Of a DNA stretch of 58,445 bases, positions 1 to 58,445 are shown piece after piece. The notes under the pieces are model-generated. The model searched no databases. It had not been told where the DNA came from and saw nothing but the letters and a program-made list of their open reading frames with translations. The first letter of the stretch is position 1; each line of letters starts with the position of its first letter. Both the position numbers and the translations under genes were made by a program. This DNA comes from a virus (taxonomy: Duplodnaviria; Caudoviricetes), in IMG/VR virus record IMGVR_UViG_3300009159_005446, positions 1 to 58,445 of that record. The stretch is one strand, 5' to 3'.

Positions 1-1561
1 CAGTATCTTGCGGCTTTTTCTCGCCTCTAGCAGTAAGGTTGCTACGTTTCAGTTCTGGTTCGAGATCTCGAGTACTGGCTTTGACACTGGCAGTGTCATC
101 AACACTTGCTGGCGTAACTTCAACATCAGTATCGGTGTTGCCGCCACCATTATAAGCAAATGTCACACGACCATTTGTGCCAGTTGCGGCGTAAACCTTA
201 CTGGCGTCTAATCCCACGGTACCTTTAAAATCTGGAGGATACTTACTGGTAAATCCCGTGACAGCTAAGTTACCACCTTTGTCTGAACTGTTCAGGTGCA
301 ATTGGATGATAGGTGCAATGTTCAAAAACTTCAATGCCGCTTCGCCAAACTTGGGATCCTTGTTGATGTTGGTAACAACATGTCGTGCCAGGATAGCCAG
401 TGTATGATACCCGGCATTGTATCGCGGATTGGGTTTGGGCTTGTACTCACTCATTAACTTACTAATGGTGCCCATGGTAGTTGCATCCATTGGAACATCA
501 TTGATTGTTTGTGCATTGGAATCAATCATTTTGCGAATTGTGTCAGCAGTAGCTTGGTCAATTAATCCTTGGCGAATACCCAACACAAGAGGAAAGTCTT
601 TGGATGCAAGCTTCCCGACTTCTTCAATAACTTTGATTTGATCTGCATACTGATCAAGAAGTTTGTCCATGCCTTTTTCGCGAGCTCGGTTAACACCGTC
701 TGCAATATTTTTAATACTAGCAGTAGCACCATCCTCGCCCTTGCTGGAAATACCAATCTCAATGCCACTGGGGTGGTACAAGTAACTATCTACTAATCCG
801 TTAATTTTGCTAGCCGGGAAGTTGATAGCACTACCAGCATACTTGCCTGTTGGGCCAAGTATATCTTTACGTGCGGCTTCGGCACCTGCACCCATGTTCA
901 TACCTTGAACCAACGCAATAGGGCCAATTGTTTCGCCCAAGTCATCACGAACAGCACTGGCCATGTCGCCTACATTTTCAAACACAGGGAATTGTCCAGC
1001 TAATAGTTGCTCCATGCCTGGCATGATTTTGGGCACTGCTGTATTCTGTTTTGGATTTTTTGCTAATTCAGCAACACAGGCTTCGGGTGTGCTAAATGTC
1101 GAGTCTGGTGGAAAGATATCGCTGGGTTTGAGTTTATAATAACTGCCCTTGAGACTGGCAGTTTTGTTCAGTTGCCAGCCACCTGGAAGTTCACTGTTCT
1201 TCCAGAAGCCAGTCATGTCCTGTTTGATCTCGTTAAAGAACTTGCCAAAATAAGTTTTTTGTCCTTTAGCTGGGCCATCAAAGGTCAAAATAGCAAATGC
1301 CTTGCTGGCATTAGTGGGTTTGTTGAACCAGGAAATTTGTGGATACTTTTTAAACAGCTCTTGCCCCACAGCGGCCATTTCGTTGTAGTCGGCATAAGCA
1401 CCGGGCATGCTGGGATAATATTCAGCAGTGTCAAATGCTATCTCCGCAGTGGGGTTGTCTTTGGGACCTTGAAAAAAGTTGTCACCGGCACTGCGGTACA
1501 ATAGCCCGCGGCTTTTTTCCAGCAAGATTTGGTCTAATTTGTTAAGTATGTCACGAATCAT
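1..1561 (-). CDS. Large hypothetical protein (>520 aa, runs off window end); possible PD-(D/E)xK-like nuclease fold
   Basis: Not in the ORF track because no stop lies in the window. Manual translation from ATG 1561 (MIRDILNKLDQILLEKSRGLLYR...) stays in frame to position 1; contains GLVDSYLYHPSGIEIGISSKG (D...xSxK pattern). Confidence 0.75.
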   Translation of the reverse strand, partial: MIRDILNKLDQILLEKSRGLLYRSAGDNFFQGPKDNPTAEIAFDTAEYYPSMPGAYADYNEMAAVGQELFKKYPQISWFNKPTNASKAFAILTFDGPAKGQKTYFGKFFNEIKQDMTGFWKNSELPGGWQLNKTASLKGSYYKLKPSDIFPPDSTFSTPEACVAELAKNPKQNTAVPKIMPGMEQLLAGQFPVFENVGDMASAVRDDLGETIGPIALVQGMNMGAGAEAARKDILGPTGKYAGSAINFPASKINGLVDSYLYHPSGIEIGISSKGEDGATASIKNIADGVNRAREKGMDKLLDQYADQIKVIEEVGKLASKDFPLVLGIRQGLIDQATADTIRKMIDSNAQTINDVPMDATTMGTISKLMSEYKPKPNPRYNAGYHTLAILARHVVTNINKDPKFGEAALKFLNIAPIIQLHLNSSDKGGNLAVTGFTSKYPPDFKGTVGLDASKVYAATGTNGRVTFAYNGGGNTDTDVEVTPASVDDTASVKASTRDLEPELKRSNLTARGEKKPQDT

Positions 1562-1563
1562 AG

Positions 1564-1592
1564 TTGATTTTGTTCTAAATATATGTTATACT
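1564..1592 (+). promoter_or_regulatory. Sigma70-type promoter of clpP
   Basis: TTGATT-17-TATACT, followed by CAGGAG RBS. Confidence 0.55.
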
Positions 1593-1625
1593 TATCTGTA
1601 ACACTTATATTACTCAGGAGAATAC

Positions 1626-2219
1626 ATGCCCAATTTAGTCCCCATCGTACTTGAACAAACCTCCAAAGGTGAACGCAGTTACGACATTTACAGTCGCTTG
1701 CTCAAGGATCGTATCATCATGCTTGATACTGAGGTTAGTGAGCATTCAGCCAGTTTGATTGTGGCGCAGATGTTGTTCCTGGAAAGCGATGAGCCCAACA
1801 AAGACATCAGCTTTTACATCAACTCACCGGGTGGTAGCGTAACAGCTGGCATGAGCATATATGATACCATGCAGTTTATCAAGTGCGATGTGCATACCAT
1901 TGTGATGGGGCAGGCCTGTAGCATGGGGTCATTGTTGGCCACTGCTGGTGCACCGGGCAAGCGTTATATTTTGCCCTATGCACGACACATGATTCACCAG
2001 CCCTCAGGTGGTGCACGTGGACAAGCTACGGATATTCAAATCCAGGCCAGGGAAATTCAAAAGATGAAACAGTATCTAACTGAAATCTATGTGAAACATA
2101 ATTCTGCTGGCAAAACCTACGAAGACTTTGCCGCAGACATGGAACGTGACTTCTTTATGAGTGCACAAGAAGCAGTGGACTACGGCTTAGCAGATAAAAT
2201 AATCACCAAGCGTGATTAA
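1626..2219 (+). CDS. clpP: ATP-dependent Clp protease proteolytic subunit
   Basis: [30 protein letters not shown] (catalytic Ser), [13 protein letters not shown]. Confidence 0.97.
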
Positions 2220-2317
2220 AACCAACCTGTAAACTCGCTGTCAAGGTCAATGGGATGAACGTCCCAACCTTGTGTTTTCCAACGTAGTAGCGTCCATAAA
2301 ATATCTAGGTATGTCAT
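2216..2317 (-). CDS. Micro-protein, 33 aa ([33 protein letters not shown])
   Basis: Manual translation; ATGA overlap with upstream micro-ORF, AGGAG upstream. Confidence 0.6.
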
Positions 2318-2397
2318 TTATCGAACTCCTGAAACATGTACACAAGAATTATTGTGCCAAACACAATAATCTGAATTGCTACTAATTCTATAGCCAT
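2314..2397 (-). CDS. Micro membrane peptide, 27 aa ([27 protein letters not shown])
   Basis: Manual translation; single hydrophobic helix; coupled to neighbours. Confidence 0.55.
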   Translation of the reverse strand: MAIELVAIQIIVFGTIILVYMFQEFDK

Positions 2398-2399
2398 GA

Positions 2400-2504
2400 T
2401 TACTTCCAATAGTGGTATTTGCTTGCAGAGCTTTGGCGATAATTGTGAATCATTTCAGCCCAGTCAATTAAGCCTTGGTAAATTGTGTTGATGATATTTT
2501 TCAT
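2400..2504 (-). CDS. Micro-protein, 34 aa (MKNIINTIYQGLIDWAEMIHNYRQSSASKYHYWK)
   Basis: Manual translation; AAGGA RBS, ATGA overlap with upstream ORF. Confidence 0.6.
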   Translation of the reverse strand: MKNIINTIYQGLIDWAEMIHNYRQSSASKYHYWK

Positions 2505-2677
2505 AGATAAGTTTCCTTTTGAGAATTAAATTGCTTGATGTAATTTTCAAGCTGTGCGGCATCGGTAATGCCTTTGTTGCTTAGATATGCATCCAAGCGG
2601 CTTTGATAGCTGGACCCTGGGAACATTTCTGCCAAACGTTCCAGGATCTCTAGCATGAAATTTGATAAAGTTTTCAT
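2501..2677 (-). CDS. Small protein, 58 aa, DUF3563-like
   Basis: Manual translation MKTLSNFMLEILERLAEMFPGSSYQSRLDAYLSNKGITDAAQLENYIKQFNSQKETYL; AAGGA RBS; family call from recalled motif pattern. Confidence 0.6.
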   Translation of the reverse strand: MKTLSNFMLEILERLAEMFPGSSYQSRLDAYLSNKGITDAAQLENYIKQFNSQKETYL

Positions 2678-2707
2678 TGTGTGGATTCCTTTTGTGGTAG
2701 CAACTCG

Positions 2708-2761
2708 TGGTTTCTACTAAGGTATTTATGTTGCGATGCAATATCACTCATGGTTTCTACT
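2708..2761 (-). promoter_or_regulatory. Regulatory region: TAAATA box, palindrome ATGTTGCgatGCAATAT, flanking direct repeat TGGTTTCTACT
   Basis: Repeat at 2708-2718 and 2751-2761; palindrome 2728-2744; TAAATA on minus strand at 2723-2728. Confidence 0.5.
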
Positions 2762-2778
2762 GATATTAATGCCGCCAA

Positions 2779-2802
2779 AGAAAACCGGGCTCAGGGCCCG
2801 GT
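2779..2802 (-). terminator. Intrinsic terminator after the DUF4337 gene
   Basis: ACCGGGC-cctga-GCCCGGT followed by TTTCTTT on minus strand. Confidence 0.65.
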
Positions 2803-2820
2803 ATGTAGAAGTGTGTTATT

Positions 2821-3363
2821 TTATATTGGTAACCACAGCCAAATTGCTTGAGTCATTAGCAAGATGGCAAAACTGCCAACTCCTATGCTGGCTCTTAACA
2901 GCACATCTTTAACTGCTAGAATACTTGCAGTCAGCAACACAATGGCAATCTGCAACAACGAGCCAGCATAAGTGTACCAAGGACTACGTTGTTTGGCCAC
3001 AGTGCGTTCTTCTTCTAGACCACGAGCTTTGGCCATGAGTTCTTTTTTGCCCTCGCCTGTGGCAGGATCACTTTCGTAGCGATCAATCTTGGCCTGCAAT
3101 GCTTGTTGCTTGGGTTGGTCCTTGGCACGAACAGCATCATCTAGTGCCATTTCAGCCAGGGTTTGCTTGATTGATTTGGCTTGATAAAAAGCCCAGGTAT
3201 TATTGGCATCAATGGTGTTGTTTAGTACTTTGCCCGAGTTGCCACCAGCTAGATAGGTGTTGATTGCCAGCAACGCCGCAAACACAACAATAACCCATCC
3301 AGCTTTGTCTTTGATCAAGGCTTCACGTTCAGAGCGTGATAGCGGTTTCTTTTCTTCTGCCAT
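2821..3363 (-). CDS. DUF4337-like membrane protein
   Basis: TM helix, WAFYQAKSIKQ motif, coiled coil, LLQIAIVLLTASIL plus C-terminal TMs. Confidence 0.8.
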   Translation of the reverse strand: MAEEKKPLSRSEREALIKDKAGWVIVVFAALLAINTYLAGGNSGKVLNNTIDANNTWAFYQAKSIKQTLAEMALDDAVRAKDQPKQQALQAKIDRYESDPATGEGKKELMAKARGLEEERTVAKQRSPWYTYAGSLLQIAIVLLTASILAVKDVLLRASIGVGSFAILLMTQAIWLWLPI

Positions 3364-3437
3364 GTGATTGTTCCTTACAATTTTAATACAATGTATTTAA
3401 CAGCTCAAATACGTTTGCTGCCATTGAAATATACTAT

Positions 3438-3445
3438 TATAAATA
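3438..3445 (+). promoter_or_regulatory. T4-type late promoter
   Basis: Exact TATAAATA 33 nt upstream of the binding-protein ATG. Confidence 0.5.
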
Positions 3446-3478
3446 GATATACATTAAAAACTATTTATGGGACAAATT

Positions 3479-4297
3479 ATGAAAAAACTACTTGCTTTAT
3501 TACTGGTGATGTTTGCATCAGTTGTGTATGCACAACTGCCAACATCCACAGTCCCACTACCCGCAGATATTGCCGCAATCAAGAAAGCCAACGTTCTTGT
3601 TGTAGCAATGACCAAAAAGGATAGTCCTCCTTTCTTCTCCGGAGAAGGTGATGACATTCACGGTCTTGACGTCGAAATCGCGCGACGAATTGGTGTCCTA
3701 CTAGGAGTGCCAGTACAATTTAGACGCGATGCTGAAAGTTTTGCTGAAGTTGTAGAACAGGTTAGAGACGGCAAGGCAGACGTAGCAGTTAGTAAATTAT
3801 CCGTAACTGGCCCACGACTACAAGTTGTTAGATTTAGTGATCCTTATATTAAACTAAGACAGAGTTTGGTTATTAATCGACTATGGCTAAGTCAAAACTC
3901 ACAAGGTCGCGAAGTGTATCAAGTGATCAGAGAATTCAATGGCAAAATAAGTTTCATCCGTAACTCAAGCTATGACACCTTGACTCGTGTTAACTTTCCT
4001 AAGGCAATATTTGTTCTTGAATACAAATGGGATGTGATTATTGACCGTGTCACACATGGGGACATTGCTGCCGCTTATCGTGATGAATTTGAAATCAAGA
4101 AGATTAGCTTTGAAAAACCTGACGCCGCGATTAGCACCAAGACAATTACAATCTCCGACAGTGTGGACAACATTGCTGTAGCAGTGAATCCCAAGTCGAT
4201 TCAACTGTTGAGCATTATTAATTACGTTATTAAAAACGAATACAACAACATTGACACCAAAAAGTTAATGGACCGATACAAAGCCGAAAAGAAATAA
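3479..4297 (+). CDS. Periplasmic amino-acid substrate-binding protein (PBPb/SBP_bac_3)
   Basis: Signal peptide MKKLLALLLVMFASVVYA; PPFF, GLDVEIARRIG, GKADVAVS, R.QVVRFSDPY. Confidence 0.88.
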   Translation: MKKLLALLLVMFASVVYAQLPTSTVPLPADIAAIKKANVLVVAMTKKDSPPFFSGEGDDIHGLDVEIARRIGVLLGVPVQFRRDAESFAEVVEQVRDGKADVAVSKLSVTGPRLQVVRFSDPYIKLRQSLVINRLWLSQNSQGREVYQVIREFNGKISFIRNSSYDTLTRVNFPKAIFVLEYKWDVIIDRVTHGDIAAAYRDEFEIKKISFEKPDAAISTKTITISDSVDNIAVAVNPKSIQLLSIINYVIKNEYNNIDTKKLMDRYKAEKK

Positions 4298-4306
4298 GGA
4301 CTCACC

Positions 4307-5584
4307 ATGACAACAGCACATTTAAAAACATTTTTAACAAGCCCGTGGACCATACTTGGTTCAATTGTTGTGGGTATCCTAGCCGGGGTGTACGCACCAG
4401 AGTTCAGTGTGAACTTTGAAAGTCTTGGCAGCATTTATATCAGCTTGCTCAAGGTAGTTGTGTTACCATTCTTGTTGGCCACTATCCTTGTGGGTATTAT
4501 TGGCCTGCTACAAAAAGAAGGTAGTCAAACACTAATCCGTAAAATCATTATTGGTTTTGTATCTAGTATGTTCTTGGCCGCTGTAATAGGTGTAGGCACA
4601 GTTGTTGTTACTGGATCAGAAATGACCCCTGAAAAGAAAACGCAACTAGGCGTTCTGGTTAACGATAAAGATAGTGGTACAGATCTAAACATTACACTTA
4701 AAGAACCAATGCCAACAGCACCGGCTGTTAACGCAGGCAAGATGGCAGAGAAGTTTATTCCAGAAAACATTTTCAACACACTAAACAATGGTGAGAGCTT
4801 GAAGATTGTTATCTTTTGTTTGATCTTTGGTGTTGCTCTTGGGCATCTAAAAACTGAAGGACAAAAAATGTTGGTTGAAGTACTGAAAAGTATTCAACAA
4901 GCCAGTATCAGCATTTTCAAGTTCCTAAACTATTTCTTGCCAATCGCATTGTTGGCCATGATTTCAGCACAAGTGGGTAAAGTTGGAGTGGGCATTTTTA
5001 TGACCATGTTTGACTTTGTGATGCAACAGTTTATTGGCGGCGTACTAGTTGTTGTGGCAGGCACAGCAATGATCTGGTGGAGATCAGGATTAAGTCTTGC
5101 TACTGTAATTCGTGAAACCAAAGAAACGCTAATTGTTGCTGTTAGTTCACGTAGTTCATTAGCTTGTATTCCATACGCACAAGAAGCATTACACAAACTA
5201 CACTTTGACAAGGGCGGTGTTGAACTAACAGTTCCACTAAGCTTCACTGTTAACAGAATTGGTAGTATTGTTTACTACGCTATTGCCACAGTATTCATTG
5301 CCAACATCTATGATGCACCATTGGGCTTTACTGGGTTGTTGGTTGTGTTGTTAGGTAGTATTCTTGCTGGTTTAGCATCAGCAGGTACAACAGGTATTCT
5401 TACAGTTGCCACAGTAGCAGTTGTCTGTGACTTGTTGAAACTGCCAAGCGAAGCTGTGTTGGTGCTGTTGATTGCGGTTGATCCGCTCATGGACATGATT
5501 CGCACAGCAAGTCATGTACACGGCAACGTGGCAGTCACAGCATTTGTGTGTGACAAAGAGGTAGCTACCGGTGGATCAGCTTAA
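4307..5584 (+). CDS. Dicarboxylate/amino acid:cation symporter (DAACS/SDF, GltP-like)
   Basis: Multi-TM; YISLLKVVVLP, IPENIF, SSRSSLACIP (HP1), PLSFTVNRIG, DPLMDMIRT. Confidence 0.9.
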   Translation: MTTAHLKTFLTSPWTILGSIVVGILAGVYAPEFSVNFESLGSIYISLLKVVVLPFLLATILVGIIGLLQKEGSQTLIRKIIIGFVSSMFLAAVIGVGTVVVTGSEMTPEKKTQLGVLVNDKDSGTDLNITLKEPMPTAPAVNAGKMAEKFIPENIFNTLNNGESLKIVIFCLIFGVALGHLKTEGQKMLVEVLKSIQQASISIFKFLNYFLPIALLAMISAQVGKVGVGIFMTMFDFVMQQFIGGVLVVVAGTAMIWWRSGLSLATVIRETKETLIVAVSSRSSLACIPYAQEALHKLHFDKGGVELTVPLSFTVNRIGSIVYYAIATVFIANIYDAPLGFTGLLVVLLGSILAGLASAGTTGILTVATVAVVCDLLKLPSEAVLVLLIAVDPLMDMIRTASHVHGNVAVTAFVCDKEVATGGSA

Positions 5585-6173
5585 GGCCACACTCATAAGC
5601 TTGTTGGACTGGATTGGATCCAGTCCTTTTCGCTTGTTTGCAGTTGTGCTACTTTGTGTCTTGGGCTTTGGCGGCTGGATCATTTACACAGAAAAAGATG
5701 CATTTTTGGCAACTTATCGTGCTCAACAGGCTTTGCCCAAGATGAATGGTCGGTACGAAGAAGCTTATAATTTCTTGCTGAAAAATACCGACGTAGAACT
5801 TGTTTCTATCATGGAAGTCAACACCTTGGTAAACACAAGAAAAATTGCGTTTTTGGCCACACGCAATGGTGGAAGAAATAAACAATATGATGGGCTAGAT
5901 GTTGGCTTGTTTAGCAAGAACTACGACAACAACAATGATGTGATTGGTTTGATGTCTGGTAAGATACCATGCGGCCCCTATCTCAAACCACAAAGCCTTA
6001 TTGGATTTGCTTACAGGGAAAACGGTGTTAGTTATATGTGCCGTATTAGCGTGCCAGCTGAGCCCGGTGTGTTTATTGGGCAGATCAGTATAGGTTGGAA
6101 AGAGCAACCCACTGACGTAGAAGCCGCACAAACAGCCTTGATCATTGCGTCAATGTTGCTGTTCAAAAAATAA
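5571..6173 (+). CDS. Single-TM protein with periplasmic GAF-like domain; resembles T4 holin T
   Basis: Amphipathic N-terminus, one TM, C-terminal YMCRISVP..GVFIGQISIGW..helix pattern parallels recalled T4 gpT architecture. Confidence 0.5.
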   Translation: MDQLKATLISLLDWIGSSPFRLFAVVLLCVLGFGGWIIYTEKDAFLATYRAQQALPKMNGRYEEAYNFLLKNTDVELVSIMEVNTLVNTRKIAFLATRNGGRNKQYDGLDVGLFSKNYDNNNDVIGLMSGKIPCGPYLKPQSLIGFAYRENGVSYMCRISVPAEPGVFIGQISIGWKEQPTDVEAAQTALIIASMLLFKK

Positions 6174-6196
6174 ATAACAGTAATAAGGAAAATATC

Positions 6197-6520
6197 ATGT
6201 CATTACCACTTGCAGTAACAATAGGATCAGGATGGGAAATAGGTCCTGGGTGGGCATTAGGCGTTGGCCCGTATTACGGACAAACAACAAACCCAAGTGT
6301 TCAAAACGTTGCAGGAACCAATGATGCCATTGGGTTCTTTTTTGTTGGATCTTGGTCAAGTTTAACCGGTGTGCCAAATCTAAACAATGTTGCCGCAGGC
6401 TGGACCGTGGATCAGATTCCTGGAGCCACAGTGGTCAGTACTGACGCTCCTTCTCAAACAATTACTATAACAGGCGGTGTGTTTGTGAGCGGTGCCTTTT
6501 ACACATTTACAGGAATATAA
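6197..6520 (+). CDS. Small beta-rich putative virion/adhesin protein
   Basis: TAAATA at 6171 and AAGGA RBS; N-terminal IGSGWEIGPGW motif shared with next gene. Confidence 0.65.
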   Translation: MSLPLAVTIGSGWEIGPGWALGVGPYYGQTTNPSVQNVAGTNDAIGFFFVGSWSSLTGVPNLNNVAAGWTVDQIPGATVVSTDAPSQTITITGGVFVSGAFYTFTGI

Positions 6521-6524
6521 TATT

Positions 6525-7241
6525 ATGACAGTATCAATAGGATCAGGATGGAGCATAGGACCCGGATGGGAACTAGGTACAGGGACAGTATCAGCTGTAA
6601 ACGGTAGTATATTGCTTGACGGCACAAATTATCTCACCGTGCCCAATAACACAGCGTTTGATCAAAACAGTGGCGCTTGGACTGTGGAATCTTTTGTGTA
6701 CCCAACTGCTAACATCGAAGAGTACATCTACATGCAAAACAGTGTGGGATTCTTGGGCATAGCCTACTACTATGGTAACTTTCGTGTGGACCAAAGAGGT
6801 ACTTACCGAATAAGCTCTCCATCTACTTACGCATTGAATAATTGGTATCATGTGGCCATGACTTACGATGGAGCAGGCACTGTGACTTTATGGGTTAACG
6901 GAGTATCAGTGGGTACCTGGGCCAGCAGTGGGTTGGTTGCTTCGACTCTCACAACTCAAATAGGGTGTGCTGTAACGGGCTTTAACCCTTTTATCGGTAA
7001 CATATCAAATATGCGTGTGGTCAAAGGTGTGGCTGTGTATACCGGCGCATTCACACCGCCCACAGCACCACTTGCAACTACACAAGGTTCGGGAACTAAT
7101 ATTTCAGCCATTACAGGTACACAAACACAATTGTTGTTGAATACGTATCAGGGTGCGGGATTCTTAACAGATGCATCAACCAATAACTTTACAGTTACAA
7201 ACAACGGTAGTGCCACCAGTGCCGCATTGAATCCATTCTAA
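6525..7241 (+). CDS. LamG/concanavalin A-like lectin domain protein (tail-fibre associated)
   Basis: WTVESFVYP, NNWYHVAMT, LWVNGV, FIGNISNMRVVKGVAVYTGAFTPPT. Confidence 0.85.
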   Translation: MTVSIGSGWSIGPGWELGTGTVSAVNGSILLDGTNYLTVPNNTAFDQNSGAWTVESFVYPTANIEEYIYMQNSVGFLGIAYYYGNFRVDQRGTYRISSPSTYALNNWYHVAMTYDGAGTVTLWVNGVSVGTWASSGLVASTLTTQIGCAVTGFNPFIGNISNMRVVKGVAVYTGAFTPPTAPLATTQGSGTNISAITGTQTQLLLNTYQGAGFLTDASTNNFTVTNNGSATSAALNPF

Positions 7242-7243
7242 AA

Positions 7244-7924
7244 ATGACACGTCTAGGAATCCTCGGTGGCATGGGACCAGCGGCCAGCGCCGAGTTTATC
7301 ACAAGACTAATCAAACAAACCCCTGCCACTTGCGATCAAGAACACATGCCTTTTGTGTTGTGGAATGAACCACGCATCCCTGATCGCAGTATCTCCATGC
7401 AATCAGGCAACGATGATCCTTTACCTTGGCTAGAGGACGGCATTCGTGGATTAAAAAACGCAGGGTGTGATCGCATTGTGATACCTTGCAACTCGGCACA
7501 CTTCTGGTACGACGAACTGTGCAAGCTGGGTGTACCCATCATACACATTGTGGACAGCATAGCTACAGAATTGCGTGACCTAGGTCTTGAAAAAGAAACT
7601 ATTGGTGTCATGGGTACCCAGGGTACAATAGAACATGGGATATATCAGTACAGACTAGAACGACAAGGCTGGAATTGTATTGTACCAGATCGTGCAGAAA
7701 TGGATTTCTTTGTACAGCCCGCAATTGATTTGATCAAGGCCGGCAAGATTACAGAATCTCGGGTGTTGCTCATGAAAGTAATTCACAGCCTAATAGATCG
7801 TGGAGCAAAGGCAATAGTACTGGGTTGTACTGAATTGCCTTTGAGTATTGGAATTGCCACGGTAGAACACGTGCCTGTTGTCAACAGCATAGACAGCCTG
7901 GTGCAGGCTGTGCTCAAAAAGTAA
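7244..7924 (+). CDS. Aspartate/glutamate racemase family (RacX/YgeA-like)
   Basis: GILGGMGPAAS, IPCNSAH and LGCTELP two-cysteine motifs. Confidence 0.92.
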   Translation: MTRLGILGGMGPAASAEFITRLIKQTPATCDQEHMPFVLWNEPRIPDRSISMQSGNDDPLPWLEDGIRGLKNAGCDRIVIPCNSAHFWYDELCKLGVPIIHIVDSIATELRDLGLEKETIGVMGTQGTIEHGIYQYRLERQGWNCIVPDRAEMDFFVQPAIDLIKAGKITESRVLLMKVIHSLIDRGAKAIVLGCTELPLSIGIATVEHVPVVNSIDSLVQAVLKK

Positions 7925-8512
7925 TCACTTGTTGGCCAAGGGATTGTCAATGGCTTTTTGTATCTTGCTATCAACTTCTTTCTTTAATTGAACAACTTCT
8001 CGTTCAATCTCTCTACGTGCATCGGCCATTTCTCTACGAATAGTGTTGGCTTCGTTACGTGCTTTTTCTAAATCTTCACGTACTGCCTTGCGCATGTCAC
8101 GCATCTCTGCTTCAGTTTCACGTTGTGCAGTTTTGACACTGCGTTCTACTTGTTCAGTAACTGATTCGTTGCGACGCAAATCATTCTTTAGGTCAGTTTT
8201 AATGTCCCGAGTGTAGTCTGAAGTCTTAGCCGAGTTCTCCTCAATCACAGCTAGACGTTTGTCAAAGCCACTCAGGTCCGGCGCTGTATACTCAGCAATC
8301 TTTTTCTTCATACCCATGTAGTCTTTGTACACTTCAAATGTGCCATACAGCCCACCCAGCGTAGAGCTCACAATGGTAAATGCCACCATGAGTTTGGCTG
8401 GTGTAAATTCGTAACCACCAATGGAGATTACCGTGTCTTTACTAGCATACTTCTTTGCGGCTGCTTCTAGTTCATCAACCTTGGCGTTGACGTCTTTGAT
8501 TTCTTCTGTCAT
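7925..8512 (-). CDS. TM-anchored coiled-coil protein
   Basis: One TM then long heptad-rich region ending IDNPLANK. Confidence 0.75.
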   Translation of the reverse strand: MTEEIKDVNAKVDELEAAAKKYASKDTVISIGGYEFTPAKLMVAFTIVSSTLGGLYGTFEVYKDYMGMKKKIAEYTAPDLSGFDKRLAVIEENSAKTSDYTRDIKTDLKNDLRRNESVTEQVERSVKTAQRETEAEMRDMRKAVREDLEKARNEANTIRREMADARREIEREVVQLKKEVDSKIQKAIDNPLANK

Positions 8513-8717
8513 TTTTTTCTCCTAATTTTTCTTCCCAACCAGCTGGCCATTTTGAATTGTTTGCTTTTTGGTCAGCTAACATTTTAGCCCATTCTTTTCG
8601 TACAGCAAGATCATGCTTCATACGTTCTAACACAGCTTGTGAATTATCGCTGTAAAAGATGTAATAAAACGCCATCCCAATACCAAGTCCTAACATAAAA
8701 TAAGAAATGTAGTTCAT
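8475..8717 (-). CDS. Small membrane protein
   Basis: GGAG RBS, N-terminal TM, in operon. Confidence 0.6.
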   Translation of the reverse strand: MNYISYFMLGLGIGMAFYYIFYSDNSQAVLERMKHDLAVRKEWAKMLADQKANNSKWPAGWEEKLGEKNDRRNQRRQRQG

Positions 8718-8718
8718 G

Positions 8719-11019
8719 TTATTCTCCTAACTTGTATTGCTGATTGACCATTTCCTGATGCAATCTATCACTGCCCAGGCCACGTAACAATCTTACATTG
8801 TCTACATTTATCTGATTGCGATAAATTTCTTTGGGTGCATAAAATGCAACGTCTGGCATCATCATTGAATATGCTTGGTATCCCACCGGTTGACGAGCAA
8901 TGCTGGCAATGTCAACTCCCACAGCCAAATCATTAATCTGCACATCTCGTTTGACTGTGCCGGTTTGTTGAGATTGTGCAACAGATTGCATCATTGTGGG
9001 TTGCTGTTCTAACACATCAGTTAATGTAGAACGGGTACCCACTTTGATACCTTCACTTGGTGGTAGTTCAATTTCATACATGCTTGCAGTTCTTCCTGTT
9101 GGCAACTGGAACCCAAAATTCACCACAGGAGCCTCAACAGCCGACACTATGTAGGATGTTTGTGACACAAACGAATTAAATTGTGTTTGTGCATTTACTA
9201 GCACCAATCCTGTACCTGTGTTTTGTGAGGTGTCAGTTGCAGTTGCCTGAGCCGGTGGTCGAACAGCTTCCATACTTGCGGCAGCGGCTTGTGCACCTGT
9301 GGGCAATGAAAACGTACTGATTTGTGTTTGTGCGGATGACTTACTGGTTGTACCTTGTGAATCGTTTGCAAGCGACATACTGCCTGCAACACTTTGAGCT
9401 GTTAATGTACTGGCCACAGCCTCTGCTTGTTGTTGTGCTTGTTGTGCATCCTTGGCAGCGGCAGATTCTGCGGCTTGTACAACAGACTTTGCTTCGTTGC
9501 CAATTCTAGCTTGGTTGCTACTGATCATGCTCATGACAGAGCTTAGGCCAGGCCCTGCTTTGCTAGTGTTATCACTGGCTGTTTTAACTTCGCCTGGCTT
9601 GGGCTGACCGCTACTACCTTGTGCAGGGGCCTGGTTTGCTGGAGATCCATTAGGGTTACCTGAGCCTGGTTGTGGTGCGCCCGGTGGAGGTGCAACACCC
9701 GGAGGTGGTTCAGAACCAGGTGGTGGCGGTGGGCTACCTGGTGGTGCAGGCTGAGTAGGATCTGTGTTTACAGGATCCTGCATTTGTGCACCATTTGCGA
9801 CAACTACTGATGTGCTATTTGATGCCATTGCTTGCTTGGCCATAGCAAACGCATAACCTTTACAATCAGGACTGTATAGCGGATTAGAAACGCAAGGGTC
9901 AGCGGTATAAATCAATGTGGCCCACATGCCTTCAATTCTAGAACCTGTACCAGATGTACTACCTGATATTCTTCCTGAACCTAATACGGCTTGATTTAAA
10001 CTAGAAGGCAAAAGGTATTTGTCGCTGATAGAGCCACTGACGCCATCACCTGTTAAACTATAATTCTTTGAAAATATTGATTGATTGCTACTATTAGTTA
10101 ATGATACTGTAGCATTTACACGACCTGGTATATCCATGTACCAACTACATGATCCATCTTGGTTAGTAGCAGTACATCCTGACCAACTTTCGCCTACTCT
10201 ATAGTTGAATCCATAGTTGAATCCGTGAACCATTGCACCTATACCTGCATTTGATAGAGCAGTATTAATAGCAAATGTCTGAGTTAAACTTGTTCCACCG
10301 CGGGTTGAATCTAATAAATTGCTTGAGTTAATTACGTTGTTGAACCCGGCGCAGGTTGAACTATATGCAACATTAGTAGCACACGGGTCAATTTTGTATT
10401 TTAAACGAAAGTCAACATTGAATACTTCTGGGCCATATGTGCCCGCCCAAAAATTGCTGTCACGACCAATTAAGCCCACTTGCGCTGAACTCAATGCAGC
10501 CGCAGTGTATGGTGTAGCAAATGTCTCTGTAAAACTAAAGTTACTCCAGTTATATTTTCTATTAGTTGATGCAGTGTAGTCGTAGGCGGCAATTTGGTTG
10601 CCAGCAGACCCATATAATTTAACATAAGCGGATAGGTAATCTTGTTGACCATTATCCCACCCATTACCGTTTTTGGCGGTGAAGCTGTAGACAAATCCAG
10701 CAAGTTGAACCCCAGTGCCGGCCGATTCTAATGCTTTGTTTATGTTGATAACTTGATTGAGATCAGAGGTGCCATAACTGAAGTTGATGTAGCCACCGGG
10801 TCTAACACTGGGATTAGGACCACAATTACCAGGGTCTCCCATTTGCCAGCAAGTTAATTGATTAACATACACACCATTGTTCCAGGTGCTAGTTGTGTCC
10901 GTGGGTGTAGTACCGTAATTTATTAAATTGCCGGTAGTAGATACAGTTTGACTATTAGAATAACTTGTTAACAATAACGCCAAGCAAAGCGCCAGCGCCG
11001 ATCTTCTTATAAGTGTCAT
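8719..11019 (-). CDS. Large secreted protein: two beta domains each ending DPCxxNxxYSxxC, Pro-rich linker, Ala/Gln/Ser-rich tail
   Basis: Signal-peptide-like start; internal duplication visible in translation. Confidence 0.8.
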   Translation of the reverse strand: MTLIRRSALALCLALLLTSYSNSQTVSTTGNLINYGTTPTDTTSTWNNGVYVNQLTCWQMGDPGNCGPNPSVRPGGYINFSYGTSDLNQVININKALESAGTGVQLAGFVYSFTAKNGNGWDNGQQDYLSAYVKLYGSAGNQIAAYDYTASTNRKYNWSNFSFTETFATPYTAAALSSAQVGLIGRDSNFWAGTYGPEVFNVDFRLKYKIDPCATNVAYSSTCAGFNNVINSSNLLDSTRGGTSLTQTFAINTALSNAGIGAMVHGFNYGFNYRVGESWSGCTATNQDGSCSWYMDIPGRVNATVSLTNSSNQSIFSKNYSLTGDGVSGSISDKYLLPSSLNQAVLGSGRISGSTSGTGSRIEGMWATLIYTADPCVSNPLYSPDCKGYAFAMAKQAMASNSTSVVVANGAQMQDPVNTDPTQPAPPGSPPPPPGSEPPPGVAPPPGAPQPGSGNPNGSPANQAPAQGSSGQPKPGEVKTASDNTSKAGPGLSSVMSMISSNQARIGNEAKSVVQAAESAAAKDAQQAQQQAEAVASTLTAQSVAGSMSLANDSQGTTSKSSAQTQISTFSLPTGAQAAAASMEAVRPPAQATATDTSQNTGTGLVLVNAQTQFNSFVSQTSYIVSAVEAPVVNFGFQLPTGRTASMYEIELPPSEGIKVGTRSTLTDVLEQQPTMMQSVAQSQQTGTVKRDVQINDLAVGVDIASIARQPVGYQAYSMMMPDVAFYAPKEIYRNQINVDNVRLLRGLGSDRLHQEMVNQQYKLGE

Positions 11020-12160
11020 CTAGTTTGTCCTCTTCCTCTTTGGGGATACGGTCAGGATTTGCTGTCCATGCTGCCTTGGCCTGTTCACCAATTTTGCCTT
11101 CGTATGGGCAAGGTGTACCTGCGGCTATCATAGCATCAAACACACGGCGGTCTTGACACATTGTAGCAACCGCGGCCACTTTCATACCCATATCATATAG
11201 AGTTTTAGATAACTTTAGTCGTTCACAGTTCATGTCACGAACTGTGCCACCACCTGATACGCCAAATACTTGTGTCTGTACACTACCTGAACTACCAGTT
11301 GAACATAAGTCAGCATTGCCACCTGAAAGCATAGCAGGTGCTACAGCAGTTGGTGGAGGTTGAATAACTCGTTGAGTAATTTCAGTTTGATTAATATTCT
11401 TGTTAGTTAACTCACCTTGTTGAATATTTGTATTAACTGAGTTATTTTGATTTATGTTATTGTTAGTAGCAGTGCTAGTACTGGCCGATGTATTGATATT
11501 ACGATTGGTCATGTCGCCAGTATTGACATTGTTGTTGGTAGCGGTGCTAACATTGTTGTTGTTGTTGGTAGCGGTACTGGTACTTGCGTTGTTGTTATTG
11601 TAGGTCATTGTACCAGAATTTACATTGTTGTTGTTGTTTGTATTCACACTGGTACTAGTACTGTTGTTGATATTTCTATAAGTCATATCACCAGTGTTGA
11701 TATTGTTGTTGGTGTTTGTATTCACACTGGTGCTGGTGCTCACATTGTTGTTGTTATATGTCATTGTACCAGAGTTGACGTTGTTGTTATTGTTATTGTA
11801 CGTCATTGTGCCTGTGTTTTCATTCTTGTTGATATTGGTCACAGTACCACTTTGAATGTTGTAGTTGGTGTTGGTATTGGTGCTGTTGCTATTGTTAGTA
11901 TTGTTACTGGTACTGTTAACAGCGGCTGTACTGGTGCTGTTGCTGTTACTGGTAGTATTGCTGTTTGACGTAACTGTGCTGGTACTATTACTTGTACTAT
12001 TGGTGTCCACCAGACTCTTGGAGTCGTAACTGCCTTGATTGATCAAGGTACTTGTGCCTGTGGTTGTGCCACCTGCTGAGCTTGAGGTAGTGGTGGTTTG
12101 GCCTCGGGCCGTGCCGACACACAGTACCGCCACAATTATAGATAATAATATTTTTTTCAT
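10955..12160 (-). CDS. Secreted Asn/Thr/Ser-repeat protein with Cys-containing C-terminal domain
   Basis: Signal peptide; NNNNVNSGTMTY-type repeats; C-terminal DLCSTG..RDMNCERLKLSKTLYDMGMKVAAVATMCQD..GTPCP; AGGAG RBS; TAAATA at 12194-12199. Confidence 0.85.
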   Translation of the reverse strand: MKKILLSIIVAVLCVGTARGQTTTTSSSAGGTTTGTSTLINQGSYDSKSLVDTNSTSNSTSTVTSNSNTTSNSNSTSTAAVNSTSNNTNNSNSTNTNTNYNIQSGTVTNINKNENTGTMTYNNNNNNVNSGTMTYNNNNVSTSTSVNTNTNNNINTGDMTYRNINNSTSTSVNTNNNNNVNSGTMTYNNNNASTSTATNNNNNVSTATNNNVNTGDMTNRNINTSASTSTATNNNINQNNSVNTNIQQGELTNKNINQTEITQRVIQPPPTAVAPAMLSGGNADLCSTGSSGSVQTQVFGVSGGGTVRDMNCERLKLSKTLYDMGMKVAAVATMCQDRRVFDAMIAAGTPCPYEGKIGEQAKAAWTANPDRIPKEEEDKLDDTYKKIGAGALLGVIVNKLF

Positions 12161-12255
12161 TTTTATTCTAGCTCCTAGACTAGTTTAGGATAATATTTAC
12201 GGTAAAAACTCCCCGAAATAACCACGCACACAACGGTCAATCTAAATTTACGGTA

Positions 12256-12277
12256 GTTGTTGCAAAAATACAACAAC
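12256..12277. promoter_or_regulatory. Operator-like palindrome TGTTGC-N6-ACAACA
   Basis: GTTGTTGCAAAAATACAACAAC just upstream of -35; recurs at 19300, 21411 and 21435. Confidence 0.6.
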
Positions 12278-12285
12278 AAAAGTGG

Positions 12286-12314
12286 TTGACCAGAAATTGC
12301 TCATTTGCTACAAT
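12286..12314 (+). promoter_or_regulatory. Sigma70-type early promoter
   Basis: TTGACC-17-TACAAT; near-duplicate at 21487-21515. Confidence 0.8.
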
Positions 12315-12343
12315 AGAAGCATAGTAAGAAACAAGGAGACATC

Positions 12344-12619
12344 ATGCTTACAATTCAAGAAGTCAACTCTGCTATTATTGCGGGAACATTCACAAACGAT
12401 CAGCTGTCAAGCATGATTGATGCCATCAAGTATGCTCGTGCTCAAATCACTAAGCAAAAAACTCGAGCATTCAGCATTGGTGACTCTGTTAAGTTTACCA
12501 GCAACCGCAACGGCCTGACCTATGTTGGCACTGTGCGCAAAGTCAAGATCAAGTTTGTGTTAGTTAACACTCCAGGTGGCCTGTTCAATGTTCCGGCCAA
12601 CATGTTGGAGTCTGCATGA
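12344..12619 (+). CDS. Hypothetical phage protein (SH3/KOW-like C-terminus)
   Basis: AAGGAG RBS; FSIGDSVKF..GTVRKV pattern. Confidence 0.8.
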   Translation: MLTIQEVNSAIIAGTFTNDQLSSMIDAIKYARAQITKQKTRAFSIGDSVKFTSNRNGLTYVGTVRKVKIKFVLVNTPGGLFNVPANMLESA

Positions 12620-12966
12620 AGACGCTTCTTGAAACTACGGAGTGGAGTGATGGTGCCAACATCAACCATGTGTACTTCATGGATGATTCCAAAAGCAAAA
12701 TGTTTGCCTATGTCAAGTTTGGTGAGGGTAAACCTATCCGTTTTAAGAATCCCATACGCATCGATATCCGTGGCCGCAAGTTCAAGGACGTGCCCAATAC
12801 TTGGAAGTTTGATATCAAAGAAGAACCCGAAGGTCGTGTATGGACGGTAAAAGGTAGCAAGGGAGATGAGTACCGGGTTACCGAAGTCAATGGCAATTAC
12901 TCGTGCACATGTTCAGGATTCCGATTCCGTGGAGACTGTCGGCATGTGAAAGAACTTGGTACTTAA
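12616..12966 (+). CDS. SWIM zinc-finger protein
   Basis: YSCTCSGFRFRGDCRH (CxC...CxH). Confidence 0.8.
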   Translation: MKTLLETTEWSDGANINHVYFMDDSKSKMFAYVKFGEGKPIRFKNPIRIDIRGRKFKDVPNTWKFDIKEEPEGRVWTVKGSKGDEYRVTEVNGNYSCTCSGFRFRGDCRHVKELGT

Positions 12967-13070
12967 TGACCAAATGTACTAAGAATCGGGTCTAAACAGC
13001 CCGATTCTTCTTGAGACCTTTAAATATTTTTGCAGATTATCTAATCTGCTTTTTTAAAGGAGTCTATTAT

Positions 13071-13304
13071 ATGGACAAAGCGTTTGAAAAGGCCTCGGGC
13101 CTACTAAGTCAAATTACACACCTGGGTGTAAAATTGTTTTTTGCAGTTGTTATTTTGCAAATACTATTTGGAGCAGTGATGGCTAACTCAATAGCAGTTT
13201 CTGTGGCATCATTTGCAGGGGCACTTGGCAACAACGGCCTTGAGTGCTTGATTGTATTGACTGTTACCTACCTTGGGTTTAGATTCTTAAAACTGAAAAA
13301 GTAA
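13071..13304 (+). CDS. Small two-TM membrane protein
   Basis: AAGGAG RBS before ATG 13071; hydrophobic helices. Confidence 0.7.
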   Translation: MDKAFEKASGLLSQITHLGVKLFFAVVILQILFGAVMANSIAVSVASFAGALGNNGLECLIVLTVTYLGFRFLKLKK

Positions 13305-13319
13305 TAGACTCTAGTGATA

Positions 13320-13349
13320 AAAAAGCCACCCTAGGGTGGCTTTGTCTTT
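13320..13349. terminator. Bidirectional intrinsic terminator
   Basis: AAAAGCCACC-ctag-GGTGGCTTT between convergent genes. Confidence 0.8.
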
Positions 13350-13855
13350 TAACTGTTTAGCACTTTTGCTACTGAATTCATCACACTGGCAATTCTGCCA
13401 ATGTCACGAAGTTGTTCAACTGTGTAGCCTTCTTTCTTCAATGTATCATAATGTGCCTTAACACAGAAATGACACTTGCCCACAATACTTGCGGCAAGAC
13501 TGAATGCTTCAAAGTTGGCCTTGGTGGTTCCACCATGTGACGCAATAGCGTTCATGCGTAACTGTGCTGGTAAACCTTTTAGACTTTCATCATCTGCCAT
13601 TTCAACGTAGGGATACCATACGTTGTTTTGAGCCATGATACTTGCGGCTGTCATTGCTGACTCTGCATGTACAGGAGCATCTGCTAACAAGATACTTAAT
13701 ACCTTACCGTTGCCAGTTGCAGCCAGTGAGGCCACAGCACAACCCATAGCAACATCTGGATCTAATGTACTACGCAAAAGAACAGCATCAAGATTTAACT
13801 TGGTGTCTTTTGCGTAGTCTGGCAACGCACCTTTGATAGTGTCGTTGAATGCCAT
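13349..13855 (-). CDS. ahpD: Alkyl hydroperoxide reductase AhpD (CMD family)
   Basis: LPDYAKDTKLNL, MAQNNVWY, ASIVGKCHFCVKAH (CxxC), adjacent to ahpC. Confidence 0.93.
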   Translation of the reverse strand: MAFNDTIKGALPDYAKDTKLNLDAVLLRSTLDPDVAMGCAVASLAATGNGKVLSILLADAPVHAESAMTAASIMAQNNVWYPYVEMADDESLKGLPAQLRMNAIASHGGTTKANFEAFSLAASIVGKCHFCVKAHYDTLKKEGYTVEQLRDIGRIASVMNSVAKVLNS

Positions 13856-13856
13856 G

Positions 13857-14396
13857 TTAGAGAGTCTCTCCGCCTACTGTACGGTTACATGCACATAGCT
13901 CACCAGTTTGTAGCGCATCCAATACACGAAGTGTTTCTTCTGGGCTACGACCAACGTTCAAGTTGTTGACAGTAACGTGTTGGATTTCATTGTTTGGATC
14001 AACAATGAATGTGGCACGAAGTGCGGCACCGGCTGGAGCATAGAACACGCCTAGTTGTTCAATCAAGCTCAACTCTCCACGCTGTGTGTCAGCAAACTGG
14101 GTGTGAGTAATCTTCTGTAAATCTCTGTGTGCTTTTTGCCATGCCACTTTACAAAACTCATTGTCTGTTGAACCTGTGAGCAATACAGCATCGCGATCAG
14201 CAAAGTCACTTGCTAACTTATCATAAGCTACAATCTCTGTTGGGCATACGAATGTAAAGTCTTTTGGATAGTAAACAATTACTTTCCATTTGCCTTCGAA
14301 ACTACCTTCTGTGATAGTATAGAAAGCATCTTCAGGTTGTCCTGGCTTAACGCCTGTGATTGCGAATGGGGCTAATTTGTCGCCGACTGTTTTCAT
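13857..14396 (-). CDS. ahpC: Peroxiredoxin AhpC
   Basis: YPKDFTFVCPTE, RATFIVDP, GRSPEETLRVLDALQTGELC. Confidence 0.96.
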   Translation of the reverse strand: MKTVGDKLAPFAITGVKPGQPEDAFYTITEGSFEGKWKVIVYYPKDFTFVCPTEIVAYDKLASDFADRDAVLLTGSTDNEFCKVAWQKAHRDLQKITHTQFADTQRGELSLIEQLGVFYAPAGAALRATFIVDPNNEIQHVTVNNLNVGRSPEETLRVLDALQTGELCACNRTVGGETL

Positions 14397-14448
14397 TTTG
14401 ATTTCCTTTAAGTTAAAAATTGATTCTCAGTGTTTGTACTGAGTGCGT

Positions 14449-14534
14449 ATTGTACTAGTAGTTATCTATGGAATCAAGCAACTGTACGGAATTTTCCAAC
14501 AATTATTTCTATGACGGCAATTAATTTTTCCAAT
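14449..14534 (-). promoter_or_regulatory. ahpC promoter with OxyR-like site
   Basis: Minus-strand TTGATT(14477)-17-TACAAT; tetramers aaca-N7-CTAT-N7-ATTA-N7-CAAT at 14498-14534. Confidence 0.5.
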
Positions 14535-14535
14535 G

Positions 14536-14562
14536 AAAAACCCGCCGAAGCGGGTTTGGTTT
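14536..14562 (-). terminator. Intrinsic terminator
   Basis: AAACCCGC-cgaa-GCGGGTTT with U-tract on minus strand. Confidence 0.75.
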
Positions 14563-14575
14563 ACATCAAGTTAAA

Positions 14576-15121
14576 TTAGAAACCAAAGCTTAGGCCAACA
14601 CCATAAGCTGTTTCTTTGATGTCTTGATAGCTCTTGCTTGCATTCACATTGAGTGAAATCTTCTTGGCAACAGGAATACTGTAGGTTGCAAATGCCACAG
14701 TTTGTTTTGTCTCATGTGCGGCACTAGTACCTAGACGAGTCTTAACACCACCAAATGCATAACCTGGTCCAACTTTGGCACCAGTTGTAGCACCAATCAA
14801 GCCATATGTGTATGAACCAGCAGGTGCGCCGTTGAAGCCATTGTCATAGCCAATACCAACAAATGGTTGTACAGGGCCAAGCTTGCCGGCTGCGCCAGTA
14901 ACTTCTAGGCTGTTGAACATGCCACCTTTGTTGCCCACACCAGTACGACTTTGGAGACCATAGTCGATGCCATTGATGGTTTTGCCAGCACGAACATACT
15001 GTGCAGAGCTTTCCTGGCCGGATGCAGTTTTGACATGGTCAACATCAATGCTGACGAAATCAGCGGCTGATGCCACCATTGCGGCCGAAGCCAATAGAGT
15101 TGCAAATGCAATTTTCTTCAT
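14576..15121 (-). CDS. Outer-membrane beta-barrel protein
   Basis: Signal peptide; amphipathic beta strands; C-terminal YGVGLSFGF BAM-type signal. Confidence 0.75.
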   Translation of the reverse strand: MKKIAFATLLASAAMVASAADFVSIDVDHVKTASGQESSAQYVRAGKTINGIDYGLQSRTGVGNKGGMFNSLEVTGAAGKLGPVQPFVGIGYDNGFNGAPAGSYTYGLIGATTGAKVGPGYAFGGVKTRLGTSAAHETKQTVAFATYSIPVAKKISLNVNASKSYQDIKETAYGVGLSFGF

Positions 15122-15317
15122 TTTAAAGTCCTTTATAATTCAGTGACACAGTGCCACTTGAACTATTATATAGTACCTCACACCGCAAACTCCAATATAA
15201 TACGGGGTAAAAGCACCAAAACAGTCTGAATTGGCAGAATCTCTTCAGAATATCGTAGACTTACCAACAGTAACATGTTATTATTGTATCACGTTGTGAG
15301 GACAACGAACTACTTAG

Positions 15318-15602
15318 ATGAAAGGTATCATTGTGAAATTTATTAATCCTGAAACCAAGACCTTCAAGGTCTTTACAGCACTCAAGTCTGGTGAGACTTT
15401 GACAGCGTCAGAAGCCAAAAAACGTTTTGGTGTTGGCAATTTGGCCGCTGAAGCCAGCCGTTTGCGTCAACATGGCTTTGCTGTGTATGCCAACTCTCGC
15501 ACTGCTGGCAATGGTGTGCGTGTGACTGAATACGTCATGGGCAAACCAAGCCGTAAGGTGGTGGCCGCTGGTTACAAAGCTATTGCTTTGGGCTTGGTCT
15601 AA
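15318..15602 (+). CDS. Winged helix-turn-helix DNA-binding protein
   Basis: LKSGETLTASEAKKRFGVGNLAAEASRLRQHGF; upstream TAGACT-17-TATTAT. Confidence 0.7.
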   Translation: MKGIIVKFINPETKTFKVFTALKSGETLTASEAKKRFGVGNLAAEASRLRQHGFAVYANSRTAGNGVRVTEYVMGKPSRKVVAAGYKAIALGLV

Positions 15603-15634
15603 ACCAACTTGCCCAACTTGGGCATGCCGGAAAC

Positions 15635-15662
15635 AACCCGCTATCTTGGCGGGTTTTTTCTT
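15635..15662 (+). terminator. Intrinsic terminator
   Basis: AACCCGC-tatcttg-GCGGGTTTTTTC. Confidence 0.75.
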
Positions 15663-15690
15663 GACCGGAAATTCCAATCTAGTGTATAAT
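15661..15690 (+). promoter_or_regulatory. Sigma70-type early promoter
   Basis: TTGACC-18-TATAAT. Confidence 0.7.
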
Positions 15691-15722
15691 AACACAAGGT
15701 GTTAAATATTGATGAGGTGACT

Positions 15723-16073
15723 ATGGAATTTCTTATTAGTTTTGTTCTGGGTTTAGCAGTGGGTGTGTTTATTGTGCTGATGTTTATACGAAGCGCAGTT
15801 CGTGAAGCCTTGGAGTCAGCTGACGACAGCTTGAACAGACTCAAAAACTTAGTTGAGCAAGAAATAGAACGCACAGTTCAGACTCGTGTGGAAGAACACG
15901 ATGGTATATACTACATATACAACGTCAAGGATGGTGCTTTTTTGGTTCAGGGATCGACTCTTAAAGAAGTCAAAGATTCTATTGAAAAACAATTTCCCGA
16001 CACCAATGTCAATATCACTCAAGGTGATATTGATGTTATCAACAAGCTCAAAGCTGAACTAAGCACCAATTGA
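15723..16073 (+). CDS. Hypothetical membrane-anchored protein
   Basis: GAGGTG RBS; N-terminal TM. Confidence 0.75.
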   Translation: MEFLISFVLGLAVGVFIVLMFIRSAVREALESADDSLNRLKNLVEQEIERTVQTRVEEHDGIYYIYNVKDGAFLVQGSTLKEVKDSIEKQFPDTNVNITQGDIDVINKLKAELSTN

Positions 16074-16107
16074 TATTGCATTATGTTAATCACTGTGCTA
16101 TAATATC

Positions 16108-16290
16108 ATGGTGATAACAATTTATAATACCACGTTAACCAAAGTATATAAATGGCTGGAACAAGAGCTTGATCTAAAAATAGGTCAGGACTGGTTTTGG
16201 ACCTGGGATCACTCATCTGATCGTCCAGCTGTGGAATTTGTTGACCCCCGAGCAGAATTATTGGTACAACTAAAGGCAAAGAATTTATGA
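16108..16290 (+). CDS. Small Trp-rich hypothetical protein
   Basis: Immediately after TTGCAT-17-TATAAT (16076-16104), possibly leaderless; ATGA-coupled to next gene. Confidence 0.6.
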   Translation: MVITIYNTTLTKVYKWLEQELDLKIGQDWFWTWDHSSDRPAVEFVDPRAELLVQLKAKNL

Positions 16291-17012
16291 AGATTTATAT
16301 CAGCAAATATCGATATCATTGGTTCAGTCCATACACTTGGTTTGACTATATGTTTTTCTGGACTGACTGGAGCAAGTGTGCTCGGTGGAAACTTCAGCAA
16401 ACACTGGAGGATCAAGGTCGAGAAAAAACACAATGGGTTGATCGCCCGGACTGGTGTGAGCGTTGGTCAGACCGACTTGAACCCATCAGCCAGGGCATCA
16501 TGTGGGTGCTGGATCGAATCCATCCCAAGATTGACTATGTGAAGATTGACAAATGGGACACCTGGAGCATGGATCATACCTTGGCTCTTATTGTGTTGCC
16601 CATGCTCAAACAACTGCAGGCAACCAAGCATGGTAGCCCGTTGGTGGAAGATGAGGATGTGCCCGAACACCTGCGTAGCACGGCCGCGCCAGCTAAAGAA
16701 AACGAGTGGGATACAGATGACAATTTACATCTTCGCTGGGAATGGGTCATGAATGAAATGATCTTTGCGTTCTCTTGCAAAGTGGATGACTCTTGGGAAG
16801 ATGCTTTCCGTTCAGGCGAACACGATACTGTGTGGGTGCCTGTGGACAAGGATAAAAACGAAGTACCCAAAGGCGAACACAAATACTGGCAAATGAAAGA
16901 CGGGCCTAAAAACACCTACAAGTGTGATTATGAAGGTATGCGGGTAGTAGAAGCACGTATCCAAAACGGTTTCCGCTTGTTTGGCAAGTACTACCAAGGC
17001 TTGTGGGATTGA
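16287..17012 (+). CDS. Conserved hypothetical phage protein
   Basis: IDKWDTWSMDHTLALIVLPMLKQL...GFRLFGKYYQGLWD pattern recalled from T4-like phages. Confidence 0.85.
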   Translation: MKIYISKYRYHWFSPYTWFDYMFFWTDWSKCARWKLQQTLEDQGREKTQWVDRPDWCERWSDRLEPISQGIMWVLDRIHPKIDYVKIDKWDTWSMDHTLALIVLPMLKQLQATKHGSPLVEDEDVPEHLRSTAAPAKENEWDTDDNLHLRWEWVMNEMIFAFSCKVDDSWEDAFRSGEHDTVWVPVDKDKNEVPKGEHKYWQMKDGPKNTYKCDYEGMRVVEARIQNGFRLFGKYYQGLWD

Positions 17013-17022
17013 TTAAATCTGC

Positions 17023-17301
17023 ATGATAAATTTTATCACACCAAACACAACAATAGAGCATATGATGTCATCGTTGTTGCAAGCAAACCCGTTCAAGGCC
17101 GGGCGCCAAATTGCTCTGGAGCAGTTTACAGAGTGGAAAGATCACTATAGCTTTGATGGCCTGCGTGGCATGAGATACGGTCAGAGTTTCTGCAATCACT
17201 TTGATATTTCTGATAATATACTATACTACACAATATTTGATGTTGGCCAGTGTGATGACTACATCATGAAAAGATACATTGAGTCTAGACTTGAAACTTA
17301 A
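17023..17301 (+). CDS. Hypothetical protein
   Basis: In-operon ORF; RYGQSFCNHF. Confidence 0.65.
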   Translation: MINFITPNTTIEHMMSSLLQANPFKAGRQIALEQFTEWKDHYSFDGLRGMRYGQSFCNHFDISDNILYYTIFDVGQCDDYIMKRYIESRLET

Positions 17302-17518
17302 CGAACACGATAGAATAGCAGAAAGTTTTCAGTATCATCGAGAGATTGCCAAACCTTTTGGCAAACTAGATGAAGTCCTATCTTGGTGCAAAACTGAGTG
17401 TCAAGGTGATTGGCGCTGGAGATTGATTGAAGTCAGCACAGATCAACGTCCCGGAATCTACCTGTTTTATTTTGACAGTGAACGTGATTGTTGTGCGTTT
17501 ACGCTAAAATGGGAGTGA
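17279..17518 (+). CDS. Small Trp-rich hypothetical protein
   Basis: WCKTEC..WRWR..FYFDSERDCCAFTLKW. Confidence 0.7.
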   Translation: MSLDLKLNEHDRIAESFQYHREIAKPFGKLDEVLSWCKTECQGDWRWRLIEVSTDQRPGIYLFYFDSERDCCAFTLKWE

Positions 17519-17537
17519 CCTTAGTTATCTCGATTGG

Positions 17538-17566
17538 TTGACACAATAAACTTAGTTTATTATAAT
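17538..17566 (+). promoter_or_regulatory. Consensus sigma70 promoter
   Basis: TTGACA-17-TATAAT. Confidence 0.85.
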
Positions 17567-17677
17567 ACAATCGAGCCATACATAAACTTACGTCTCCAAA
17601 AAGACCACAGCGGCTTTTGTATATTTTCGGGCCGTTGGTGCATAGGAAACTGTGCATTTAACCTTAAAGGAACCAAC

Positions 17678-18244
17678 ATGAAAAAATATATGCAACACGC
17701 ATTGCATCTTGCAATGTTTGCGCTTATAGCCTTCATAGGCATCACAGTGGTGACATACGCCACACAAACCAAGTTTGATAGATTGCGAGCAGATTTATCT
17801 GGCAATGTTTCGAGCATTGGTGATTTCAAGGCTGCACTACGAGACAAAGAACGCAGGATGCAGTGCATGACACAAAACGTATATTGGGAAGCCGCAAGTG
17901 AACCAGCAGAAGGCAAAATTGCTGTGGCCCAGATTGTAATGAATCGTGTGGAAAGTGGCAAGTATCCAGCAGATCCGTGCCAGGTGGTACATCAGAAGAA
18001 CATGGTGTACGAACGAGTACTATGCCAGTTTTCCTGGTACTGCGAAAATACCAGCAAGACTCGACCAATACACAAAAAGCTCTGGGCCGAAAGCGAAGAA
18101 GCAGTAAAGATGGTCATGATTGACGGCTTTAGATTGCCCGAACTCAAAGACGCATTGTACTATCACGCAGACTATGTAAACCCACAGTGGAACAAAAAAC
18201 GTGTGACAAAGATTGGCCGACATATTTTTTACAAGGATATCTAA
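17678..18244 (+). CDS. Cell-wall hydrolase, SleB/Hydrolase_2 family, with N-terminal anchor
   Basis: CMTQNVYWEAASEP, AVAQIVMNRV, CQFSWYC, ALYYHADYVNPQW, IGRHIFY. Confidence 0.92.
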   Translation: MKKYMQHALHLAMFALIAFIGITVVTYATQTKFDRLRADLSGNVSSIGDFKAALRDKERRMQCMTQNVYWEAASEPAEGKIAVAQIVMNRVESGKYPADPCQVVHQKNMVYERVLCQFSWYCENTSKTRPIHKKLWAESEEAVKMVMIDGFRLPELKDALYYHADYVNPQWNKKRVTKIGRHIFYKDI

Positions 18245-18550
18245 ATGAAAAACTTTGACATTGAGAAAACAGTGACCTGGTTGCAAGAGTGGGTGGCTCC
18301 TATTTCAGCAAAGACTCTGGGATGGCTAGCCGTGTTATTGTTACATGCTGCCACCTTGCCTACATTGTTGGCAATCCTAACTGGTCTTAGTGATCGCATG
18401 CCCAGTGTGGACATGGTATTGCTGACCTGGGCAGGTTTGGTTGCCATGTTTGCCCAAGCTTGCGTACAACGCAACTTCTTGAACATTGTGACCATTGCCC
18501 TGGGCTTTATTGTCCAGGCTAGCCTAATGGTCTTGATCTTCTTCAAATAA
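18245..18550 (+). CDS. Small multi-TM membrane protein
   Basis: Three hydrophobic helices, directly after the hydrolase. Confidence 0.75.
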   Translation: MKNFDIEKTVTWLQEWVAPISAKTLGWLAVLLLHAATLPTLLAILTGLSDRMPSVDMVLLTWAGLVAMFAQACVQRNFLNIVTIALGFIVQASLMVLIFFK

Positions 18551-18567
18551 TCTGTTAAACTTACTGC

Positions 18568-19308
18568 ATGATAAAATTACACAGGCTTCTAGATCGATTG
18601 GAAGAGTGGTGGCGTTACCCACAGCCAACACAGGCACAAAAACAATTGTTGGGTCTATACACTGATGTCATTGACACAGAGTTTACAGCAGTAAGACTAG
18701 CCAGTGAGGAGTCTGCGCAGTATGTGTTAACACACATGCGAGCCATTCCAAACTTTGACACTGATTATGATTTGCATGAGTGGGTGGCTACCACACAACT
18801 TGATCCCATACTATTGAGTACAGGTACTGTGCTGGAATTTGGTGTTGCAACCGGGCGTACCCTAAACCAATTTGGGTATTGGCTACCAGAAAAAACCATA
18901 CATGGATTTGATGGGTTTGAAGGCTTGCCCGAGGACTGGACCAGTCGTATGCGCAAGGGATTTTTTGCACGTAGTAATCTACCCCGTGTGCGAACCAACT
19001 GCCAGCTATGGGTAGGTTGGTTTGATAACACCTTGCCCGGTTTTAAACAACAAGTACAACTGACCAGACCAATTGCATTGTTGCATGTGGACTGTGATTT
19101 GTACTCTAGCACAAAGACTGTACTCAATCAGTTGAAAGATAACATTGTGCCGGGTACTGTAATTGTGTTTGATGAGTACATCAACTACCCCGGATGGCAA
19201 CTAGATGAATTCAAGGCCTGGCAAGAGCATTGCAAGATGTACGGCATCAAATACGAGTACATTGGTAGGGTAAGCAAGCACCAAAAAGTAGCAGTAAGAG
19301 TGTTGTAA
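18568..19308 (+). CDS. TylF/MycF-like SAM-dependent O-methyltransferase
   Basis: LEFGVATGRT, GFDGFEGLPE, GWFDNTLP, LHVDCDLYSST, IVFDEY. Confidence 0.88.
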   Translation: MIKLHRLLDRLEEWWRYPQPTQAQKQLLGLYTDVIDTEFTAVRLASEESAQYVLTHMRAIPNFDTDYDLHEWVATTQLDPILLSTGTVLEFGVATGRTLNQFGYWLPEKTIHGFDGFEGLPEDWTSRMRKGFFARSNLPRVRTNCQLWVGWFDNTLPGFKQQVQLTRPIALLHVDCDLYSSTKTVLNQLKDNIVPGTVIVFDEYINYPGWQLDEFKAWQEHCKMYGIKYEYIGRVSKHQKVAVRVL

Positions 19309-19368
19309 AAATACAACACCAAAAACTCCAAATCCCGGTTGACAACAATCGGGATTTTCGCATATAAT
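19300..19368 (+). promoter_or_regulatory. Operator-like palindrome plus sigma70 promoter embedded in a hairpin
   Basis: GTGTTGTAAAAATACAACAC (19300-19319); TTGACA-18-TATAAT (19339-19368) with AAATCCCG/CGGGATTT arms. Confidence 0.7.
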
Positions 19369-19462
19369 ACACATACGGTAGGAGATTCTACCGGCTAACC
19401 TAAAAATAGCAACATTGACATGGTGTCAACAAGCTATGTGGTTACGAACAAAAGGAACCAAA

Positions 19463-20653
19463 ATGGCAACTGCCACACCAAACTATGCGGCTACACGAAA
19501 TGCCCGCTACACAAACTCAGCGTCAAATCTTGTTGACCTGGTTCAGCGTTATAATGACACAGTAGCGGCAATGCCACTACAAGCTCAACGCAACTGGCAA
19601 GCAAAACTAACCAAGGCTTTGCAGGCATTCAAACGCAATCACCCCGGGGTCAAAAGCATCAATGACAGCTCTAAGTTTCGTTTGTGCAAGAGTCTCATGG
19701 GCAAGCTCAAAGACATTGTGATTGATACCACTATGCAACGTGAACCCAACTTGCAGTGGATTCTCACCATCATTACCAACTTCCGTGCATACCAAGCACA
19801 GCCCATTCAGGTATATGCCACACCGGATGGGACATGGGGTGGGTGGGATGGACAGCACACCAGCCTGGCCTTGTACTTGATTGCTACACAAGGGCTTGGC
19901 GAAAAGTTTGAAGACATTGAAGTACCCATCAATGTGTACGACATTCTCAGCCGTGGCGAACTTCGCAGTAACTTTATTAACAACAACACCACAGTTGGCA
20001 AAAATGCTGGTAAGAAACCACTAGACATCATTGACATTTTTATGCAAATGATCTACGGGGTCGAAGTGGACAATGTCAACGAACCTGAGTGGATAGACGC
20101 CCATGCCAAGTGGACACACATTAAAAACGCAGACATGTTTTTGACTGCTGAAAAGTTTAACGACACAGATCAGGTAGGTGCCATTAGTCGTCTTAACGAA
20201 CTCAACGATGCTTCAGTAGAAGTGGTACGTCAGTTTGCAGTTTATGGCCGGTACGTGGTTGGTATTCAGCAACGTCCCATTAACACTAAGGAAATTCCCA
20301 TCATTATCGAGTTTTTGAACCTGTGCGAACAGCAAGACATTCGATACACAGATGCGCAGATTGAAGACCTGGCACAACATTGTATCGACTTGTTTGACGC
20401 AAACTTTGATGCTAAAGGGCCGTATTGGGAACAATGCCACCAAGCCAACGTCAATGCTTGGAACAAGCACAACAAACATCGTCCCAAGACAGACTGGACT
20501 GATCCTCCACGTAACAGCAAGAACACACCACAAGGTATTGCGTTCTTCTGGCACCAACTCAACACCACTTGGGTACCACAACAACCAGCGGGCTTCAAGT
20601 TTCCCAAGATGCCGTTTAGTGTGTACACACCTGATGTAAAGGACATGTTCTAA
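19463..20653 (+). CDS. ParB/Srx-superfamily DGQH-motif protein (DUF262/DndB-like N-terminal domain)
   Basis: IDTTMQREP...WGGWDGQHT...F.NNN...K pattern; AAGGA RBS. Confidence 0.65.
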   Translation: MATATPNYAATRNARYTNSASNLVDLVQRYNDTVAAMPLQAQRNWQAKLTKALQAFKRNHPGVKSINDSSKFRLCKSLMGKLKDIVIDTTMQREPNLQWILTIITNFRAYQAQPIQVYATPDGTWGGWDGQHTSLALYLIATQGLGEKFEDIEVPINVYDILSRGELRSNFINNNTTVGKNAGKKPLDIIDIFMQMIYGVEVDNVNEPEWIDAHAKWTHIKNADMFLTAEKFNDTDQVGAISRLNELNDASVEVVRQFAVYGRYVVGIQQRPINTKEIPIIIEFLNLCEQQDIRYTDAQIEDLAQHCIDLFDANFDAKGPYWEQCHQANVNAWNKHNKHRPKTDWTDPPRNSKNTPQGIAFFWHQLNTTWVPQQPAGFKFPKMPFSVYTPDVKDMF

Positions 20654-20654
20654 C

Positions 20655-21206
20655 ATGAAAACACTTGTAGAACGTGTTGGTGGGTTTGCACAAAAGAAAC
20701 CCACGCCAGTAAAACGTGGCGGTGCCAGTTACAATGCCACCCAGGAGTTTTGTAAAAAAGAGATTGAGCGTTATGTAGAAATGTATCGTCAGCTAAAAGT
20801 AGAAGATCAAACTGCACGTCTTATCCGAGACATGATTGATGTGTTGTTGCGTCGATACCATGGCTACAGTATCAAAGAAAACATCGGCGCTCACTACTAT
20901 GAGACAGGGTTGCCACATGGTACCAAGACTGAGTTTGAGCATGTGATTCCTGCTTCAGTGGCTCGTGACTTGTTGTTGTTTGATCGACTCACAGTTGATG
21001 AAGCACTGAACATTCCAACATGTCGCTTGAGTGCCACAAAACACAAAAAATTAAACTCAACCAAATTGGGTAGTACCACACCCGACATTTATTGGTTTTG
21101 GAAACGATATCAAGAGTTAGGCATTACACTAACAACTCATGATGGTGTTGCAGTTGACACTGCAACTTGGAATTTAGGCAGTCACTACACTTACTTTAAG
21201 GTATAA
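20655..21206 (+). CDS. Putative His-Me finger (HNH/DUF1524-like) nuclease
   Basis: TEFEHVIP...IPTCRLSATKHKKLN...WKRY; 1 nt after upstream stop. Confidence 0.5.
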   Translation: MKTLVERVGGFAQKKPTPVKRGGASYNATQEFCKKEIERYVEMYRQLKVEDQTARLIRDMIDVLLRRYHGYSIKENIGAHYYETGLPHGTKTEFEHVIPASVARDLLLFDRLTVDEALNIPTCRLSATKHKKLNSTKLGSTTPDIYWFWKRYQELGITLTTHDGVAVDTATWNLGSHYTYFKV

Positions 21207-21208
21207 AA

Positions 21209-21514
21209 ATGAGCCAACTTCAATTGCACGGACGTCCTTGGGTTGTATTTGATCCAGCCAATCGCTTACATAGAAAATTCTACTATGAATTTGTACAATC
21301 AGGTACTTGGGGCAGATGCCCTTACAGATTTGTTGTGGCAGATGACAACGGGGATTTGATCACCATGATACAGCGTAGTCTAATCAAGTACTATGTACAG
21401 CGTGAATTTTCTGTTGCAAATACGCAACAGTCTCTGTTGCAAAAAAACAACAAAAAATCCCCACCAAAAATTGTTAAAAAAACTGGTAGACCAGAAATTG
21501 CTCATTTCGTATAA
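21209..21514 (+). CDS. Hypothetical protein
   Basis: RPWVVFDPANRLHR..WGRCPYRF; tail runs into regulatory repeats. Confidence 0.7.
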   Translation: MSQLQLHGRPWVVFDPANRLHRKFYYEFVQSGTWGRCPYRFVVADDNGDLITMIQRSLIKYYVQREFSVANTQQSLLQKNNKKSPPKIVKKTGRPEIAHFV

Positions 21515-21515
21515 T
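21411..21515 (+). promoter_or_regulatory. Tandem operator-like palindromes plus early promoter
   Basis: CTGTTGCAAATACGCAACAG (21411-21430), TGTTGCAAAAAAACAACA (21435-21452), TAGACC-17-TATAAT (21487-21515). Confidence 0.7.
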
Positions 21516-21544
21516 AGAAGTATAGTAACAGAACAGGGGCAAAC

Positions 21545-21934
21545 ATGCACACATACAAAAAACAGTCAGAATTGAACTGGATCGATGCTAACGACATCGG
21601 TGAGCACATTGACGACTTTAATGATCCCAAGCTCAATGAGGCGTTTGGCAAGTTTTGCGTCATGGACGACCAAGGTGCTTTGTATAAAGTTCTAGTGGAC
21701 GAAGTGGGCTACGACTACGACGAAATCGAATCTGGTCATGTGGACATTGTGCACAAGACAGTGGAAGAGACCCTCAAACAAGTTAACCTTGTGTTCCGTA
21801 GTCTCGGACTTGATCTAGAGTTCAAGCAAGCCGACATGGTAGAGTATGTGGGTTACATGCTCACAGGCAAAGGTGATACACCCAAGGACATAGCACACCG
21901 TATCCGCAGACTGGTTGACCAGAAACCTGTTTGA
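21545..21934 (+). CDS. Hypothetical acidic protein
   Basis: ORF directly after promoter and RBS. Confidence 0.75.
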   Translation: MHTYKKQSELNWIDANDIGEHIDDFNDPKLNEAFGKFCVMDDQGALYKVLVDEVGYDYDEIESGHVDIVHKTVEETLKQVNLVFRSLGLDLEFKQADMVEYVGYMLTGKGDTPKDIAHRIRRLVDQKPV

Positions 21935-21943
21935 TCTTATAAT
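21915..21943 (+). promoter_or_regulatory. Sigma70-type early promoter
   Basis: TTGACC-17-TATAAT. Confidence 0.7.
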
Positions 21944-21945
21944 AT

Positions 21946-22194
21946 ATGAACAAACGAATTCAAGAACTAGCAGAACAATGCGGATTTAGGCCACAGCCCA
22001 GTATCTACGATAGAAATCAATCGTTTGATATTGAAAAGTTTGCTGTGTTGATTGTTAGGGAATGTGCAATAGTTTGTGAAACAGTAGGTGATGTAGCAGA
22101 CGCAATTGGGTCAGGCGAGCCTGCTAGGTATGGTAAAGAAACAGCACACGGGTGTGCTGGCATGATTAAAGAAATGTTTGGAGTAGACGAATGA
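21946..22194 (+). CDS. Hypothetical phage protein (MNxRIxELAEQ...EKFAxLIVREC family)
   Basis: Motif typical of small phage proteins. Confidence 0.75.
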   Translation: MNKRIQELAEQCGFRPQPSIYDRNQSFDIEKFAVLIVRECAIVCETVGDVADAIGSGEPARYGKETAHGCAGMIKEMFGVDE

Positions 22195-22541
22195 GCAAGC
22201 CAAATTACAAAGAACATCAATTCCTGGTTATGTGGGACTGCAATGGTCTTGAGTATGTGGCCGACATCACTGCCGATCAGCAACGAGCGACCTGGGCCCG
22301 GCTACAAGGCAAGGAAAGTCCTAGACATGCCTATGCCAATCCCATGCACCTAAAGTTGAGAGCACAGGCCAATCCTCAACGTCACTATGAGATCTACACA
22401 TTTGACGCTGTGGACGGTATCAGTGAGCAGGACATCCGTGACATGTTTGACAACAACCCGCAAATGGCCGCAGACACCATTCGTGGTATTGGGCATTGCA
22501 TGCACAGTGATCGTGCTCAGCAAGCGGTTGCAATCGTTTAA
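22191..22541 (+). CDS. Hypothetical phage protein
   Basis: MWDCNGLE..LRAQANPQRHYEIY; ATGA coupling. Confidence 0.8.
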   Translation: MSKPNYKEHQFLVMWDCNGLEYVADITADQQRATWARLQGKESPRHAYANPMHLKLRAQANPQRHYEIYTFDAVDGISEQDIRDMFDNNPQMAADTIRGIGHCMHSDRAQQAVAIV

Positions 22542-22580
22542 ATGAAGTTCAAACGTCAACAAACAAAGGAAAAGTTAGAT

Positions 22581-22997
22581 ATGGGACTTGACATGTATGC
22601 ATACGTAACCGCCAAAGCAGGCCAGCAACGGGAATATTATGAAGGTGCTGAGTTCAAAGATGGCGATTATACAAACCCTAATGTGTCTCAGCCACGTGAG
22701 ATTGCCTACTGGCGCAAGCATCCAAACCTGCATGGTTGGATGGAACAGCTCTGGAACAAGCGCAATGGTGGCAACCAGGATGGTAGCAACTTTAATGGCA
22801 TTGAGCTAGAACTAACCTACGAGGATTTAGAGATTTTAGAACTGGACATCATTGCTGGCACCCTACCAGGCACATCAGGTTTCTTTTTTGGCAACGATGC
22901 CGATGACCATTATCGCAAACAGGACTTGGAGTTCATTACAAAGGCTCGAGCAGAGTTGTTCATGGGACTCAAAGTGTTTTATAATAGTTCATGGTAA
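22581..22997 (+). CDS. Conserved hypothetical phage protein
   Basis: MGLDMYAY..EIAYWRKHPNLHGWM..GFFFG..YNSSW. Confidence 0.85.
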   Translation: MGLDMYAYVTAKAGQQREYYEGAEFKDGDYTNPNVSQPREIAYWRKHPNLHGWMEQLWNKRNGGNQDGSNFNGIELELTYEDLEILELDIIAGTLPGTSGFFFGNDADDHYRKQDLEFITKARAELFMGLKVFYNSSW

Positions 22998-23007
22998 GGA
23001 GAACGCA

Positions 23008-23136
23008 ATGACTAAGATTTTAATTGGATTCATTTTTGGTATCATAGTAGCAACTGTGGGTTTTAGCGGTATCGCTCGCATGTTGGATCGCGGAGTAGAT
23101 ACTGTTAAAACTCAATCACAGGAGATGGCCAAATGA
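23008..23136 (+). CDS. Small membrane protein
   Basis: AAGGAG RBS; MTKILIGFIFGIIVATVGFSG. Confidence 0.7.
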   Translation: MTKILIGFIFGIIVATVGFSGIARMLDRGVDTVKTQSQEMAK

Positions 23137-23459
23137 TAGACGACAAAACACTGACTGACACCAACTTTGATCTTGAGCAAGGTATTCTCAAGTGCTGGAA
23201 CATTGTTGATGACCTTAAAGAAATTCTACAAGACATAGACAACGGCCATATGACCCAGGCCGAAGCCATCGAAACCATACGAGGCCATTCTATTGTTTAC
23301 CAAAATAGGTTTGATCGTACTTGGATCAAGTACGAAACGGTATGTCGCGGGTTACACCAATTACGACATGCACTACAAGACGCTGATTCCGCTAAAAACA
23401 CAGACAAAAAATCTGGTAAAAAAAGTGGAAAAAACGTACAAAAAATGGTTGACCAGTAA
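23133..23459 (+). CDS. Hypothetical protein
   Basis: FDLEQGILKCWNIVDDL; ATGA coupling. Confidence 0.75.
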   Translation: MIDDKTLTDTNFDLEQGILKCWNIVDDLKEILQDIDNGHMTQAEAIETIRGHSIVYQNRFDRTWIKYETVCRGLHQLRHALQDADSAKNTDKKSGKKSGKNVQKMVDQ

Positions 23460-23477
23460 CTCATTTTTTGTTATACT
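23449..23477 (+). promoter_or_regulatory. Sigma70-type promoter
   Basis: TTGACC-17-TATACT. Confidence 0.7.
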
Positions 23478-23539
23478 AAGACATGCTGAGAGATTCAGCA
23501 TACAAACTTTAACTTAATAGGCAACTTTGAAAGGCATTT

Positions 23540-23911
23540 ATGGCTAAGCAAGACAACAAAACTTTTACCGTAGCTGGCACCGCTACTAACCCCGATGGTA
23601 CAACCAAGGCTCGTTTTGCTAACGACTTGGTGGCACGTATCAAGATCCTTAACAAGGCAAACTGCACCAACATCAACTTGATGGAACTGCCAAGCCCAAT
23701 GACCAAGCTTGAGGCTCTGGAGTACTTGCAAGGTACTGGTAGCTTTACAGGTGATGCAAGTTATGCCATCGCCAATCGTACCGCAGACAAAATGAAGTCT
23801 GCTCGCAAGTCTGAAGTCAGCATGACTCTCAAGACTGGTAGCAAGCCTGCAAAGGCCAAAAAAGATGTAACTGCCCAAGAAGTGTTGGCGGCAGCCAAAG
23901 TGCAAGCCTAA
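23540..23911 (+). CDS. Hypothetical basic protein
   Basis: FTVAG..KARFANDLVARIKIL; own promoter and terminator. Confidence 0.8.
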   Translation: MAKQDNKTFTVAGTATNPDGTTKARFANDLVARIKILNKANCTNINLMELPSPMTKLEALEYLQGTGSFTGDASYAIANRTADKMKSARKSEVSMTLKTGSKPAKAKKDVTAQEVLAAAKVQA

Positions 23912-23929
23912 AGCTAGCACGCTCAGAAA

Positions 23930-23957
23930 CAAGCGGCTTTTGGGCCGCTTTTTCTTT
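23930..23957 (+). terminator. Intrinsic terminator
   Basis: AAGCGGC-ttttgg-GCCGCTTTTT. Confidence 0.75.
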
Positions 23958-23985
23958 GATATTTTATTCTGGCATAATTAAATAT

Positions 23986-24234
23986 ATGTCAGACACTGAT
24001 CAACTAGAACAAACAGTACGCGATCTCATTATTGATATCTGTGAGGTGCTATACAACAACGGATATCGAGAAGTGCCTATTGGTGCCATGATGAGGTTAG
24101 TTGGTGTAAATACAGAGAGCGCCAGCAAGCACGACAACGAGTACTTTGCACTGGACGACGAGTTTGTCTTTGCCATAGAATCAAAAAAACAACCAACCAC
24201 CCCACACCCTCCCAACGGTGTCACTTTACACTAG
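23986..24234 (+). CDS. Hypothetical protein
   Basis: ORF ending in VTLH, in operon. Confidence 0.7.
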   Translation: MSDTDQLEQTVRDLIIDICEVLYNNGYREVPIGAMMRLVGVNTESASKHDNEYFALDDEFVFAIESKKQPTTPHPPNGVTLH

Positions 24235-24235
24235 A

Positions 24236-24478
24236 ATGACCATTTCCAGTTTTAGGTCTAGCGATGCCTTGTATATTGTAATTGTACGAGACAAAAACGC
24301 AGAACAATTATTACGCCAATGGGCAAAATCTTCTAATGCTCAAGTCACTATTGAATCTAATCGTATGAAAATTTATGAACAAAACAGTCTGTACATGTTT
24401 CGATTACACTGGCCCCACAACTGGGACTCAGTTACAATATGGGACTGTTGGAATAGGCAACACATAGATGGAGAATAA
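24236..24478 (+). CDS. Hypothetical protein
   Basis: In-operon ORF. Confidence 0.65.
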   Translation: MTISSFRSSDALYIVIVRDKNAEQLLRQWAKSSNAQVTIESNRMKIYEQNSLYMFRLHWPHNWDSVTIWDCWNRQHIDGE

Positions 24479-25094
24479 CACAGTTCCTATTGTGGTGGCT
24501 TACCCACCCGGGTCAGGTGGCATACGACTGGTACGAAAATTTTGCAACAGTCAGTTCTGGGATCAACATCGTGGACAACATGCTCATTATGGATGGGACA
24601 CACAAGGCTCAGTGGCCTGGAGCAACTATCCCAAGTATCCGTTATTTACCGATGATTTAGAGCCATTGGATATCCCCGAGCCCATGGTAACCTCTCATTG
24701 TTTGTACAGCCCGACTATCTCTAAACTTTTCCCCGAACGTAAGATCATTAGAGTACAGGCAAATTTTTATCTGAGCCTAAGGCGTTGGTGGGACGTTTAC
24801 GGAAGAGACTATTATAAATCAAACCATGAAGATGCCCTGGTTTGGTCACCACATTGGGAAAGAGATGTTGACCATTGCTTGCATGCTGTCCTTACACACG
24901 CAACTTATTACACATACCAACATGATCAGTTGTGTGATGAACTATTGAAGATTGTACCCGGGGAGTCAGAATTTTCTGACTTTATGTTGTCTGAGTTTAC
25001 CAAACATGTCAACAAGGAGTTTGATCAATGTTGGCAACTGGTATTGGATCAAGACCCCAAGCTGGCTGTTGTAATGAAATCTGACCTAATTTAA
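24468..25094 (+). CDS. Divergent sulfotransferase-like/P-loop protein
   Basis: VVAYPPGSGG at N-terminus, TSH..LFPERKIIRV. Confidence 0.45.
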   Translation: MENNTVPIVVAYPPGSGGIRLVRKFCNSQFWDQHRGQHAHYGWDTQGSVAWSNYPKYPLFTDDLEPLDIPEPMVTSHCLYSPTISKLFPERKIIRVQANFYLSLRRWWDVYGRDYYKSNHEDALVWSPHWERDVDHCLHAVLTHATYYTYQHDQLCDELLKIVPGESEFSDFMLSEFTKHVNKEFDQCWQLVLDQDPKLAVVMKSDLI

Positions 25095-25103
25095 CCAAAT
25101 AAT

Positions 25104-25131
25104 TTGACTTTGTAAAAATACAATGTATAAT
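25104..25131 (+). promoter_or_regulatory. Sigma70-type promoter with operator core in spacer
   Basis: TTGACT-16-TATAAT containing TTGTAAAAATACAA. Confidence 0.55.
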
Positions 25132-25168
25132 TAAACAGTGCCAATGCACATTATACAAAGGAATAAAC

Positions 25169-25360
25169 ATGTCAGCCAATCACGAAGCAATCAAAACTGC
25201 ATACGAAACATACATTGCAGAAAACGAAAAATTCACCACCAAGGGTGTTAAAGCCGCAGCCGCCCGTGCTCGCAAAGCTTTGCAGGAAATGAGCAAAGGT
25301 ATCAAAGAGCGCCGTAAAGAAATCACAGCAGAAAAAGAAGCATTGACCACTGCCAAGTAA
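25169..25360 (+). CDS. Histone H1-like (Hc1-family) small basic protein
   Basis: EKFTTKGVKAAAARARKALQEMSKGIKERRKEI. Confidence 0.7.
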   Translation: MSANHEAIKTAYETYIAENEKFTTKGVKAAAARARKALQEMSKGIKERRKEITAEKEALTTAK

Positions 25361-25361
25361 C

Positions 25362-25532
25362 ATGACGCAGTCCTGGACTCTTACTGTAGAAGAAGACCCG
25401 GAAACCGGTGATGCTATTCTTAAGTTTCCTGAAGATTTATTAGAAGCCGCCGGTTGGCAAGAAGGTGATGTGTTAACTTGGACAGACTCAACGGATGGTA
25501 CATGGATATTACGCAAACAACTAACACCATGA
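25362..25532 (+). CDS. AbrB/MazE-like DNA-binding protein, 56 aa
   Basis: Manual translation MTQSWTLTVEEDPETGDAILKFPEDLLEAAGWQEGDVLTWTDSTDGTWILRKQLTP. Confidence 0.75.
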   Translation: MTQSWTLTVEEDPETGDAILKFPEDLLEAAGWQEGDVLTWTDSTDGTWILRKQLTP

Positions 25533-25897
25533 TGGGCCCATACACTATTGATACTATTACTCTTGATTCTGGCAGCTCTCCCACTTATACGGTAACTGGT
25601 GCCACTACGGTTTCGTCGGGAGCAGTCCTCACCAGCAACGGATGGACATCTACTCCTGCGCTAACTGTCAATCAAAGTGGCACAATAGATCTTGAAGGCA
25701 AAAACGCAGATATTCGAGTCAATGGCGAAAGCTTGATGGAAACATTAAGATCTATCCAGGACCGTCTCAACATGCTTCGGCCCAATACCGAACTAGAAGC
25801 TGAATGGGATCAGCTACGTGAACTAGGTGAACAGTACAGAAAACTCGAAGCTGAGTTCAAGGAAAAAAGCAAGATGTGGGATACACTAAAGAAATGA
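25502..25897 (+). CDS. Hypothetical protein
   Basis: Thr-rich N-terminus, C-terminal coiled coil (IQDRLNMLRPN..W..L). Confidence 0.7.
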   Translation: MDITQTTNTMMGPYTIDTITLDSGSSPTYTVTGATTVSSGAVLTSNGWTSTPALTVNQSGTIDLEGKNADIRVNGESLMETLRSIQDRLNMLRPNTELEAEWDQLRELGEQYRKLEAEFKEKSKMWDTLKK

Positions 25898-26691
25898 AAC
25901 CTAAACAAAGAATCAATCACATTGTAAAGTGGCTTCGTGCCTATGCCAAGAGTGCCAAAATTTCCACTTTTGTGGTGGGAATTTCGGGGGGTATTGACTC
26001 ATCAGTTGTGAGCGCATTGTGTGCCGAAACCGGGATCAAAACCATTGTGGTACAAATGCCAATTCGTCAGGCCAAGACATTGGACAATCGCAGTTCATTG
26101 CAAGCTGGCTGGTTGTTGGATCGTTACCGAGAAAACGTCACACACATGAGCATGGATTTGACTCCGGTGTATAGTGCGTTTGAAAAGAAAGTTGGACCAT
26201 TCTGTTCTACAGAACAAGAGCCCAACGAGTCCGAACAACTGGCCTTTGCCAACTCACGTGCTAGACTGCGCATGATGACCCTGTATCAAATTGCACAAAG
26301 CCATGGTGGCATTGTGGTAGGTACAGGCAATCGGGTGGAAGACTTTGGTGTAGGCTTCTTCACCAAGTACGGCGATGGCGGCGTAGATATCAGCCCAATT
26401 GGCGACTGCATGAAAACTGCTGTTTGGGACATGGGCAGAGAATTCGGCTTGCCGCAAGAAATTATTGATGCGGCTCCCACTGATGGATTGTGGGATGATG
26501 GACGTACAGATGAAGGACAACTGGGTATGACTTACCCAGAACTAGAACAAGCCATGTGGCTGGACCAGTCTGGAGATCAGTCTATGACCAGGACCGAAAA
26601 AGACAATCTTAAAAAATATCGAGCAATTCGTACTCGAAATCTACATAAAATGATGCCAATTCCAGTGTGTCAAATGCCCGTTGACCAGTAA
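25894..26691 (+). CDS. nadE: NH3-dependent NAD+ synthetase
   Basis: VGISGGIDSSV, NSRARLRMMTLY, GTGNRVE, FFTKYGDGGVD, APTDGLW, DEGQLGMTY. Confidence 0.95.
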   Translation: MKPKQRINHIVKWLRAYAKSAKISTFVVGISGGIDSSVVSALCAETGIKTIVVQMPIRQAKTLDNRSSLQAGWLLDRYRENVTHMSMDLTPVYSAFEKKVGPFCSTEQEPNESEQLAFANSRARLRMMTLYQIAQSHGGIVVGTGNRVEDFGVGFFTKYGDGGVDISPIGDCMKTAVWDMGREFGLPQEIIDAAPTDGLWDDGRTDEGQLGMTYPELEQAMWLDQSGDQSMTRTEKDNLKKYRAIRTRNLHKMMPIPVCQMPVDQ

Positions 26692-26709
26692 TTCTACTCG
26701 TGCTATAAT
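26681..26709 (+). promoter_or_regulatory. Sigma70-type promoter
   Basis: TTGACC-17-TATAAT. Confidence 0.75.
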
Positions 26710-26735
26710 AACATATATTTCGGAGTTATTATAGC

Positions 26736-27125
26736 ATGAGCATGCATCTACATCATCCATCACTCAGTCTCAACGGCAAGAAGCGTGGCAAGATCAAATT
26801 TCGCAATGCCGCAGAAGCACAACGTGCCCGTGAGCTTGATGCAAGCTGGAAAGAACTCTTGAAGGCCCAAGGCATTGAGCAAGAAGAAAAGCGCCGGCGA
26901 CGTGCACTTGAAGCAGAGCCGCTGACATATAAATTGTCAGCCCCACCGGGTCGTACCACATCAAACAACATCCCTAGTCGTGTTACTGCGGGTGGATCAA
27001 CTGCACCTGTGCACAAAGTGTATACCGGTACCAAAGTTATTGGTATTGGTACCATGCACAAATCCAACGCCGTGCCTATCTTTAGCGATGAGGAAGCCAT
27101 TGCAATTAGCACAATGCGTCGATGA
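26736..27125 (+). CDS. Conserved hypothetical phage protein
   Basis: C-terminal YTGTKVIGIGTMHKSNAVPIF..MRR. Confidence 0.85.
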   Translation: MSMHLHHPSLSLNGKKRGKIKFRNAAEAQRARELDASWKELLKAQGIEQEEKRRRRALEAEPLTYKLSAPPGRTTSNNIPSRVTAGGSTAPVHKVYTGTKVIGIGTMHKSNAVPIFSDEEAIAISTMRR

Positions 27126-27135
27126 TAGATCAGAG

Positions 27136-27164
27136 TTGACACCATATTCAATTTTTGCTATAAT
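27136..27164 (+). promoter_or_regulatory. Consensus sigma70 promoter
   Basis: TTGACA-17-TATAAT. Confidence 0.85.
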
Positions 27165-27198
27165 TTAACATTGTAATCAAGCACACAGGAATGTAGTC

Positions 27199-28839
27199 AT
27201 GGATACCTTAACTTTAGGCAGTTCAAATTCGGCGGGTAGCTTTAAATATTTCCGAGATGGAGTTAATTCATTTGCTGTTCGATATTTGTACAATATTGAT
27301 ATCAACAATGACGGACTTGATGAAGTTATTTTTGGCGGCTTTAGAAGCAAGGGGCCCGGCGCATACCAGAATACTAACGTATCAATATTTGGTTGGACAA
27401 ACGGAAAATTTGTAAATCAAACCAATCAATGGTTCCCAAATAACATCAATCAAGTAGAAGGCGTCGGTGATGTTGCGGTAGGAGATTTCAACGGTGATGG
27501 CAAGAGGGACTTGTTTTTTTCTGCTTACACTGATTCAAACTCGCCTGCTACCACTTACCAAATGATTAACAAAGGTGGCCAATTTGAAAGGGTTAGTCTT
27601 GGCACTAATGTGGGATGGCAACACGGAACTGCATGCGGGGACATCAACAAAGACGGATTTGATGATGTGTATGCAACTGGATACCAAAGTGCACCAGCCA
27701 TGTACATGGGTTCTAAAAACGGCTTGATCAAATACACATTTTTGGGGTCTGCAAATGGATCAGATGTTGCATTCGGGGATTTCTTAGGCGATGGTACTTT
27801 GCAAGTAATTGCAGTTGATGTGGGCGGTATTTCTACTAGACCAACATTATCTCGCATGATAGTAAATGATGTGGACCGCACAGTTAGTTTAAGTCAAATT
27901 TCTACATTACCAAGTGGTGGACAACCACATGCTGTACGTGTAGTGGCGATGGATTTTAGCAACGATGGATTAAGTGATGTTATTGTGTTAAGTCGAGCCT
28001 GGACCACTGGCGGAGGAGTTTGGCCAGAAATTAGTGGTATTCAATTTTTGAAGAATCTAGGTCATGGACAATTTCAAGATGTAACCAGTACCGTGTTGCC
28101 TAACTACAATACAAATACTCTTATTTCCTATAATCCTGTTATTGCAGACTTTAATGGGGACGGTAAACTAGATATTATGTCAAGTGAGTCTAGCTGGGGA
28201 TCAAGTAATATTTCCACCACTATGTTACTTCAACAACCTGATGGAACATTTGTTGATACTTGGAGATCTGTATTGTCTAATGGGCTAGTACAAGGTGACA
28301 TTTCGACTGTGATTCGTGGACCCGATGGCTATTATTTGGTAACTGACCATCAAGATAGTGGTGTTGCATCGATTAGATATTCTTTGCTAGAATGGAATGG
28401 AAAGTCCTCGGCACCTTGGGTAACAACACCAACAACAACTACTACCACACCTACTACTGCGGTTGCACAAACGATAGATAAACCTACCATAGTTAATGAA
28501 ACGCATTCGCTTTCAATTATTGTAGACAAAGGAGTGTTAGGTACTTTCCCAGTATTGGTTAAAGATCTAGTAGAACACACGACACTTACAAATGGCGTGA
28601 TTACCAATCACACTATTGTATCGGGTGCCACTACATACAACTTCAATGATATTGACAAACTGATTATGACTGTGACTCGAGATGGAGAATTTACTTCAGA
28701 GTTTTGCACAGAGATAATTGATCAGTACCCATTAAAAACTAATATTACCTACCAGGATGCAGTAACGTTGGTAGGGATTGCTAATATTGATAATGTTATT
28801 GTTGCGGTAGCAGGTGCCGATGGTGCCTTTGTAAACTAA
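27199..28839 (+). CDS. FG-GAP/VCBS-repeat beta-propeller protein with Thr linker and C-terminal domain
   Basis: Repeats DINNDGLDE, DFNGDGKRD, DINKDGFDD, DFLGDGTLQ, DFSNDGLSD, DFNGDGKLD. Confidence 0.88.
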   Translation: MDTLTLGSSNSAGSFKYFRDGVNSFAVRYLYNIDINNDGLDEVIFGGFRSKGPGAYQNTNVSIFGWTNGKFVNQTNQWFPNNINQVEGVGDVAVGDFNGDGKRDLFFSAYTDSNSPATTYQMINKGGQFERVSLGTNVGWQHGTACGDINKDGFDDVYATGYQSAPAMYMGSKNGLIKYTFLGSANGSDVAFGDFLGDGTLQVIAVDVGGISTRPTLSRMIVNDVDRTVSLSQISTLPSGGQPHAVRVVAMDFSNDGLSDVIVLSRAWTTGGGVWPEISGIQFLKNLGHGQFQDVTSTVLPNYNTNTLISYNPVIADFNGDGKLDIMSSESSWGSSNISTTMLLQQPDGTFVDTWRSVLSNGLVQGDISTVIRGPDGYYLVTDHQDSGVASIRYSLLEWNGKSSAPWVTTPTTTTTTPTTAVAQTIDKPTIVNETHSLSIIVDKGVLGTFPVLVKDLVEHTTLTNGVITNHTIVSGATTYNFNDIDKLIMTVTRDGEFTSEFCTEIIDQYPLKTNITYQDAVTLVGIANIDNVIVAVAGADGAFVN

Positions 28840-28849
28840 AGGATGTAAT

Positions 28850-29683
28850 ATGAAACTATATGTAACCAGTGACATTCACCTTGAGTTTGGTGATTGTATT
28901 ATTAAAAACGAAGACAACGTGGATGTGCTAATCCTAAGTGGCGATATCATGATTGCTCAGGACATGCACGATCATCCCGAAAGTGCAAGCACAGTGACCG
29001 AAAGTCTAGGCGAACGCCAAGAAAAAGCCAAACGCTTTCGAGACTTTCTAAGTCGGTGTAGTGTTCAATTTCCGCACGTGATCTATGTAGCAGGCAATCA
29101 TGAGTTTTATCATGGCAAGTGGCCCATTGGCATTGAGTACCTGCGCAAAGAGTGTGCAAAGTTCCCCAATGTTTACTTCATGGAAAACGATTGTCGTACC
29201 ATTGATGATTTTACGTTTATTGGTAGCACATTGTGGACTGACATGAATCGAGGTGATCCCATCACATTGTATCATGTTGCAGGCATGATGAACGATTACA
29301 GAATCATTCGCAACAGCGATCATGCTTTTAGACGACTAACACCCGAAGACACTGCGCTACGTCATCGCACCAGTGTGGGATACATTCAACAAATAGTAGA
29401 AGGCAAGTTTGATCAAAAGTTTGTTGTTGTAGGGCACATGAGTCCTAGCAAATTAAGCACCCATCCTAGGTACGCAGATGACACTATCATGAATGGTGCA
29501 TATAGTTCTAGTTTAGATGACTTTATTATGGATCACCCACAGATCAAATTATGGACACACGGACACACACATGAAGATTTTGATTATATGGTTGGCAGTA
29601 CTCGTGTGGTATGTAATCCACGTGGGTATATCAACTATGAAGAAAGAGCCGATTCGTGGCAACCAAAACTAGTGGAAATCTAA
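28850..29683 (+). CDS. Calcineurin-like metallophosphoesterase
   Basis: SDIHLE, LSGDI, AGNHE, GHMSP, HGHTH, CNPRGY. Confidence 0.92.
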   Translation: MKLYVTSDIHLEFGDCIIKNEDNVDVLILSGDIMIAQDMHDHPESASTVTESLGERQEKAKRFRDFLSRCSVQFPHVIYVAGNHEFYHGKWPIGIEYLRKECAKFPNVYFMENDCRTIDDFTFIGSTLWTDMNRGDPITLYHVAGMMNDYRIIRNSDHAFRRLTPEDTALRHRTSVGYIQQIVEGKFDQKFVVVGHMSPSKLSTHPRYADDTIMNGAYSSSLDDFIMDHPQIKLWTHGHTHEDFDYMVGSTRVVCNPRGYINYEERADSWQPKLVEI

Positions 29684-29877
29684 TGTTCCAGTACCCGGTT
29701 AAATTGACCTGGGAAAGGCACCCCAAGTGGAATGAAATCTGCGCCTGGGGAGTTGAACATTTTGGACTACCGGGCGACCAGTACACTACTGAAGTCTGCG
29801 AAGAATATATGTGCTGGAACTTTGCCAGCGCACAAGACCAACTTTTGTTTATAACAGCATGGGGGAATGACCAATGA
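29683..29877 (+). CDS. Small Trp-rich hypothetical protein
   Basis: WNEICAWGVEHFGLPG..WNFASAQDQLLFITAW. Confidence 0.7.
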   Translation: MFQYPVKLTWERHPKWNEICAWGVEHFGLPGDQYTTEVCEEYMCWNFASAQDQLLFITAWGNDQ

Positions 29878-30227
29878 ACTTTGAAGAAACAGCAATGTGG
29901 CAACGTTTGAGCAACGGTGATGCCAACTATTATACCAAAGCCGCAGAACCCGAGCGCACAGCATTCCGGGTTTGGCTCAAGGGCCTGCTACAAGAGTGCC
30001 AGATCACTGTGGAATTTGAAAAAGCAGATGGTACTGTTAGAGCTATGGTGTGTACCTTAAACGAAGCCAAAGGTGCTAAGTATGTAGTTAATGAGACCAA
30101 GGGAGATGCTGCCACACCCAAGAAGAAACCCAATGATGATGTGTGCGTGGTTTGGGACTGCACACAAAATGCATGGCGCAGTTTCCGTTGGGATAGACTG
30201 AAAAGGATTGAATTTTCAATTGGCTAA
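29874..30227 (+). CDS. WYL_2/SH3-barrel (DUF2693-like) protein
   Basis: VEFEKADGTVRAMVCTL..VWD..AWRSFRWD. Confidence 0.8.
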   Translation: MNFEETAMWQRLSNGDANYYTKAAEPERTAFRVWLKGLLQECQITVEFEKADGTVRAMVCTLNEAKGAKYVVNETKGDAATPKKKPNDDVCVVWDCTQNAWRSFRWDRLKRIEFSIG

Positions 30228-30912
30228 TCCACAAGCACTAATTTTAGGGTGTAGTCATGCCGCTGGGTCGGAAATGCATCTGGAAGTTGGTAGTAATGAT
30301 GATAGATACGGATATTCTAGAAGTTACCCAGCACTTGTTGCCCAGGGACTTGGGTATCAGGTACAAAATTTTTCTATCCCAGGTGGCAGCAATGATGCTA
30401 TGTTTAGAATATTTGAATCTAAATATCAAGAACTTGTGCCAGAACGTGACATTGTAATTGCTTGTTGGACAGGCAATCATAGGATTGAAGTTTGGAACGA
30501 TAAAGAACAAATTTGGTTACAGTTTTGTATTGGTACACAAACATGGTACAAACAAGAATCTAATGATACAGATGAATCTGGACCCGGTATTTACAGAACA
30601 ATATCTAATCAAGAAGAGTATCAGTTGTATTGCAAATACTGGGGAGTTTATAGTACCGATGTAAAAACCGGCAAATTAAACAAACTAAAGAATATTATTG
30701 CATTAAATAGCATAGCAGAACATTATGGAATCAAGGTGTTAAATTTTCATAGCTTTTCCCCAGTAAAAGTTAATCGATATATTTGGCCGGCACAAAGCAC
30801 TGAATTCTGCGATTGGTGTATAAAACAAAATTTTATTCATACCGAAACCGTACATTTTTATTCGGATGCTCATGATGCATTTGCAAAATATATTTTAAAA
30901 GGATTAACTTAA
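30220..30912 (+). CDS. SGNH-hydrolase-like protein
   Basis: LGCSH, NFSIPGGSND, WT..R, C-terminal HF. Confidence 0.6.
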   Translation: MANPQALILGCSHAAGSEMHLEVGSNDDRYGYSRSYPALVAQGLGYQVQNFSIPGGSNDAMFRIFESKYQELVPERDIVIACWTGNHRIEVWNDKEQIWLQFCIGTQTWYKQESNDTDESGPGIYRTISNQEEYQLYCKYWGVYSTDVKTGKLNKLKNIIALNSIAEHYGIKVLNFHSFSPVKVNRYIWPAQSTEFCDWCIKQNFIHTETVHFYSDAHDAFAKYILKGLT

Positions 30913-31131
30913 TTGGCCAAGGAAGAAGGTTTTAAACTAGATGGGCAGGTGATAGATGTACTACCCAACGCAATGTTCAGGGTCAAACTGCCCAATATAG
31001 ATGAACCCATTACTGGCGTAATTTCAGGCAAGATGCGTCAACACAACATTAAAATTCTACTAGGCGACACCGTAGAAGTAGAGTTTAGTCCATACGATCT
31101 CACACGTGGCCGTATTACTCGACGTCGGTAA
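30913..31131 (+). CDS. infA: Translation initiation factor IF-1
   Basis: [52 protein letters not shown]. Confidence 0.95.
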
Positions 31132-31139
31132 ATACGTGC

Positions 31140-31688
31140 ATGGAACTACGTGACCACATCAATCTTGTAGAAGCAAGCACCCGTCCGGCAAAACTGGAAA
31201 CCACCCCTTTACCTTATGGTGTCAAAGACCTTGAACCCATAATGAGTAAAGAAACTATAGACTATCATTTTGAGCATTTGGCCAAAGGTTATGCCAAACG
31301 CTACAATGCAGGAGAAGGCAATGCGGATTTTAATCGTGCTGGCAGTTTTTTACACAATAAGTTTTTCCCTCAGCTTCGGGCTCCCAAGGGCGCCAATAAG
31401 CCCCGAGGTGCAGTACTCGCGCTCATAGAAGAACACTTTGACACCTGGGAAGATTTCAAAGATGCTTTTAAAGAAGCCGCAATGAAAATCCAAGGATCCG
31501 GATGGGTGTATTTGAGCACCGGTGGCGATATCAAGACCATTGCTAACCATGCAGTCCGCACAGACATCTGTGTGTTAGTGGACTGGTGGGAACACGCCTG
31601 GGCTCTAGACTATCAATCAGATAAAGAAAAATATCTAGATAATATTTGGAAAATTATTGACTGGGACGTCTGCAACGAAAGACTCTAA
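31140..31688 (+). CDS. Fe/Mn superoxide dismutase
   Basis: LPYG..LEP.MSKETIDYH, LHNKFF, QGSGW, DWWEHAW; TAAATA at 31129. Confidence 0.9.
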   Translation: MELRDHINLVEASTRPAKLETTPLPYGVKDLEPIMSKETIDYHFEHLAKGYAKRYNAGEGNADFNRAGSFLHNKFFPQLRAPKGANKPRGAVLALIEEHFDTWEDFKDAFKEAAMKIQGSGWVYLSTGGDIKTIANHAVRTDICVLVDWWEHAWALDYQSDKEKYLDNIWKIIDWDVCNERL

Positions 31689-32434
31689 TGCTCAAAAAGC
31701 ATTTCCCGTTACATGCCCACACAAGATATGCTAACAAAACAATGTATTGGTACGGGCACGATAACCAAACTTTGTTTGGTCAAAATTTAAAAAATCCCGC
31801 AACACGTGCCAAACTAGAACAGCATGGCTGGGTTGATCAACAAGGTAACGCAGTTCCGCTTGAATACAAATTTAATTCACAAGGATTTAGATGTGACAAT
31901 TTTGACAACCGGCCAGCTGGTATTGCACTAGGTTGCAGCCATACCATGGGCATAGGCAATCATCTTAAAGACACATGGCCACAACAATTATCCAACATGA
32001 TGAATTTTCCAATTTGGAATTTAGGGGTTGGCGGCTCAAGTCTTGATACTGCATTTAGAATGCTAACTCACTACATTGATACTCTCAATACTAAATTTGT
32101 AGTGATGTGGATACCAAATATGCATCGATTTGAATATTTTGATTCAAATGTAAATGTTATAAATGTACTTGCACCACAAGTTGATAAAGAGTTTGAATCT
32201 AGATTTTTCAAGACTTGGTTTGGTAACGACCAAAATTCTGACTTCAATCACTTGAAAAATATGTATGCAATTCAATGGCTGTGCAGTGCCAATAATGTAC
32301 CACTGTATTGTTTGCAAGGGTCGCAACTTTACACCCCAACTGCGAGAGATTTAAGTCACTACGGGCCAGATGGCCTTGAGTTTTTTGCAACAAAAATGTA
32401 TGAAAATATACAAAATTCAGGAATAAAATTATGA
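31688..32434 (+). CDS. SGNH-hydrolase-like protein
   Basis: [36 protein letters not shown]. Confidence 0.65.
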
Positions 32435-32754
32435 AACTAGATACCAGTGCAGTAACAAAACTACGCGAGCTTCTTGCAGAAGAAAACAACCCAAACATCA
32501 AACTACGTGTGTTTGTACAAGGTGGCGGTTGTTCGGGCATGCAATATGGGTTTACCCTTGATGAAGTGCAAAACGAAGACGACTTTGATTTTGATTACAC
32601 TGACGTCAAAGTGCTAGTAGACAGCATAAGCATGACCTATTTGCAAAATGCAAACATAAGGTGGAATGACGATATCATGGGCGCAAGCTTTGTAATCGAC
32701 AACCCCAATGCTGAAACCACTTGCGGATGCGGCTCAAGTTTTGCGCCTCGCTAA
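32431..32754 (+). CDS. erpA: A-type Fe-S carrier (ErpA/IscA, HesB family)
   Basis: [31 protein letters not shown]. Confidence 0.9.
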
Positions 32755-32793
32755 GTGCTAAAACGCCATAAATACCTTAAAGCGAGGTAAACA

Positions 32794-33054
32794 ATGGCAA
32801 TACAAGTTATTAATGTAGGAACAGTCCCAAACGACGGGTTAGGGGACCCACTACGTACTGCATATCAAAAATGCAATAACAATTTCGGCGAACTCTACGC
32901 AAGATTGCAAACAACCCCTCCCGAAACAAGCGCAGGGCAGCCGGGTGATTTGGCTGGCATGACTGCATATGATGATCAATATTTCTATTACTGTTTTGCT
33001 GACTACGACGAAAGCACAGTAATTTGGAAACGCATATCAGGGTCAGTATTTTAA
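32794..33054 (+). CDS. Small structural protein with T4 gp9/gp10-type N-terminal motif
   Basis: INVGTVPNDGLGDPLRTAYQKCNNNFGELY; TAAATA at 32769. Confidence 0.75.
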   Translation: MAIQVINVGTVPNDGLGDPLRTAYQKCNNNFGELYARLQTTPPETSAGQPGDLAGMTAYDDQYFYYCFADYDESTVIWKRISGSVF

Positions 33055-33056
33055 TC

Positions 33057-36000
33057 ATGGCACAACCAACTTGGATTACCCCGGCTGGGAGTCTAGGGAT
33101 CATTCCTGAAAACAAGTATTTTCAGTATGACATGCTGGCCGAAACTCCGATTGTGGCTACTCCCACGGTCACATCATCTTCTACTACTAGATTTACTTGT
33201 TCTAGTTTGGCAGGAGTATACCCCGGCCTCAACGTGATGTTTACTGGCACAGTGTTTGGTGGAGTAAGCACTACCATACGGTATTTTGTATTTGCTGTGT
33301 ATGGCAACAATCAATTTTCAATTTCTCAAACTGAATTTTCCACAACGCCAATAACCCTGACTCCAGGGTCTGGATCAATGACTGCAGAATTTACTCAGCA
33401 TGTTTACTTTAGCTTGATTGCTGGATCAGTTCCCCCGGGGATTCAAGTAGCAGACAATGGATCCATTATTGGTGTGCCCAAAGCAGTGGCTAGTGTTCAA
33501 GGCGTACCTCAAGAAGTTGCCAAGGATGTGCTTTCAAAATTTGCAGTGCGAGCTTATACTAAAAAAATTGTAGGGTCAACCCTGGTTCTCGATGGCCTAG
33601 CCGATCGTACCTTTACTCTTACAGTTACTGGGCAAAACATACCCGAATTCATTACCCCGTCGGGCAACGTCGGAACTTATTATGATGGTACCGAAGTGGC
33701 CATTCAGTTGTTGTTTACTGATTCAGATCCTGGTGATAATGTTGTTGTTAGACTTGCATCTGGATCATTCCCACCGGGTGTGGCAGTTACCAATCGCGGG
33801 TTAATAACTGGAATAATACAACCGCTAGTAGGACCTCCTGGATCAGCCCCGCCTGGATATGATTCAACACCCAAGGATCAATATCCCAATGATTTTACCA
33901 CACGCAGTGCCAGCAGGAATTTTCAATTCACACTGGAAATCACTGATGGCAAAGACAGCAATCTAAGAACATTTGAAATTTTTGTATACAGTAAAGACAG
34001 CATGAGTGCCGACACCACTGACTTTACTGCTGACAACACATGGATCACAGCAGATGTAGTACCCACTCGTACTCCAGTGTTGTTAACACCATCGGGTAGT
34101 CTAGGCAGGGTCCGCTCAGACAATTATTATTATTTCCAATTCCAGGCCATAGACTTTGATGGTGATGCTGTGGCATACGAAATATCCTCGGGATTGTCAT
34201 CGTCGCCACCTCGTGATCTAGTGTTTGATTCAGACACGGGCTGGTTGTATGGGCATTTGGTATCACAAGGCCCATCTGAAATAGCATATGAGTTTACTGT
34301 TGTTGTTTACAAGCGAGATTATCCCACAATCCGTTCAGAACCATCTACATTTACCATGACAGTGATTGGTAACATTGAAACTGAGGTGATATGGTTAACT
34401 GACTCCGACTTAGGCTCAATTGACAACGGTGGCATTAGTGTGCTGGAAGTAGCGGCGGTCAACACTGGCGGCAGGGCACTACAATATCGTCTTGTTGGTG
34501 GCAGCAACAGCAAGCTACCACAAGGATTAACACTACAACCAACTGGGCATATCACAGGGCGTGTGAGTTTTAACACGTTTGCACTAGACGGCGGTACCAC
34601 AACATTTGATACTTTGAGACGCACCAGATTAGACCCCAATCCCACTACATTTGACATGACTTTTGAGTTTGATGTAAATGCATTTGCGCCACAGGCCGCG
34701 CAGTTGGGATACAAAGTTAGTCAGTTGGTGATTATCAATGGTGGTTCAAGTTACGATCCACTTGATCCACCCACAGTGGTTATTGCACCACCACCTTCAA
34801 GTGCCGTATCTGTTCAAGCCACAGCAGGGATACCCACCATTGTTGATGGTGCAATAACTTCCATAACTGTTGTTGAGCCTGGCAGCGGTTATTCATCAAC
34901 ACCTGTAGTTACAATCATTGGTGGGTCCGGTGGCGGCGCTGTTGTGAATTCGTTAATAGAAATATCAACGCAAATCAACAGCGTTGATGTAGTACGTAGA
35001 TTTAGTATCACTGTGAATCGAGTGTTTAATACACCATACGAGAGTTTGTACATCAAGTGCATGCCTCCAAACAATGATCGTGCATTGATTAGTCAATTGC
35101 TCCAGGATCCCAACATCTTCCCTAACGATTTGCTATATCGAGCTGATGACAGCAACTTTGGGCTTGCATCCAATGTTGTGTATGTACATGCTTTGGGATT
35201 AAATCCCGCAACTCTAGATACCTACGTAGAGAGCTTGGCAATCAATCACTACTGGCGTAACATCACACTGGGCGAGATTCGAACAGCCCAGGCTCTAGAT
35301 AGTTCAGGCAACGTACTTTATGAAGTTGTGTACAGCGCCATCATTGATGATCTGTTGAACAACAGCGGAGTCAGTGTTGGTAAATCAGTTGAATTACCTT
35401 ATCCTGTGGTCCTTGATAATGGTACTGTAACTGTTGTTTACCCCAACAGCTTACCTAACATGCGCAATCAAGTAATTGATACTGTGGGACAAATTAGTCC
35501 AGCATTGCCCCTGTGGATGAACTCCAAACAAGCCAACGGAAATTATCTAGGATTTACCCCAGCCTGGGTCATAGCCTACGTCAATCCAGGTGAAAGCGGG
35601 CGTATTGCCTACAACATCAGTCAACAGTATGGTAATCAACTCAACAAAATTGATTTCAAAGTAGATAGATACGAACTTGATCGTAGTCAAACTCACAATT
35701 GGGATCCTGCTACTGACAGTTGGATACCAAGTCCTGCTCAAGACGTCACGTTTGACGTTTTTGCTGACTACTTGTATGATACCCCTAGCTTGGATACTAC
35801 AGGACGAATTAGCAATACCACAACCTATACCGGTGACGGAAACACTGTGTATTTTGCTGTGTCTTTGTTGCCAACTACAGGAAAACTAGTGGTCAAAGTA
35901 GGTAGTGTAATACAAGAGTACAGTACAGACTATACAGTAAATTTCGGGTATTATCCAAAATTTGTAAAATTTGAAACAGCCCCAACTAATGGGTCTACTG

Positions 36001-36173
36001 TTACAATCTATCAAATTTCGGACATATTTGTTACCAATCGAGATGGTGCGTTGGGAACACAAACAGTGTTCGACGGCGGAAGTATGACGTTTAGTAGCCC
36101 GGCAGATCGTTGGACCGAGACCGACGACTTCGATAAATATCTCGTGTTCCCCAAACAAACAATTTTAGGATAA
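33057..36173 (+). CDS. Large virion structural protein with Ig-like (He_PIG-type) repeats; baseplate/tail
   Basis: Repeated W/F-I-T-P-x-G-S-L-G and G-x-(L/F/V)-P-x-G..G.I.G motifs; GSGYSSTPVVTI segment. Confidence 0.8.
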   Translation: MAQPTWITPAGSLGIIPENKYFQYDMLAETPIVATPTVTSSSTTRFTCSSLAGVYPGLNVMFTGTVFGGVSTTIRYFVFAVYGNNQFSISQTEFSTTPITLTPGSGSMTAEFTQHVYFSLIAGSVPPGIQVADNGSIIGVPKAVASVQGVPQEVAKDVLSKFAVRAYTKKIVGSTLVLDGLADRTFTLTVTGQNIPEFITPSGNVGTYYDGTEVAIQLLFTDSDPGDNVVVRLASGSFPPGVAVTNRGLITGIIQPLVGPPGSAPPGYDSTPKDQYPNDFTTRSASRNFQFTLEITDGKDSNLRTFEIFVYSKDSMSADTTDFTADNTWITADVVPTRTPVLLTPSGSLGRVRSDNYYYFQFQAIDFDGDAVAYEISSGLSSSPPRDLVFDSDTGWLYGHLVSQGPSEIAYEFTVVVYKRDYPTIRSEPSTFTMTVIGNIETEVIWLTDSDLGSIDNGGISVLEVAAVNTGGRALQYRLVGGSNSKLPQGLTLQPTGHITGRVSFNTFALDGGTTTFDTLRRTRLDPNPTTFDMTFEFDVNAFAPQAAQLGYKVSQLVIINGGSSYDPLDPPTVVIAPPPSSAVSVQATAGIPTIVDGAITSITVVEPGSGYSSTPVVTIIGGSGGGAVVNSLIEISTQINSVDVVRRFSITVNRVFNTPYESLYIKCMPPNNDRALISQLLQDPNIFPNDLLYRADDSNFGLASNVVYVHALGLNPATLDTYVESLAINHYWRNITLGEIRTAQALDSSGNVLYEVVYSAIIDDLLNNSGVSVGKSVELPYPVVLDNGTVTVVYPNSLPNMRNQVIDTVGQISPALPLWMNSKQANGNYLGFTPAWVIAYVNPGESGRIAYNISQQYGNQLNKIDFKVDRYELDRSQTHNWDPATDSWIPSPAQDVTFDVFADYLYDTPSLDTTGRISNTTTYTGDGNTVYFAVSLLPTTGKLVVKVGSVIQEYSTDYTVNFGYYPKFVKFETAPTNGSTVTIYQISDIFVTNRDGALGTQTVFDGGSMTFSSPADRWTETDDFDKYLVFPKQTILG

Positions 36174-36176
36174 AAG

Positions 36177-37061
36177 ATGACTAGCCAGATTAACCCCAAC
36201 AATATCGACGGTACTTACCCAGTTGCCGGTCAAGACAATGACTCGCAAGGTTTCCGTGATAATTTTACCAATACCAAAACCAACTTTGGATATGCGTCTG
36301 CTGAGATAACAGATTTGCAAAGCAAAGTAGTGCTCAAAGCCCCGTTAACTGGTACCACATTAAGCAACAACATGAACAACAGCGTCATAAGCAATGTTCA
36401 GCTGTTGTCAGCAAGTGCCCCTAGAGTTGCATTAGGCGAAGTAGTCAGCGCCACCATGAACTTTTCAGCCGGGCCGTACTATACCTTGTCTACAGGGGGG
36501 TCTGTGTCGTTGGCATTCAGCAACTGGCCAGCGGCCGGACAAGTGGCCACAATGCGTTTGCAAATCACTGTGACTGATATCACGTATAATTTAATATTAC
36601 CCGTGGCAGTAAGTGTAGGACTTGGCAACTTGCAAGGTTATGATTCAGCTACTAACTCTATTGTGTTCAATCAAGAAGGCACATATGAGTATGAATTTGA
36701 AACCAGCGACAACGGATCGACAATTAGCATTTTTGATCTAAATCAAAATCATGACCCCATTTACCTGCCCAGCGCAGAAGATCTCGCAACCACTGACGCT
36801 GCCAGCTTGGATGTTACTACTAGTTATTTTTCAACTGCGGCAGCCGAAACTGCAACATTAGCGGCTGGTGTTGCTGGTCAAGTCAAGGTGTTTGCTATGT
36901 ACGCCGACAGTGGTGACATGGTTATTACAGTAACCAATGCAGGATGGAAGTCAAGTGGTACAGGTACTATTACATTTAATGATCGTGGAGATGCTTGCAC
37001 ATTAATGTATATCAATTCAAAATGGTTCTGCACCGGCAACAATGGTTGCGTATTTGCCTAA
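36177..37061 (+). CDS. Virion structural (tail/baseplate) protein
   Basis: SQINPNNIDGTYPVAGQDNDSQGFRDNF; beta-rich; TAAATA at 36134. Confidence 0.75.
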   Translation: MTSQINPNNIDGTYPVAGQDNDSQGFRDNFTNTKTNFGYASAEITDLQSKVVLKAPLTGTTLSNNMNNSVISNVQLLSASAPRVALGEVVSATMNFSAGPYYTLSTGGSVSLAFSNWPAAGQVATMRLQITVTDITYNLILPVAVSVGLGNLQGYDSATNSIVFNQEGTYEYEFETSDNGSTISIFDLNQNHDPIYLPSAEDLATTDAASLDVTTSYFSTAAAETATLAAGVAGQVKVFAMYADSGDMVITVTNAGWKSSGTGTITFNDRGDACTLMYINSKWFCTGNNGCVFA

Positions 37062-37071
37062 CCAAACTGTG

Positions 37072-37118
37072 TTGACAATCACAGCCCTTGTTGCTATAAT
37101 AGTCACAAGGGCTTTTTA
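37072..37118 (+). promoter_or_regulatory. Sigma70 promoter nested in a terminator hairpin
   Basis: TTGACA-17-TATAAT (37072-37100); AGCCCTTGT..ACAAGGGCT followed by TTTT. Confidence 0.75.
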
Positions 37119-37121
37119 TTC

Positions 37122-37358
37122 ATGGAACATCCACTAGTCGAAGTTGATCCCAATTTGTCACTAGATGACTTGCAAACTCGCATCAACGACCTAACCAAAA
37201 AAATGATGTGGGCACAACGCCACAACGCACATCTTGCCAGCCAAATACGCATGGCCCTGGAGGCTTTTCAATCTCGCTATCGACTCAAGCAACAAGAAGC
37301 ATATGATGCTGCCACACGCAACGGCAAAGACTTTTCGGACAAGATAGACATATCATGA
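37122..37358 (+). CDS. Hypothetical protein
   Basis: MEHP..DKIDIS; ATGA-coupled to the dnaE fragment. Confidence 0.75.
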   Translation: MEHPLVEVDPNLSLDDLQTRINDLTKKMMWAQRHNAHLASQIRMALEAFQSRYRLKQQEAYDAATRNGKDFSDKIDIS

Positions 37359-37876
37359 AAACAAGTCAATATGGAGAGATAATTTACAACGATCACGACC
37401 TTGTGCATATACTAATGCAAGGACGAGATATCTTGAAGTTGAAAAATCTCACAGTAGATCATTCAGTAGATATTGAAAACTTGGCTGGTTTTTTAGAAGA
37501 TCCCGAAAGTTTGTTAACCTGGACCTTTCCTGAAGGTAGCAATGTGTCGGTATCTGAGTTTGATGCTGTACAACAGCAACATTGGCACATGCCACAAGAG
37601 TACAAACAGTTAGATATTGCAGAGTATTTGTTGGCCTTGTGTAACACACAAGAAGAATTGCAAAGAGTGGGTGAGGAATTGCTGTTGTTTCAAGAGCGTG
37701 ACTTGTTTGATCTGTTGCGCTATTTGAAATACCTTGTGGATGTCATGCAAGAAAACCATGTTATTTGGGGAGTAGGTCGAGGGTCTAGTGTGGCCAGCTA
37801 TGTGCTTTACAAACTGGGTGTACATCGAATAGACAGCATGTTCTGGGATTTAGACCCCAGGGAATTTTTACGTTAA
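37355..37876 (+). CDS. dnaE: DNA polymerase III alpha subunit fragment (stand-alone piece)
   Basis: RVGEEL..LRYLKYLVDVM..WGVGRGSSVASYVLYKLGVHRID; only 173 aa. Confidence 0.8.
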   Translation: MKTSQYGEIIYNDHDLVHILMQGRDILKLKNLTVDHSVDIENLAGFLEDPESLLTWTFPEGSNVSVSEFDAVQQQHWHMPQEYKQLDIAEYLLALCNTQEELQRVGEELLLFQERDLFDLLRYLKYLVDVMQENHVIWGVGRGSSVASYVLYKLGVHRIDSMFWDLDPREFLR

Positions 37877-37907
37877 ATATATCTGTAGTCACACAAGGAG
37901 AATTACA

Positions 37908-38237
37908 ATGACCCAAAAAACTTATAGAACTGCACAAGGACGCATCATCGACCTTGGAGTATTACAACTTCAAAATGAACATGTACGAGCAGTAGGCAAC
38001 ATGAACGTCAACGCCCGTGGAGACCTTGTGGATGCTGTCAATCGCCCTATTGCCACACGCAATACACAGATCAACAAGCAGTACAATCGACAAATTGGCA
38101 CCAATGTATCCAAGTCCCAAGTTAACACACCGCCAGTGCCCAATCGTGCTCGTCCAATCGAAACCATGGAGCACATTGTGCCTCCAGAAGATTTTGACGA
38201 CAATTTTGACAAATCATCACTCAACAAAAAAGTTTAA
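37908..38237 (+). CDS. Hypothetical late protein
   Basis: TAAATA at 37874, AAGGAG RBS; AVGNMNVNARGD. Confidence 0.8.
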   Translation: MTQKTYRTAQGRIIDLGVLQLQNEHVRAVGNMNVNARGDLVDAVNRPIATRNTQINKQYNRQIGTNVSKSQVNTPPVPNRARPIETMEHIVPPEDFDDNFDKSSLNKKV

Positions 38238-38255
38238 TTACATAGGATTTAATTA

Positions 38256-38639
38256 ATGACAAAAGCCGCATTTGCACCTCACCGAGTAAGTAACCTACGC
38301 CCACTAGACAACACTGTGATAGTTGAGGACATGACGTTTTCTGAACGACAACTAAGTTCGGGAATTGTGCTGTTAAACGACAATGGTACCACTGCTGGTA
38401 TTCGCCCACGGTGGGGACGAGTGTATGCCACAGGTCCCAACCAACGTGATGTTACTGTGGGACAATGGATCTGTGTGGCACACGGACGCTGGACACGTGG
38501 TGTAGAAATTGAAGATGACGCGGGGCCAAGAACAATTCGCAAAGTTGACCCTAAAGACATCCTGTTAGTATCAAATGAACAACCTGATGATGACACTATG
38601 AGCGATGCCATCCAGGCACAAGCTAAAAATAGATTCTAA
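38256..38639 (+). CDS. groES: Co-chaperonin GroES-like protein
   Basis: LRPLDNTVIV..SSGIVL..WGRVYATGP..VTVGQ. Confidence 0.8.
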   Translation: MTKAAFAPHRVSNLRPLDNTVIVEDMTFSERQLSSGIVLLNDNGTTAGIRPRWGRVYATGPNQRDVTVGQWICVAHGRWTRGVEIEDDAGPRTIRKVDPKDILLVSNEQPDDDTMSDAIQAQAKNRF

Positions 38640-38864
38640 ATGGGATTTCAAAAACGTTGGGACTTGCCCGATTTGTACGCACAGGTTCGGGCATTGTCAA
38701 TTGAAATTAACAGTCCTTACAATGACGGTTTTACCGCTTTCGCTTGCAAACAAGAACTTTATCAGCTAAAATGCTTTATAGAAGATCAATACAACAATCT
38801 TCCTACATTTAGCGGAGAAGAAGAGTGGGAACAACAGAGAATAATACAAAAGCTCAAGAAATAG
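38640..38864 (+). CDS. Hypothetical protein
   Basis: SPYNDGFTAFACKQELY. Confidence 0.7.
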   Translation: MGFQKRWDLPDLYAQVRALSIEINSPYNDGFTAFACKQELYQLKCFIEDQYNNLPTFSGEEEWEQQRIIQKLKK

Positions 38865-39109
38865 TTTGCAACATTTGCAGACAACCATATCATCCCGATT
38901 GTAATTACAAACAAGGGCGTTGCCCGAACCATCCACCTATGATAGAAATTCAACCAAAAGATACAAGCCGGGGACATTTTTATGTCAGCCTTGTCAAGAG
39001 TGCATTGCGAGTCGTTGCCGGCGGCAATTTAGTAATCGGTAATTTGTTTTGGGCAGGAACATTTTTAATTCTTGCTGAAGTGTTAGGTGTTGTTGAGGAA
39101 CTGGTATGA
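38825..39109 (+). CDS. Small membrane protein with possible Cys/His finger (start uncertain, alternative 38939)
   Basis: CNIC..C..CPNH, then HFYVSLVKSALR..AEVLGVVEELV. Confidence 0.6.
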   Translation: MGTTENNTKAQEIVCNICRQPYHPDCNYKQGRCPNHPPMIEIQPKDTSRGHFYVSLVKSALRVVAGGNLVIGNLFWAGTFLILAEVLGVVEELV

Positions 39110-40026
39110 AACAACTTTGGACTGAGAAATATCGCCCCGCAACCCTAACAGACTATGTGTTTAGGGACAATGCACAACGTCAACAAGTACAAGGCTGGGT
39201 AGACTCAGGTGCCATCCCGCATTTGTTATTCTCAGGTGCTCCGGGTGTGGGCAAGACCACCTTGGCCAAGATCCTGATCAATGAACTGGGAATTGATGAT
39301 TACGATGTGCTCGAAATCAATGCGTCACGTGAAAACTCTGTAGACACAATCCGCGACAAGATCACAGGCTTTGTTGCCACAATGCCATTTGGTGCGTTCA
39401 AGATTGTACTGTTAGACGAAGCTGACTATATCACGCCCAACGGACAGGCTGCATTGCGTGGTGTTATGGAAACGTATCATGCCAGTGCTCGCTTTATTCT
39501 CACTTGTAACTATCCCAATCGGGTGATTCCTGCGCTACATTCTAGATGTCAAGGTTTCCACATTGAACGTGTGGATATTACAGAGTTCACTGCCAGAATG
39601 GCCACTGTGCTAGTTACTGAAGGTGTGGAGTTTGATCTTGACACACTTGACAGCTATGTGAGAGCCACATACCCTGACTTGCGCAAGTGTCTGAATGTGT
39701 GCCAAATGAATAGCACAGAAGGACGACTGTCGGCACCACATGGTGACGAGGGCGGCGGTGTTAAAGAGTGGAAGGTGGATGTTGTGAACTTGTTCAAGGC
39801 CGGACGCACACTAGACGCTCGAAAGCTAATGTGCCAAAGCGCAAGACCCGAAGAGATGGAAGAAGTGTTTCGTTGGATGTACGACAACTTGGACTTGTGG
39901 TCAAGCGAGCCGGAAAAACAAGACCAAGCCATTGTTATTATTCGGCAAGGGCTTGTGAATCATAGTTTTGTAGCAGATGCTGAAATCAATCTCAGTGCTA
40001 CGCTAGTGGAACTTTGCCAACTCTGA
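39106..40026 (+). CDS. Replication factor C-like clamp loader subunit (AAA+)
   Basis: WTEKYRP, GAPGVGKT, EINAS, LLDEAD, ALHSRC. Confidence 0.93.
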   Translation: MKQLWTEKYRPATLTDYVFRDNAQRQQVQGWVDSGAIPHLLFSGAPGVGKTTLAKILINELGIDDYDVLEINASRENSVDTIRDKITGFVATMPFGAFKIVLLDEADYITPNGQAALRGVMETYHASARFILTCNYPNRVIPALHSRCQGFHIERVDITEFTARMATVLVTEGVEFDLDTLDSYVRATYPDLRKCLNVCQMNSTEGRLSAPHGDEGGGVKEWKVDVVNLFKAGRTLDARKLMCQSARPEEMEEVFRWMYDNLDLWSSEPEKQDQAIVIIRQGLVNHSFVADAEINLSATLVELCQL

Positions 40027-40586
40027 TGAAAATAGCCATTGTAGGTGACAGTTTTGCAACAGACGAAGTTGCCGACAGCTGGGTAGCTCTGCTTCGAGCA
40101 CAGCACCATGTGACTAATCTCAGTCAACGAGGCATCAGTCAATACAGATTACTGACCATTGTTGAAGAGAACTTGCCCAGCATACTTGAGCATGACTGTG
40201 CAATTGTGTGGCACACCAATCCAGATCGAGTGTATGTAAACAATGATGTGTCTTTCCCCACTAGAACACTTGCATCCCACCCACATGCAGATCTAGTGGC
40301 AGCTGATAGTTTAAGCAGTAGTAACACACACTGGCGTCGAACTGCTGAAACTTATTATCGGGTGTTTCACAGTATCCCACAGCAAGAGTTGTATCATAAA
40401 CTTGTTGTACAACATATTCAAAAATTAATGCAACCCATTCAATCTGTACATTGTAGTGGGTTTGCTTTGCCCGGCACAATCTACAGCTTTGCAGATCTGG
40501 TACAAGAACATCCTGGAAATGTTAATCATTTTGATATTGCAGGCAACCAACAAGTATTTGAATATCTAACAAGGAACATGTCATGA
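40026..40586 (+). CDS. SGNH-hydrolase-like protein
   Basis: VGDSF, NLSQRGIS, T.PDR, NHFDIAGN. Confidence 0.6.
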   Translation: MKIAIVGDSFATDEVADSWVALLRAQHHVTNLSQRGISQYRLLTIVEENLPSILEHDCAIVWHTNPDRVYVNNDVSFPTRTLASHPHADLVAADSLSSSNTHWRRTAETYYRVFHSIPQQELYHKLVVQHIQKLMQPIQSVHCSGFALPGTIYSFADLVQEHPGNVNHFDIAGNQQVFEYLTRNMS

Positions 40587-40876
40587 GATACCTAATCATT
40601 ACCTATATCAAACGTCCCAATGGCCAAATGGACGAAAGTACACAAGTGACCATGAGAGTCAAGCCCAAAGACCTGCAGATGGCCTCCGTAATACTTGACT
40701 TCAAGACCCTTTCTGTAGTAAAATGTAGTTTAAATGGTGCTACTGTTCCAAGAGATTGGGATCGAATTGTCAACTATTATTATCAACACTACAAGGCAGT
40801 CATTGAAAGACTGTTTAACGAAAATGGTTATGAAATCAAAAACAAAGAACCCCAGCCAGAAACTGATACTAACTGA
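40583..40876 (+). CDS. Hypothetical protein
   Basis: ATGA coupling; GQMDE..ASVILDF. Confidence 0.75.
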   Translation: MRYLIITYIKRPNGQMDESTQVTMRVKPKDLQMASVILDFKTLSVVKCSLNGATVPRDWDRIVNYYYQHYKAVIERLFNENGYEIKNKEPQPETDTN

Positions 40877-41444
40877 CATTGATGGCGTTTGCCTAGACTG
40901 GGAGTACGCATTCAATGTGTATCTACAGCAACACGGTTTCAACCGAGTAGAAGGCGGCCAATTCAAGTACGATATTGGCAAGCGTTACGGCATTGATTAT
41001 GAACAAGGGCGCAAGCTGATCAAGATCTTTAATGAGTCAGCCGCAATTGGGTTCTTGCCTCCCTTGCGTGACGCCATGTACTACATCAAACGACTGCACG
41101 AAGAGCATGGCTATGTGTTCCATGCCATTACCAGCTTGAGTCTAGACCCCAATGCACAAGAACTGCGCAGAATGAATCTCAACAAACTGTTTGGTAAAAC
41201 AGCATTTGAAGAGATCATTTGCTTGGACACAGGTGCTGACAAAGATGCGGCACTAGAGCCCTACAAAGACTCTGGCTACTACTGGATTGAAGACAAGATC
41301 GTCAACTGCCAAGTGGGCACTGCGCTAGGTCTACGGAGCCTGTTGATGGAGCATGGTCACAACATGGACTATGAAGATGTTGATATCCCCCGAGTAAAGA
41401 ATTGGCGGGAAATCTACAACATCATTGTAGGCCCCGCCAATTAA
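40830..41444 (+). CDS. HAD-superfamily 5'(3')-deoxyribonucleotidase-like protein
   Basis: LTDIDGVCLDW, AITS, K, WIEDK. Confidence 0.82.
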   Translation: MKSKTKNPSQKLILTDIDGVCLDWEYAFNVYLQQHGFNRVEGGQFKYDIGKRYGIDYEQGRKLIKIFNESAAIGFLPPLRDAMYYIKRLHEEHGYVFHAITSLSLDPNAQELRRMNLNKLFGKTAFEEIICLDTGADKDAALEPYKDSGYYWIEDKIVNCQVGTALGLRSLLMEHGHNMDYEDVDIPRVKNWREIYNIIVGPAN

Positions 41445-41449
41445 CCCTG

Positions 41450-42220
41450 CTATCCGTACATCTTTAACACGGATGAGATAATGGGGTGACGTTGAACATC
41501 ACGTGAGCCCAGTTCACTGAGTTGTAGGCCTGGATAGTTGCCAGTTCGTAATCTAGAGCAAAGATCCATCAAGCCGTTGTTGCTGTTGTTTTTGTCAGTT
41601 TGCTCAACATCACCCGTAACCACAATCTTGCTGTTTTCTCCTATGCGTGTGAGTAGCATTTTAAGTTGGTTTGGGGTGGCATTTTGCATTTCATCTGCCA
41701 CAATCCAAGCGTTCTTAAAGGTTCGCCCTCGCATGAATGCCAAGGGCGATATTTCTATTGTTTCATCTTCTATCATGGAAACAACTTCTCGAGGCGAATA
41801 AAACTCCTTCATGATATCTAACAATGGGCGTGTCCAAGGCTCCATTTTTTTCACTAGGTCTCCTGGCAAGAACCCATGTTGCTCATCTTCTACACCCACT
41901 GCAGGGCGAGTTAGTACTACTCGGCGGCAGCGTCCTTGACGCAGTGCCTGTAGTGCAGCCAGCATGGCCAGATAACTCTTGCCTGTGCCTGCAGGACCAA
42001 CAGCAACTGAAATGTTTACTGCGGGATCCAGCAAGTTGAGAATTAGCTGTTCCTGTGCTCGGCTCTTGGGCCTAAGTTCTATGGGGCGGGGTTGGGATTT
42101 TTTTGCAAGTCGAAAGTCTATAGTGTTTTCAGGTTGTTCATAGTACTGTTGCGATTGTTGCATACGGCGTTGGGCTTTGGTTCCACGTGCTCTACTCAAG
42201 TCGATTTCTCCTTTTGACAT
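41450..42220 (-). CDS. phoH: PhoH-family ATPase (true start may be TTG 42199)
   Basis: GPAGTGKS, LTRPAV, GFLPG, LAFMRGRTF, DEMQN, LTRIGENSK, GDVEQTD, VQRHP. Confidence 0.96.
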   Translation of the reverse strand: MSKGEIDLSRARGTKAQRRMQQSQQYYEQPENTIDFRLAKKSQPRPIELRPKSRAQEQLILNLLDPAVNISVAVGPAGTGKSYLAMLAALQALRQGRCRRVVLTRPAVGVEDEQHGFLPGDLVKKMEPWTRPLLDIMKEFYSPREVVSMIEDETIEISPLAFMRGRTFKNAWIVADEMQNATPNQLKMLLTRIGENSKIVVTGDVEQTDKNNSNNGLMDLCSRLRTGNYPGLQLSELGSRDVQRHPIISSVLKMYG

Positions 42221-42362
42221 GATTGCTACCTTTGCGTGGTATTTACGACCCTGTGCCAGTAGGTATTAACTGCATGTATTTCACGCCAAAACCTCCATAA
42301 GTACTGACCTGGCAACAACTTTTCATAATAATGTCATTCATGTGACCCGCATAAATAACAAC

Positions 42363-42947
42363 ATGGACAAAGACATCTTTAAAGATCACACCGATTACTG
42401 GCTGGTAGCCGACAATATCAAAGACATCTACATGAGTGAAGGTAGCCTGTTGAGCCTTTTGGACTTTGAACGGGTACTAGACGAAATGGATCTCTATGCA
42501 TTCAAGAACTGGCAACTGGGCGAACTGGTAGCCGGACCCGAAATAGGCCGCTACAAGGTTTCCTGCACATTCATGTGGCCCGAAAAACTTATGCCTGATC
42601 CACGTGGCGGCCGTAGATTGTTGCCATTTGATTGTGAAGTAAAATACAAAAAAACACGTATCAAAATCCCGGTAAAAATTGAAGATCCTGAAGATTATCA
42701 ACCTGGTACACACAAAGCTCGACTGATCGAAAAACCTGTATGGCTGGTAGAAATCACCATGCCCAAGAGTCTAATGACCGACATACGTACTGGATCAATT
42801 GAACTTGAAGATGAAAGTGTAGACCTTGAAGATCTTGACGATGCTTACGAGCAGGACATGGATCAAGACGAATACAAAGATGATGACAATGAACAACAGC
42901 AACAACAGCAACAACCAGTCCCAGTTAGCCCAAGCCCCGCTGTTTGA
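42363..42947 (+). CDS. Conserved hypothetical late protein with acidic/poly-Q tail
   Basis: TAAATA at 42352; LLDFERVLDEMDLYAFKNW..MPDPRGG. Confidence 0.8.
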   Translation: MDKDIFKDHTDYWLVADNIKDIYMSEGSLLSLLDFERVLDEMDLYAFKNWQLGELVAGPEIGRYKVSCTFMWPEKLMPDPRGGRRLLPFDCEVKYKKTRIKIPVKIEDPEDYQPGTHKARLIEKPVWLVEITMPKSLMTDIRTGSIELEDESVDLEDLDDAYEQDMDQDEYKDDDNEQQQQQQQPVPVSPSPAV

Positions 42948-43467
42948 AGCACTCAGCTACAAGGACATGGAGGGCATGCTCAAGCCCACTATTCACGTGG
43001 ATGAATTTGCGTCAAAAATGGGCGATGATGACGACATCATTGTGATCAGTTTCTTTGTGCGCAGTAAACAAGCCGCAAATGATCTAACCACATGGTTTGA
43101 AAAAGGATACGATTGGGTGCTTGATGCTGATGTCAGCCCGGGACAAATCAGTCCTGGACGTTATCTAGTTTACATTGAAATTCGCAGACGTAGCAGTGCC
43201 GGCCGTTGGCTTGAACAGTTGTTGGATGATTTAAACACCTTGACTGAATTTGAAGACAGTTCAGCATGGACCATGCACTATGACGGCAAAGAAACACCGT
43301 TTTCTATAGAAACATTTGATCGTTTGATCCCATTAAGTCCCAAAGAATATCGTCGCCGTAAAGAACAAGACCTCAACGAAATGCGCATCGCCGCTGGAGT
43401 TGATCCCAAGCAAATTTACGAACGCGAACAAGATATTCGCCAGTTGCAAGCCGCAGCCGGTATATAA
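42889..43467 (+). CDS. Hypothetical protein (start uncertain)
   Basis: IHVDEFASKMGDDDDIIVISF..FEKGYDWVLDADVS. Confidence 0.75.
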   Translation: MNNSNNSNNQSQLAQAPLFEALSYKDMEGMLKPTIHVDEFASKMGDDDDIIVISFFVRSKQAANDLTTWFEKGYDWVLDADVSPGQISPGRYLVYIEIRRRSSAGRWLEQLLDDLNTLTEFEDSSAWTMHYDGKETPFSIETFDRLIPLSPKEYRRRKEQDLNEMRIAAGVDPKQIYEREQDIRQLQAAAGI

Positions 43468-43471
43468 ATCA

Positions 43472-44131
43472 ATGCAAATCAAAAGTTTTGGCTGTAGCTT
43501 TATCTACGGCACCGACCTACCTGACGACAAAAAAGCCAGCCGCCCCAGACCCAGTGCCATGACATGGCCAGCACTGCTGGCACAGCGTCTAAAGCTAGAT
43601 TATGCTTGTTATGCCCAGGGCGGGCAGGGCAACACGTTTATCCTGGATCAAATACTATGCGAAGCAGCCAAGCCCACCAGAGACTTGTTTGTAATTGGTT
43701 GGAGCTGGATAGATCGATTTGACTATGTGAACAAACAAGAACTAGACTGGGTGGACTGGAAAGCAATTCGCCCCACAACAGATGATGCTGTGTCCGCCAC
43801 CTACTACAGACACTTGCACAGCCAATATCGAGACAAATTGTCCAGCTTGGTATGTATGCAAAGCGCAATTGATACATTGCAACGCAAAAACATTCCGTTT
43901 ATCATGACTTCTATTGATGACATACTATTTGAACGTCAATGGAACGTGGCCCTGAGCATAGGTGATCTACAGGATTATGTAGAGCCGTATGTGACCAGGT
44001 TTGATGGCACTAACTTTCTTGACTGGAGTCGACAGCAGGGGTTTCCCATTAGTGATACCTGGCACCCGTTAGCGCAAGCACACCAAGCAGCCGCTGATGT
44101 CATGTTGCCCCGGGCTCAGAGCTTGGTGTAA
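43472..44131 (+). CDS. SGNH-hydrolase-like protein
   Basis: FGCSF, GGQGN, GWSWIDR, WHPLAQAH. Confidence 0.65.
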   Translation: MQIKSFGCSFIYGTDLPDDKKASRPRPSAMTWPALLAQRLKLDYACYAQGGQGNTFILDQILCEAAKPTRDLFVIGWSWIDRFDYVNKQELDWVDWKAIRPTTDDAVSATYYRHLHSQYRDKLSSLVCMQSAIDTLQRKNIPFIMTSIDDILFERQWNVALSIGDLQDYVEPYVTRFDGTNFLDWSRQQGFPISDTWHPLAQAHQAAADVMLPRAQSLV

Positions 44132-44850
44132 ACAAAATACAATCGTTCATTTGCATCCTTTTTAAAGGTGTCTAAATGCAGATTGTACTTTTCAGCAAAT
44201 TCATTTACTACTTCAAAAGTCCAATTAAAGATTTCCACATACGGCCCTGTCTTGTGTGTGATTCCGGGATTGGCACGTAAGAAGAACTTACCACCCGGCT
44301 TTAATAAACTAACACAGTGACTAAAACGTGCTTCAATTTCTTCACGATCATTAAAGTTAATTGATCCCAGGGCCATGATAACATCATGTGATTCGGGCTT
44401 GACTTTGTAGTCTAGGATGTCTACTTCATAATCGGCTTGATTGTTGTAGGGATCGATACCTATTAGGTTCTGTATGCGTCCTTTAAAAGGATGATATCCG
44501 CAACCCACATCTAGCACTTTTTCTGGGTTGAGTGCGTTGACTTCTTCAACCAGTTGCCAGCCTGTGTGCTCATAGTCGTTTGTGCGTGGCTTCCAGATCT
44601 CACTAAAGAAACGCAGGATATAACGCTCGCTTAGGTCGTCCACAATACCACGTAGTGTGCCCACATAGTCACTTGGCAATTGCAGTTCAGCTTCTACAGC
44701 ATCTTTAAACTTGCGGTAACGTGCTGGAGTCCAAGGCAAAGAGTCCACAAGTGTATGCGGCCCAATGGTGCTACGAATTTGCTCGTATTTGGGTAAATTA
44801 AAAGCACGAAGCAAATTTTCGTGCACTAGGTTAAAAATTTTGGTGTTCAT
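44116..44850 (-). CDS. Class I SAM-dependent methyltransferase with ACP-like N-terminal domain
   Basis: VLDVGCG, GIDP, LLKPGG; N-terminal ~75 aa has carrier-protein-like helix spacing. Confidence 0.8.
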   Translation of the reverse strand: MNTKIFNLVHENLLRAFNLPKYEQIRSTIGPHTLVDSLPWTPARYRKFKDAVEAELQLPSDYVGTLRGIVDDLSERYILRFFSEIWKPRTNDYEHTGWQLVEEVNALNPEKVLDVGCGYHPFKGRIQNLIGIDPYNNQADYEVDILDYKVKPESHDVIMALGSINFNDREEIEARFSHCVSLLKPGGKFFLRANPGITHKTGPYVEIFNWTFEVVNEFAEKYNLHLDTFKKDANERLYFVYTKL

Positions 44851-44943
44851 AAAAAAATTTCTTTGAGGTAAATAAAATTTACAAGAGTACTAGAAAATTT
44901 CCTGGTACGCTTGTTTTCTGTTAAGTATATTTAAGGAGATAAC

Positions 44944-45642
44944 ATGCTTACATCAAAAGATTTCGTCGCCAAATTGGTTGCTGATAATCAAGCCCTTTTC
45001 AAAGCCAGCCAACACAATGTTCGTGCTTATTTTGAATCAAAACCAGCTCAAGCAGAGCTAGTGGAACACTTTATCGGCCGCATGGTCAACGAGCGTATGA
45101 ATATGGTTGAAATCAGCCGTGCCATTGCTGACATGCCTGCTGATGCAGATCCAGTTGAGTTGCAGTTGTTAACACAACAAGCACACGACGAAGCTGTGCA
45201 TTTCCGCTTGGTCAAGGAAGTTATTGAACACATTCAAGGTAGCCCAGTTGATGTTGCTGCCGCAATTGCTCGCGAAGCGGCCAAGCCCACTGCCAAAGGT
45301 GCTGGTTTATTGGCCAAGTACAGTGCTGAAACTGATCCTGCTGCCTTGGCTGCTTATCAGTTGGTTGCTGAAGGCCGTGCAGAAGCTGTGTGGGACGAAA
45401 TGGCTGATTGCATTGAAGACACGTTTATCTCTGGCGCATATCGCAAGATTGCCAAGGACGAAGGCTTTCACGCCAAAATTGGTGCTCGTGCACTAGAGAA
45501 GTTTGTGGGCACTGAAGAAGAGCAAGAGCGTATTGAAAGCCTGGTACAAGCCATGCGTCGTGACTTGTATGACATTTCATGCCGAAACACAGTTGCTGCC
45601 GAGTCAGGCCGTGAACTGGTAGCTGACGCATACGGTTGGTAA
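44944..45642 (+). CDS. Ferritin-like diiron-carboxylate protein
   Basis: NERMN..HDEAVH..AEGRA..KDEGFH (two E...ExxH pairs); AAGGAG RBS; TAAATA at 44869. Confidence 0.82.
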   Translation: MLTSKDFVAKLVADNQALFKASQHNVRAYFESKPAQAELVEHFIGRMVNERMNMVEISRAIADMPADADPVELQLLTQQAHDEAVHFRLVKEVIEHIQGSPVDVAAAIAREAAKPTAKGAGLLAKYSAETDPAALAAYQLVAEGRAEAVWDEMADCIEDTFISGAYRKIAKDEGFHAKIGARALEKFVGTEEEQERIESLVQAMRRDLYDISCRNTVAAESGRELVADAYGW

Positions 45643-45643
45643 T

Positions 45644-46204
45644 TTGCTAATAGGATTAAGTCAAAGAATCCTATGGCATCGCACACGAGCGTATGATGCA
45701 CTTGAACATGGATGGTATTCATATTTGAGACAACACACGCTCGTGCCCATAGCGAACGATCCCGAGCAGGATTTCAAAGCAATTGCTCAAGCACTAGATG
45801 CGTTTGTTATCACCGGAGGTGATGACAGTATCATACGCAGAACAACAGAAATTAAACTTGCAAAACTCATGATGTTGCTAGACAAGCCGGTTTTGGGCGT
45901 TTGTCATGGCGCATTTATGTTAACGGATTTACTGGGAGGTAGTGTGGTGGCCGCTGTTGGTGATCACTCAGAAACACTGCATCCTGTAATGTACTTTGGG
46001 GAAGAGGTTGTGGTCAATAGCTTTCATAACTTGGCTATTCAACGATTGCACTCCTCAGGTACTGTGCTGTGTACTGACTCTGACGGACATGTTGAGTCCT
46101 GGATTGATGGTACACTAGCGGGGGTGGTCTGGCACCCCGAACGCATGGATAGTCCATGGATTCCAGATGAAATAGAAAATTTACTTTTTAAGGAAACAAA
46201 ATGA
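45644..46204 (+). CDS. Class I glutamine amidotransferase / peptidase C26
   Basis: ITGGDD, LGVCHG, VNSFH, WHPE. Confidence 0.88.
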   Translation: MLIGLSQRILWHRTRAYDALEHGWYSYLRQHTLVPIANDPEQDFKAIAQALDAFVITGGDDSIIRRTTEIKLAKLMMLLDKPVLGVCHGAFMLTDLLGGSVVAAVGDHSETLHPVMYFGEEVVVNSFHNLAIQRLHSSGTVLCTDSDGHVESWIDGTLAGVVWHPERMDSPWIPDEIENLLFKETK

Positions 46205-47181
46205 AACGTTTATTAGCACTATTGCTTGTTACCGCAAGCACACTAGTCCACGCATGGGAGCCTACAAAGCCCGTTACTGTGTTTGTGGGTAATACTCCCG
46301 GTGCAGGAAATGAAATTGCTTTTAGAAAACTAGCAGATATTGTACAGAAACAAAATCCAAAGTTTGTGTATGTTGTACAAAACATTCCCGGAGCTGATTC
46401 AACGATTGCAAACAATAGATTCTTAACTGAGCCCAACGATGGTTATACCATTAACTTGCCCAGTCACATGAGTTCTTATGTGACAAATGATATCTGGGAA
46501 AAGAAAATTAAAAAGTACAATTACGACACATTTGTTGATGTATTGACCATGGGCAAAAGCCCACTTGTACTAGTGGCTGGTGCAAAAAGTCAAGTTGAAA
46601 CTCCAGTTGATTTTATTAGATATATTCACACATCCACAAAGCCGATTAATATCGCCGTGGGCGGCGGCGCACACCGTACAGCTTATGAATATCTAATAGA
46701 ATCAGCACACGGTGATCGTAATCTTATTAAGCCTATTAGATTTAACGGGCCTGCTCCAGCAGTACAAAGTGTTGCCAGCTTTGATCCCAAGCTAGGCGGA
46801 ACAGAATTTGGTATCATGCCCATTGCTGTTGCCCGTCCACTAGTAGAAGCAGGTAAAGTACGGGCAATTGGATTTACAGGCACACGCACAATGCCACAAT
46901 TCCCCAACGTTCCACTATTAAATTCAGTGGCACCGGGTATTAACGTATATGCCGCTTGGAGCATTCAGTTGCCGCCAGGCACAGATAAAGAAATTGTAGC
47001 ATGGTACCAAAAGAATTTCTCGGCTGCAGTCAAGAGCAAAGAATACGCACAGTGGCGAGATATCAATGTGGTATTCTACGTAGAGGATGAGTTAACTCCA
47101 GCTGGACTTAAGAAACAAATGGACAATTTACGTGCTACCTTTTTGCCGGTACTGAGTAAAATTGATTTAAGTAAAGAATGA
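46201..47181 (+). CDS. Bug/TctC tripartite tricarboxylate transporter substrate-binding protein
   Basis: Signal peptide; WEPTKPVTVFV..PGAG, VQNIPGA, PNDGYTI, GKVRAIG, FPNVP, PPGTDKEIV. Confidence 0.88.
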   Translation: MKRLLALLLVTASTLVHAWEPTKPVTVFVGNTPGAGNEIAFRKLADIVQKQNPKFVYVVQNIPGADSTIANNRFLTEPNDGYTINLPSHMSSYVTNDIWEKKIKKYNYDTFVDVLTMGKSPLVLVAGAKSQVETPVDFIRYIHTSTKPINIAVGGGAHRTAYEYLIESAHGDRNLIKPIRFNGPAPAVQSVASFDPKLGGTEFGIMPIAVARPLVEAGKVRAIGFTGTRTMPQFPNVPLLNSVAPGINVYAAWSIQLPPGTDKEIVAWYQKNFSAAVKSKEYAQWRDINVVFYVEDELTPAGLKKQMDNLRATFLPVLSKIDLSKE

Positions 47182-47807
47182 AATATATCTTTGTAGCCGG
47201 TGCTCCAGGCTCAAAATGGAGCAGTGTAGTTAAAAACATCTACTATAGTCCCAGCGTTGATCGTTCGGACTATAGAGATGAATGGACTTATTATCATGAC
47301 GCATCGGGCAAAATGGAACTCATGCACCTGGGTGCGTACTTTGACCCAGGTATGGCGTCGCCCTTGCCCGAGGATTTGACCACGTTGAATCGGCAGCAAC
47401 TAGAAGAAATATTTGCTGAGCCATTTCAATTTAAAGAATCTCCGGGTGTACGCATTATCAAAAGCCATGTGTTCTCAAATCACATTGACTATTTGCGAGA
47501 ATTATTCCCCGAAACACCCATTGTGATTGTGCATCGCAATGATGATGCATGCCTGGGTTGGTGGGTCAAATGCGGTCATTTTGATATAACATATCCTGAT
47601 TATCATGAGTATTTTCGAGACTTAAAGAACATGGCACAGATCATTCGGAGTCAGAATAAAGACATATTGGCCGCATGGTGGAAATACAATGATAAGCCTG
47701 TAATGGACAACAATCTACGACTGGCTGCGGCCCTGGGCATAGATGCACCTCCCGCAGAATACACACAAGAATACGCAGTAAACGACATAAGGGTAAAAGT
47801 AATATGA
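47178..47807 (+). CDS. Sulfotransferase-like/P-loop protein
   Basis: FVAGAPGSKWS, IIKSH, FPETPIVIVHR. Confidence 0.5.
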   Translation: MKYIFVAGAPGSKWSSVVKNIYYSPSVDRSDYRDEWTYYHDASGKMELMHLGAYFDPGMASPLPEDLTTLNRQQLEEIFAEPFQFKESPGVRIIKSHVFSNHIDYLRELFPETPIVIVHRNDDACLGWWVKCGHFDITYPDYHEYFRDLKNMAQIIRSQNKDILAAWWKYNDKPVMDNNLRLAAALGIDAPPAEYTQEYAVNDIRVKVI

Positions 47808-48469
47808 TAACAGACGAATTTAAAAGCAGTTGGGATTTCACCAAAAGCACCAGCACATACCATTTTGATAGTAAAAGACTGGATCGGTTTGAAGATGTTG
47901 TTGCACATCTAGGACACATTGAACCCACATGGCTGGCAGATGTAGACAACATTGTTGCTGACAGCAAGCCTGCAACCTGGGAAACACGTGGCTATAAAGG
48001 CGAAGGAGTGTTGCCCCCACGTGAGGATCTAGTAGCAGAAGAATATGATCTTGAGCGTGTGGGTGCAGATCCCAAAATGATTATTACTCATTTGAATTGG
48101 AACATGCCCGAGTCGCTTAAAAAGATTTCCAAGCAGTTTGCGCTAGATGACTGCATGGAACGTATTCATGTGCAACAGCCCGGGGAAGTGTGGAATCTAC
48201 ACATGGACAAACTACAGAAATGGAATCCCGAAGATCCCAGTCGTATAATGCGTATCTTTATACAATTGACTGATTGGCAACCGGGGCAGTTCTGGGAATA
48301 TGGTAATCATCACTGGAATCAATGGCGTGCTGGGGATGTGTCAACATTTGACTGGGCCAACATGCCGCACTCAACAGCCAATGCTGGACATCATGCCCGA
48401 GTAACACTACAGCTCACAGGTGTAATCTCTGATCGCACACAAGAATTCCTAGCTAACTTGCCAAGATGA
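47804..48469 (+). CDS. Fe(II)/2-oxoglutarate dioxygenase (AspH-like DSBH)
   Basis: PGEVWNLHMD (HxD), PHSTANAG (distal His), RVTLQLTG. Confidence 0.75.
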   Translation: MITDEFKSSWDFTKSTSTYHFDSKRLDRFEDVVAHLGHIEPTWLADVDNIVADSKPATWETRGYKGEGVLPPREDLVAEEYDLERVGADPKMIITHLNWNMPESLKKISKQFALDDCMERIHVQQPGEVWNLHMDKLQKWNPEDPSRIMRIFIQLTDWQPGQFWEYGNHHWNQWRAGDVSTFDWANMPHSTANAGHHARVTLQLTGVISDRTQEFLANLPR

Positions 48470-49092
48470 AAACACTGTTAATCATTACAGGGCCGCAAGG
48501 TTCGGGTAATCATTTATGGAGCAAGATCTTTGCACAGCATCCTGATGTGTATGGCTGGCATGCCTTATTGCATGAATACTGGATAGGGCATGATCAAGAA
48601 CCCTTTGCAGCCTGCTGGGAGAACCCCGATCTGCTAAAGGATTTTAACTGGGGCGAGTGCAAATACTTTGTAACCGGTGTCAGCACACCTTACATGCTCA
48701 ACGGTGAGCGTACTGTGCCCAACATTGTGCGTTTTGCTGCCACAGCCATGGGCCTGGGCATACAGGTAAAGATTGCCATTATCGGGCGTGATCGTAACGT
48801 ATTAAACTATCAAGAGACTCGTGTGCGTGGTGATGCCACATATGATATTGCGTTAAAAGAATATGAGAAGTTACGCACATGGAGCCCGGTATTTTTAAGT
48901 TACGAATTACTGCATCTTTATGGCAATCTTTATCTACAACAAATTGCCAATCAATTGGAATTTCCCATTGATTATTCCGGTCCCCAACTGGCAAATATTT
49001 TAACAGATGATACCAACAGTAAATATTTCAAACCCGTGCACCATCATCCCACAGATGATCTAGCACGACACACTTCAAGGAAATGGCGATGA
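48466..49092 (+). CDS. Sulfotransferase-like/P-loop protein
   Basis: IITGPQGSGNHLWSKIFAQHPDV, IIGRD, FLSYELL. Confidence 0.55.
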   Translation: MKTLLIITGPQGSGNHLWSKIFAQHPDVYGWHALLHEYWIGHDQEPFAACWENPDLLKDFNWGECKYFVTGVSTPYMLNGERTVPNIVRFAATAMGLGIQVKIAIIGRDRNVLNYQETRVRGDATYDIALKEYEKLRTWSPVFLSYELLHLYGNLYLQQIANQLEFPIDYSGPQLANILTDDTNSKYFKPVHHHPTDDLARHTSRKWR

Positions 49093-49886
49093 CAGCACAA
49101 CGTATATTAATCATGGGCTTGCCTGGCGCAGGCAAAACTTATCTAGCACAGCACATACTAGAACATTTACAAGCAGAGCGCAAACGTGTGCGTTGGCTCA
49201 ATGCTGACGATGTGCGTAAAGAATACAATGACTGGGACTTCTCAGAAGCCGGACGTATTCGGCAGAGCATGCGTATGCGTACACTAGCAGATTCATTTAG
49301 TGACGTGGATTATGTGATCTGCGACTTTGTTGCACCGCTAGTGGAAATGCGCAACAACTTCAAAGCAGATTGGACCGTGTGGGTTGACACAATTGACCGG
49401 GGTCGATTTGAAGATACCAACCGGGCGTTTGTTGCCCCTGAAGTATATGACTTCCGCATCACTGAACAAAACGGTGAGAAATGGGGCGAGTTCATTGCCG
49501 CACACATACTAGATAACAGACGTAGACCAACTTTTGATTGGCAACAAGAAACTGTGCAAATGTTGGGTCGCTGGCAGCCTTGGCATGCCGGTCACCGTGC
49601 GTTATTTGAACGAGCCATAGCCAAAACTGGGCAAGTTTGTATAATGATCCGGGATTGTCAAGGCTGGCAGGGATCCAACCCTTTTGCTATAGAACAAGTT
49701 AAATCATTTATTCGTCGAGACCTAGACATGTTGTATCAAGGACAGTATGAAATACAAGTTGTGCCCAATATTGTCAACATCACATATGGTCGAGATGTTG
49801 GTTACCAAATCGAACAAGAATCATTTGATTCTGCAATAACAGACATTTCAGCTACTAAAATTCGAAAAGACATGGGCTTGAAATAA
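49089..49886 (+). CDS. cysC: Adenylylsulfate-kinase-like domain fused to HIGH-motif nucleotidyltransferase
   Basis: GLPGAGKT, LNADDVR, DFSEAGRIRQ, FVAP; C-terminal GRWQPWHAGH..NPF. Confidence 0.8.
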   Translation: MTAQRILIMGLPGAGKTYLAQHILEHLQAERKRVRWLNADDVRKEYNDWDFSEAGRIRQSMRMRTLADSFSDVDYVICDFVAPLVEMRNNFKADWTVWVDTIDRGRFEDTNRAFVAPEVYDFRITEQNGEKWGEFIAAHILDNRRRPTFDWQQETVQMLGRWQPWHAGHRALFERAIAKTGQVCIMIRDCQGWQGSNPFAIEQVKSFIRRDLDMLYQGQYEIQVVPNIVNITYGRDVGYQIEQESFDSAITDISATKIRKDMGLK

Positions 49887-50777
49887 ATGCCGCATATCCC
49901 GTATCATATTCGAGTTTGGGGGCGCGGCATTGGTCAAGCAACAGAGTCTGGCATGGATGCATATGATCGATGCGGCCCCGAAGCCACAGAACATTTTCGA
50001 AATTACCCTTGGCCCATTGAGTACAATTTCAACTCTAGAGGATTTCGAGACACTGAATGGCCACGAGATTTTAACGAATTAAAATCAGCAATATGGTGCG
50101 TGGGCGACAGTTTTACACTGGGCATTGGCTCGCCTAGACAGCACACTTGGCCGTATCAACTGGGAGAATTAACTGGTAGTAGAGTAATGAATTGCAGTAT
50201 GGACGGTGCTAGTAATGAATGGATCAGTGATTTAGCCGTTAATATACTAGATGCATTTGATCCTCCCAACATGGTAATAATGTGGAGTTACACCCATCGT
50301 CGAGCAGGAATTGGCCAAAAAACCCCAAACAAAATAGTATACGACCGTGTACCACAGTGGAAAATCACATATGATGACATGCGCGAAATATTCTGGCCTA
50401 GGTGCAATACTCTAGCACAGTTCAATGCTTTGCCAATAGAGATCAAACAGCGAGTATTGGATAAAATTGGTGAAGACCAATTTCAAAATGATCTCACTGC
50501 ACGAATGCACTATGTTAGATCAACCGATCAAGATGATCTAGAAAACCTTAAACAATGCATTGAATGTGTGCAAAAATATCAGCGACAACATATTGTGCAT
50601 GCCGCAATACCACAATTTGCCCCCGAGCACATGATGTTAGCAAGTCATGCTATTATTGAGCAACAACCACAGTGGATTCCACAATTTCAAAATTTAGATC
50701 TTGCCCGCGACAGTCATCACTTTGATATCAAGACGTCAAAGTGGGTAGCTGAGCAGGTGCAACCGCTGTTGTTGTAA
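49887..50777 (+). CDS. SGNH-hydrolase-like protein
   Basis: YNFNSRGFR, VGDSFTLGIG, NCSMDGASN, WSYTHRR, ARDSHHF. Confidence 0.65.
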   Translation: MPHIPYHIRVWGRGIGQATESGMDAYDRCGPEATEHFRNYPWPIEYNFNSRGFRDTEWPRDFNELKSAIWCVGDSFTLGIGSPRQHTWPYQLGELTGSRVMNCSMDGASNEWISDLAVNILDAFDPPNMVIMWSYTHRRAGIGQKTPNKIVYDRVPQWKITYDDMREIFWPRCNTLAQFNALPIEIKQRVLDKIGEDQFQNDLTARMHYVRSTDQDDLENLKQCIECVQKYQRQHIVHAAIPQFAPEHMMLASHAIIEQQPQWIPQFQNLDLARDSHHFDIKTSKWVAEQVQPLLL

Positions 50778-51891
50778 GCGCCAGTTCAGGATCCCAAGCG
50801 CGATATTCTTGTTGTGCTCGGCTTTGTAAATCATCCATGCTCAAGGGCTGGGCAATGTCAGAGTTGCCTTGCGCCCAGTTATTGTAAGCATCAAGACATT
50901 CTTGAATATTTCGAATCATAAACATTTTTTCAGCTAGAGTTTGTTTTTTGATTGGTATTGTTGTGGGCAAAATCCCCAGCTCTTGCATGCGGTCAATGCT
51001 TTCCCGTGCTTGCACATACTTTTCTTGGTGCTGTTGCAGGTATTCTTGATGCACCCGTGGCAGGTAATCTCTAACAGTGGCAGGTGCCAATGCAGTTGTG
51101 CTGGTCAGCTGTTGCTGTGTTAGTTGCAACATCTGCTGGGGCGTTTGCATAGCCAATGCTCCAATGTCACTGTTTAAATAATGACAGCGATTCCAGTCTG
51201 CAAACTCTTGGCCAAATGTTTGATTCCAGGTTATTCGTTCAGGCTGGCCAGCAAATACTGGAAGATCTAGTATAAAACGTTCAATATTGGGCAAGTCTTG
51301 TTCATAATGAAAATATGTTCCTATAGAGAAATGATCTTCGCTCCACTTGATATAGTCTCGATATCTTTGCAAATGACTCAACAATTGCTCTGGGGGTATC
51401 TTGGTCTTGGAACTGTAAAGACTAAAAAAGGTATTGATTTTTTCTTGTGCGCTGTAAACATTCAATCGTTTGGTAATACCATTGATACTCCAGCTCAAGG
51501 CATGCTCAAAAAGATTTTGTCTGCGGCAACTGATTACATAAAAATTATCATCGAGATATCGATAAAATGGCACTTGATCCGCAATGGAGTCCTGGCGCTG
51601 GCGCATGTGATAGTGTGCGACCCTGGCAGTTTTATAGTGATCCACTGTGGCCAATAATTCAGTGACCTCGGGCAGACTTTGATAATAGCTGTCACTGGAT
51701 TTGGCATTGACCCATTGTTTTCTCAACAGTTCACGATTGAATTCAGGATTGAAGTACTTGCCAATACCATTTGTGAGTTCATGTAGGTTAATCACCGGAC
51801 GATCAAATTGGTGCAACTGCATGTACACTGTTAAAATGCGTTGTAGCAAGGTGCTACCCACTGCGTCTGGTGTTAGAATTAAAACGTTCAT
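50728..51891 (-). CDS. Sulfotransferase-like (Stf0-type) protein
   Basis: LTPDAVGSTLL, LHEL, RRQNLFEHALSW, YEQD. Confidence 0.55.
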   Translation of the reverse strand: MNVLILTPDAVGSTLLQRILTVYMQLHQFDRPVINLHELTNGIGKYFNPEFNRELLRKQWVNAKSSDSYYQSLPEVTELLATVDHYKTARVAHYHMRQRQDSIADQVPFYRYLDDNFYVISCRRQNLFEHALSWSINGITKRLNVYSAQEKINTFFSLYSSKTKIPPEQLLSHLQRYRDYIKWSEDHFSIGTYFHYEQDLPNIERFILDLPVFAGQPERITWNQTFGQEFADWNRCHYLNSDIGALAMQTPQQMLQLTQQQLTSTTALAPATVRDYLPRVHQEYLQQHQEKYVQARESIDRMQELGILPTTIPIKKQTLAEKMFMIRNIQECLDAYNNWAQGNSDIAQPLSMDDLQSRAQQEYRAWDPELALTTTAVAPAQLPTLTS

Positions 51892-51937
51892 ATGGGTATT
51901 TACTAAATATTTTTAACTTGGTATATTATTAAATCAC

Positions 51938-52987
51938 ATGAACAAAATAATTAACAGCCACACCAACTGGGGGCGACTGCAGGAAGTATGGCTAGGCGAT
52001 GTTTATCCTGCTTCTTGGTACGATCATTTACAGTCAGATGTGCGTGATTGTTTCCATGAACTGACTGAAAACACTCAACAAGATCTTGCTATAATTCAGC
52101 GCCGTCTTGAAGAGTTTGGTGTGCGTGTGCGTAGACCCGAATATACCCGGATTGAAGATTACATGCGTGGCGATTTTCTAATCAAACCACACATAACTCC
52201 CCGGGATGATTTTGTTGTTGTGGGCAATACTCTTTATGGCCTGCAAAAGACCACATCGCCTTGGCAGCACATTCTAGATGAATATCAAGCTGCTGGGGAG
52301 GATGTACAGTATCGCATGATCAACGGTCCTCTCAATATAAATGGTTCCAATGTGGTGCGTGTGGGGCGGGACATATATATTGATCTCATGTGGGAAGCTC
52401 GTGCCCTGGGGTCAGAAGACATTTTGACCAATAGATTCCACAATGTGTTTGCAAATCAATTCAGAGATTATCGAGTTCATTTGGTGTTTAATGGGGGACA
52501 TATTGACGGATGTTTTGCTGTGCTCAAACCCGATGTGCTGATAGCCAGCAAATACTTTGAAAACTACGATGAAACTTTTCCAGGTTGGACAAAAATCAAC
52601 ACCAGCCTGCCAGAATTTCACAATCACACTCCCAATTTGACTGATGTGCCCAACTTTCTCAAATGGCATGTGCCCGGTGCCAATAATCGTGCATTTAATC
52701 AGCACGTGATAGATCATGCCATGACATGGGTGGGCAACTATACCGAAACATATTTTGAAATAAATTGTCTAGTAATTGACGAAAAGAATGTCATGGTCAT
52801 GGGCGAACATCCAGCCGTGTTTCGTGAGCTTGAACAACATGGAATTACTGCACACTCAGTACCGTTTAGAACCCGTACATTCTGGGATGGCGGTGTGCAT
52901 TGCTTGACCTTGGACATACGCAGAGATGACACCCCTGTAGACCTATTCCCCGCTCGCGGCGACCCCGGAATCACTATACTCCGATAA
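51938..52987 (+). CDS. Amidinotransferase (pentein; glycine/inosamine amidinotransferase-like), copy 1
   Basis: NSHTNWGRLQEVWLG, TPRDD, GHIDG, INCLVID, GGVHCLTLDIRR. Confidence 0.88.
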   Translation: MNKIINSHTNWGRLQEVWLGDVYPASWYDHLQSDVRDCFHELTENTQQDLAIIQRRLEEFGVRVRRPEYTRIEDYMRGDFLIKPHITPRDDFVVVGNTLYGLQKTTSPWQHILDEYQAAGEDVQYRMINGPLNINGSNVVRVGRDIYIDLMWEARALGSEDILTNRFHNVFANQFRDYRVHLVFNGGHIDGCFAVLKPDVLIASKYFENYDETFPGWTKINTSLPEFHNHTPNLTDVPNFLKWHVPGANNRAFNQHVIDHAMTWVGNYTETYFEINCLVIDEKNVMVMGEHPAVFRELEQHGITAHSVPFRTRTFWDGGVHCLTLDIRRDDTPVDLFPARGDPGITILR

Positions 52988-53004
52988 TTGGGTTAAATAA
53001 CAAC

Positions 53005-53472
53005 ATGTGGATCTTGCACTTTTTACCGGACGCTTTTATAACCTGGTTTGCCAACCTGGTACTACTGGCAGGCGTGGCATTGACTGTGATGGGCTTGTTT
53101 GTTCATAGGCTGCCCATTCCTGTTTTGTACCAGTACCAGTTGATGTTTAAACTACTGGGCATTGTGGTGCTATGTGCCGGCGTGTATCTTCGTGGTGGCG
53201 TGGCAGTAGAACAGGCCTGGCGTGATCGAGTGGCCGAAGTAGAAGCAAGATTAAAACAAGCAGAAGAAATTTCACAGCGTGAAAACACACGTATAGAAGC
53301 CCAAGTGGTCACACGAACTCGTACTGTACGAGAGCGAGCTCAGGAGATTGTGAAGTACGTGGATCGAGAAATCGTCAAGTACGACACAAAGTTTGCGCCC
53401 GGCGGCATTTGTGAAATACCACAGGAATTTATAACAGCACACAATCGTGCGGCAGAGGTACCAGCAAAATGA
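53005..53472 (+). CDS. Inner-membrane spanin (Rz-like)
   Basis: N-terminal TMs, coiled coil, VKYVDRE..CEIP..HNRAA; TAAATA at 52994. Confidence 0.7.
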   Translation: MWILHFLPDAFITWFANLVLLAGVALTVMGLFVHRLPIPVLYQYQLMFKLLGIVVLCAGVYLRGGVAVEQAWRDRVAEVEARLKQAEEISQRENTRIEAQVVTRTRTVRERAQEIVKYVDREIVKYDTKFAPGGICEIPQEFITAHNRAAEVPAK

Positions 53473-54194
53473 GAGCAAATGAAATCTTCACTGAAGCATG
53501 GAGTCAAAAATACAAAAACAGTATCAACTGCAGCCATCCCAAAGGGTTTAGCCAGCGAGCACACTGTGCAGGCAAAAACAAACACAACGAATCAATTGAA
53601 ATGGAAATGGTGTGTGAAGACTGTGGCATGTGCCAAACACACGGAAATCTCAGCGAGATCAAGAAGGGTGCAAAAGATGCAAATGGTTACACACGTTGCT
53701 GGCCAGGCAAGCATGCCGAAGGCACTAAAACGGGCAAAAACGGCGGACAAGTCCGTAACTGTGTGCCAAACGAAAGCGCAGAATTAACACAAGAGTTTGA
53801 TCTAATAGAAAATATCATTGAAGGTATTGCGGCACAGAATGGTGTAGATGCTGAAGCAGTATGGGCGGATTTAGAGTCGCTGACAGAAGATGAGCTGTAT
53901 GCGTTTGCCGTAACTTCGCAACTGAACGAAGACTGGCAAAAGGCCAACAAGCGCGACAAAACAGATAGCATGAGTCAAAAGGCTGTGAACTCTTATCGCA
54001 GAGAGCATCCGGGATCAAAACTAAAGACTGCCGTGACCACTAAGCCTAGCAAATTAAAAAAGGGCTCTAAAGCCTCCAAGCGACGCAAAAGCTATTGCTC
54101 ACGCTCACGTGGCCAAATGAAAATGCACAGTATCTCATGTGCTAAAACTCCCGACAAGGCCATTTGCAAAGCCCGTAGACGTTGGAACTGCTGA
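53469..54194 (+). CDS. Modular Cys/Lys-rich putative virion (head) protein
   Basis: EAWSQKYKNSINCSHPKGFSQRAHC, CWPG..VRNCVP, RRKSYCSRS..RRWNC modules. Confidence 0.7.
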   Translation: MRANEIFTEAWSQKYKNSINCSHPKGFSQRAHCAGKNKHNESIEMEMVCEDCGMCQTHGNLSEIKKGAKDANGYTRCWPGKHAEGTKTGKNGGQVRNCVPNESAELTQEFDLIENIIEGIAAQNGVDAEAVWADLESLTEDELYAFAVTSQLNEDWQKANKRDKTDSMSQKAVNSYRREHPGSKLKTAVTTKPSKLKKGSKASKRRKSYCSRSRGQMKMHSISCAKTPDKAICKARRRWNC

Positions 54195-54460
54195 TGAAAT
54201 ACCTGCTGACAATCGTTTTGCTATTATCGGGATGTTCCACTGTGGTGCCTGTTACTGCTAAATTTCCCGACCCACCGGGCAAGGGCGCACTAGTACGTTG
54301 CCCCAACTTGCAACAGCTACAAAACGATGCAAAATTAAGTGACATAGCCCGCACAATCACAGTCAACTACAGCACCTACTATGAGTGCGCAATCCGAGCA
54401 GATGCCTGGCAGGAATGGTATCAAGTACAAAAACACATATTCGATCAAGCTTCAAAATAA
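54194..54460 (+). CDS. Outer-membrane spanin lipoprotein (Rz1-like)
   Basis: Lipobox LLLSGC; Pro-rich FPDPP..CPNL; NYSTYYEC..WQEWY. Confidence 0.78.
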   Translation: MKYLLTIVLLLSGCSTVVPVTAKFPDPPGKGALVRCPNLQQLQNDAKLSDIARTITVNYSTYYECAIRADAWQEWYQVQKHIFDQASK

Positions 54461-54479
54461 TTAACTAGGACTTTAACGC

Positions 54480-55637
54480 ATGACCTCACCCTTAATCAAC
54501 AGCTATACCAACTGGAGTCCGCTTCAAGAGGTATGGCTAGGAGATGTTTACCCTGCTTCATGGTACGATCATTTACAACGTGAAGTGCGTGATTGTTTTT
54601 ACGAGCTGACTGAAAATACCAAACATGATCTAAACATCATACAACAAAAACTTCAAGAGTTTGGCGTAGAAGTTGTTAGACCACAATATGACAAAATTGA
54701 AAACTATATTGATGGATATGGTAATCTAGTCAAGCCACAAATTACTCCACGAGACAATTTCTTGGTTTATGGCAACAAATTCATACTACAACAAGGCGTG
54801 GCCTGGCGGTACGATGACAATGTAACTGATATCACTCACTCCTGGGAACATGCCTTGACAAGGTATCGCAATGATCCTGGCAGTGAAGTTGTATCAGCAT
54901 CATTGCCCTTGGCCATGGGAATCATATCCGGTGCCAACACAGTCCGAGTGGGTCGAGACATTTACCTTGACGTGTGGATAAACAACTGGGCTGAGGCCAG
55001 AAAAGAAAACTATCAAAAACATATTGCTCCGTTATTTCCTAACAGTCGAGTGCATTTGCTCAGTAATGGTGGTCATATCGATGGGTGTTTTGCTGTTATC
55101 AAACCTGGTGTGTTGTTAACTGACAGATATTTTTCTGATTATGAAAACACGTTCCCGGGGTGGGCAAGAATTGAAATACAAAGTCCGGAATTTGAAAATC
55201 ATGTAGCACCAGACAGTTTAGATAGTATGCGCCAGCCCAGGGCCAATCCTAGAAAATTCTTTTTAACCGGCCCCCCACAAGAATCAGTACGCAACCCACG
55301 TGCAGTTAATGTGCCAGAAATAGATAAATCATCATTGTCACATGCATTTAATGAATATGTGATTGCCCATGCGCTGGACTGGGTAGGGGATTACACTGAA
55401 ACATTCTTTGAAGTAAACTGCCTGGTCATAGATGAAAAGAATGTGCTTATTCTAGGCGAGAATGAAAACGTAGTACGTGCGCTTGAACAACATGGGGTTA
55501 CCGCACACTCGGTTCCGTTTAGAACACGCAGTTTTTGGGACGGTGGACTACACTGTCTCACACTGGACATACGCAGAGATGATACCCTTGTAGACCTATT
55601 TCCCGAGCGAGATCAACAACTGTACCAATACTACTAA
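54480..55637 (+). CDS. Amidinotransferase (pentein), copy 2
   Basis: NSYTNWSPLQEVWLG, TPRDN, GHIDG, VNCLVID, GGLHCLTLDIRR. Confidence 0.88.
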   Translation: MTSPLINSYTNWSPLQEVWLGDVYPASWYDHLQREVRDCFYELTENTKHDLNIIQQKLQEFGVEVVRPQYDKIENYIDGYGNLVKPQITPRDNFLVYGNKFILQQGVAWRYDDNVTDITHSWEHALTRYRNDPGSEVVSASLPLAMGIISGANTVRVGRDIYLDVWINNWAEARKENYQKHIAPLFPNSRVHLLSNGGHIDGCFAVIKPGVLLTDRYFSDYENTFPGWARIEIQSPEFENHVAPDSLDSMRQPRANPRKFFLTGPPQESVRNPRAVNVPEIDKSSLSHAFNEYVIAHALDWVGDYTETFFEVNCLVIDEKNVLILGENENVVRALEQHGVTAHSVPFRTRSFWDGGLHCLTLDIRRDDTLVDLFPERDQQLYQYY

Positions 55638-55665
55638 ATATGTGTGTACACAAAGGACCACAACA

Positions 55666-56283
55666 ATGAGCAGTATTCTCACGTTGGACCAGCTAACACA
55701 AATGGTCAAAAACCCCTATATCGATCACTGGCACAGTGCTCTAGATCAATTGCTAGATGATTATGAAATTGACACTCCGCTCCGAGTGGCTCATTTTGTT
55801 GCACAATGTGCCCACGAGTCGGGTAACTTTGTGTTTATCAAAGAAAATCTTAATTATAAAGCTGCCAGTCTAATGGCTGTGTTTAAAAAGTATTTCCCCA
55901 CACAGGCGCTGGCACAACAGTATGCCAATCATCCTGAACAGATTGCCAATCGAGTGTATGCTAACCGTATGGGCAACGGCGATGAAGCGTCAGGTGATGG
56001 ATATCGCTACTGTGGCCGTGGGCTTATACAGTTAACAGGTCGGGACAACTACACATTTTTTGCAGGCAGCCTAGGCATTGCAGTGGAAGAAGCCGCTGAG
56101 TACTTGGCCACATTTGAAGGCGCCGCACAATCAGCCTGCTGGTTTTGGGAACAAAACAAGTTAAATAGATTTGCTGATGCAAATGACTGCAAAGGTCTCA
56201 CAAGAGCCATCAATGGTGGCTACATTGGACTAGAAGACCGACAAAAGCATACTGAACACGCATTACATATACTAGGAGCATGA
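55666..56283 (+). CDS. Endolysin, glycoside hydrolase family 19
   Basis: AHFVAQCAHES, ENLNY, YANRMGNG, YCGRGLIQLTGRDNY, INGGYIGLEDR; TAAATA at 55635. Confidence 0.93.
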   Translation: MSSILTLDQLTQMVKNPYIDHWHSALDQLLDDYEIDTPLRVAHFVAQCAHESGNFVFIKENLNYKAASLMAVFKKYFPTQALAQQYANHPEQIANRVYANRMGNGDEASGDGYRYCGRGLIQLTGRDNYTFFAGSLGIAVEEAAEYLATFEGAAQSACWFWEQNKLNRFADANDCKGLTRAINGGYIGLEDRQKHTEHALHILGA

Positions 56284-56285
56284 AC

Positions 56286-56402
56286 ATGTTAGAAACACTA
56301 TTTTGGTTGGCATTGGGCGCATTTGTTGGATGGAATTTTCCACAACCCGACTTTGCAAAACGCATACAGGCCCGCGTCATGGCCGCATTTCGAAAGGATT
56401 AA
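56286..56402 (+). CDS. Small membrane peptide, 38 aa (MLETLFWLALGAFVGWNFPQPDFAKRIQARVMAAFRKD)
   Basis: Manual translation; AGGAG RBS; fills the gap between endolysin and carbonic anhydrase. Confidence 0.7.
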   Translation: MLETLFWLALGAFVGWNFPQPDFAKRIQARVMAAFRKD

Positions 56403-56406
56403 CAAA

Positions 56407-57348
56407 ATGACAAAGACGAATTTTTTAGCAACAATTATTTTGGCCATGGCACCCTTGGTGTCCATGAGTCAAAGTCAAACACCAATTAATATCACAGCAG
56501 TTACACCACAAGGTAGCCCTGCTCAATTTACCAATTACAGTGGATTGAACGCTACATTTACTTTTCAAACACAAAATACATTAAATAGTCCATTCTGTAA
56601 CACTGGTGCAGGCGATGTTTGCACCTTGCCAACTGCCACAGCCGGTGTGAACGCATACCCTATTGCTAACACACGCTGGGGCACATACAAACTCAACAAT
56701 CCCAATGCAGGCTCATGTGCTCCGACATTGTCATTTGGCGGTGCTCAATACTGCTTGTTGGAGTTCCACTTTCATGGACCAGCAGAACACTGGGTCAACA
56801 ACTCAGTGACTGATCTAGAAGTACACTTTGTTTATTTTAAACTGGCTGATTTGACTGGTCCTTATGGATTGTGCAATGCAGATAGTCTCCTGGTATTGGG
56901 TCAACGCATGGTTGGCAATGGCAACACACCAAATGCAGCCTGGGCTAGTGTGTTTAACGCAATACCGGCTGCCAATGCTAGTGGAGCAAATTCAGGTAGT
57001 ACTGTTAGCTTTAATATTGCAAGCATGATGGGCATGGCCAACTTCAATACAGCACCAAGCTATAGATACAGTGGCGGATTAACAGCACCAATTTCCATTG
57101 GTACACTGGGTGCCAACAGTACCTGTGTGGCAACTACTAACCCTGCCAACAGTCGTCCATGGTGGGGCAATCCACAGCGTCAACTAACTCAACAAGCATA
57201 TCCACAAATTGTGTCTTGGGTACTTTTTAGACAACCAATACAATTGTCTGTAGCACAAGTACAACAATTTAAAACTGTATTTCCTGATGGCAATGCCCGT
57301 GCTGTGCAGCCACAGGGTGCTACAGTTTATATTGCCAATCCAAATTGA
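56407..57348 (+). CDS. Secreted alpha-carbonic anhydrase
   Basis: Signal peptide; QTPINI, EFHFHGPAEH, LEVHFV (three Zn His), YRYSGGLTAP, VSWVLFRQPI, NARAVQP. Confidence 0.85.
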   Translation: MTKTNFLATIILAMAPLVSMSQSQTPINITAVTPQGSPAQFTNYSGLNATFTFQTQNTLNSPFCNTGAGDVCTLPTATAGVNAYPIANTRWGTYKLNNPNAGSCAPTLSFGGAQYCLLEFHFHGPAEHWVNNSVTDLEVHFVYFKLADLTGPYGLCNADSLLVLGQRMVGNGNTPNAAWASVFNAIPAANASGANSGSTVSFNIASMMGMANFNTAPSYRYSGGLTAPISIGTLGANSTCVATTNPANSRPWWGNPQRQLTQQAYPQIVSWVLFRQPIQLSVAQVQQFKTVFPDGNARAVQPQGATVYIANPN

Positions 57349-57365
57349 TATAACAAGGATTTAAT

Positions 57366-57929
57366 ATGTCTGGAAAAATAAGCGCAAGCGAGCAAAAGAA
57401 AGAAGATTGGATGAATTCCAAATGGCGTCCTGCCATGGGTTGGTTGTACATGTTTGTGTGTTTCTTTGACTTTGTACTTGCCCCTATTCTCTGGAGTCTT
57501 GTACAGGCCTTGTACAAAGGCGGTGTTAATGTACAATGGCAACCACTCACACTGCAAGGTGCTGGACTATTCCACATCTCCATGGGTGCTGTACTGGGTC
57601 TTGCCGCATATGGTAGAACACAAGAAAAACTAAATGGAGCAAACAATGGCGGAATCAACTTACCACCAAATGTCGGTACAACATATACGCCTCCGGCACC
57701 AACAGGACAGTCCATGCCCGGTGCGTTTGGTACACCAACAGCAACAACAGTCACTCAGTCCTGGGGATCAGCACCCCTGGGTGGCGGATTCGGAAGCTCG
57801 GCAGCCGGATTCGGGGCAGTACCACCAGCACCAGCCGGGTTCGGCAATGACTTTGGCGCACCAGCTGGGGTCACAACAGGCTTTGGCGGCAAGCCAGCAC
57901 CTGTAATCCCACCATTCCCAGAAAGATAA
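57366..57929 (+). CDS. Holin, 3TM (gene-transfer-release type), with Gly/Pro-rich tail
   Basis: WRPAMGWLY..FDFVLAP..GAVLGLAAYGRTQEK. Confidence 0.75.
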   Translation: MSGKISASEQKKEDWMNSKWRPAMGWLYMFVCFFDFVLAPILWSLVQALYKGGVNVQWQPLTLQGAGLFHISMGAVLGLAAYGRTQEKLNGANNGGINLPPNVGTTYTPPAPTGQSMPGAFGTPTATTVTQSWGSAPLGGGFGSSAAGFGAVPPAPAGFGNDFGAPAGVTTGFGGKPAPVIPPFPER

Positions 57930-57931
57930 AC

Positions 57932-58445
57932 ATGAAAAAACTATTGGCAATTATATCATTTGTACTACTGTCAACACCAGTGTTGGCCCAACCATCCACA
58001 GCTGGCATTACAACTTGCTCAGGTGAATACGCACTATGCGCCGCAAGCACTTGCAAGCCCACAGGCAAAATGATCACAGGCAACAACGGTGTAGCGTATC
58101 CTGAAGTAGAATGCAAGTGTCCTATTTTAAATGGTCATGCCATTGCCGATACTAGTGCAGGTAACATGCAAGGATCATGTGCCGCAACAGACAGCAATCA
58201 CGTTTGGAGTTTGTTTGCACCCAAATTGTTTTACCCGCAAGAAGCCAACAACTTTAGCCCACTACCCTGGAAACAAAAAGCCACAGTGCAAAAATGTGAT
58301 GCTAGTTTAAATCTCGGCGCACAATCAAGCAATTGCTTTAGTTGGAATTGCACTAAAGGTCCAGATGGCATAGCCGTATGTTCATGCCCTACTGGTCAAG
58401 TACCACCTGCAACATCATTCTTGACCGAAGCAGGTCAGGGAAACC
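57932..58445 (+). CDS. Secreted Cys-rich protein (partial)
   Basis: Manual translation MKKLLAIISFVLLSTPVLAQPSTAGITTCSGEYALCAASTC...; at least 11 Cys, open to window end. Confidence 0.75.
   Translation, partial: MKKLLAIISFVLLSTPVLAQPSTAGITTCSGEYALCAASTCKPTGKMITGNNGVAYPEVECKCPILNGHAIADTSAGNMQGSCAATDSNHVWSLFAPKLFYPQEANNFSPLPWKQKATVQKCDASLNLGAQSSNCFSWNCTKGPDGIAVCSCPTGQVPPATSFLTEAGQGN

Follow-up and report, generated by a model that had tools for sequence, protein, structure and literature searches.

A conserved, transporter-linked cassette of sulfotransferase-fold, oxygenase and methyltransferase genes in a giant freshwater phage and its relatives

The Cj1415-1418 enzymes of the Campylobacter MeOPN pathway are described as leading to CDP-phosphoramidate 3'-phosphate (PMC11800397), and a report on freshwater phages interprets their cysC genes as sulfate-assimilation genes (PMC10914622). 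The DNA analyzed here, henceforth the window, is a stretch of 58,445 nucleotides of virus DNA from a giant freshwater phage (IMG/VR record IMGVR_UViG_3300009159_005446; Duplodnaviria; Caudoviricetes). All open reading frames (ORFs) listed in an earlier sequence-only reading of the window were found at their given coordinates. The interpretation offered with them survived in part. The analysis supported a coherent tailoring pathway, in which a solute-binding protein and a PAPS-related kinase fusion accompany sulfotransferase-fold enzymes, an Fe/2-oxoglutarate oxygenase and a methyltransferase; it did not support amidino transfer, late expression, a preference for virion or surface targets, self-containment or the accessory gene pairs as core components. 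The genes concerned are as follows.

43472..44131, plus strand: SGNHa, SGNH-hydrolase-like protein, accessory (conserved blocks; no Pfam match)
44116..44850, minus strand: MT, class I SAM-methyltransferase-like protein, divergent, core (weak Pfam match; 77/80 relatives)
44944..45642, plus strand: Ferr, ferritin-like diiron protein, accessory, paired with GAT (Pfam matches under cut-off; E..H pairs)
45644..46204, plus strand: GAT, class I glutamine amidotransferase/peptidase C26 (gamma-glutamyl hydrolase type), accessory (Pfam above cut-off)
46201..47181, plus strand: TctC, exported solute-binding protein of the tripartite-tricarboxylate-transporter (TTT) type, core (PF03401)
47178..47807, plus strand: ST1, sulfotransferase-family protein, core (Sulfotransfer_3 above cut-off)
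47804..48469, plus strand: 2OG, predicted Fe(II)/2-oxoglutarate dioxygenase, core (structure model; invariant residues)
48466..49092, plus strand: ST2, second predicted sulfotransferase-fold protein, core (structure model)
49083..49886, plus strand: KinNT, APS-kinase-like domain plus HxGH nucleotidyltransferase, frequent add-on (Pfam and PDB sequence matches)
49887..50777, plus strand: SGNHb, SGNH/GDSL-type hydrolase-like protein, accessory, paired with ST3 (weak matches; conserved blocks)
50728..51891, minus strand: ST3, Stf0-like sulfotransferase candidate, convergent, accessory (language-model leads only)
51938..52987, plus strand: AT1, amidinotransferase homologue, neighbor outside the conserved cassette (PDB sequence matches)
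54480..55637, plus strand: AT2, AT1 paralogue in the lysis module, outside the conserved cassette (identity to AT1; phrog_25854)

By ORF coordinates, Ferr and GAT are separated by 1 nt, TctC, ST1, 2OG and ST2 follow one another with successive 4-nt overlaps, the ORFs of ST2 and KinNT share 10 nt, SGNHb follows KinNT with zero gap, and ST3 runs convergently into SGNHb with a 50-nt overlap. The SGNHa ORF itself opens at 43400 with TTG, its first ATG lying at 43472.

To assess neighborhood conservation, a check that the sequence-only reading had called for, we used the TctC gene as bait to collect 80 giant-phage loci and scored gene presence by tblastn, many of the contigs being truncated. MT was present in 77/80 of these loci, ST1 in 75/80, 2OG in 66/80, ST2 in 52/80 and KinNT in 33/80, and the order divergent MT, TctC, ST1, 2OG, ST2 and, where present, KinNT recurred among the relatives. 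As the 80 loci all come from one phage group, this synteny in part reflects shared descent. The cassette was found in at least five genomic contexts, with neighbors that included PhoH and virion genes, RNR and glutaredoxin, endonuclease and PolB, a metallophosphatase and others, and one 100% complete relative carried a minimal MT-TctC-ST1 set without KinNT. The gene order kept in relatives shows the core to be a genuine conserved unit, beyond chance, and not a set of genes that lose synteny outside this phage. Natural fusion proteins, as read from their sequences, likewise tie the cassette enzymes together: P0273 (12 member sequences) joins ST1 to 2OG with 52% and 67% identity, P0274, P0276, P0277 and P0278 join ST1 to MT, and P0133 joins ST2 to MT. 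A P0273-type fusion forms an unbroken 433-aa ORF in locus L095, and the same ST1+2OG junction was seen again in L096, from a different sample.

ST1 matched Pfam Sulfotransfer_3 at 29.5 bits against a curated cut-off of 27 (such cut-offs were applied to all Pfam calls), had no match in a PDB sequence search, and keeps K13, R92, K95, S96, H97, R120 and D123 invariant across 34 sequences; its family comprises 4368 metagenomic clusters, and among the matches listed PF13469 was found on 12/120 ST1 relatives. ST2 had no match by Pfam or PDB sequence search and no detectable sequence kinship with ST1 (hhalign, not significant). Its structure model (pLDDT 91.6), however, supports a sulfotransferase fold, with sulfotransferases as the best structural matches: they ranked top in Foldseek (6e-5), and VIA gave Z 12.2 for the CurM sulfotransferase and 11.2-11.9 for tyrosylprotein sulfotransferases (TPSTs; best 11.9), whereas kinases reached no more than 9.8. 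The proposal that these P-loop proteins are related to sulfotransferases thus holds for ST1 by Pfam and for ST2 by modeled structure. In the N-terminal loop, sulfotransferases typically have Lys or Arg next to the conserved Pro, whereas ST2 has an invariant Gln directly after that Pro, and ST2 may therefore be non-catalytic or depend on a different donor. ST3 had no match in Pfam or PDB sequence searches; the leads from an Atlas feature search were Stf0/Sulfotransfer_3 clusters (scores 0.95-0.96).

The predicted oxygenase, 2OG, had no Pfam match, but its structure model (pLDDT 88) retrieved proline cis-4-hydroxylase in Foldseek (7e-7) and proline 3-hydroxylase in VIA (Z 13.4, rmsd 2.7, 143 aligned), and all 35 sequences compared share H133, D135, H189 and R199. 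The nearest structures to the model include free-proline hydroxylases, although protein-acting prolyl hydroxylases score nearly as high. MT matched Methyltransf_25 under the Pfam cut-off (E 3.7e-4) and had no match in a PDB sequence search; its mean column identity is 81%.

The remaining genes are less constant. Ferr, found in 21/80 relatives, matched PaaA_PaaC (5.2e-4) and Rubrerythrin (6e-3), both under the Pfam cut-off, has two conserved E..H pairs, and led in the Atlas search to ferritin-like, AurF and RNR-like clusters. GAT, found in 20/80, scored above the Pfam cut-offs for both Peptidase_C26 (58.3 bits) and GATase (41.3 bits) and conserves its Cys-His-Glu residues in 19 homologues. SGNHb (12/80) matched NCBIfam GDSL_LA_2486 (1.6e-3) and Pfam Lipase_GDSL_2 (0.026) and has conserved GDS, SN and D..H blocks; ST3 was present in 10/80, in all ten together with KinNT. 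At 20-21/80 and 10-12/80, the Ferr/GAT and SGNHb/ST3 pairs are optional modules and not the core components they had been taken for. A comparison of 19 homologues of SGNHa (24/80), which has no Pfam match, showed conserved G-C-S-F, G..GN and D..H blocks. AT1 matched PDB entries for AGAT (1.9e-9), StrB1 (7e-6), HsvA (1e-5) and SxtG (2e-3) over residues 262-332, and AT2, assigned to phrog_25854, is 52% identical to AT1 (E 1e-130) and has spanin-like, DUF6321 and endolysin genes as its neighbors. With amidinotransferase genes in only 2/80 relatives, and those of the window in the lysis module, amidino transfer is not supported as a step of the pathway.

TctC matched PF03401 above the cut-off (69 bits) and TTT binding proteins in the PDB (down to 2.4e-11), with a conserved hydrophobic N-terminus; a search of 50,697 isolated phage records gave no match to it. 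When the ST1+2OG fusion was used as bait, the neighborhood of ST1 could be seen at 29 loci. Of these, 28 carry a transporter gene within the cassette: 16 encode TctC, 11 encode TctA together with an exported protein of 350 aa, and one encodes an SSF symporter (TctA E 1e-95 to 2e-83 in 4/5 records; SSF match 7.6e-28). The exception, L095, has the cassette enzymes without any transporter. Because TctC is swapped for TctA plus an exported protein or for a symporter in other lineages, these gene contents favor a transported small molecule over the virion or surface targets preferred in the sequence-only reading. That the pathway is self-contained was not borne out: a search for ATP sulfurylases of known families in five relatives, four of them 95-100% complete, was negative, and five near-complete relatives carrying an orphan TctC yielded no TctA.

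We give roughly even chances to the reading that the phage carries a tailoring cassette that is linked to a transporter and acts on a small molecule, and we infer its donor, step order, transport direction and target as follows. Exported TctC would bind a solute of the carboxylate type in the periplasm of the host and pass it to a TctA-type permease, the host's own here and phage-encoded in other lineages. Once in the cytoplasm, the compound would be hydroxylated by the dioxygenase, receive sulfate from PAPS through ST1 and ST2 (and ST3 where present) and be methylated by the SAM methyltransferase. KinNT would secure the donor, its N-terminal half acting as an APS kinase that makes PAPS, while the small HxGH half may convert ATP and sulfate to APS, as in a compact PAPS synthase, or have another role. 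The Ferr/GAT and SGNH/Stf0-like pairs would add optional tailoring steps, and the amidinotransferases would be unrelated neighbors.

It is possible, though unlikely, that what is sulfated, hydroxylated and methylated is instead a macromolecule (a glycan or lipid of the host envelope, a protein of host or phage origin, or a peptide), for example to block superinfection or decorate the virion, with the binding protein an unrelated, co-travelling nutrient-uptake gene. Each phage carries 2-5 TctC genes, so these binding proteins may be general nutrient-uptake genes; TPSTs are among the best structural matches of ST2, prolyl-4-hydroxylases and PHD2 are near the top for 2OG (Z 11.4-12.6), the bacterial context of KinNT is Nod-factor-type glycolipid sulfation, and the cassette adjoins virion and lysis genes in many loci. 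SGNH and Stf0-like genes commonly belong to glycan-tailoring systems, and L095 dispenses with a transporter. Against this stand the embedded transporters of three families in 28/29 informative loci, and the cassette showed no sign of a glycosyltransferase, a flippase or a precursor peptide. The argument from late promoters also fails. TAAATA boxes at 44869, 51897 (minus strand) and 51904 had been taken to suggest late expression, but the whole window contains 32 copies where 38.2 would be expected, with no enrichment, and none of the three sites is a full T4-type late box; at chance level, the motif leaves late expression unsupported.

We consider it improbable that the sulfotransferase-fold proteins use, or merely bind, a non-PAPS 3'-phosphonucleotide such as a phosphoramidate, akin to the 3'-phospho-CDP-amidate of the MeOPN pathway and made with GAT and KinNT, for which Cj1415-1418 offer a precedent (PMC11800397). 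The best NCBIfam match of GAT is the Cj1417-type gamma-glutamyl-CDP-amidate hydrolase (E 8e-17), the kinase-plus-nucleotidyltransferase logic of KinNT fits the need, and the Gln of ST2 stands where sulfotransferases typically have a basic residue. The GAT match, however, scores 61.9 bits, far under the model cut-off of 250, and GAT does not co-vary with KinNT: its 20 loci comprise 9 with KinNT, 8 without and 3 truncated, it is absent from 24/33 KinNT loci, and its partner is the ferritin-like gene instead. No PPDK_N or PEP-utilizer protein, the domain types of the Cj1418 glutamine kinase, turned up in five GAT-bearing relatives, one of which is 98% complete. The nucleotidyltransferase of KinNT is HxGH/NMNAT-like, and bacterial KinNT proteins are fused to or lie beside ordinary sulfotransferases and CysD/CysN. 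The weak GAT score, the lack of co-variation and these sulfation contexts together disfavor a MeOPN-like phosphoramidate.

Least probable is that separate auxiliary metabolic genes lie adjacent through shared descent, with KinNT serving cysC-type assimilatory sulfate reduction, as read for freshwater phages (PMC10914622), or NAD salvage (kinase plus NMNAT) and TctC serving carbon uptake: the NMNAT-like half of KinNT, an NAD synthase encoded in the window, the occasional location of KinNT elsewhere in the genome and many further metabolic and transport genes on the phage fit this, but five relatives yielded no PAPS reductase match above cut-off, the cassette holds together in at least five genomic contexts, and ST1+oxygenase, ST1+MT, ST2+MT and KinNT+sulfotransferase fusions argue for a joint pathway.

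The N-terminal half of KinNT (approximately residues 1-150) matched APS_kinase above the Pfam cut-off (44.1 bits) and APS kinase 2yvu (2.8e-6), with the P-loop and downstream motifs aligned, and its C-terminal half (approximately 155-267) is an HxGH nucleotidyltransferase closest by sequence to NMNAT (2qjt, 1.4e-5). KinNT is not obligatory for the cassette: it lies remote from it in two relatives, and isolated phages carry KinNT without recognizable ST1 or TctC. In bacteria, Rhizobium sp. P0279 is a Sulfotransfer_2+KinNT fusion with 43% identity over both halves. A megaplasmid of Microvirga lotononidis encodes a full-length homologue, ~38% identical to the phage proteins, downstream of NodA/B/C/I/J-like genes and a NodH-like Sulfotransfer_3/1 gene and upstream of PAPS_reduct (CysD/NodP-like) and GTP_EFTU+DUF2061 (CysN/NodQ-like) genes, the latter showing no APS-kinase domain. 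Since a CysD/CysN-type ATP sulfurylase adjoins KinNT there, there is no need to assume that the nucleotidyltransferase half is a sulfurylase. At several phage loci KinNT is followed by a DUF2061 mini-gene. The bacterial fusion and the nod-cluster context tie KinNT to a predicted role in sulfate activation.

Plus-strand genes at 44944-50777 of the window abut or overlap one another. Those for a solute-binding protein (TctC), a sulfotransferase-like protein (ST1), an Fe/2OG oxygenase (2OG) and a second sulfotransferase-like protein (ST2) overlap in succession by 4 nt; ST2 overlaps by 10 nt the gene for KinNT, a fusion of an APS-kinase-like domain and a nucleotidyltransferase domain; and KinNT adjoins SGNHb, an SGNH-family gene, with a gap of 0. 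Every ORF named in the sequence-only reading exists in the window. That reading had proposed a tailoring cluster for sulfation, oxidation, amidino transfer, methylation and acylation, with boxes taken as a hint of late expression and hence as favouring the virion or a surface as target; its observation is confirmed, and its interpretation is supported in part. The features of this region to which we refer by position are as follows.

44944-50777, plus strand: run of abutting or overlapping genes that includes TctC, ST1, 2OG, ST2, KinNT and SGNHb
51938-52987: AT1, an amidinotransferase
54480-55637: AT2, a paralogue of AT1
56323-57348: eukaryotic-type carbonic-anhydrase-like gene

Conservation of the gene neighbourhood was assessed in 80 viral loci fetched with TctC as bait, on contigs of up to 524 kb. 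TctC is present in all 80 by construction. By tblastn, with counts that are lower bounds, many contigs ending inside the region, a methyltransferase-like gene (MT) was found in 77 of the loci, ST1 in 75, 2OG in 66, ST2 in 52 and KinNT in 33. The accessory genes were less frequent: a second SGNH gene (SGNHa) in 24, a ferritin-like gene (Ferr) in 21, a class I GATase/C26 gene (GAT) in 20, SGNHb in 12 and a Stf0-like gene (ST3) in 10. The core order, namely MT facing the other way followed by TctC, ST1, 2OG, ST2 and, in some loci, KinNT, recurs among these relatives and across several genomic contexts: between PhoH/virion genes and lysis genes, between PhoH and virion genes, beside genes for ribonucleotide reductase (RNR) and glutaredoxin, next to genes for an endonuclease and a polymerase of family B, and next to a metallophosphatase gene. 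Ferr and GAT form an insert with MT on one side and TctC on the other, and the SGNHb-ST3 pair always follows KinNT (10 of 10 loci with ST3).

The amidinotransferases lie outside this conserved set, each occurring in only 2 of the 80 relatives, and we no longer count amidino transfer as part of the pathway. AT1 does belong to the amidinotransferase family (match to AGAT at 1.9e-9 over AT1 residues 270-332, including the C-terminal region), and AT2 is its paralogue at 52% identity; Pfam ADI matches are weak (E 0.17 and 0.058). Together they bracket spanin-like and DUF6321 lysis-module genes.

Some loci depart from the common arrangement. In L124 (record G017; 157,623 bases, 98% complete) the cassette is rearranged: the minus strand carries ST2 and MT, after which come 2OG, a P-loop protein of 279 aa, a symporter of the SSF family, a KinNT split into ORFs of 153 and 117 aa, ST1, MT and ST1. 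Unannotated genes adjoin binding-protein genes at L020:14699-15889 (396 aa; cluster c34, 12 members) and L120:3481-4761 (426 aa); their products carry an S-x-G-x-D-S stretch resembling the PP-loop ATP-pyrophosphatase motif, and the c34 protein has no Pfam match.

The strongest evidence that the core enzymes act jointly is that they occur fused to one another. Among six longer relatives of ST1 (P0273-P0278), one is an ST1+2OG fusion (P0273) and four are ST1+MT fusions (P0274, P0276, P0277 and P0278); the sixth, P0275, joins ST1 to a Gly/Ser/Thr-rich tail of ~650 residues. In L095 the P0273 fusion is an unbroken ORF of 433 aa, and L096, from a different sample, spans the junction as well. A profile search with ST2 across 1.84 billion representatives returned only 248 matches, including P0133, a fusion of ST2 with the catalytic half of MT (44% identity). 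P0133 is one protein record from one contig, which was not found among viral or metagenome contigs.

The enzymatic assignments differ in their support. ST1 is a member of the sulfotransferase family (Sulfotransfer_3, 29.5 bits against a Pfam cut-off of 27), and inspection by eye for donor-binding and catalytic residues (5'-phosphosulfate loop, 3'-phosphate motif, catalytic base) shows K13, K95-S96-H97 and R120 as invariant candidates. ST2 and ST3 have no Pfam match. As neither ST2 nor 2OG has a sequence match in Pfam or the PDB, both were modelled from alignments of phage homologues; a Foldseek search, which the sequence-only reading had suggested for each ORF, placed ST2 with sulfotransferases and 2OG with Fe/2OG dioxygenases. 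The ST2 model (pLDDT 91.6) has a best Foldseek match to a sulfotransferase at 6e-5; by VIA it matches the CurM ST domain (Z 12.2, rmsd 3.1, 167 aligned) and TPST (Z 11.9) ahead of the best kinase-type structure (Z 9.8). By the same inspection, R108, D109 and Q116 of ST2 are invariant candidates, but Q11 lies in the N-terminal loop. The 2OG model (pLDDT 88) matches proline cis-4-hydroxylase at 7e-7 (Foldseek) and proline 3-hydroxylase at Z 13.4 (VIA), and its metal-binding triad and 2OG-binding arginine (H133-x-D135...H189...R199) are invariant in 35 sequences. PDB profile searches with ST1, ST2, 2OG and MT returned nothing significant, nor did single-sequence searches with ST3 and with gp33 of Xylella phage Sano; hhalign comparisons of ST1 with ST2, and of either with Sano gp33, were likewise not significant.

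GAT is a C26/class I GATase (58.3 and 41.3 bits, above the Pfam cut-offs), and the Cys of its G-V-C-H-G stretch and an H-P-E stretch are kept in 19 homologues. In SGNHa and SGNHb the Ser, Gly, Asn and His blocks appear conserved by eye in alignments, with family scores below thresholds. Support for the MT, Ferr, SGNH and ST3 assignments consists of scores below threshold, motif conservation or leads from a language model.

The N-terminal half of KinNT belongs to the APS kinase family (PF01583, 44.1 bits against a cut-off of 21.1), residues 8-94 aligning to 2yvu and PAPSS1 through the P-loop and downstream motifs. An HxGH motif marks the C-terminal half, which is nearest to NMNAT and gives a weak CTP_transf_like match. 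The same fusion occurs in Xylella phage Sano and its relatives and in Stenotrophomonas phage DLP_6. In Sano, gp33-gp35 (L002:5966-7735) encode in a row a 195-aa protein (Sulfotransfer_4 at E 4e-4, sub-threshold), a NADAR protein and KinNT, which may represent an independent association of KinNT with a sulfotransferase in small siphophages. In Ralstonia phage RSL1 an APS-kinase-like gene adjoins sugar-nucleotidyltransferase-like genes.

Bacterial counterparts of KinNT stand among genes for sulfate activation. A search for longer KinNT relatives found P0279 of Rhizobium sp. BK376 (named adenylylsulfate kinase-like enzyme by NCBI), in which a Sulfotransfer_2 domain (residues 21-231; 31.3 bits, cut-off 22) precedes a full KinNT of 43% identity. 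P0280-P0282 are proteins of 659-672 aa in which APS-kinase-like domains are fused to HMGL-like domains. A megaplasmid of Microvirga lotononidis encodes a free-standing KinNT with ~38% identity to its phage counterparts across both halves, in a row comprising NodA, a deacetylase, GT2, ABC, ABC-2, Sulfotransfer_3/1, KinNT, a CysD-like PAPS_reduct protein and a CysN-like GTP_EFTU+DUF2061 protein. The APS kinase of rhizobial NodQ is a C-terminal domain. The Microvirga CysN-like protein has no APS-kinase domain, and KinNT is the sole APS-kinase-family gene of the row. At the position expected for that domain, the Microvirga CysN/NodQ-like protein (L094:11181-12770) carries a DUF2061 tail, which is 36-47% identical to a small gene (cluster c46, for example L061:13257-13505) that comes after KinNT in several phage loci. 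Because KinNT occurs in these bacterial sulfation contexts, it is very probable that the PAPS used by a sulfotransferase is made by its kinase half.

None of five phage relatives, of which four are 95-100% complete, showed a Sat-type gene or a CysD-type gene (PAPS_reduct) above threshold, so APS must be supplied by the host or by the nucleotidyltransferase domain of KinNT. The domain order of KinNT is that of metazoan PAPS synthase, which makes a compact ATP sulfurylase attractive, and the C-terminal half may be such an enzyme; Pfam searches of this half gave neither Sat (PF01747) nor CysD (PF01507) at E up to 0.01, and in Microvirga a CysD/CysN pair stands beside KinNT. KinNT is an optional component: in two complete relatives it is encoded far away from the cassette, in a third only its kinase half is present, and a 100% complete genome that has a minimal MT-TctC-ST1 set lacks it.

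One alternative is that KinNT and GAT together serve a phosphoramidate pathway. Such a pathway in Campylobacter jejuni, that for O-methyl phosphoramidate (MeOPN), likewise has a C26-type gamma-glutamyl hydrolase, an APS-kinase-like 3'-kinase and a nucleotidyltransferase, and the accessible part of a study describes Cj1415-Cj1418 as making a PAPS-like phosphoramidate donor (PMC11800397); a preprint, in the part available, gives a similar reading for Borg elements (bioRxiv 2024.11.05.622173). The best NCBIfam model for GAT is indeed the Campylobacter gamma-glutamyl-CDP-amidate hydrolase, but the score of 61.9 bits is about a quarter of the equivalog cut-off of 250. Moreover, GAT and KinNT do not co-vary in the gene maps of the 80 loci, no glutamine kinase was found, with PPDK_N and supra-cut-off PEP-utilizers each in 0 of 5 relatives, and the bacterial partners of KinNT are ordinary sulfation genes. 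We therefore disfavor this alternative and retain PAPS synthesis as the very probable role of the kinase half.

What the cassette acts upon is suggested by its uptake genes. TctC itself is a member of its family (PF03401, 69 bits) with a conserved N-terminal hydrophobic stretch that we judged by eye to be an export signal. With the ST1+2OG fusion as bait we recovered 44 loci, 37 of them new, and the ST1 neighborhood was visible in 29 of the 37: it contained TctC in 16, a TctA permease with an exported protein of ~350 aa in 11, an SSF symporter in one (E 7.6e-28) and no transporter in one (L095). TctA was identified at E 1e-95 to 2e-83 in four of five records of the variant; the exported protein, 353 aa long in the case examined, had no Pfam TctC match in any of five, and hhalign relates it only weakly to TctC (probability 26%, E 7e-4). 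A cognate TctA was found in none of five near-complete relatives with an orphan TctC (G001, G002, G003, G011 and G012, the records of L020, L027, L066, L080 and L077), which carry two to five TctC-family genes each, so that a permease of the host must serve them. A DctP (TRAP) binding protein is encoded as well in some loci. That a single set of enzymes comes with three different transport solutions points to a transported small molecule, and we give an even chance to the proposal that a transporter-linked pathway with its own PAPS supply hydroxylates, sulfates and methylates such a molecule. The preference for a virion or surface target had drawn on TAAATA boxes read as late promoters; these boxes exist and say nothing of timing, the hexamer occurring 32 times in the window against 38.2 expected, with sigma-70-like (34 against 32.6) and terminator-like (16 against 14.5) sites at shuffle level, and we dropped the late-promoter reading.

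The ST1 family comprises 4368 clusters in metagenomes. Among 50,697 records of isolated phages, TctC was found in none and ST1 gave two weak matches only; the weak ST1 relative of a marine virus lies in a cyanophage-like record that lacks the cassette, and megablast of the cassette region against isolated phages gave no match. In bacterial genome contigs the only ST1 homologues were an 18-residue match and a phage-like contig binned to a Haliscomenobacter MAG (L084; NZ_JBBAKG010000049.1, 42.9 kb). The latter is a phage contig of the same clade with the full cassette, and its binning may be a host lead or an artefact. Window-like DNA is contained in 24 DNA sequencing runs from freshwater, lake and river metagenomes, near-identical DNA covering at least 0.9 of sampled words in two runs and 0.28-0.46 in five more; no RNA run was among the runs listed.

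The window is an IMG/VR virus record of 58,445 bases, and its metabolic genes, together with its completeness of 13% (CheckV), mark it as a fragment of a very large, metabolic-gene-rich phage. Genes near the cassette encode PhoH, two structural proteins of the virion (PHROGs), a spanin-like protein, an endolysin and a holin; the carbonic-anhydrase-like gene (PF00194, 57.6 bits; 4 of 80 relatives) has the endolysin on one side and the holin on the other. Elsewhere, a run at 3467-7924 encodes a family-3 solute-binding protein, an SDF sodium:dicarboxylate symporter, a lectin-like protein and an Asp/Glu racemase, a second group of uptake and enzyme genes. A carboxymuconolactone-decarboxylase-family protein with AhpC (13349-14396), NAD synthase (25876-26691), Fe/Mn superoxide dismutase (31140-31688) and ClpP (1626-2219) give a redox and housekeeping range unusually broad for a phage fragment. 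No tRNA genes were found in the window.

The breadth of the ST1 family, the fusions, the dedicated uptake parts and the bacterial counterpart of KinNT make a concrete case, open to testing, for giant lake phages reprogramming the chemistry of their hosts by making a sulfated small molecule, with KinNT as a candidate new route to PAPS. A bolder version, which we think unlikely to hold in full, is that thousands of freshwater phages share a portable pathway that would import, hydroxylate, sulfate and methylate a common dissolved carboxylate, yielding a new sulfated metabolite during infection; its PAPS would come from a hitherto undescribed NMNAT-like ATP sulfurylase of ~110 residues joined to a shortened APS kinase, a pairing smaller than any known PAPS synthase, and the 'cysC' signal of large lake phages would denote sulfation, not assimilation.

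Among known systems, one close parallel is Nod-factor sulfation in rhizobia, where the NodH sulfotransferase is supplied with PAPS by NodP/NodQ. There, too, the gene for a dedicated sulfotransferase stands in a cluster with a transporter and with genes that activate sulfate for it, and KinNT homologues occur within a Nod-type cluster (Microvirga lotononidis) and fused to Sulfotransfer_2 (Rhizobium sp.). Unlike the Nod system, the phage cassette lacks chitin-oligomer genes and CysD/CysN, and it combines two or three unrelated proteins of the sulfotransferase fold with an oxygenase, a methyltransferase and a binding protein for uptake. KinNT resembles PAPSS1/2 and Sat-APS kinase fusions in placing an APS-kinase domain before a nucleotidyltransferase-superfamily domain, and the PAPSS1 kinase is among its PDB matches; its C-terminal half differs in being ~110 residues long and nearest to NMNAT, with no PF01747 or CysD match. 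The binding protein is, as in TctCBA/Bug transporters, a Pfam TctC with an export signal, to which some lineages add TctA, whereas here a phage carries it as an orphan, as do the near-complete relatives.

Large freshwater phages are known to carry cysC, likewise an APS-kinase-family gene, which the accessible part of one study reads as sulfate assimilation with no mention there of sulfotransferases (PMC10914622); the KinNT kinase differs in having a nucleotidyltransferase as its fusion partner and in its linkage to genes for sulfotransferase-fold proteins. The cassette ties this theme to that of phage sulfotransferases, whose role is left unexplained in the part available of another (PMC10580990). 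The available part of a paper on boreal jumbophages mentions neither sulfur nor transporters (PMC13573597), and we found no description of such a phage cassette in the open-access literature and bioRxiv. Each of its parts falls into a known family, and rhizobia are already known to have dedicated sulfation modules that supply their own PAPS; what is new is the phage setting, the coupling to uptake, the fusion-joined trio of hydroxylase, sulfotransferase and methyltransferase, and the fusion of a kinase to an NMNAT-like domain.
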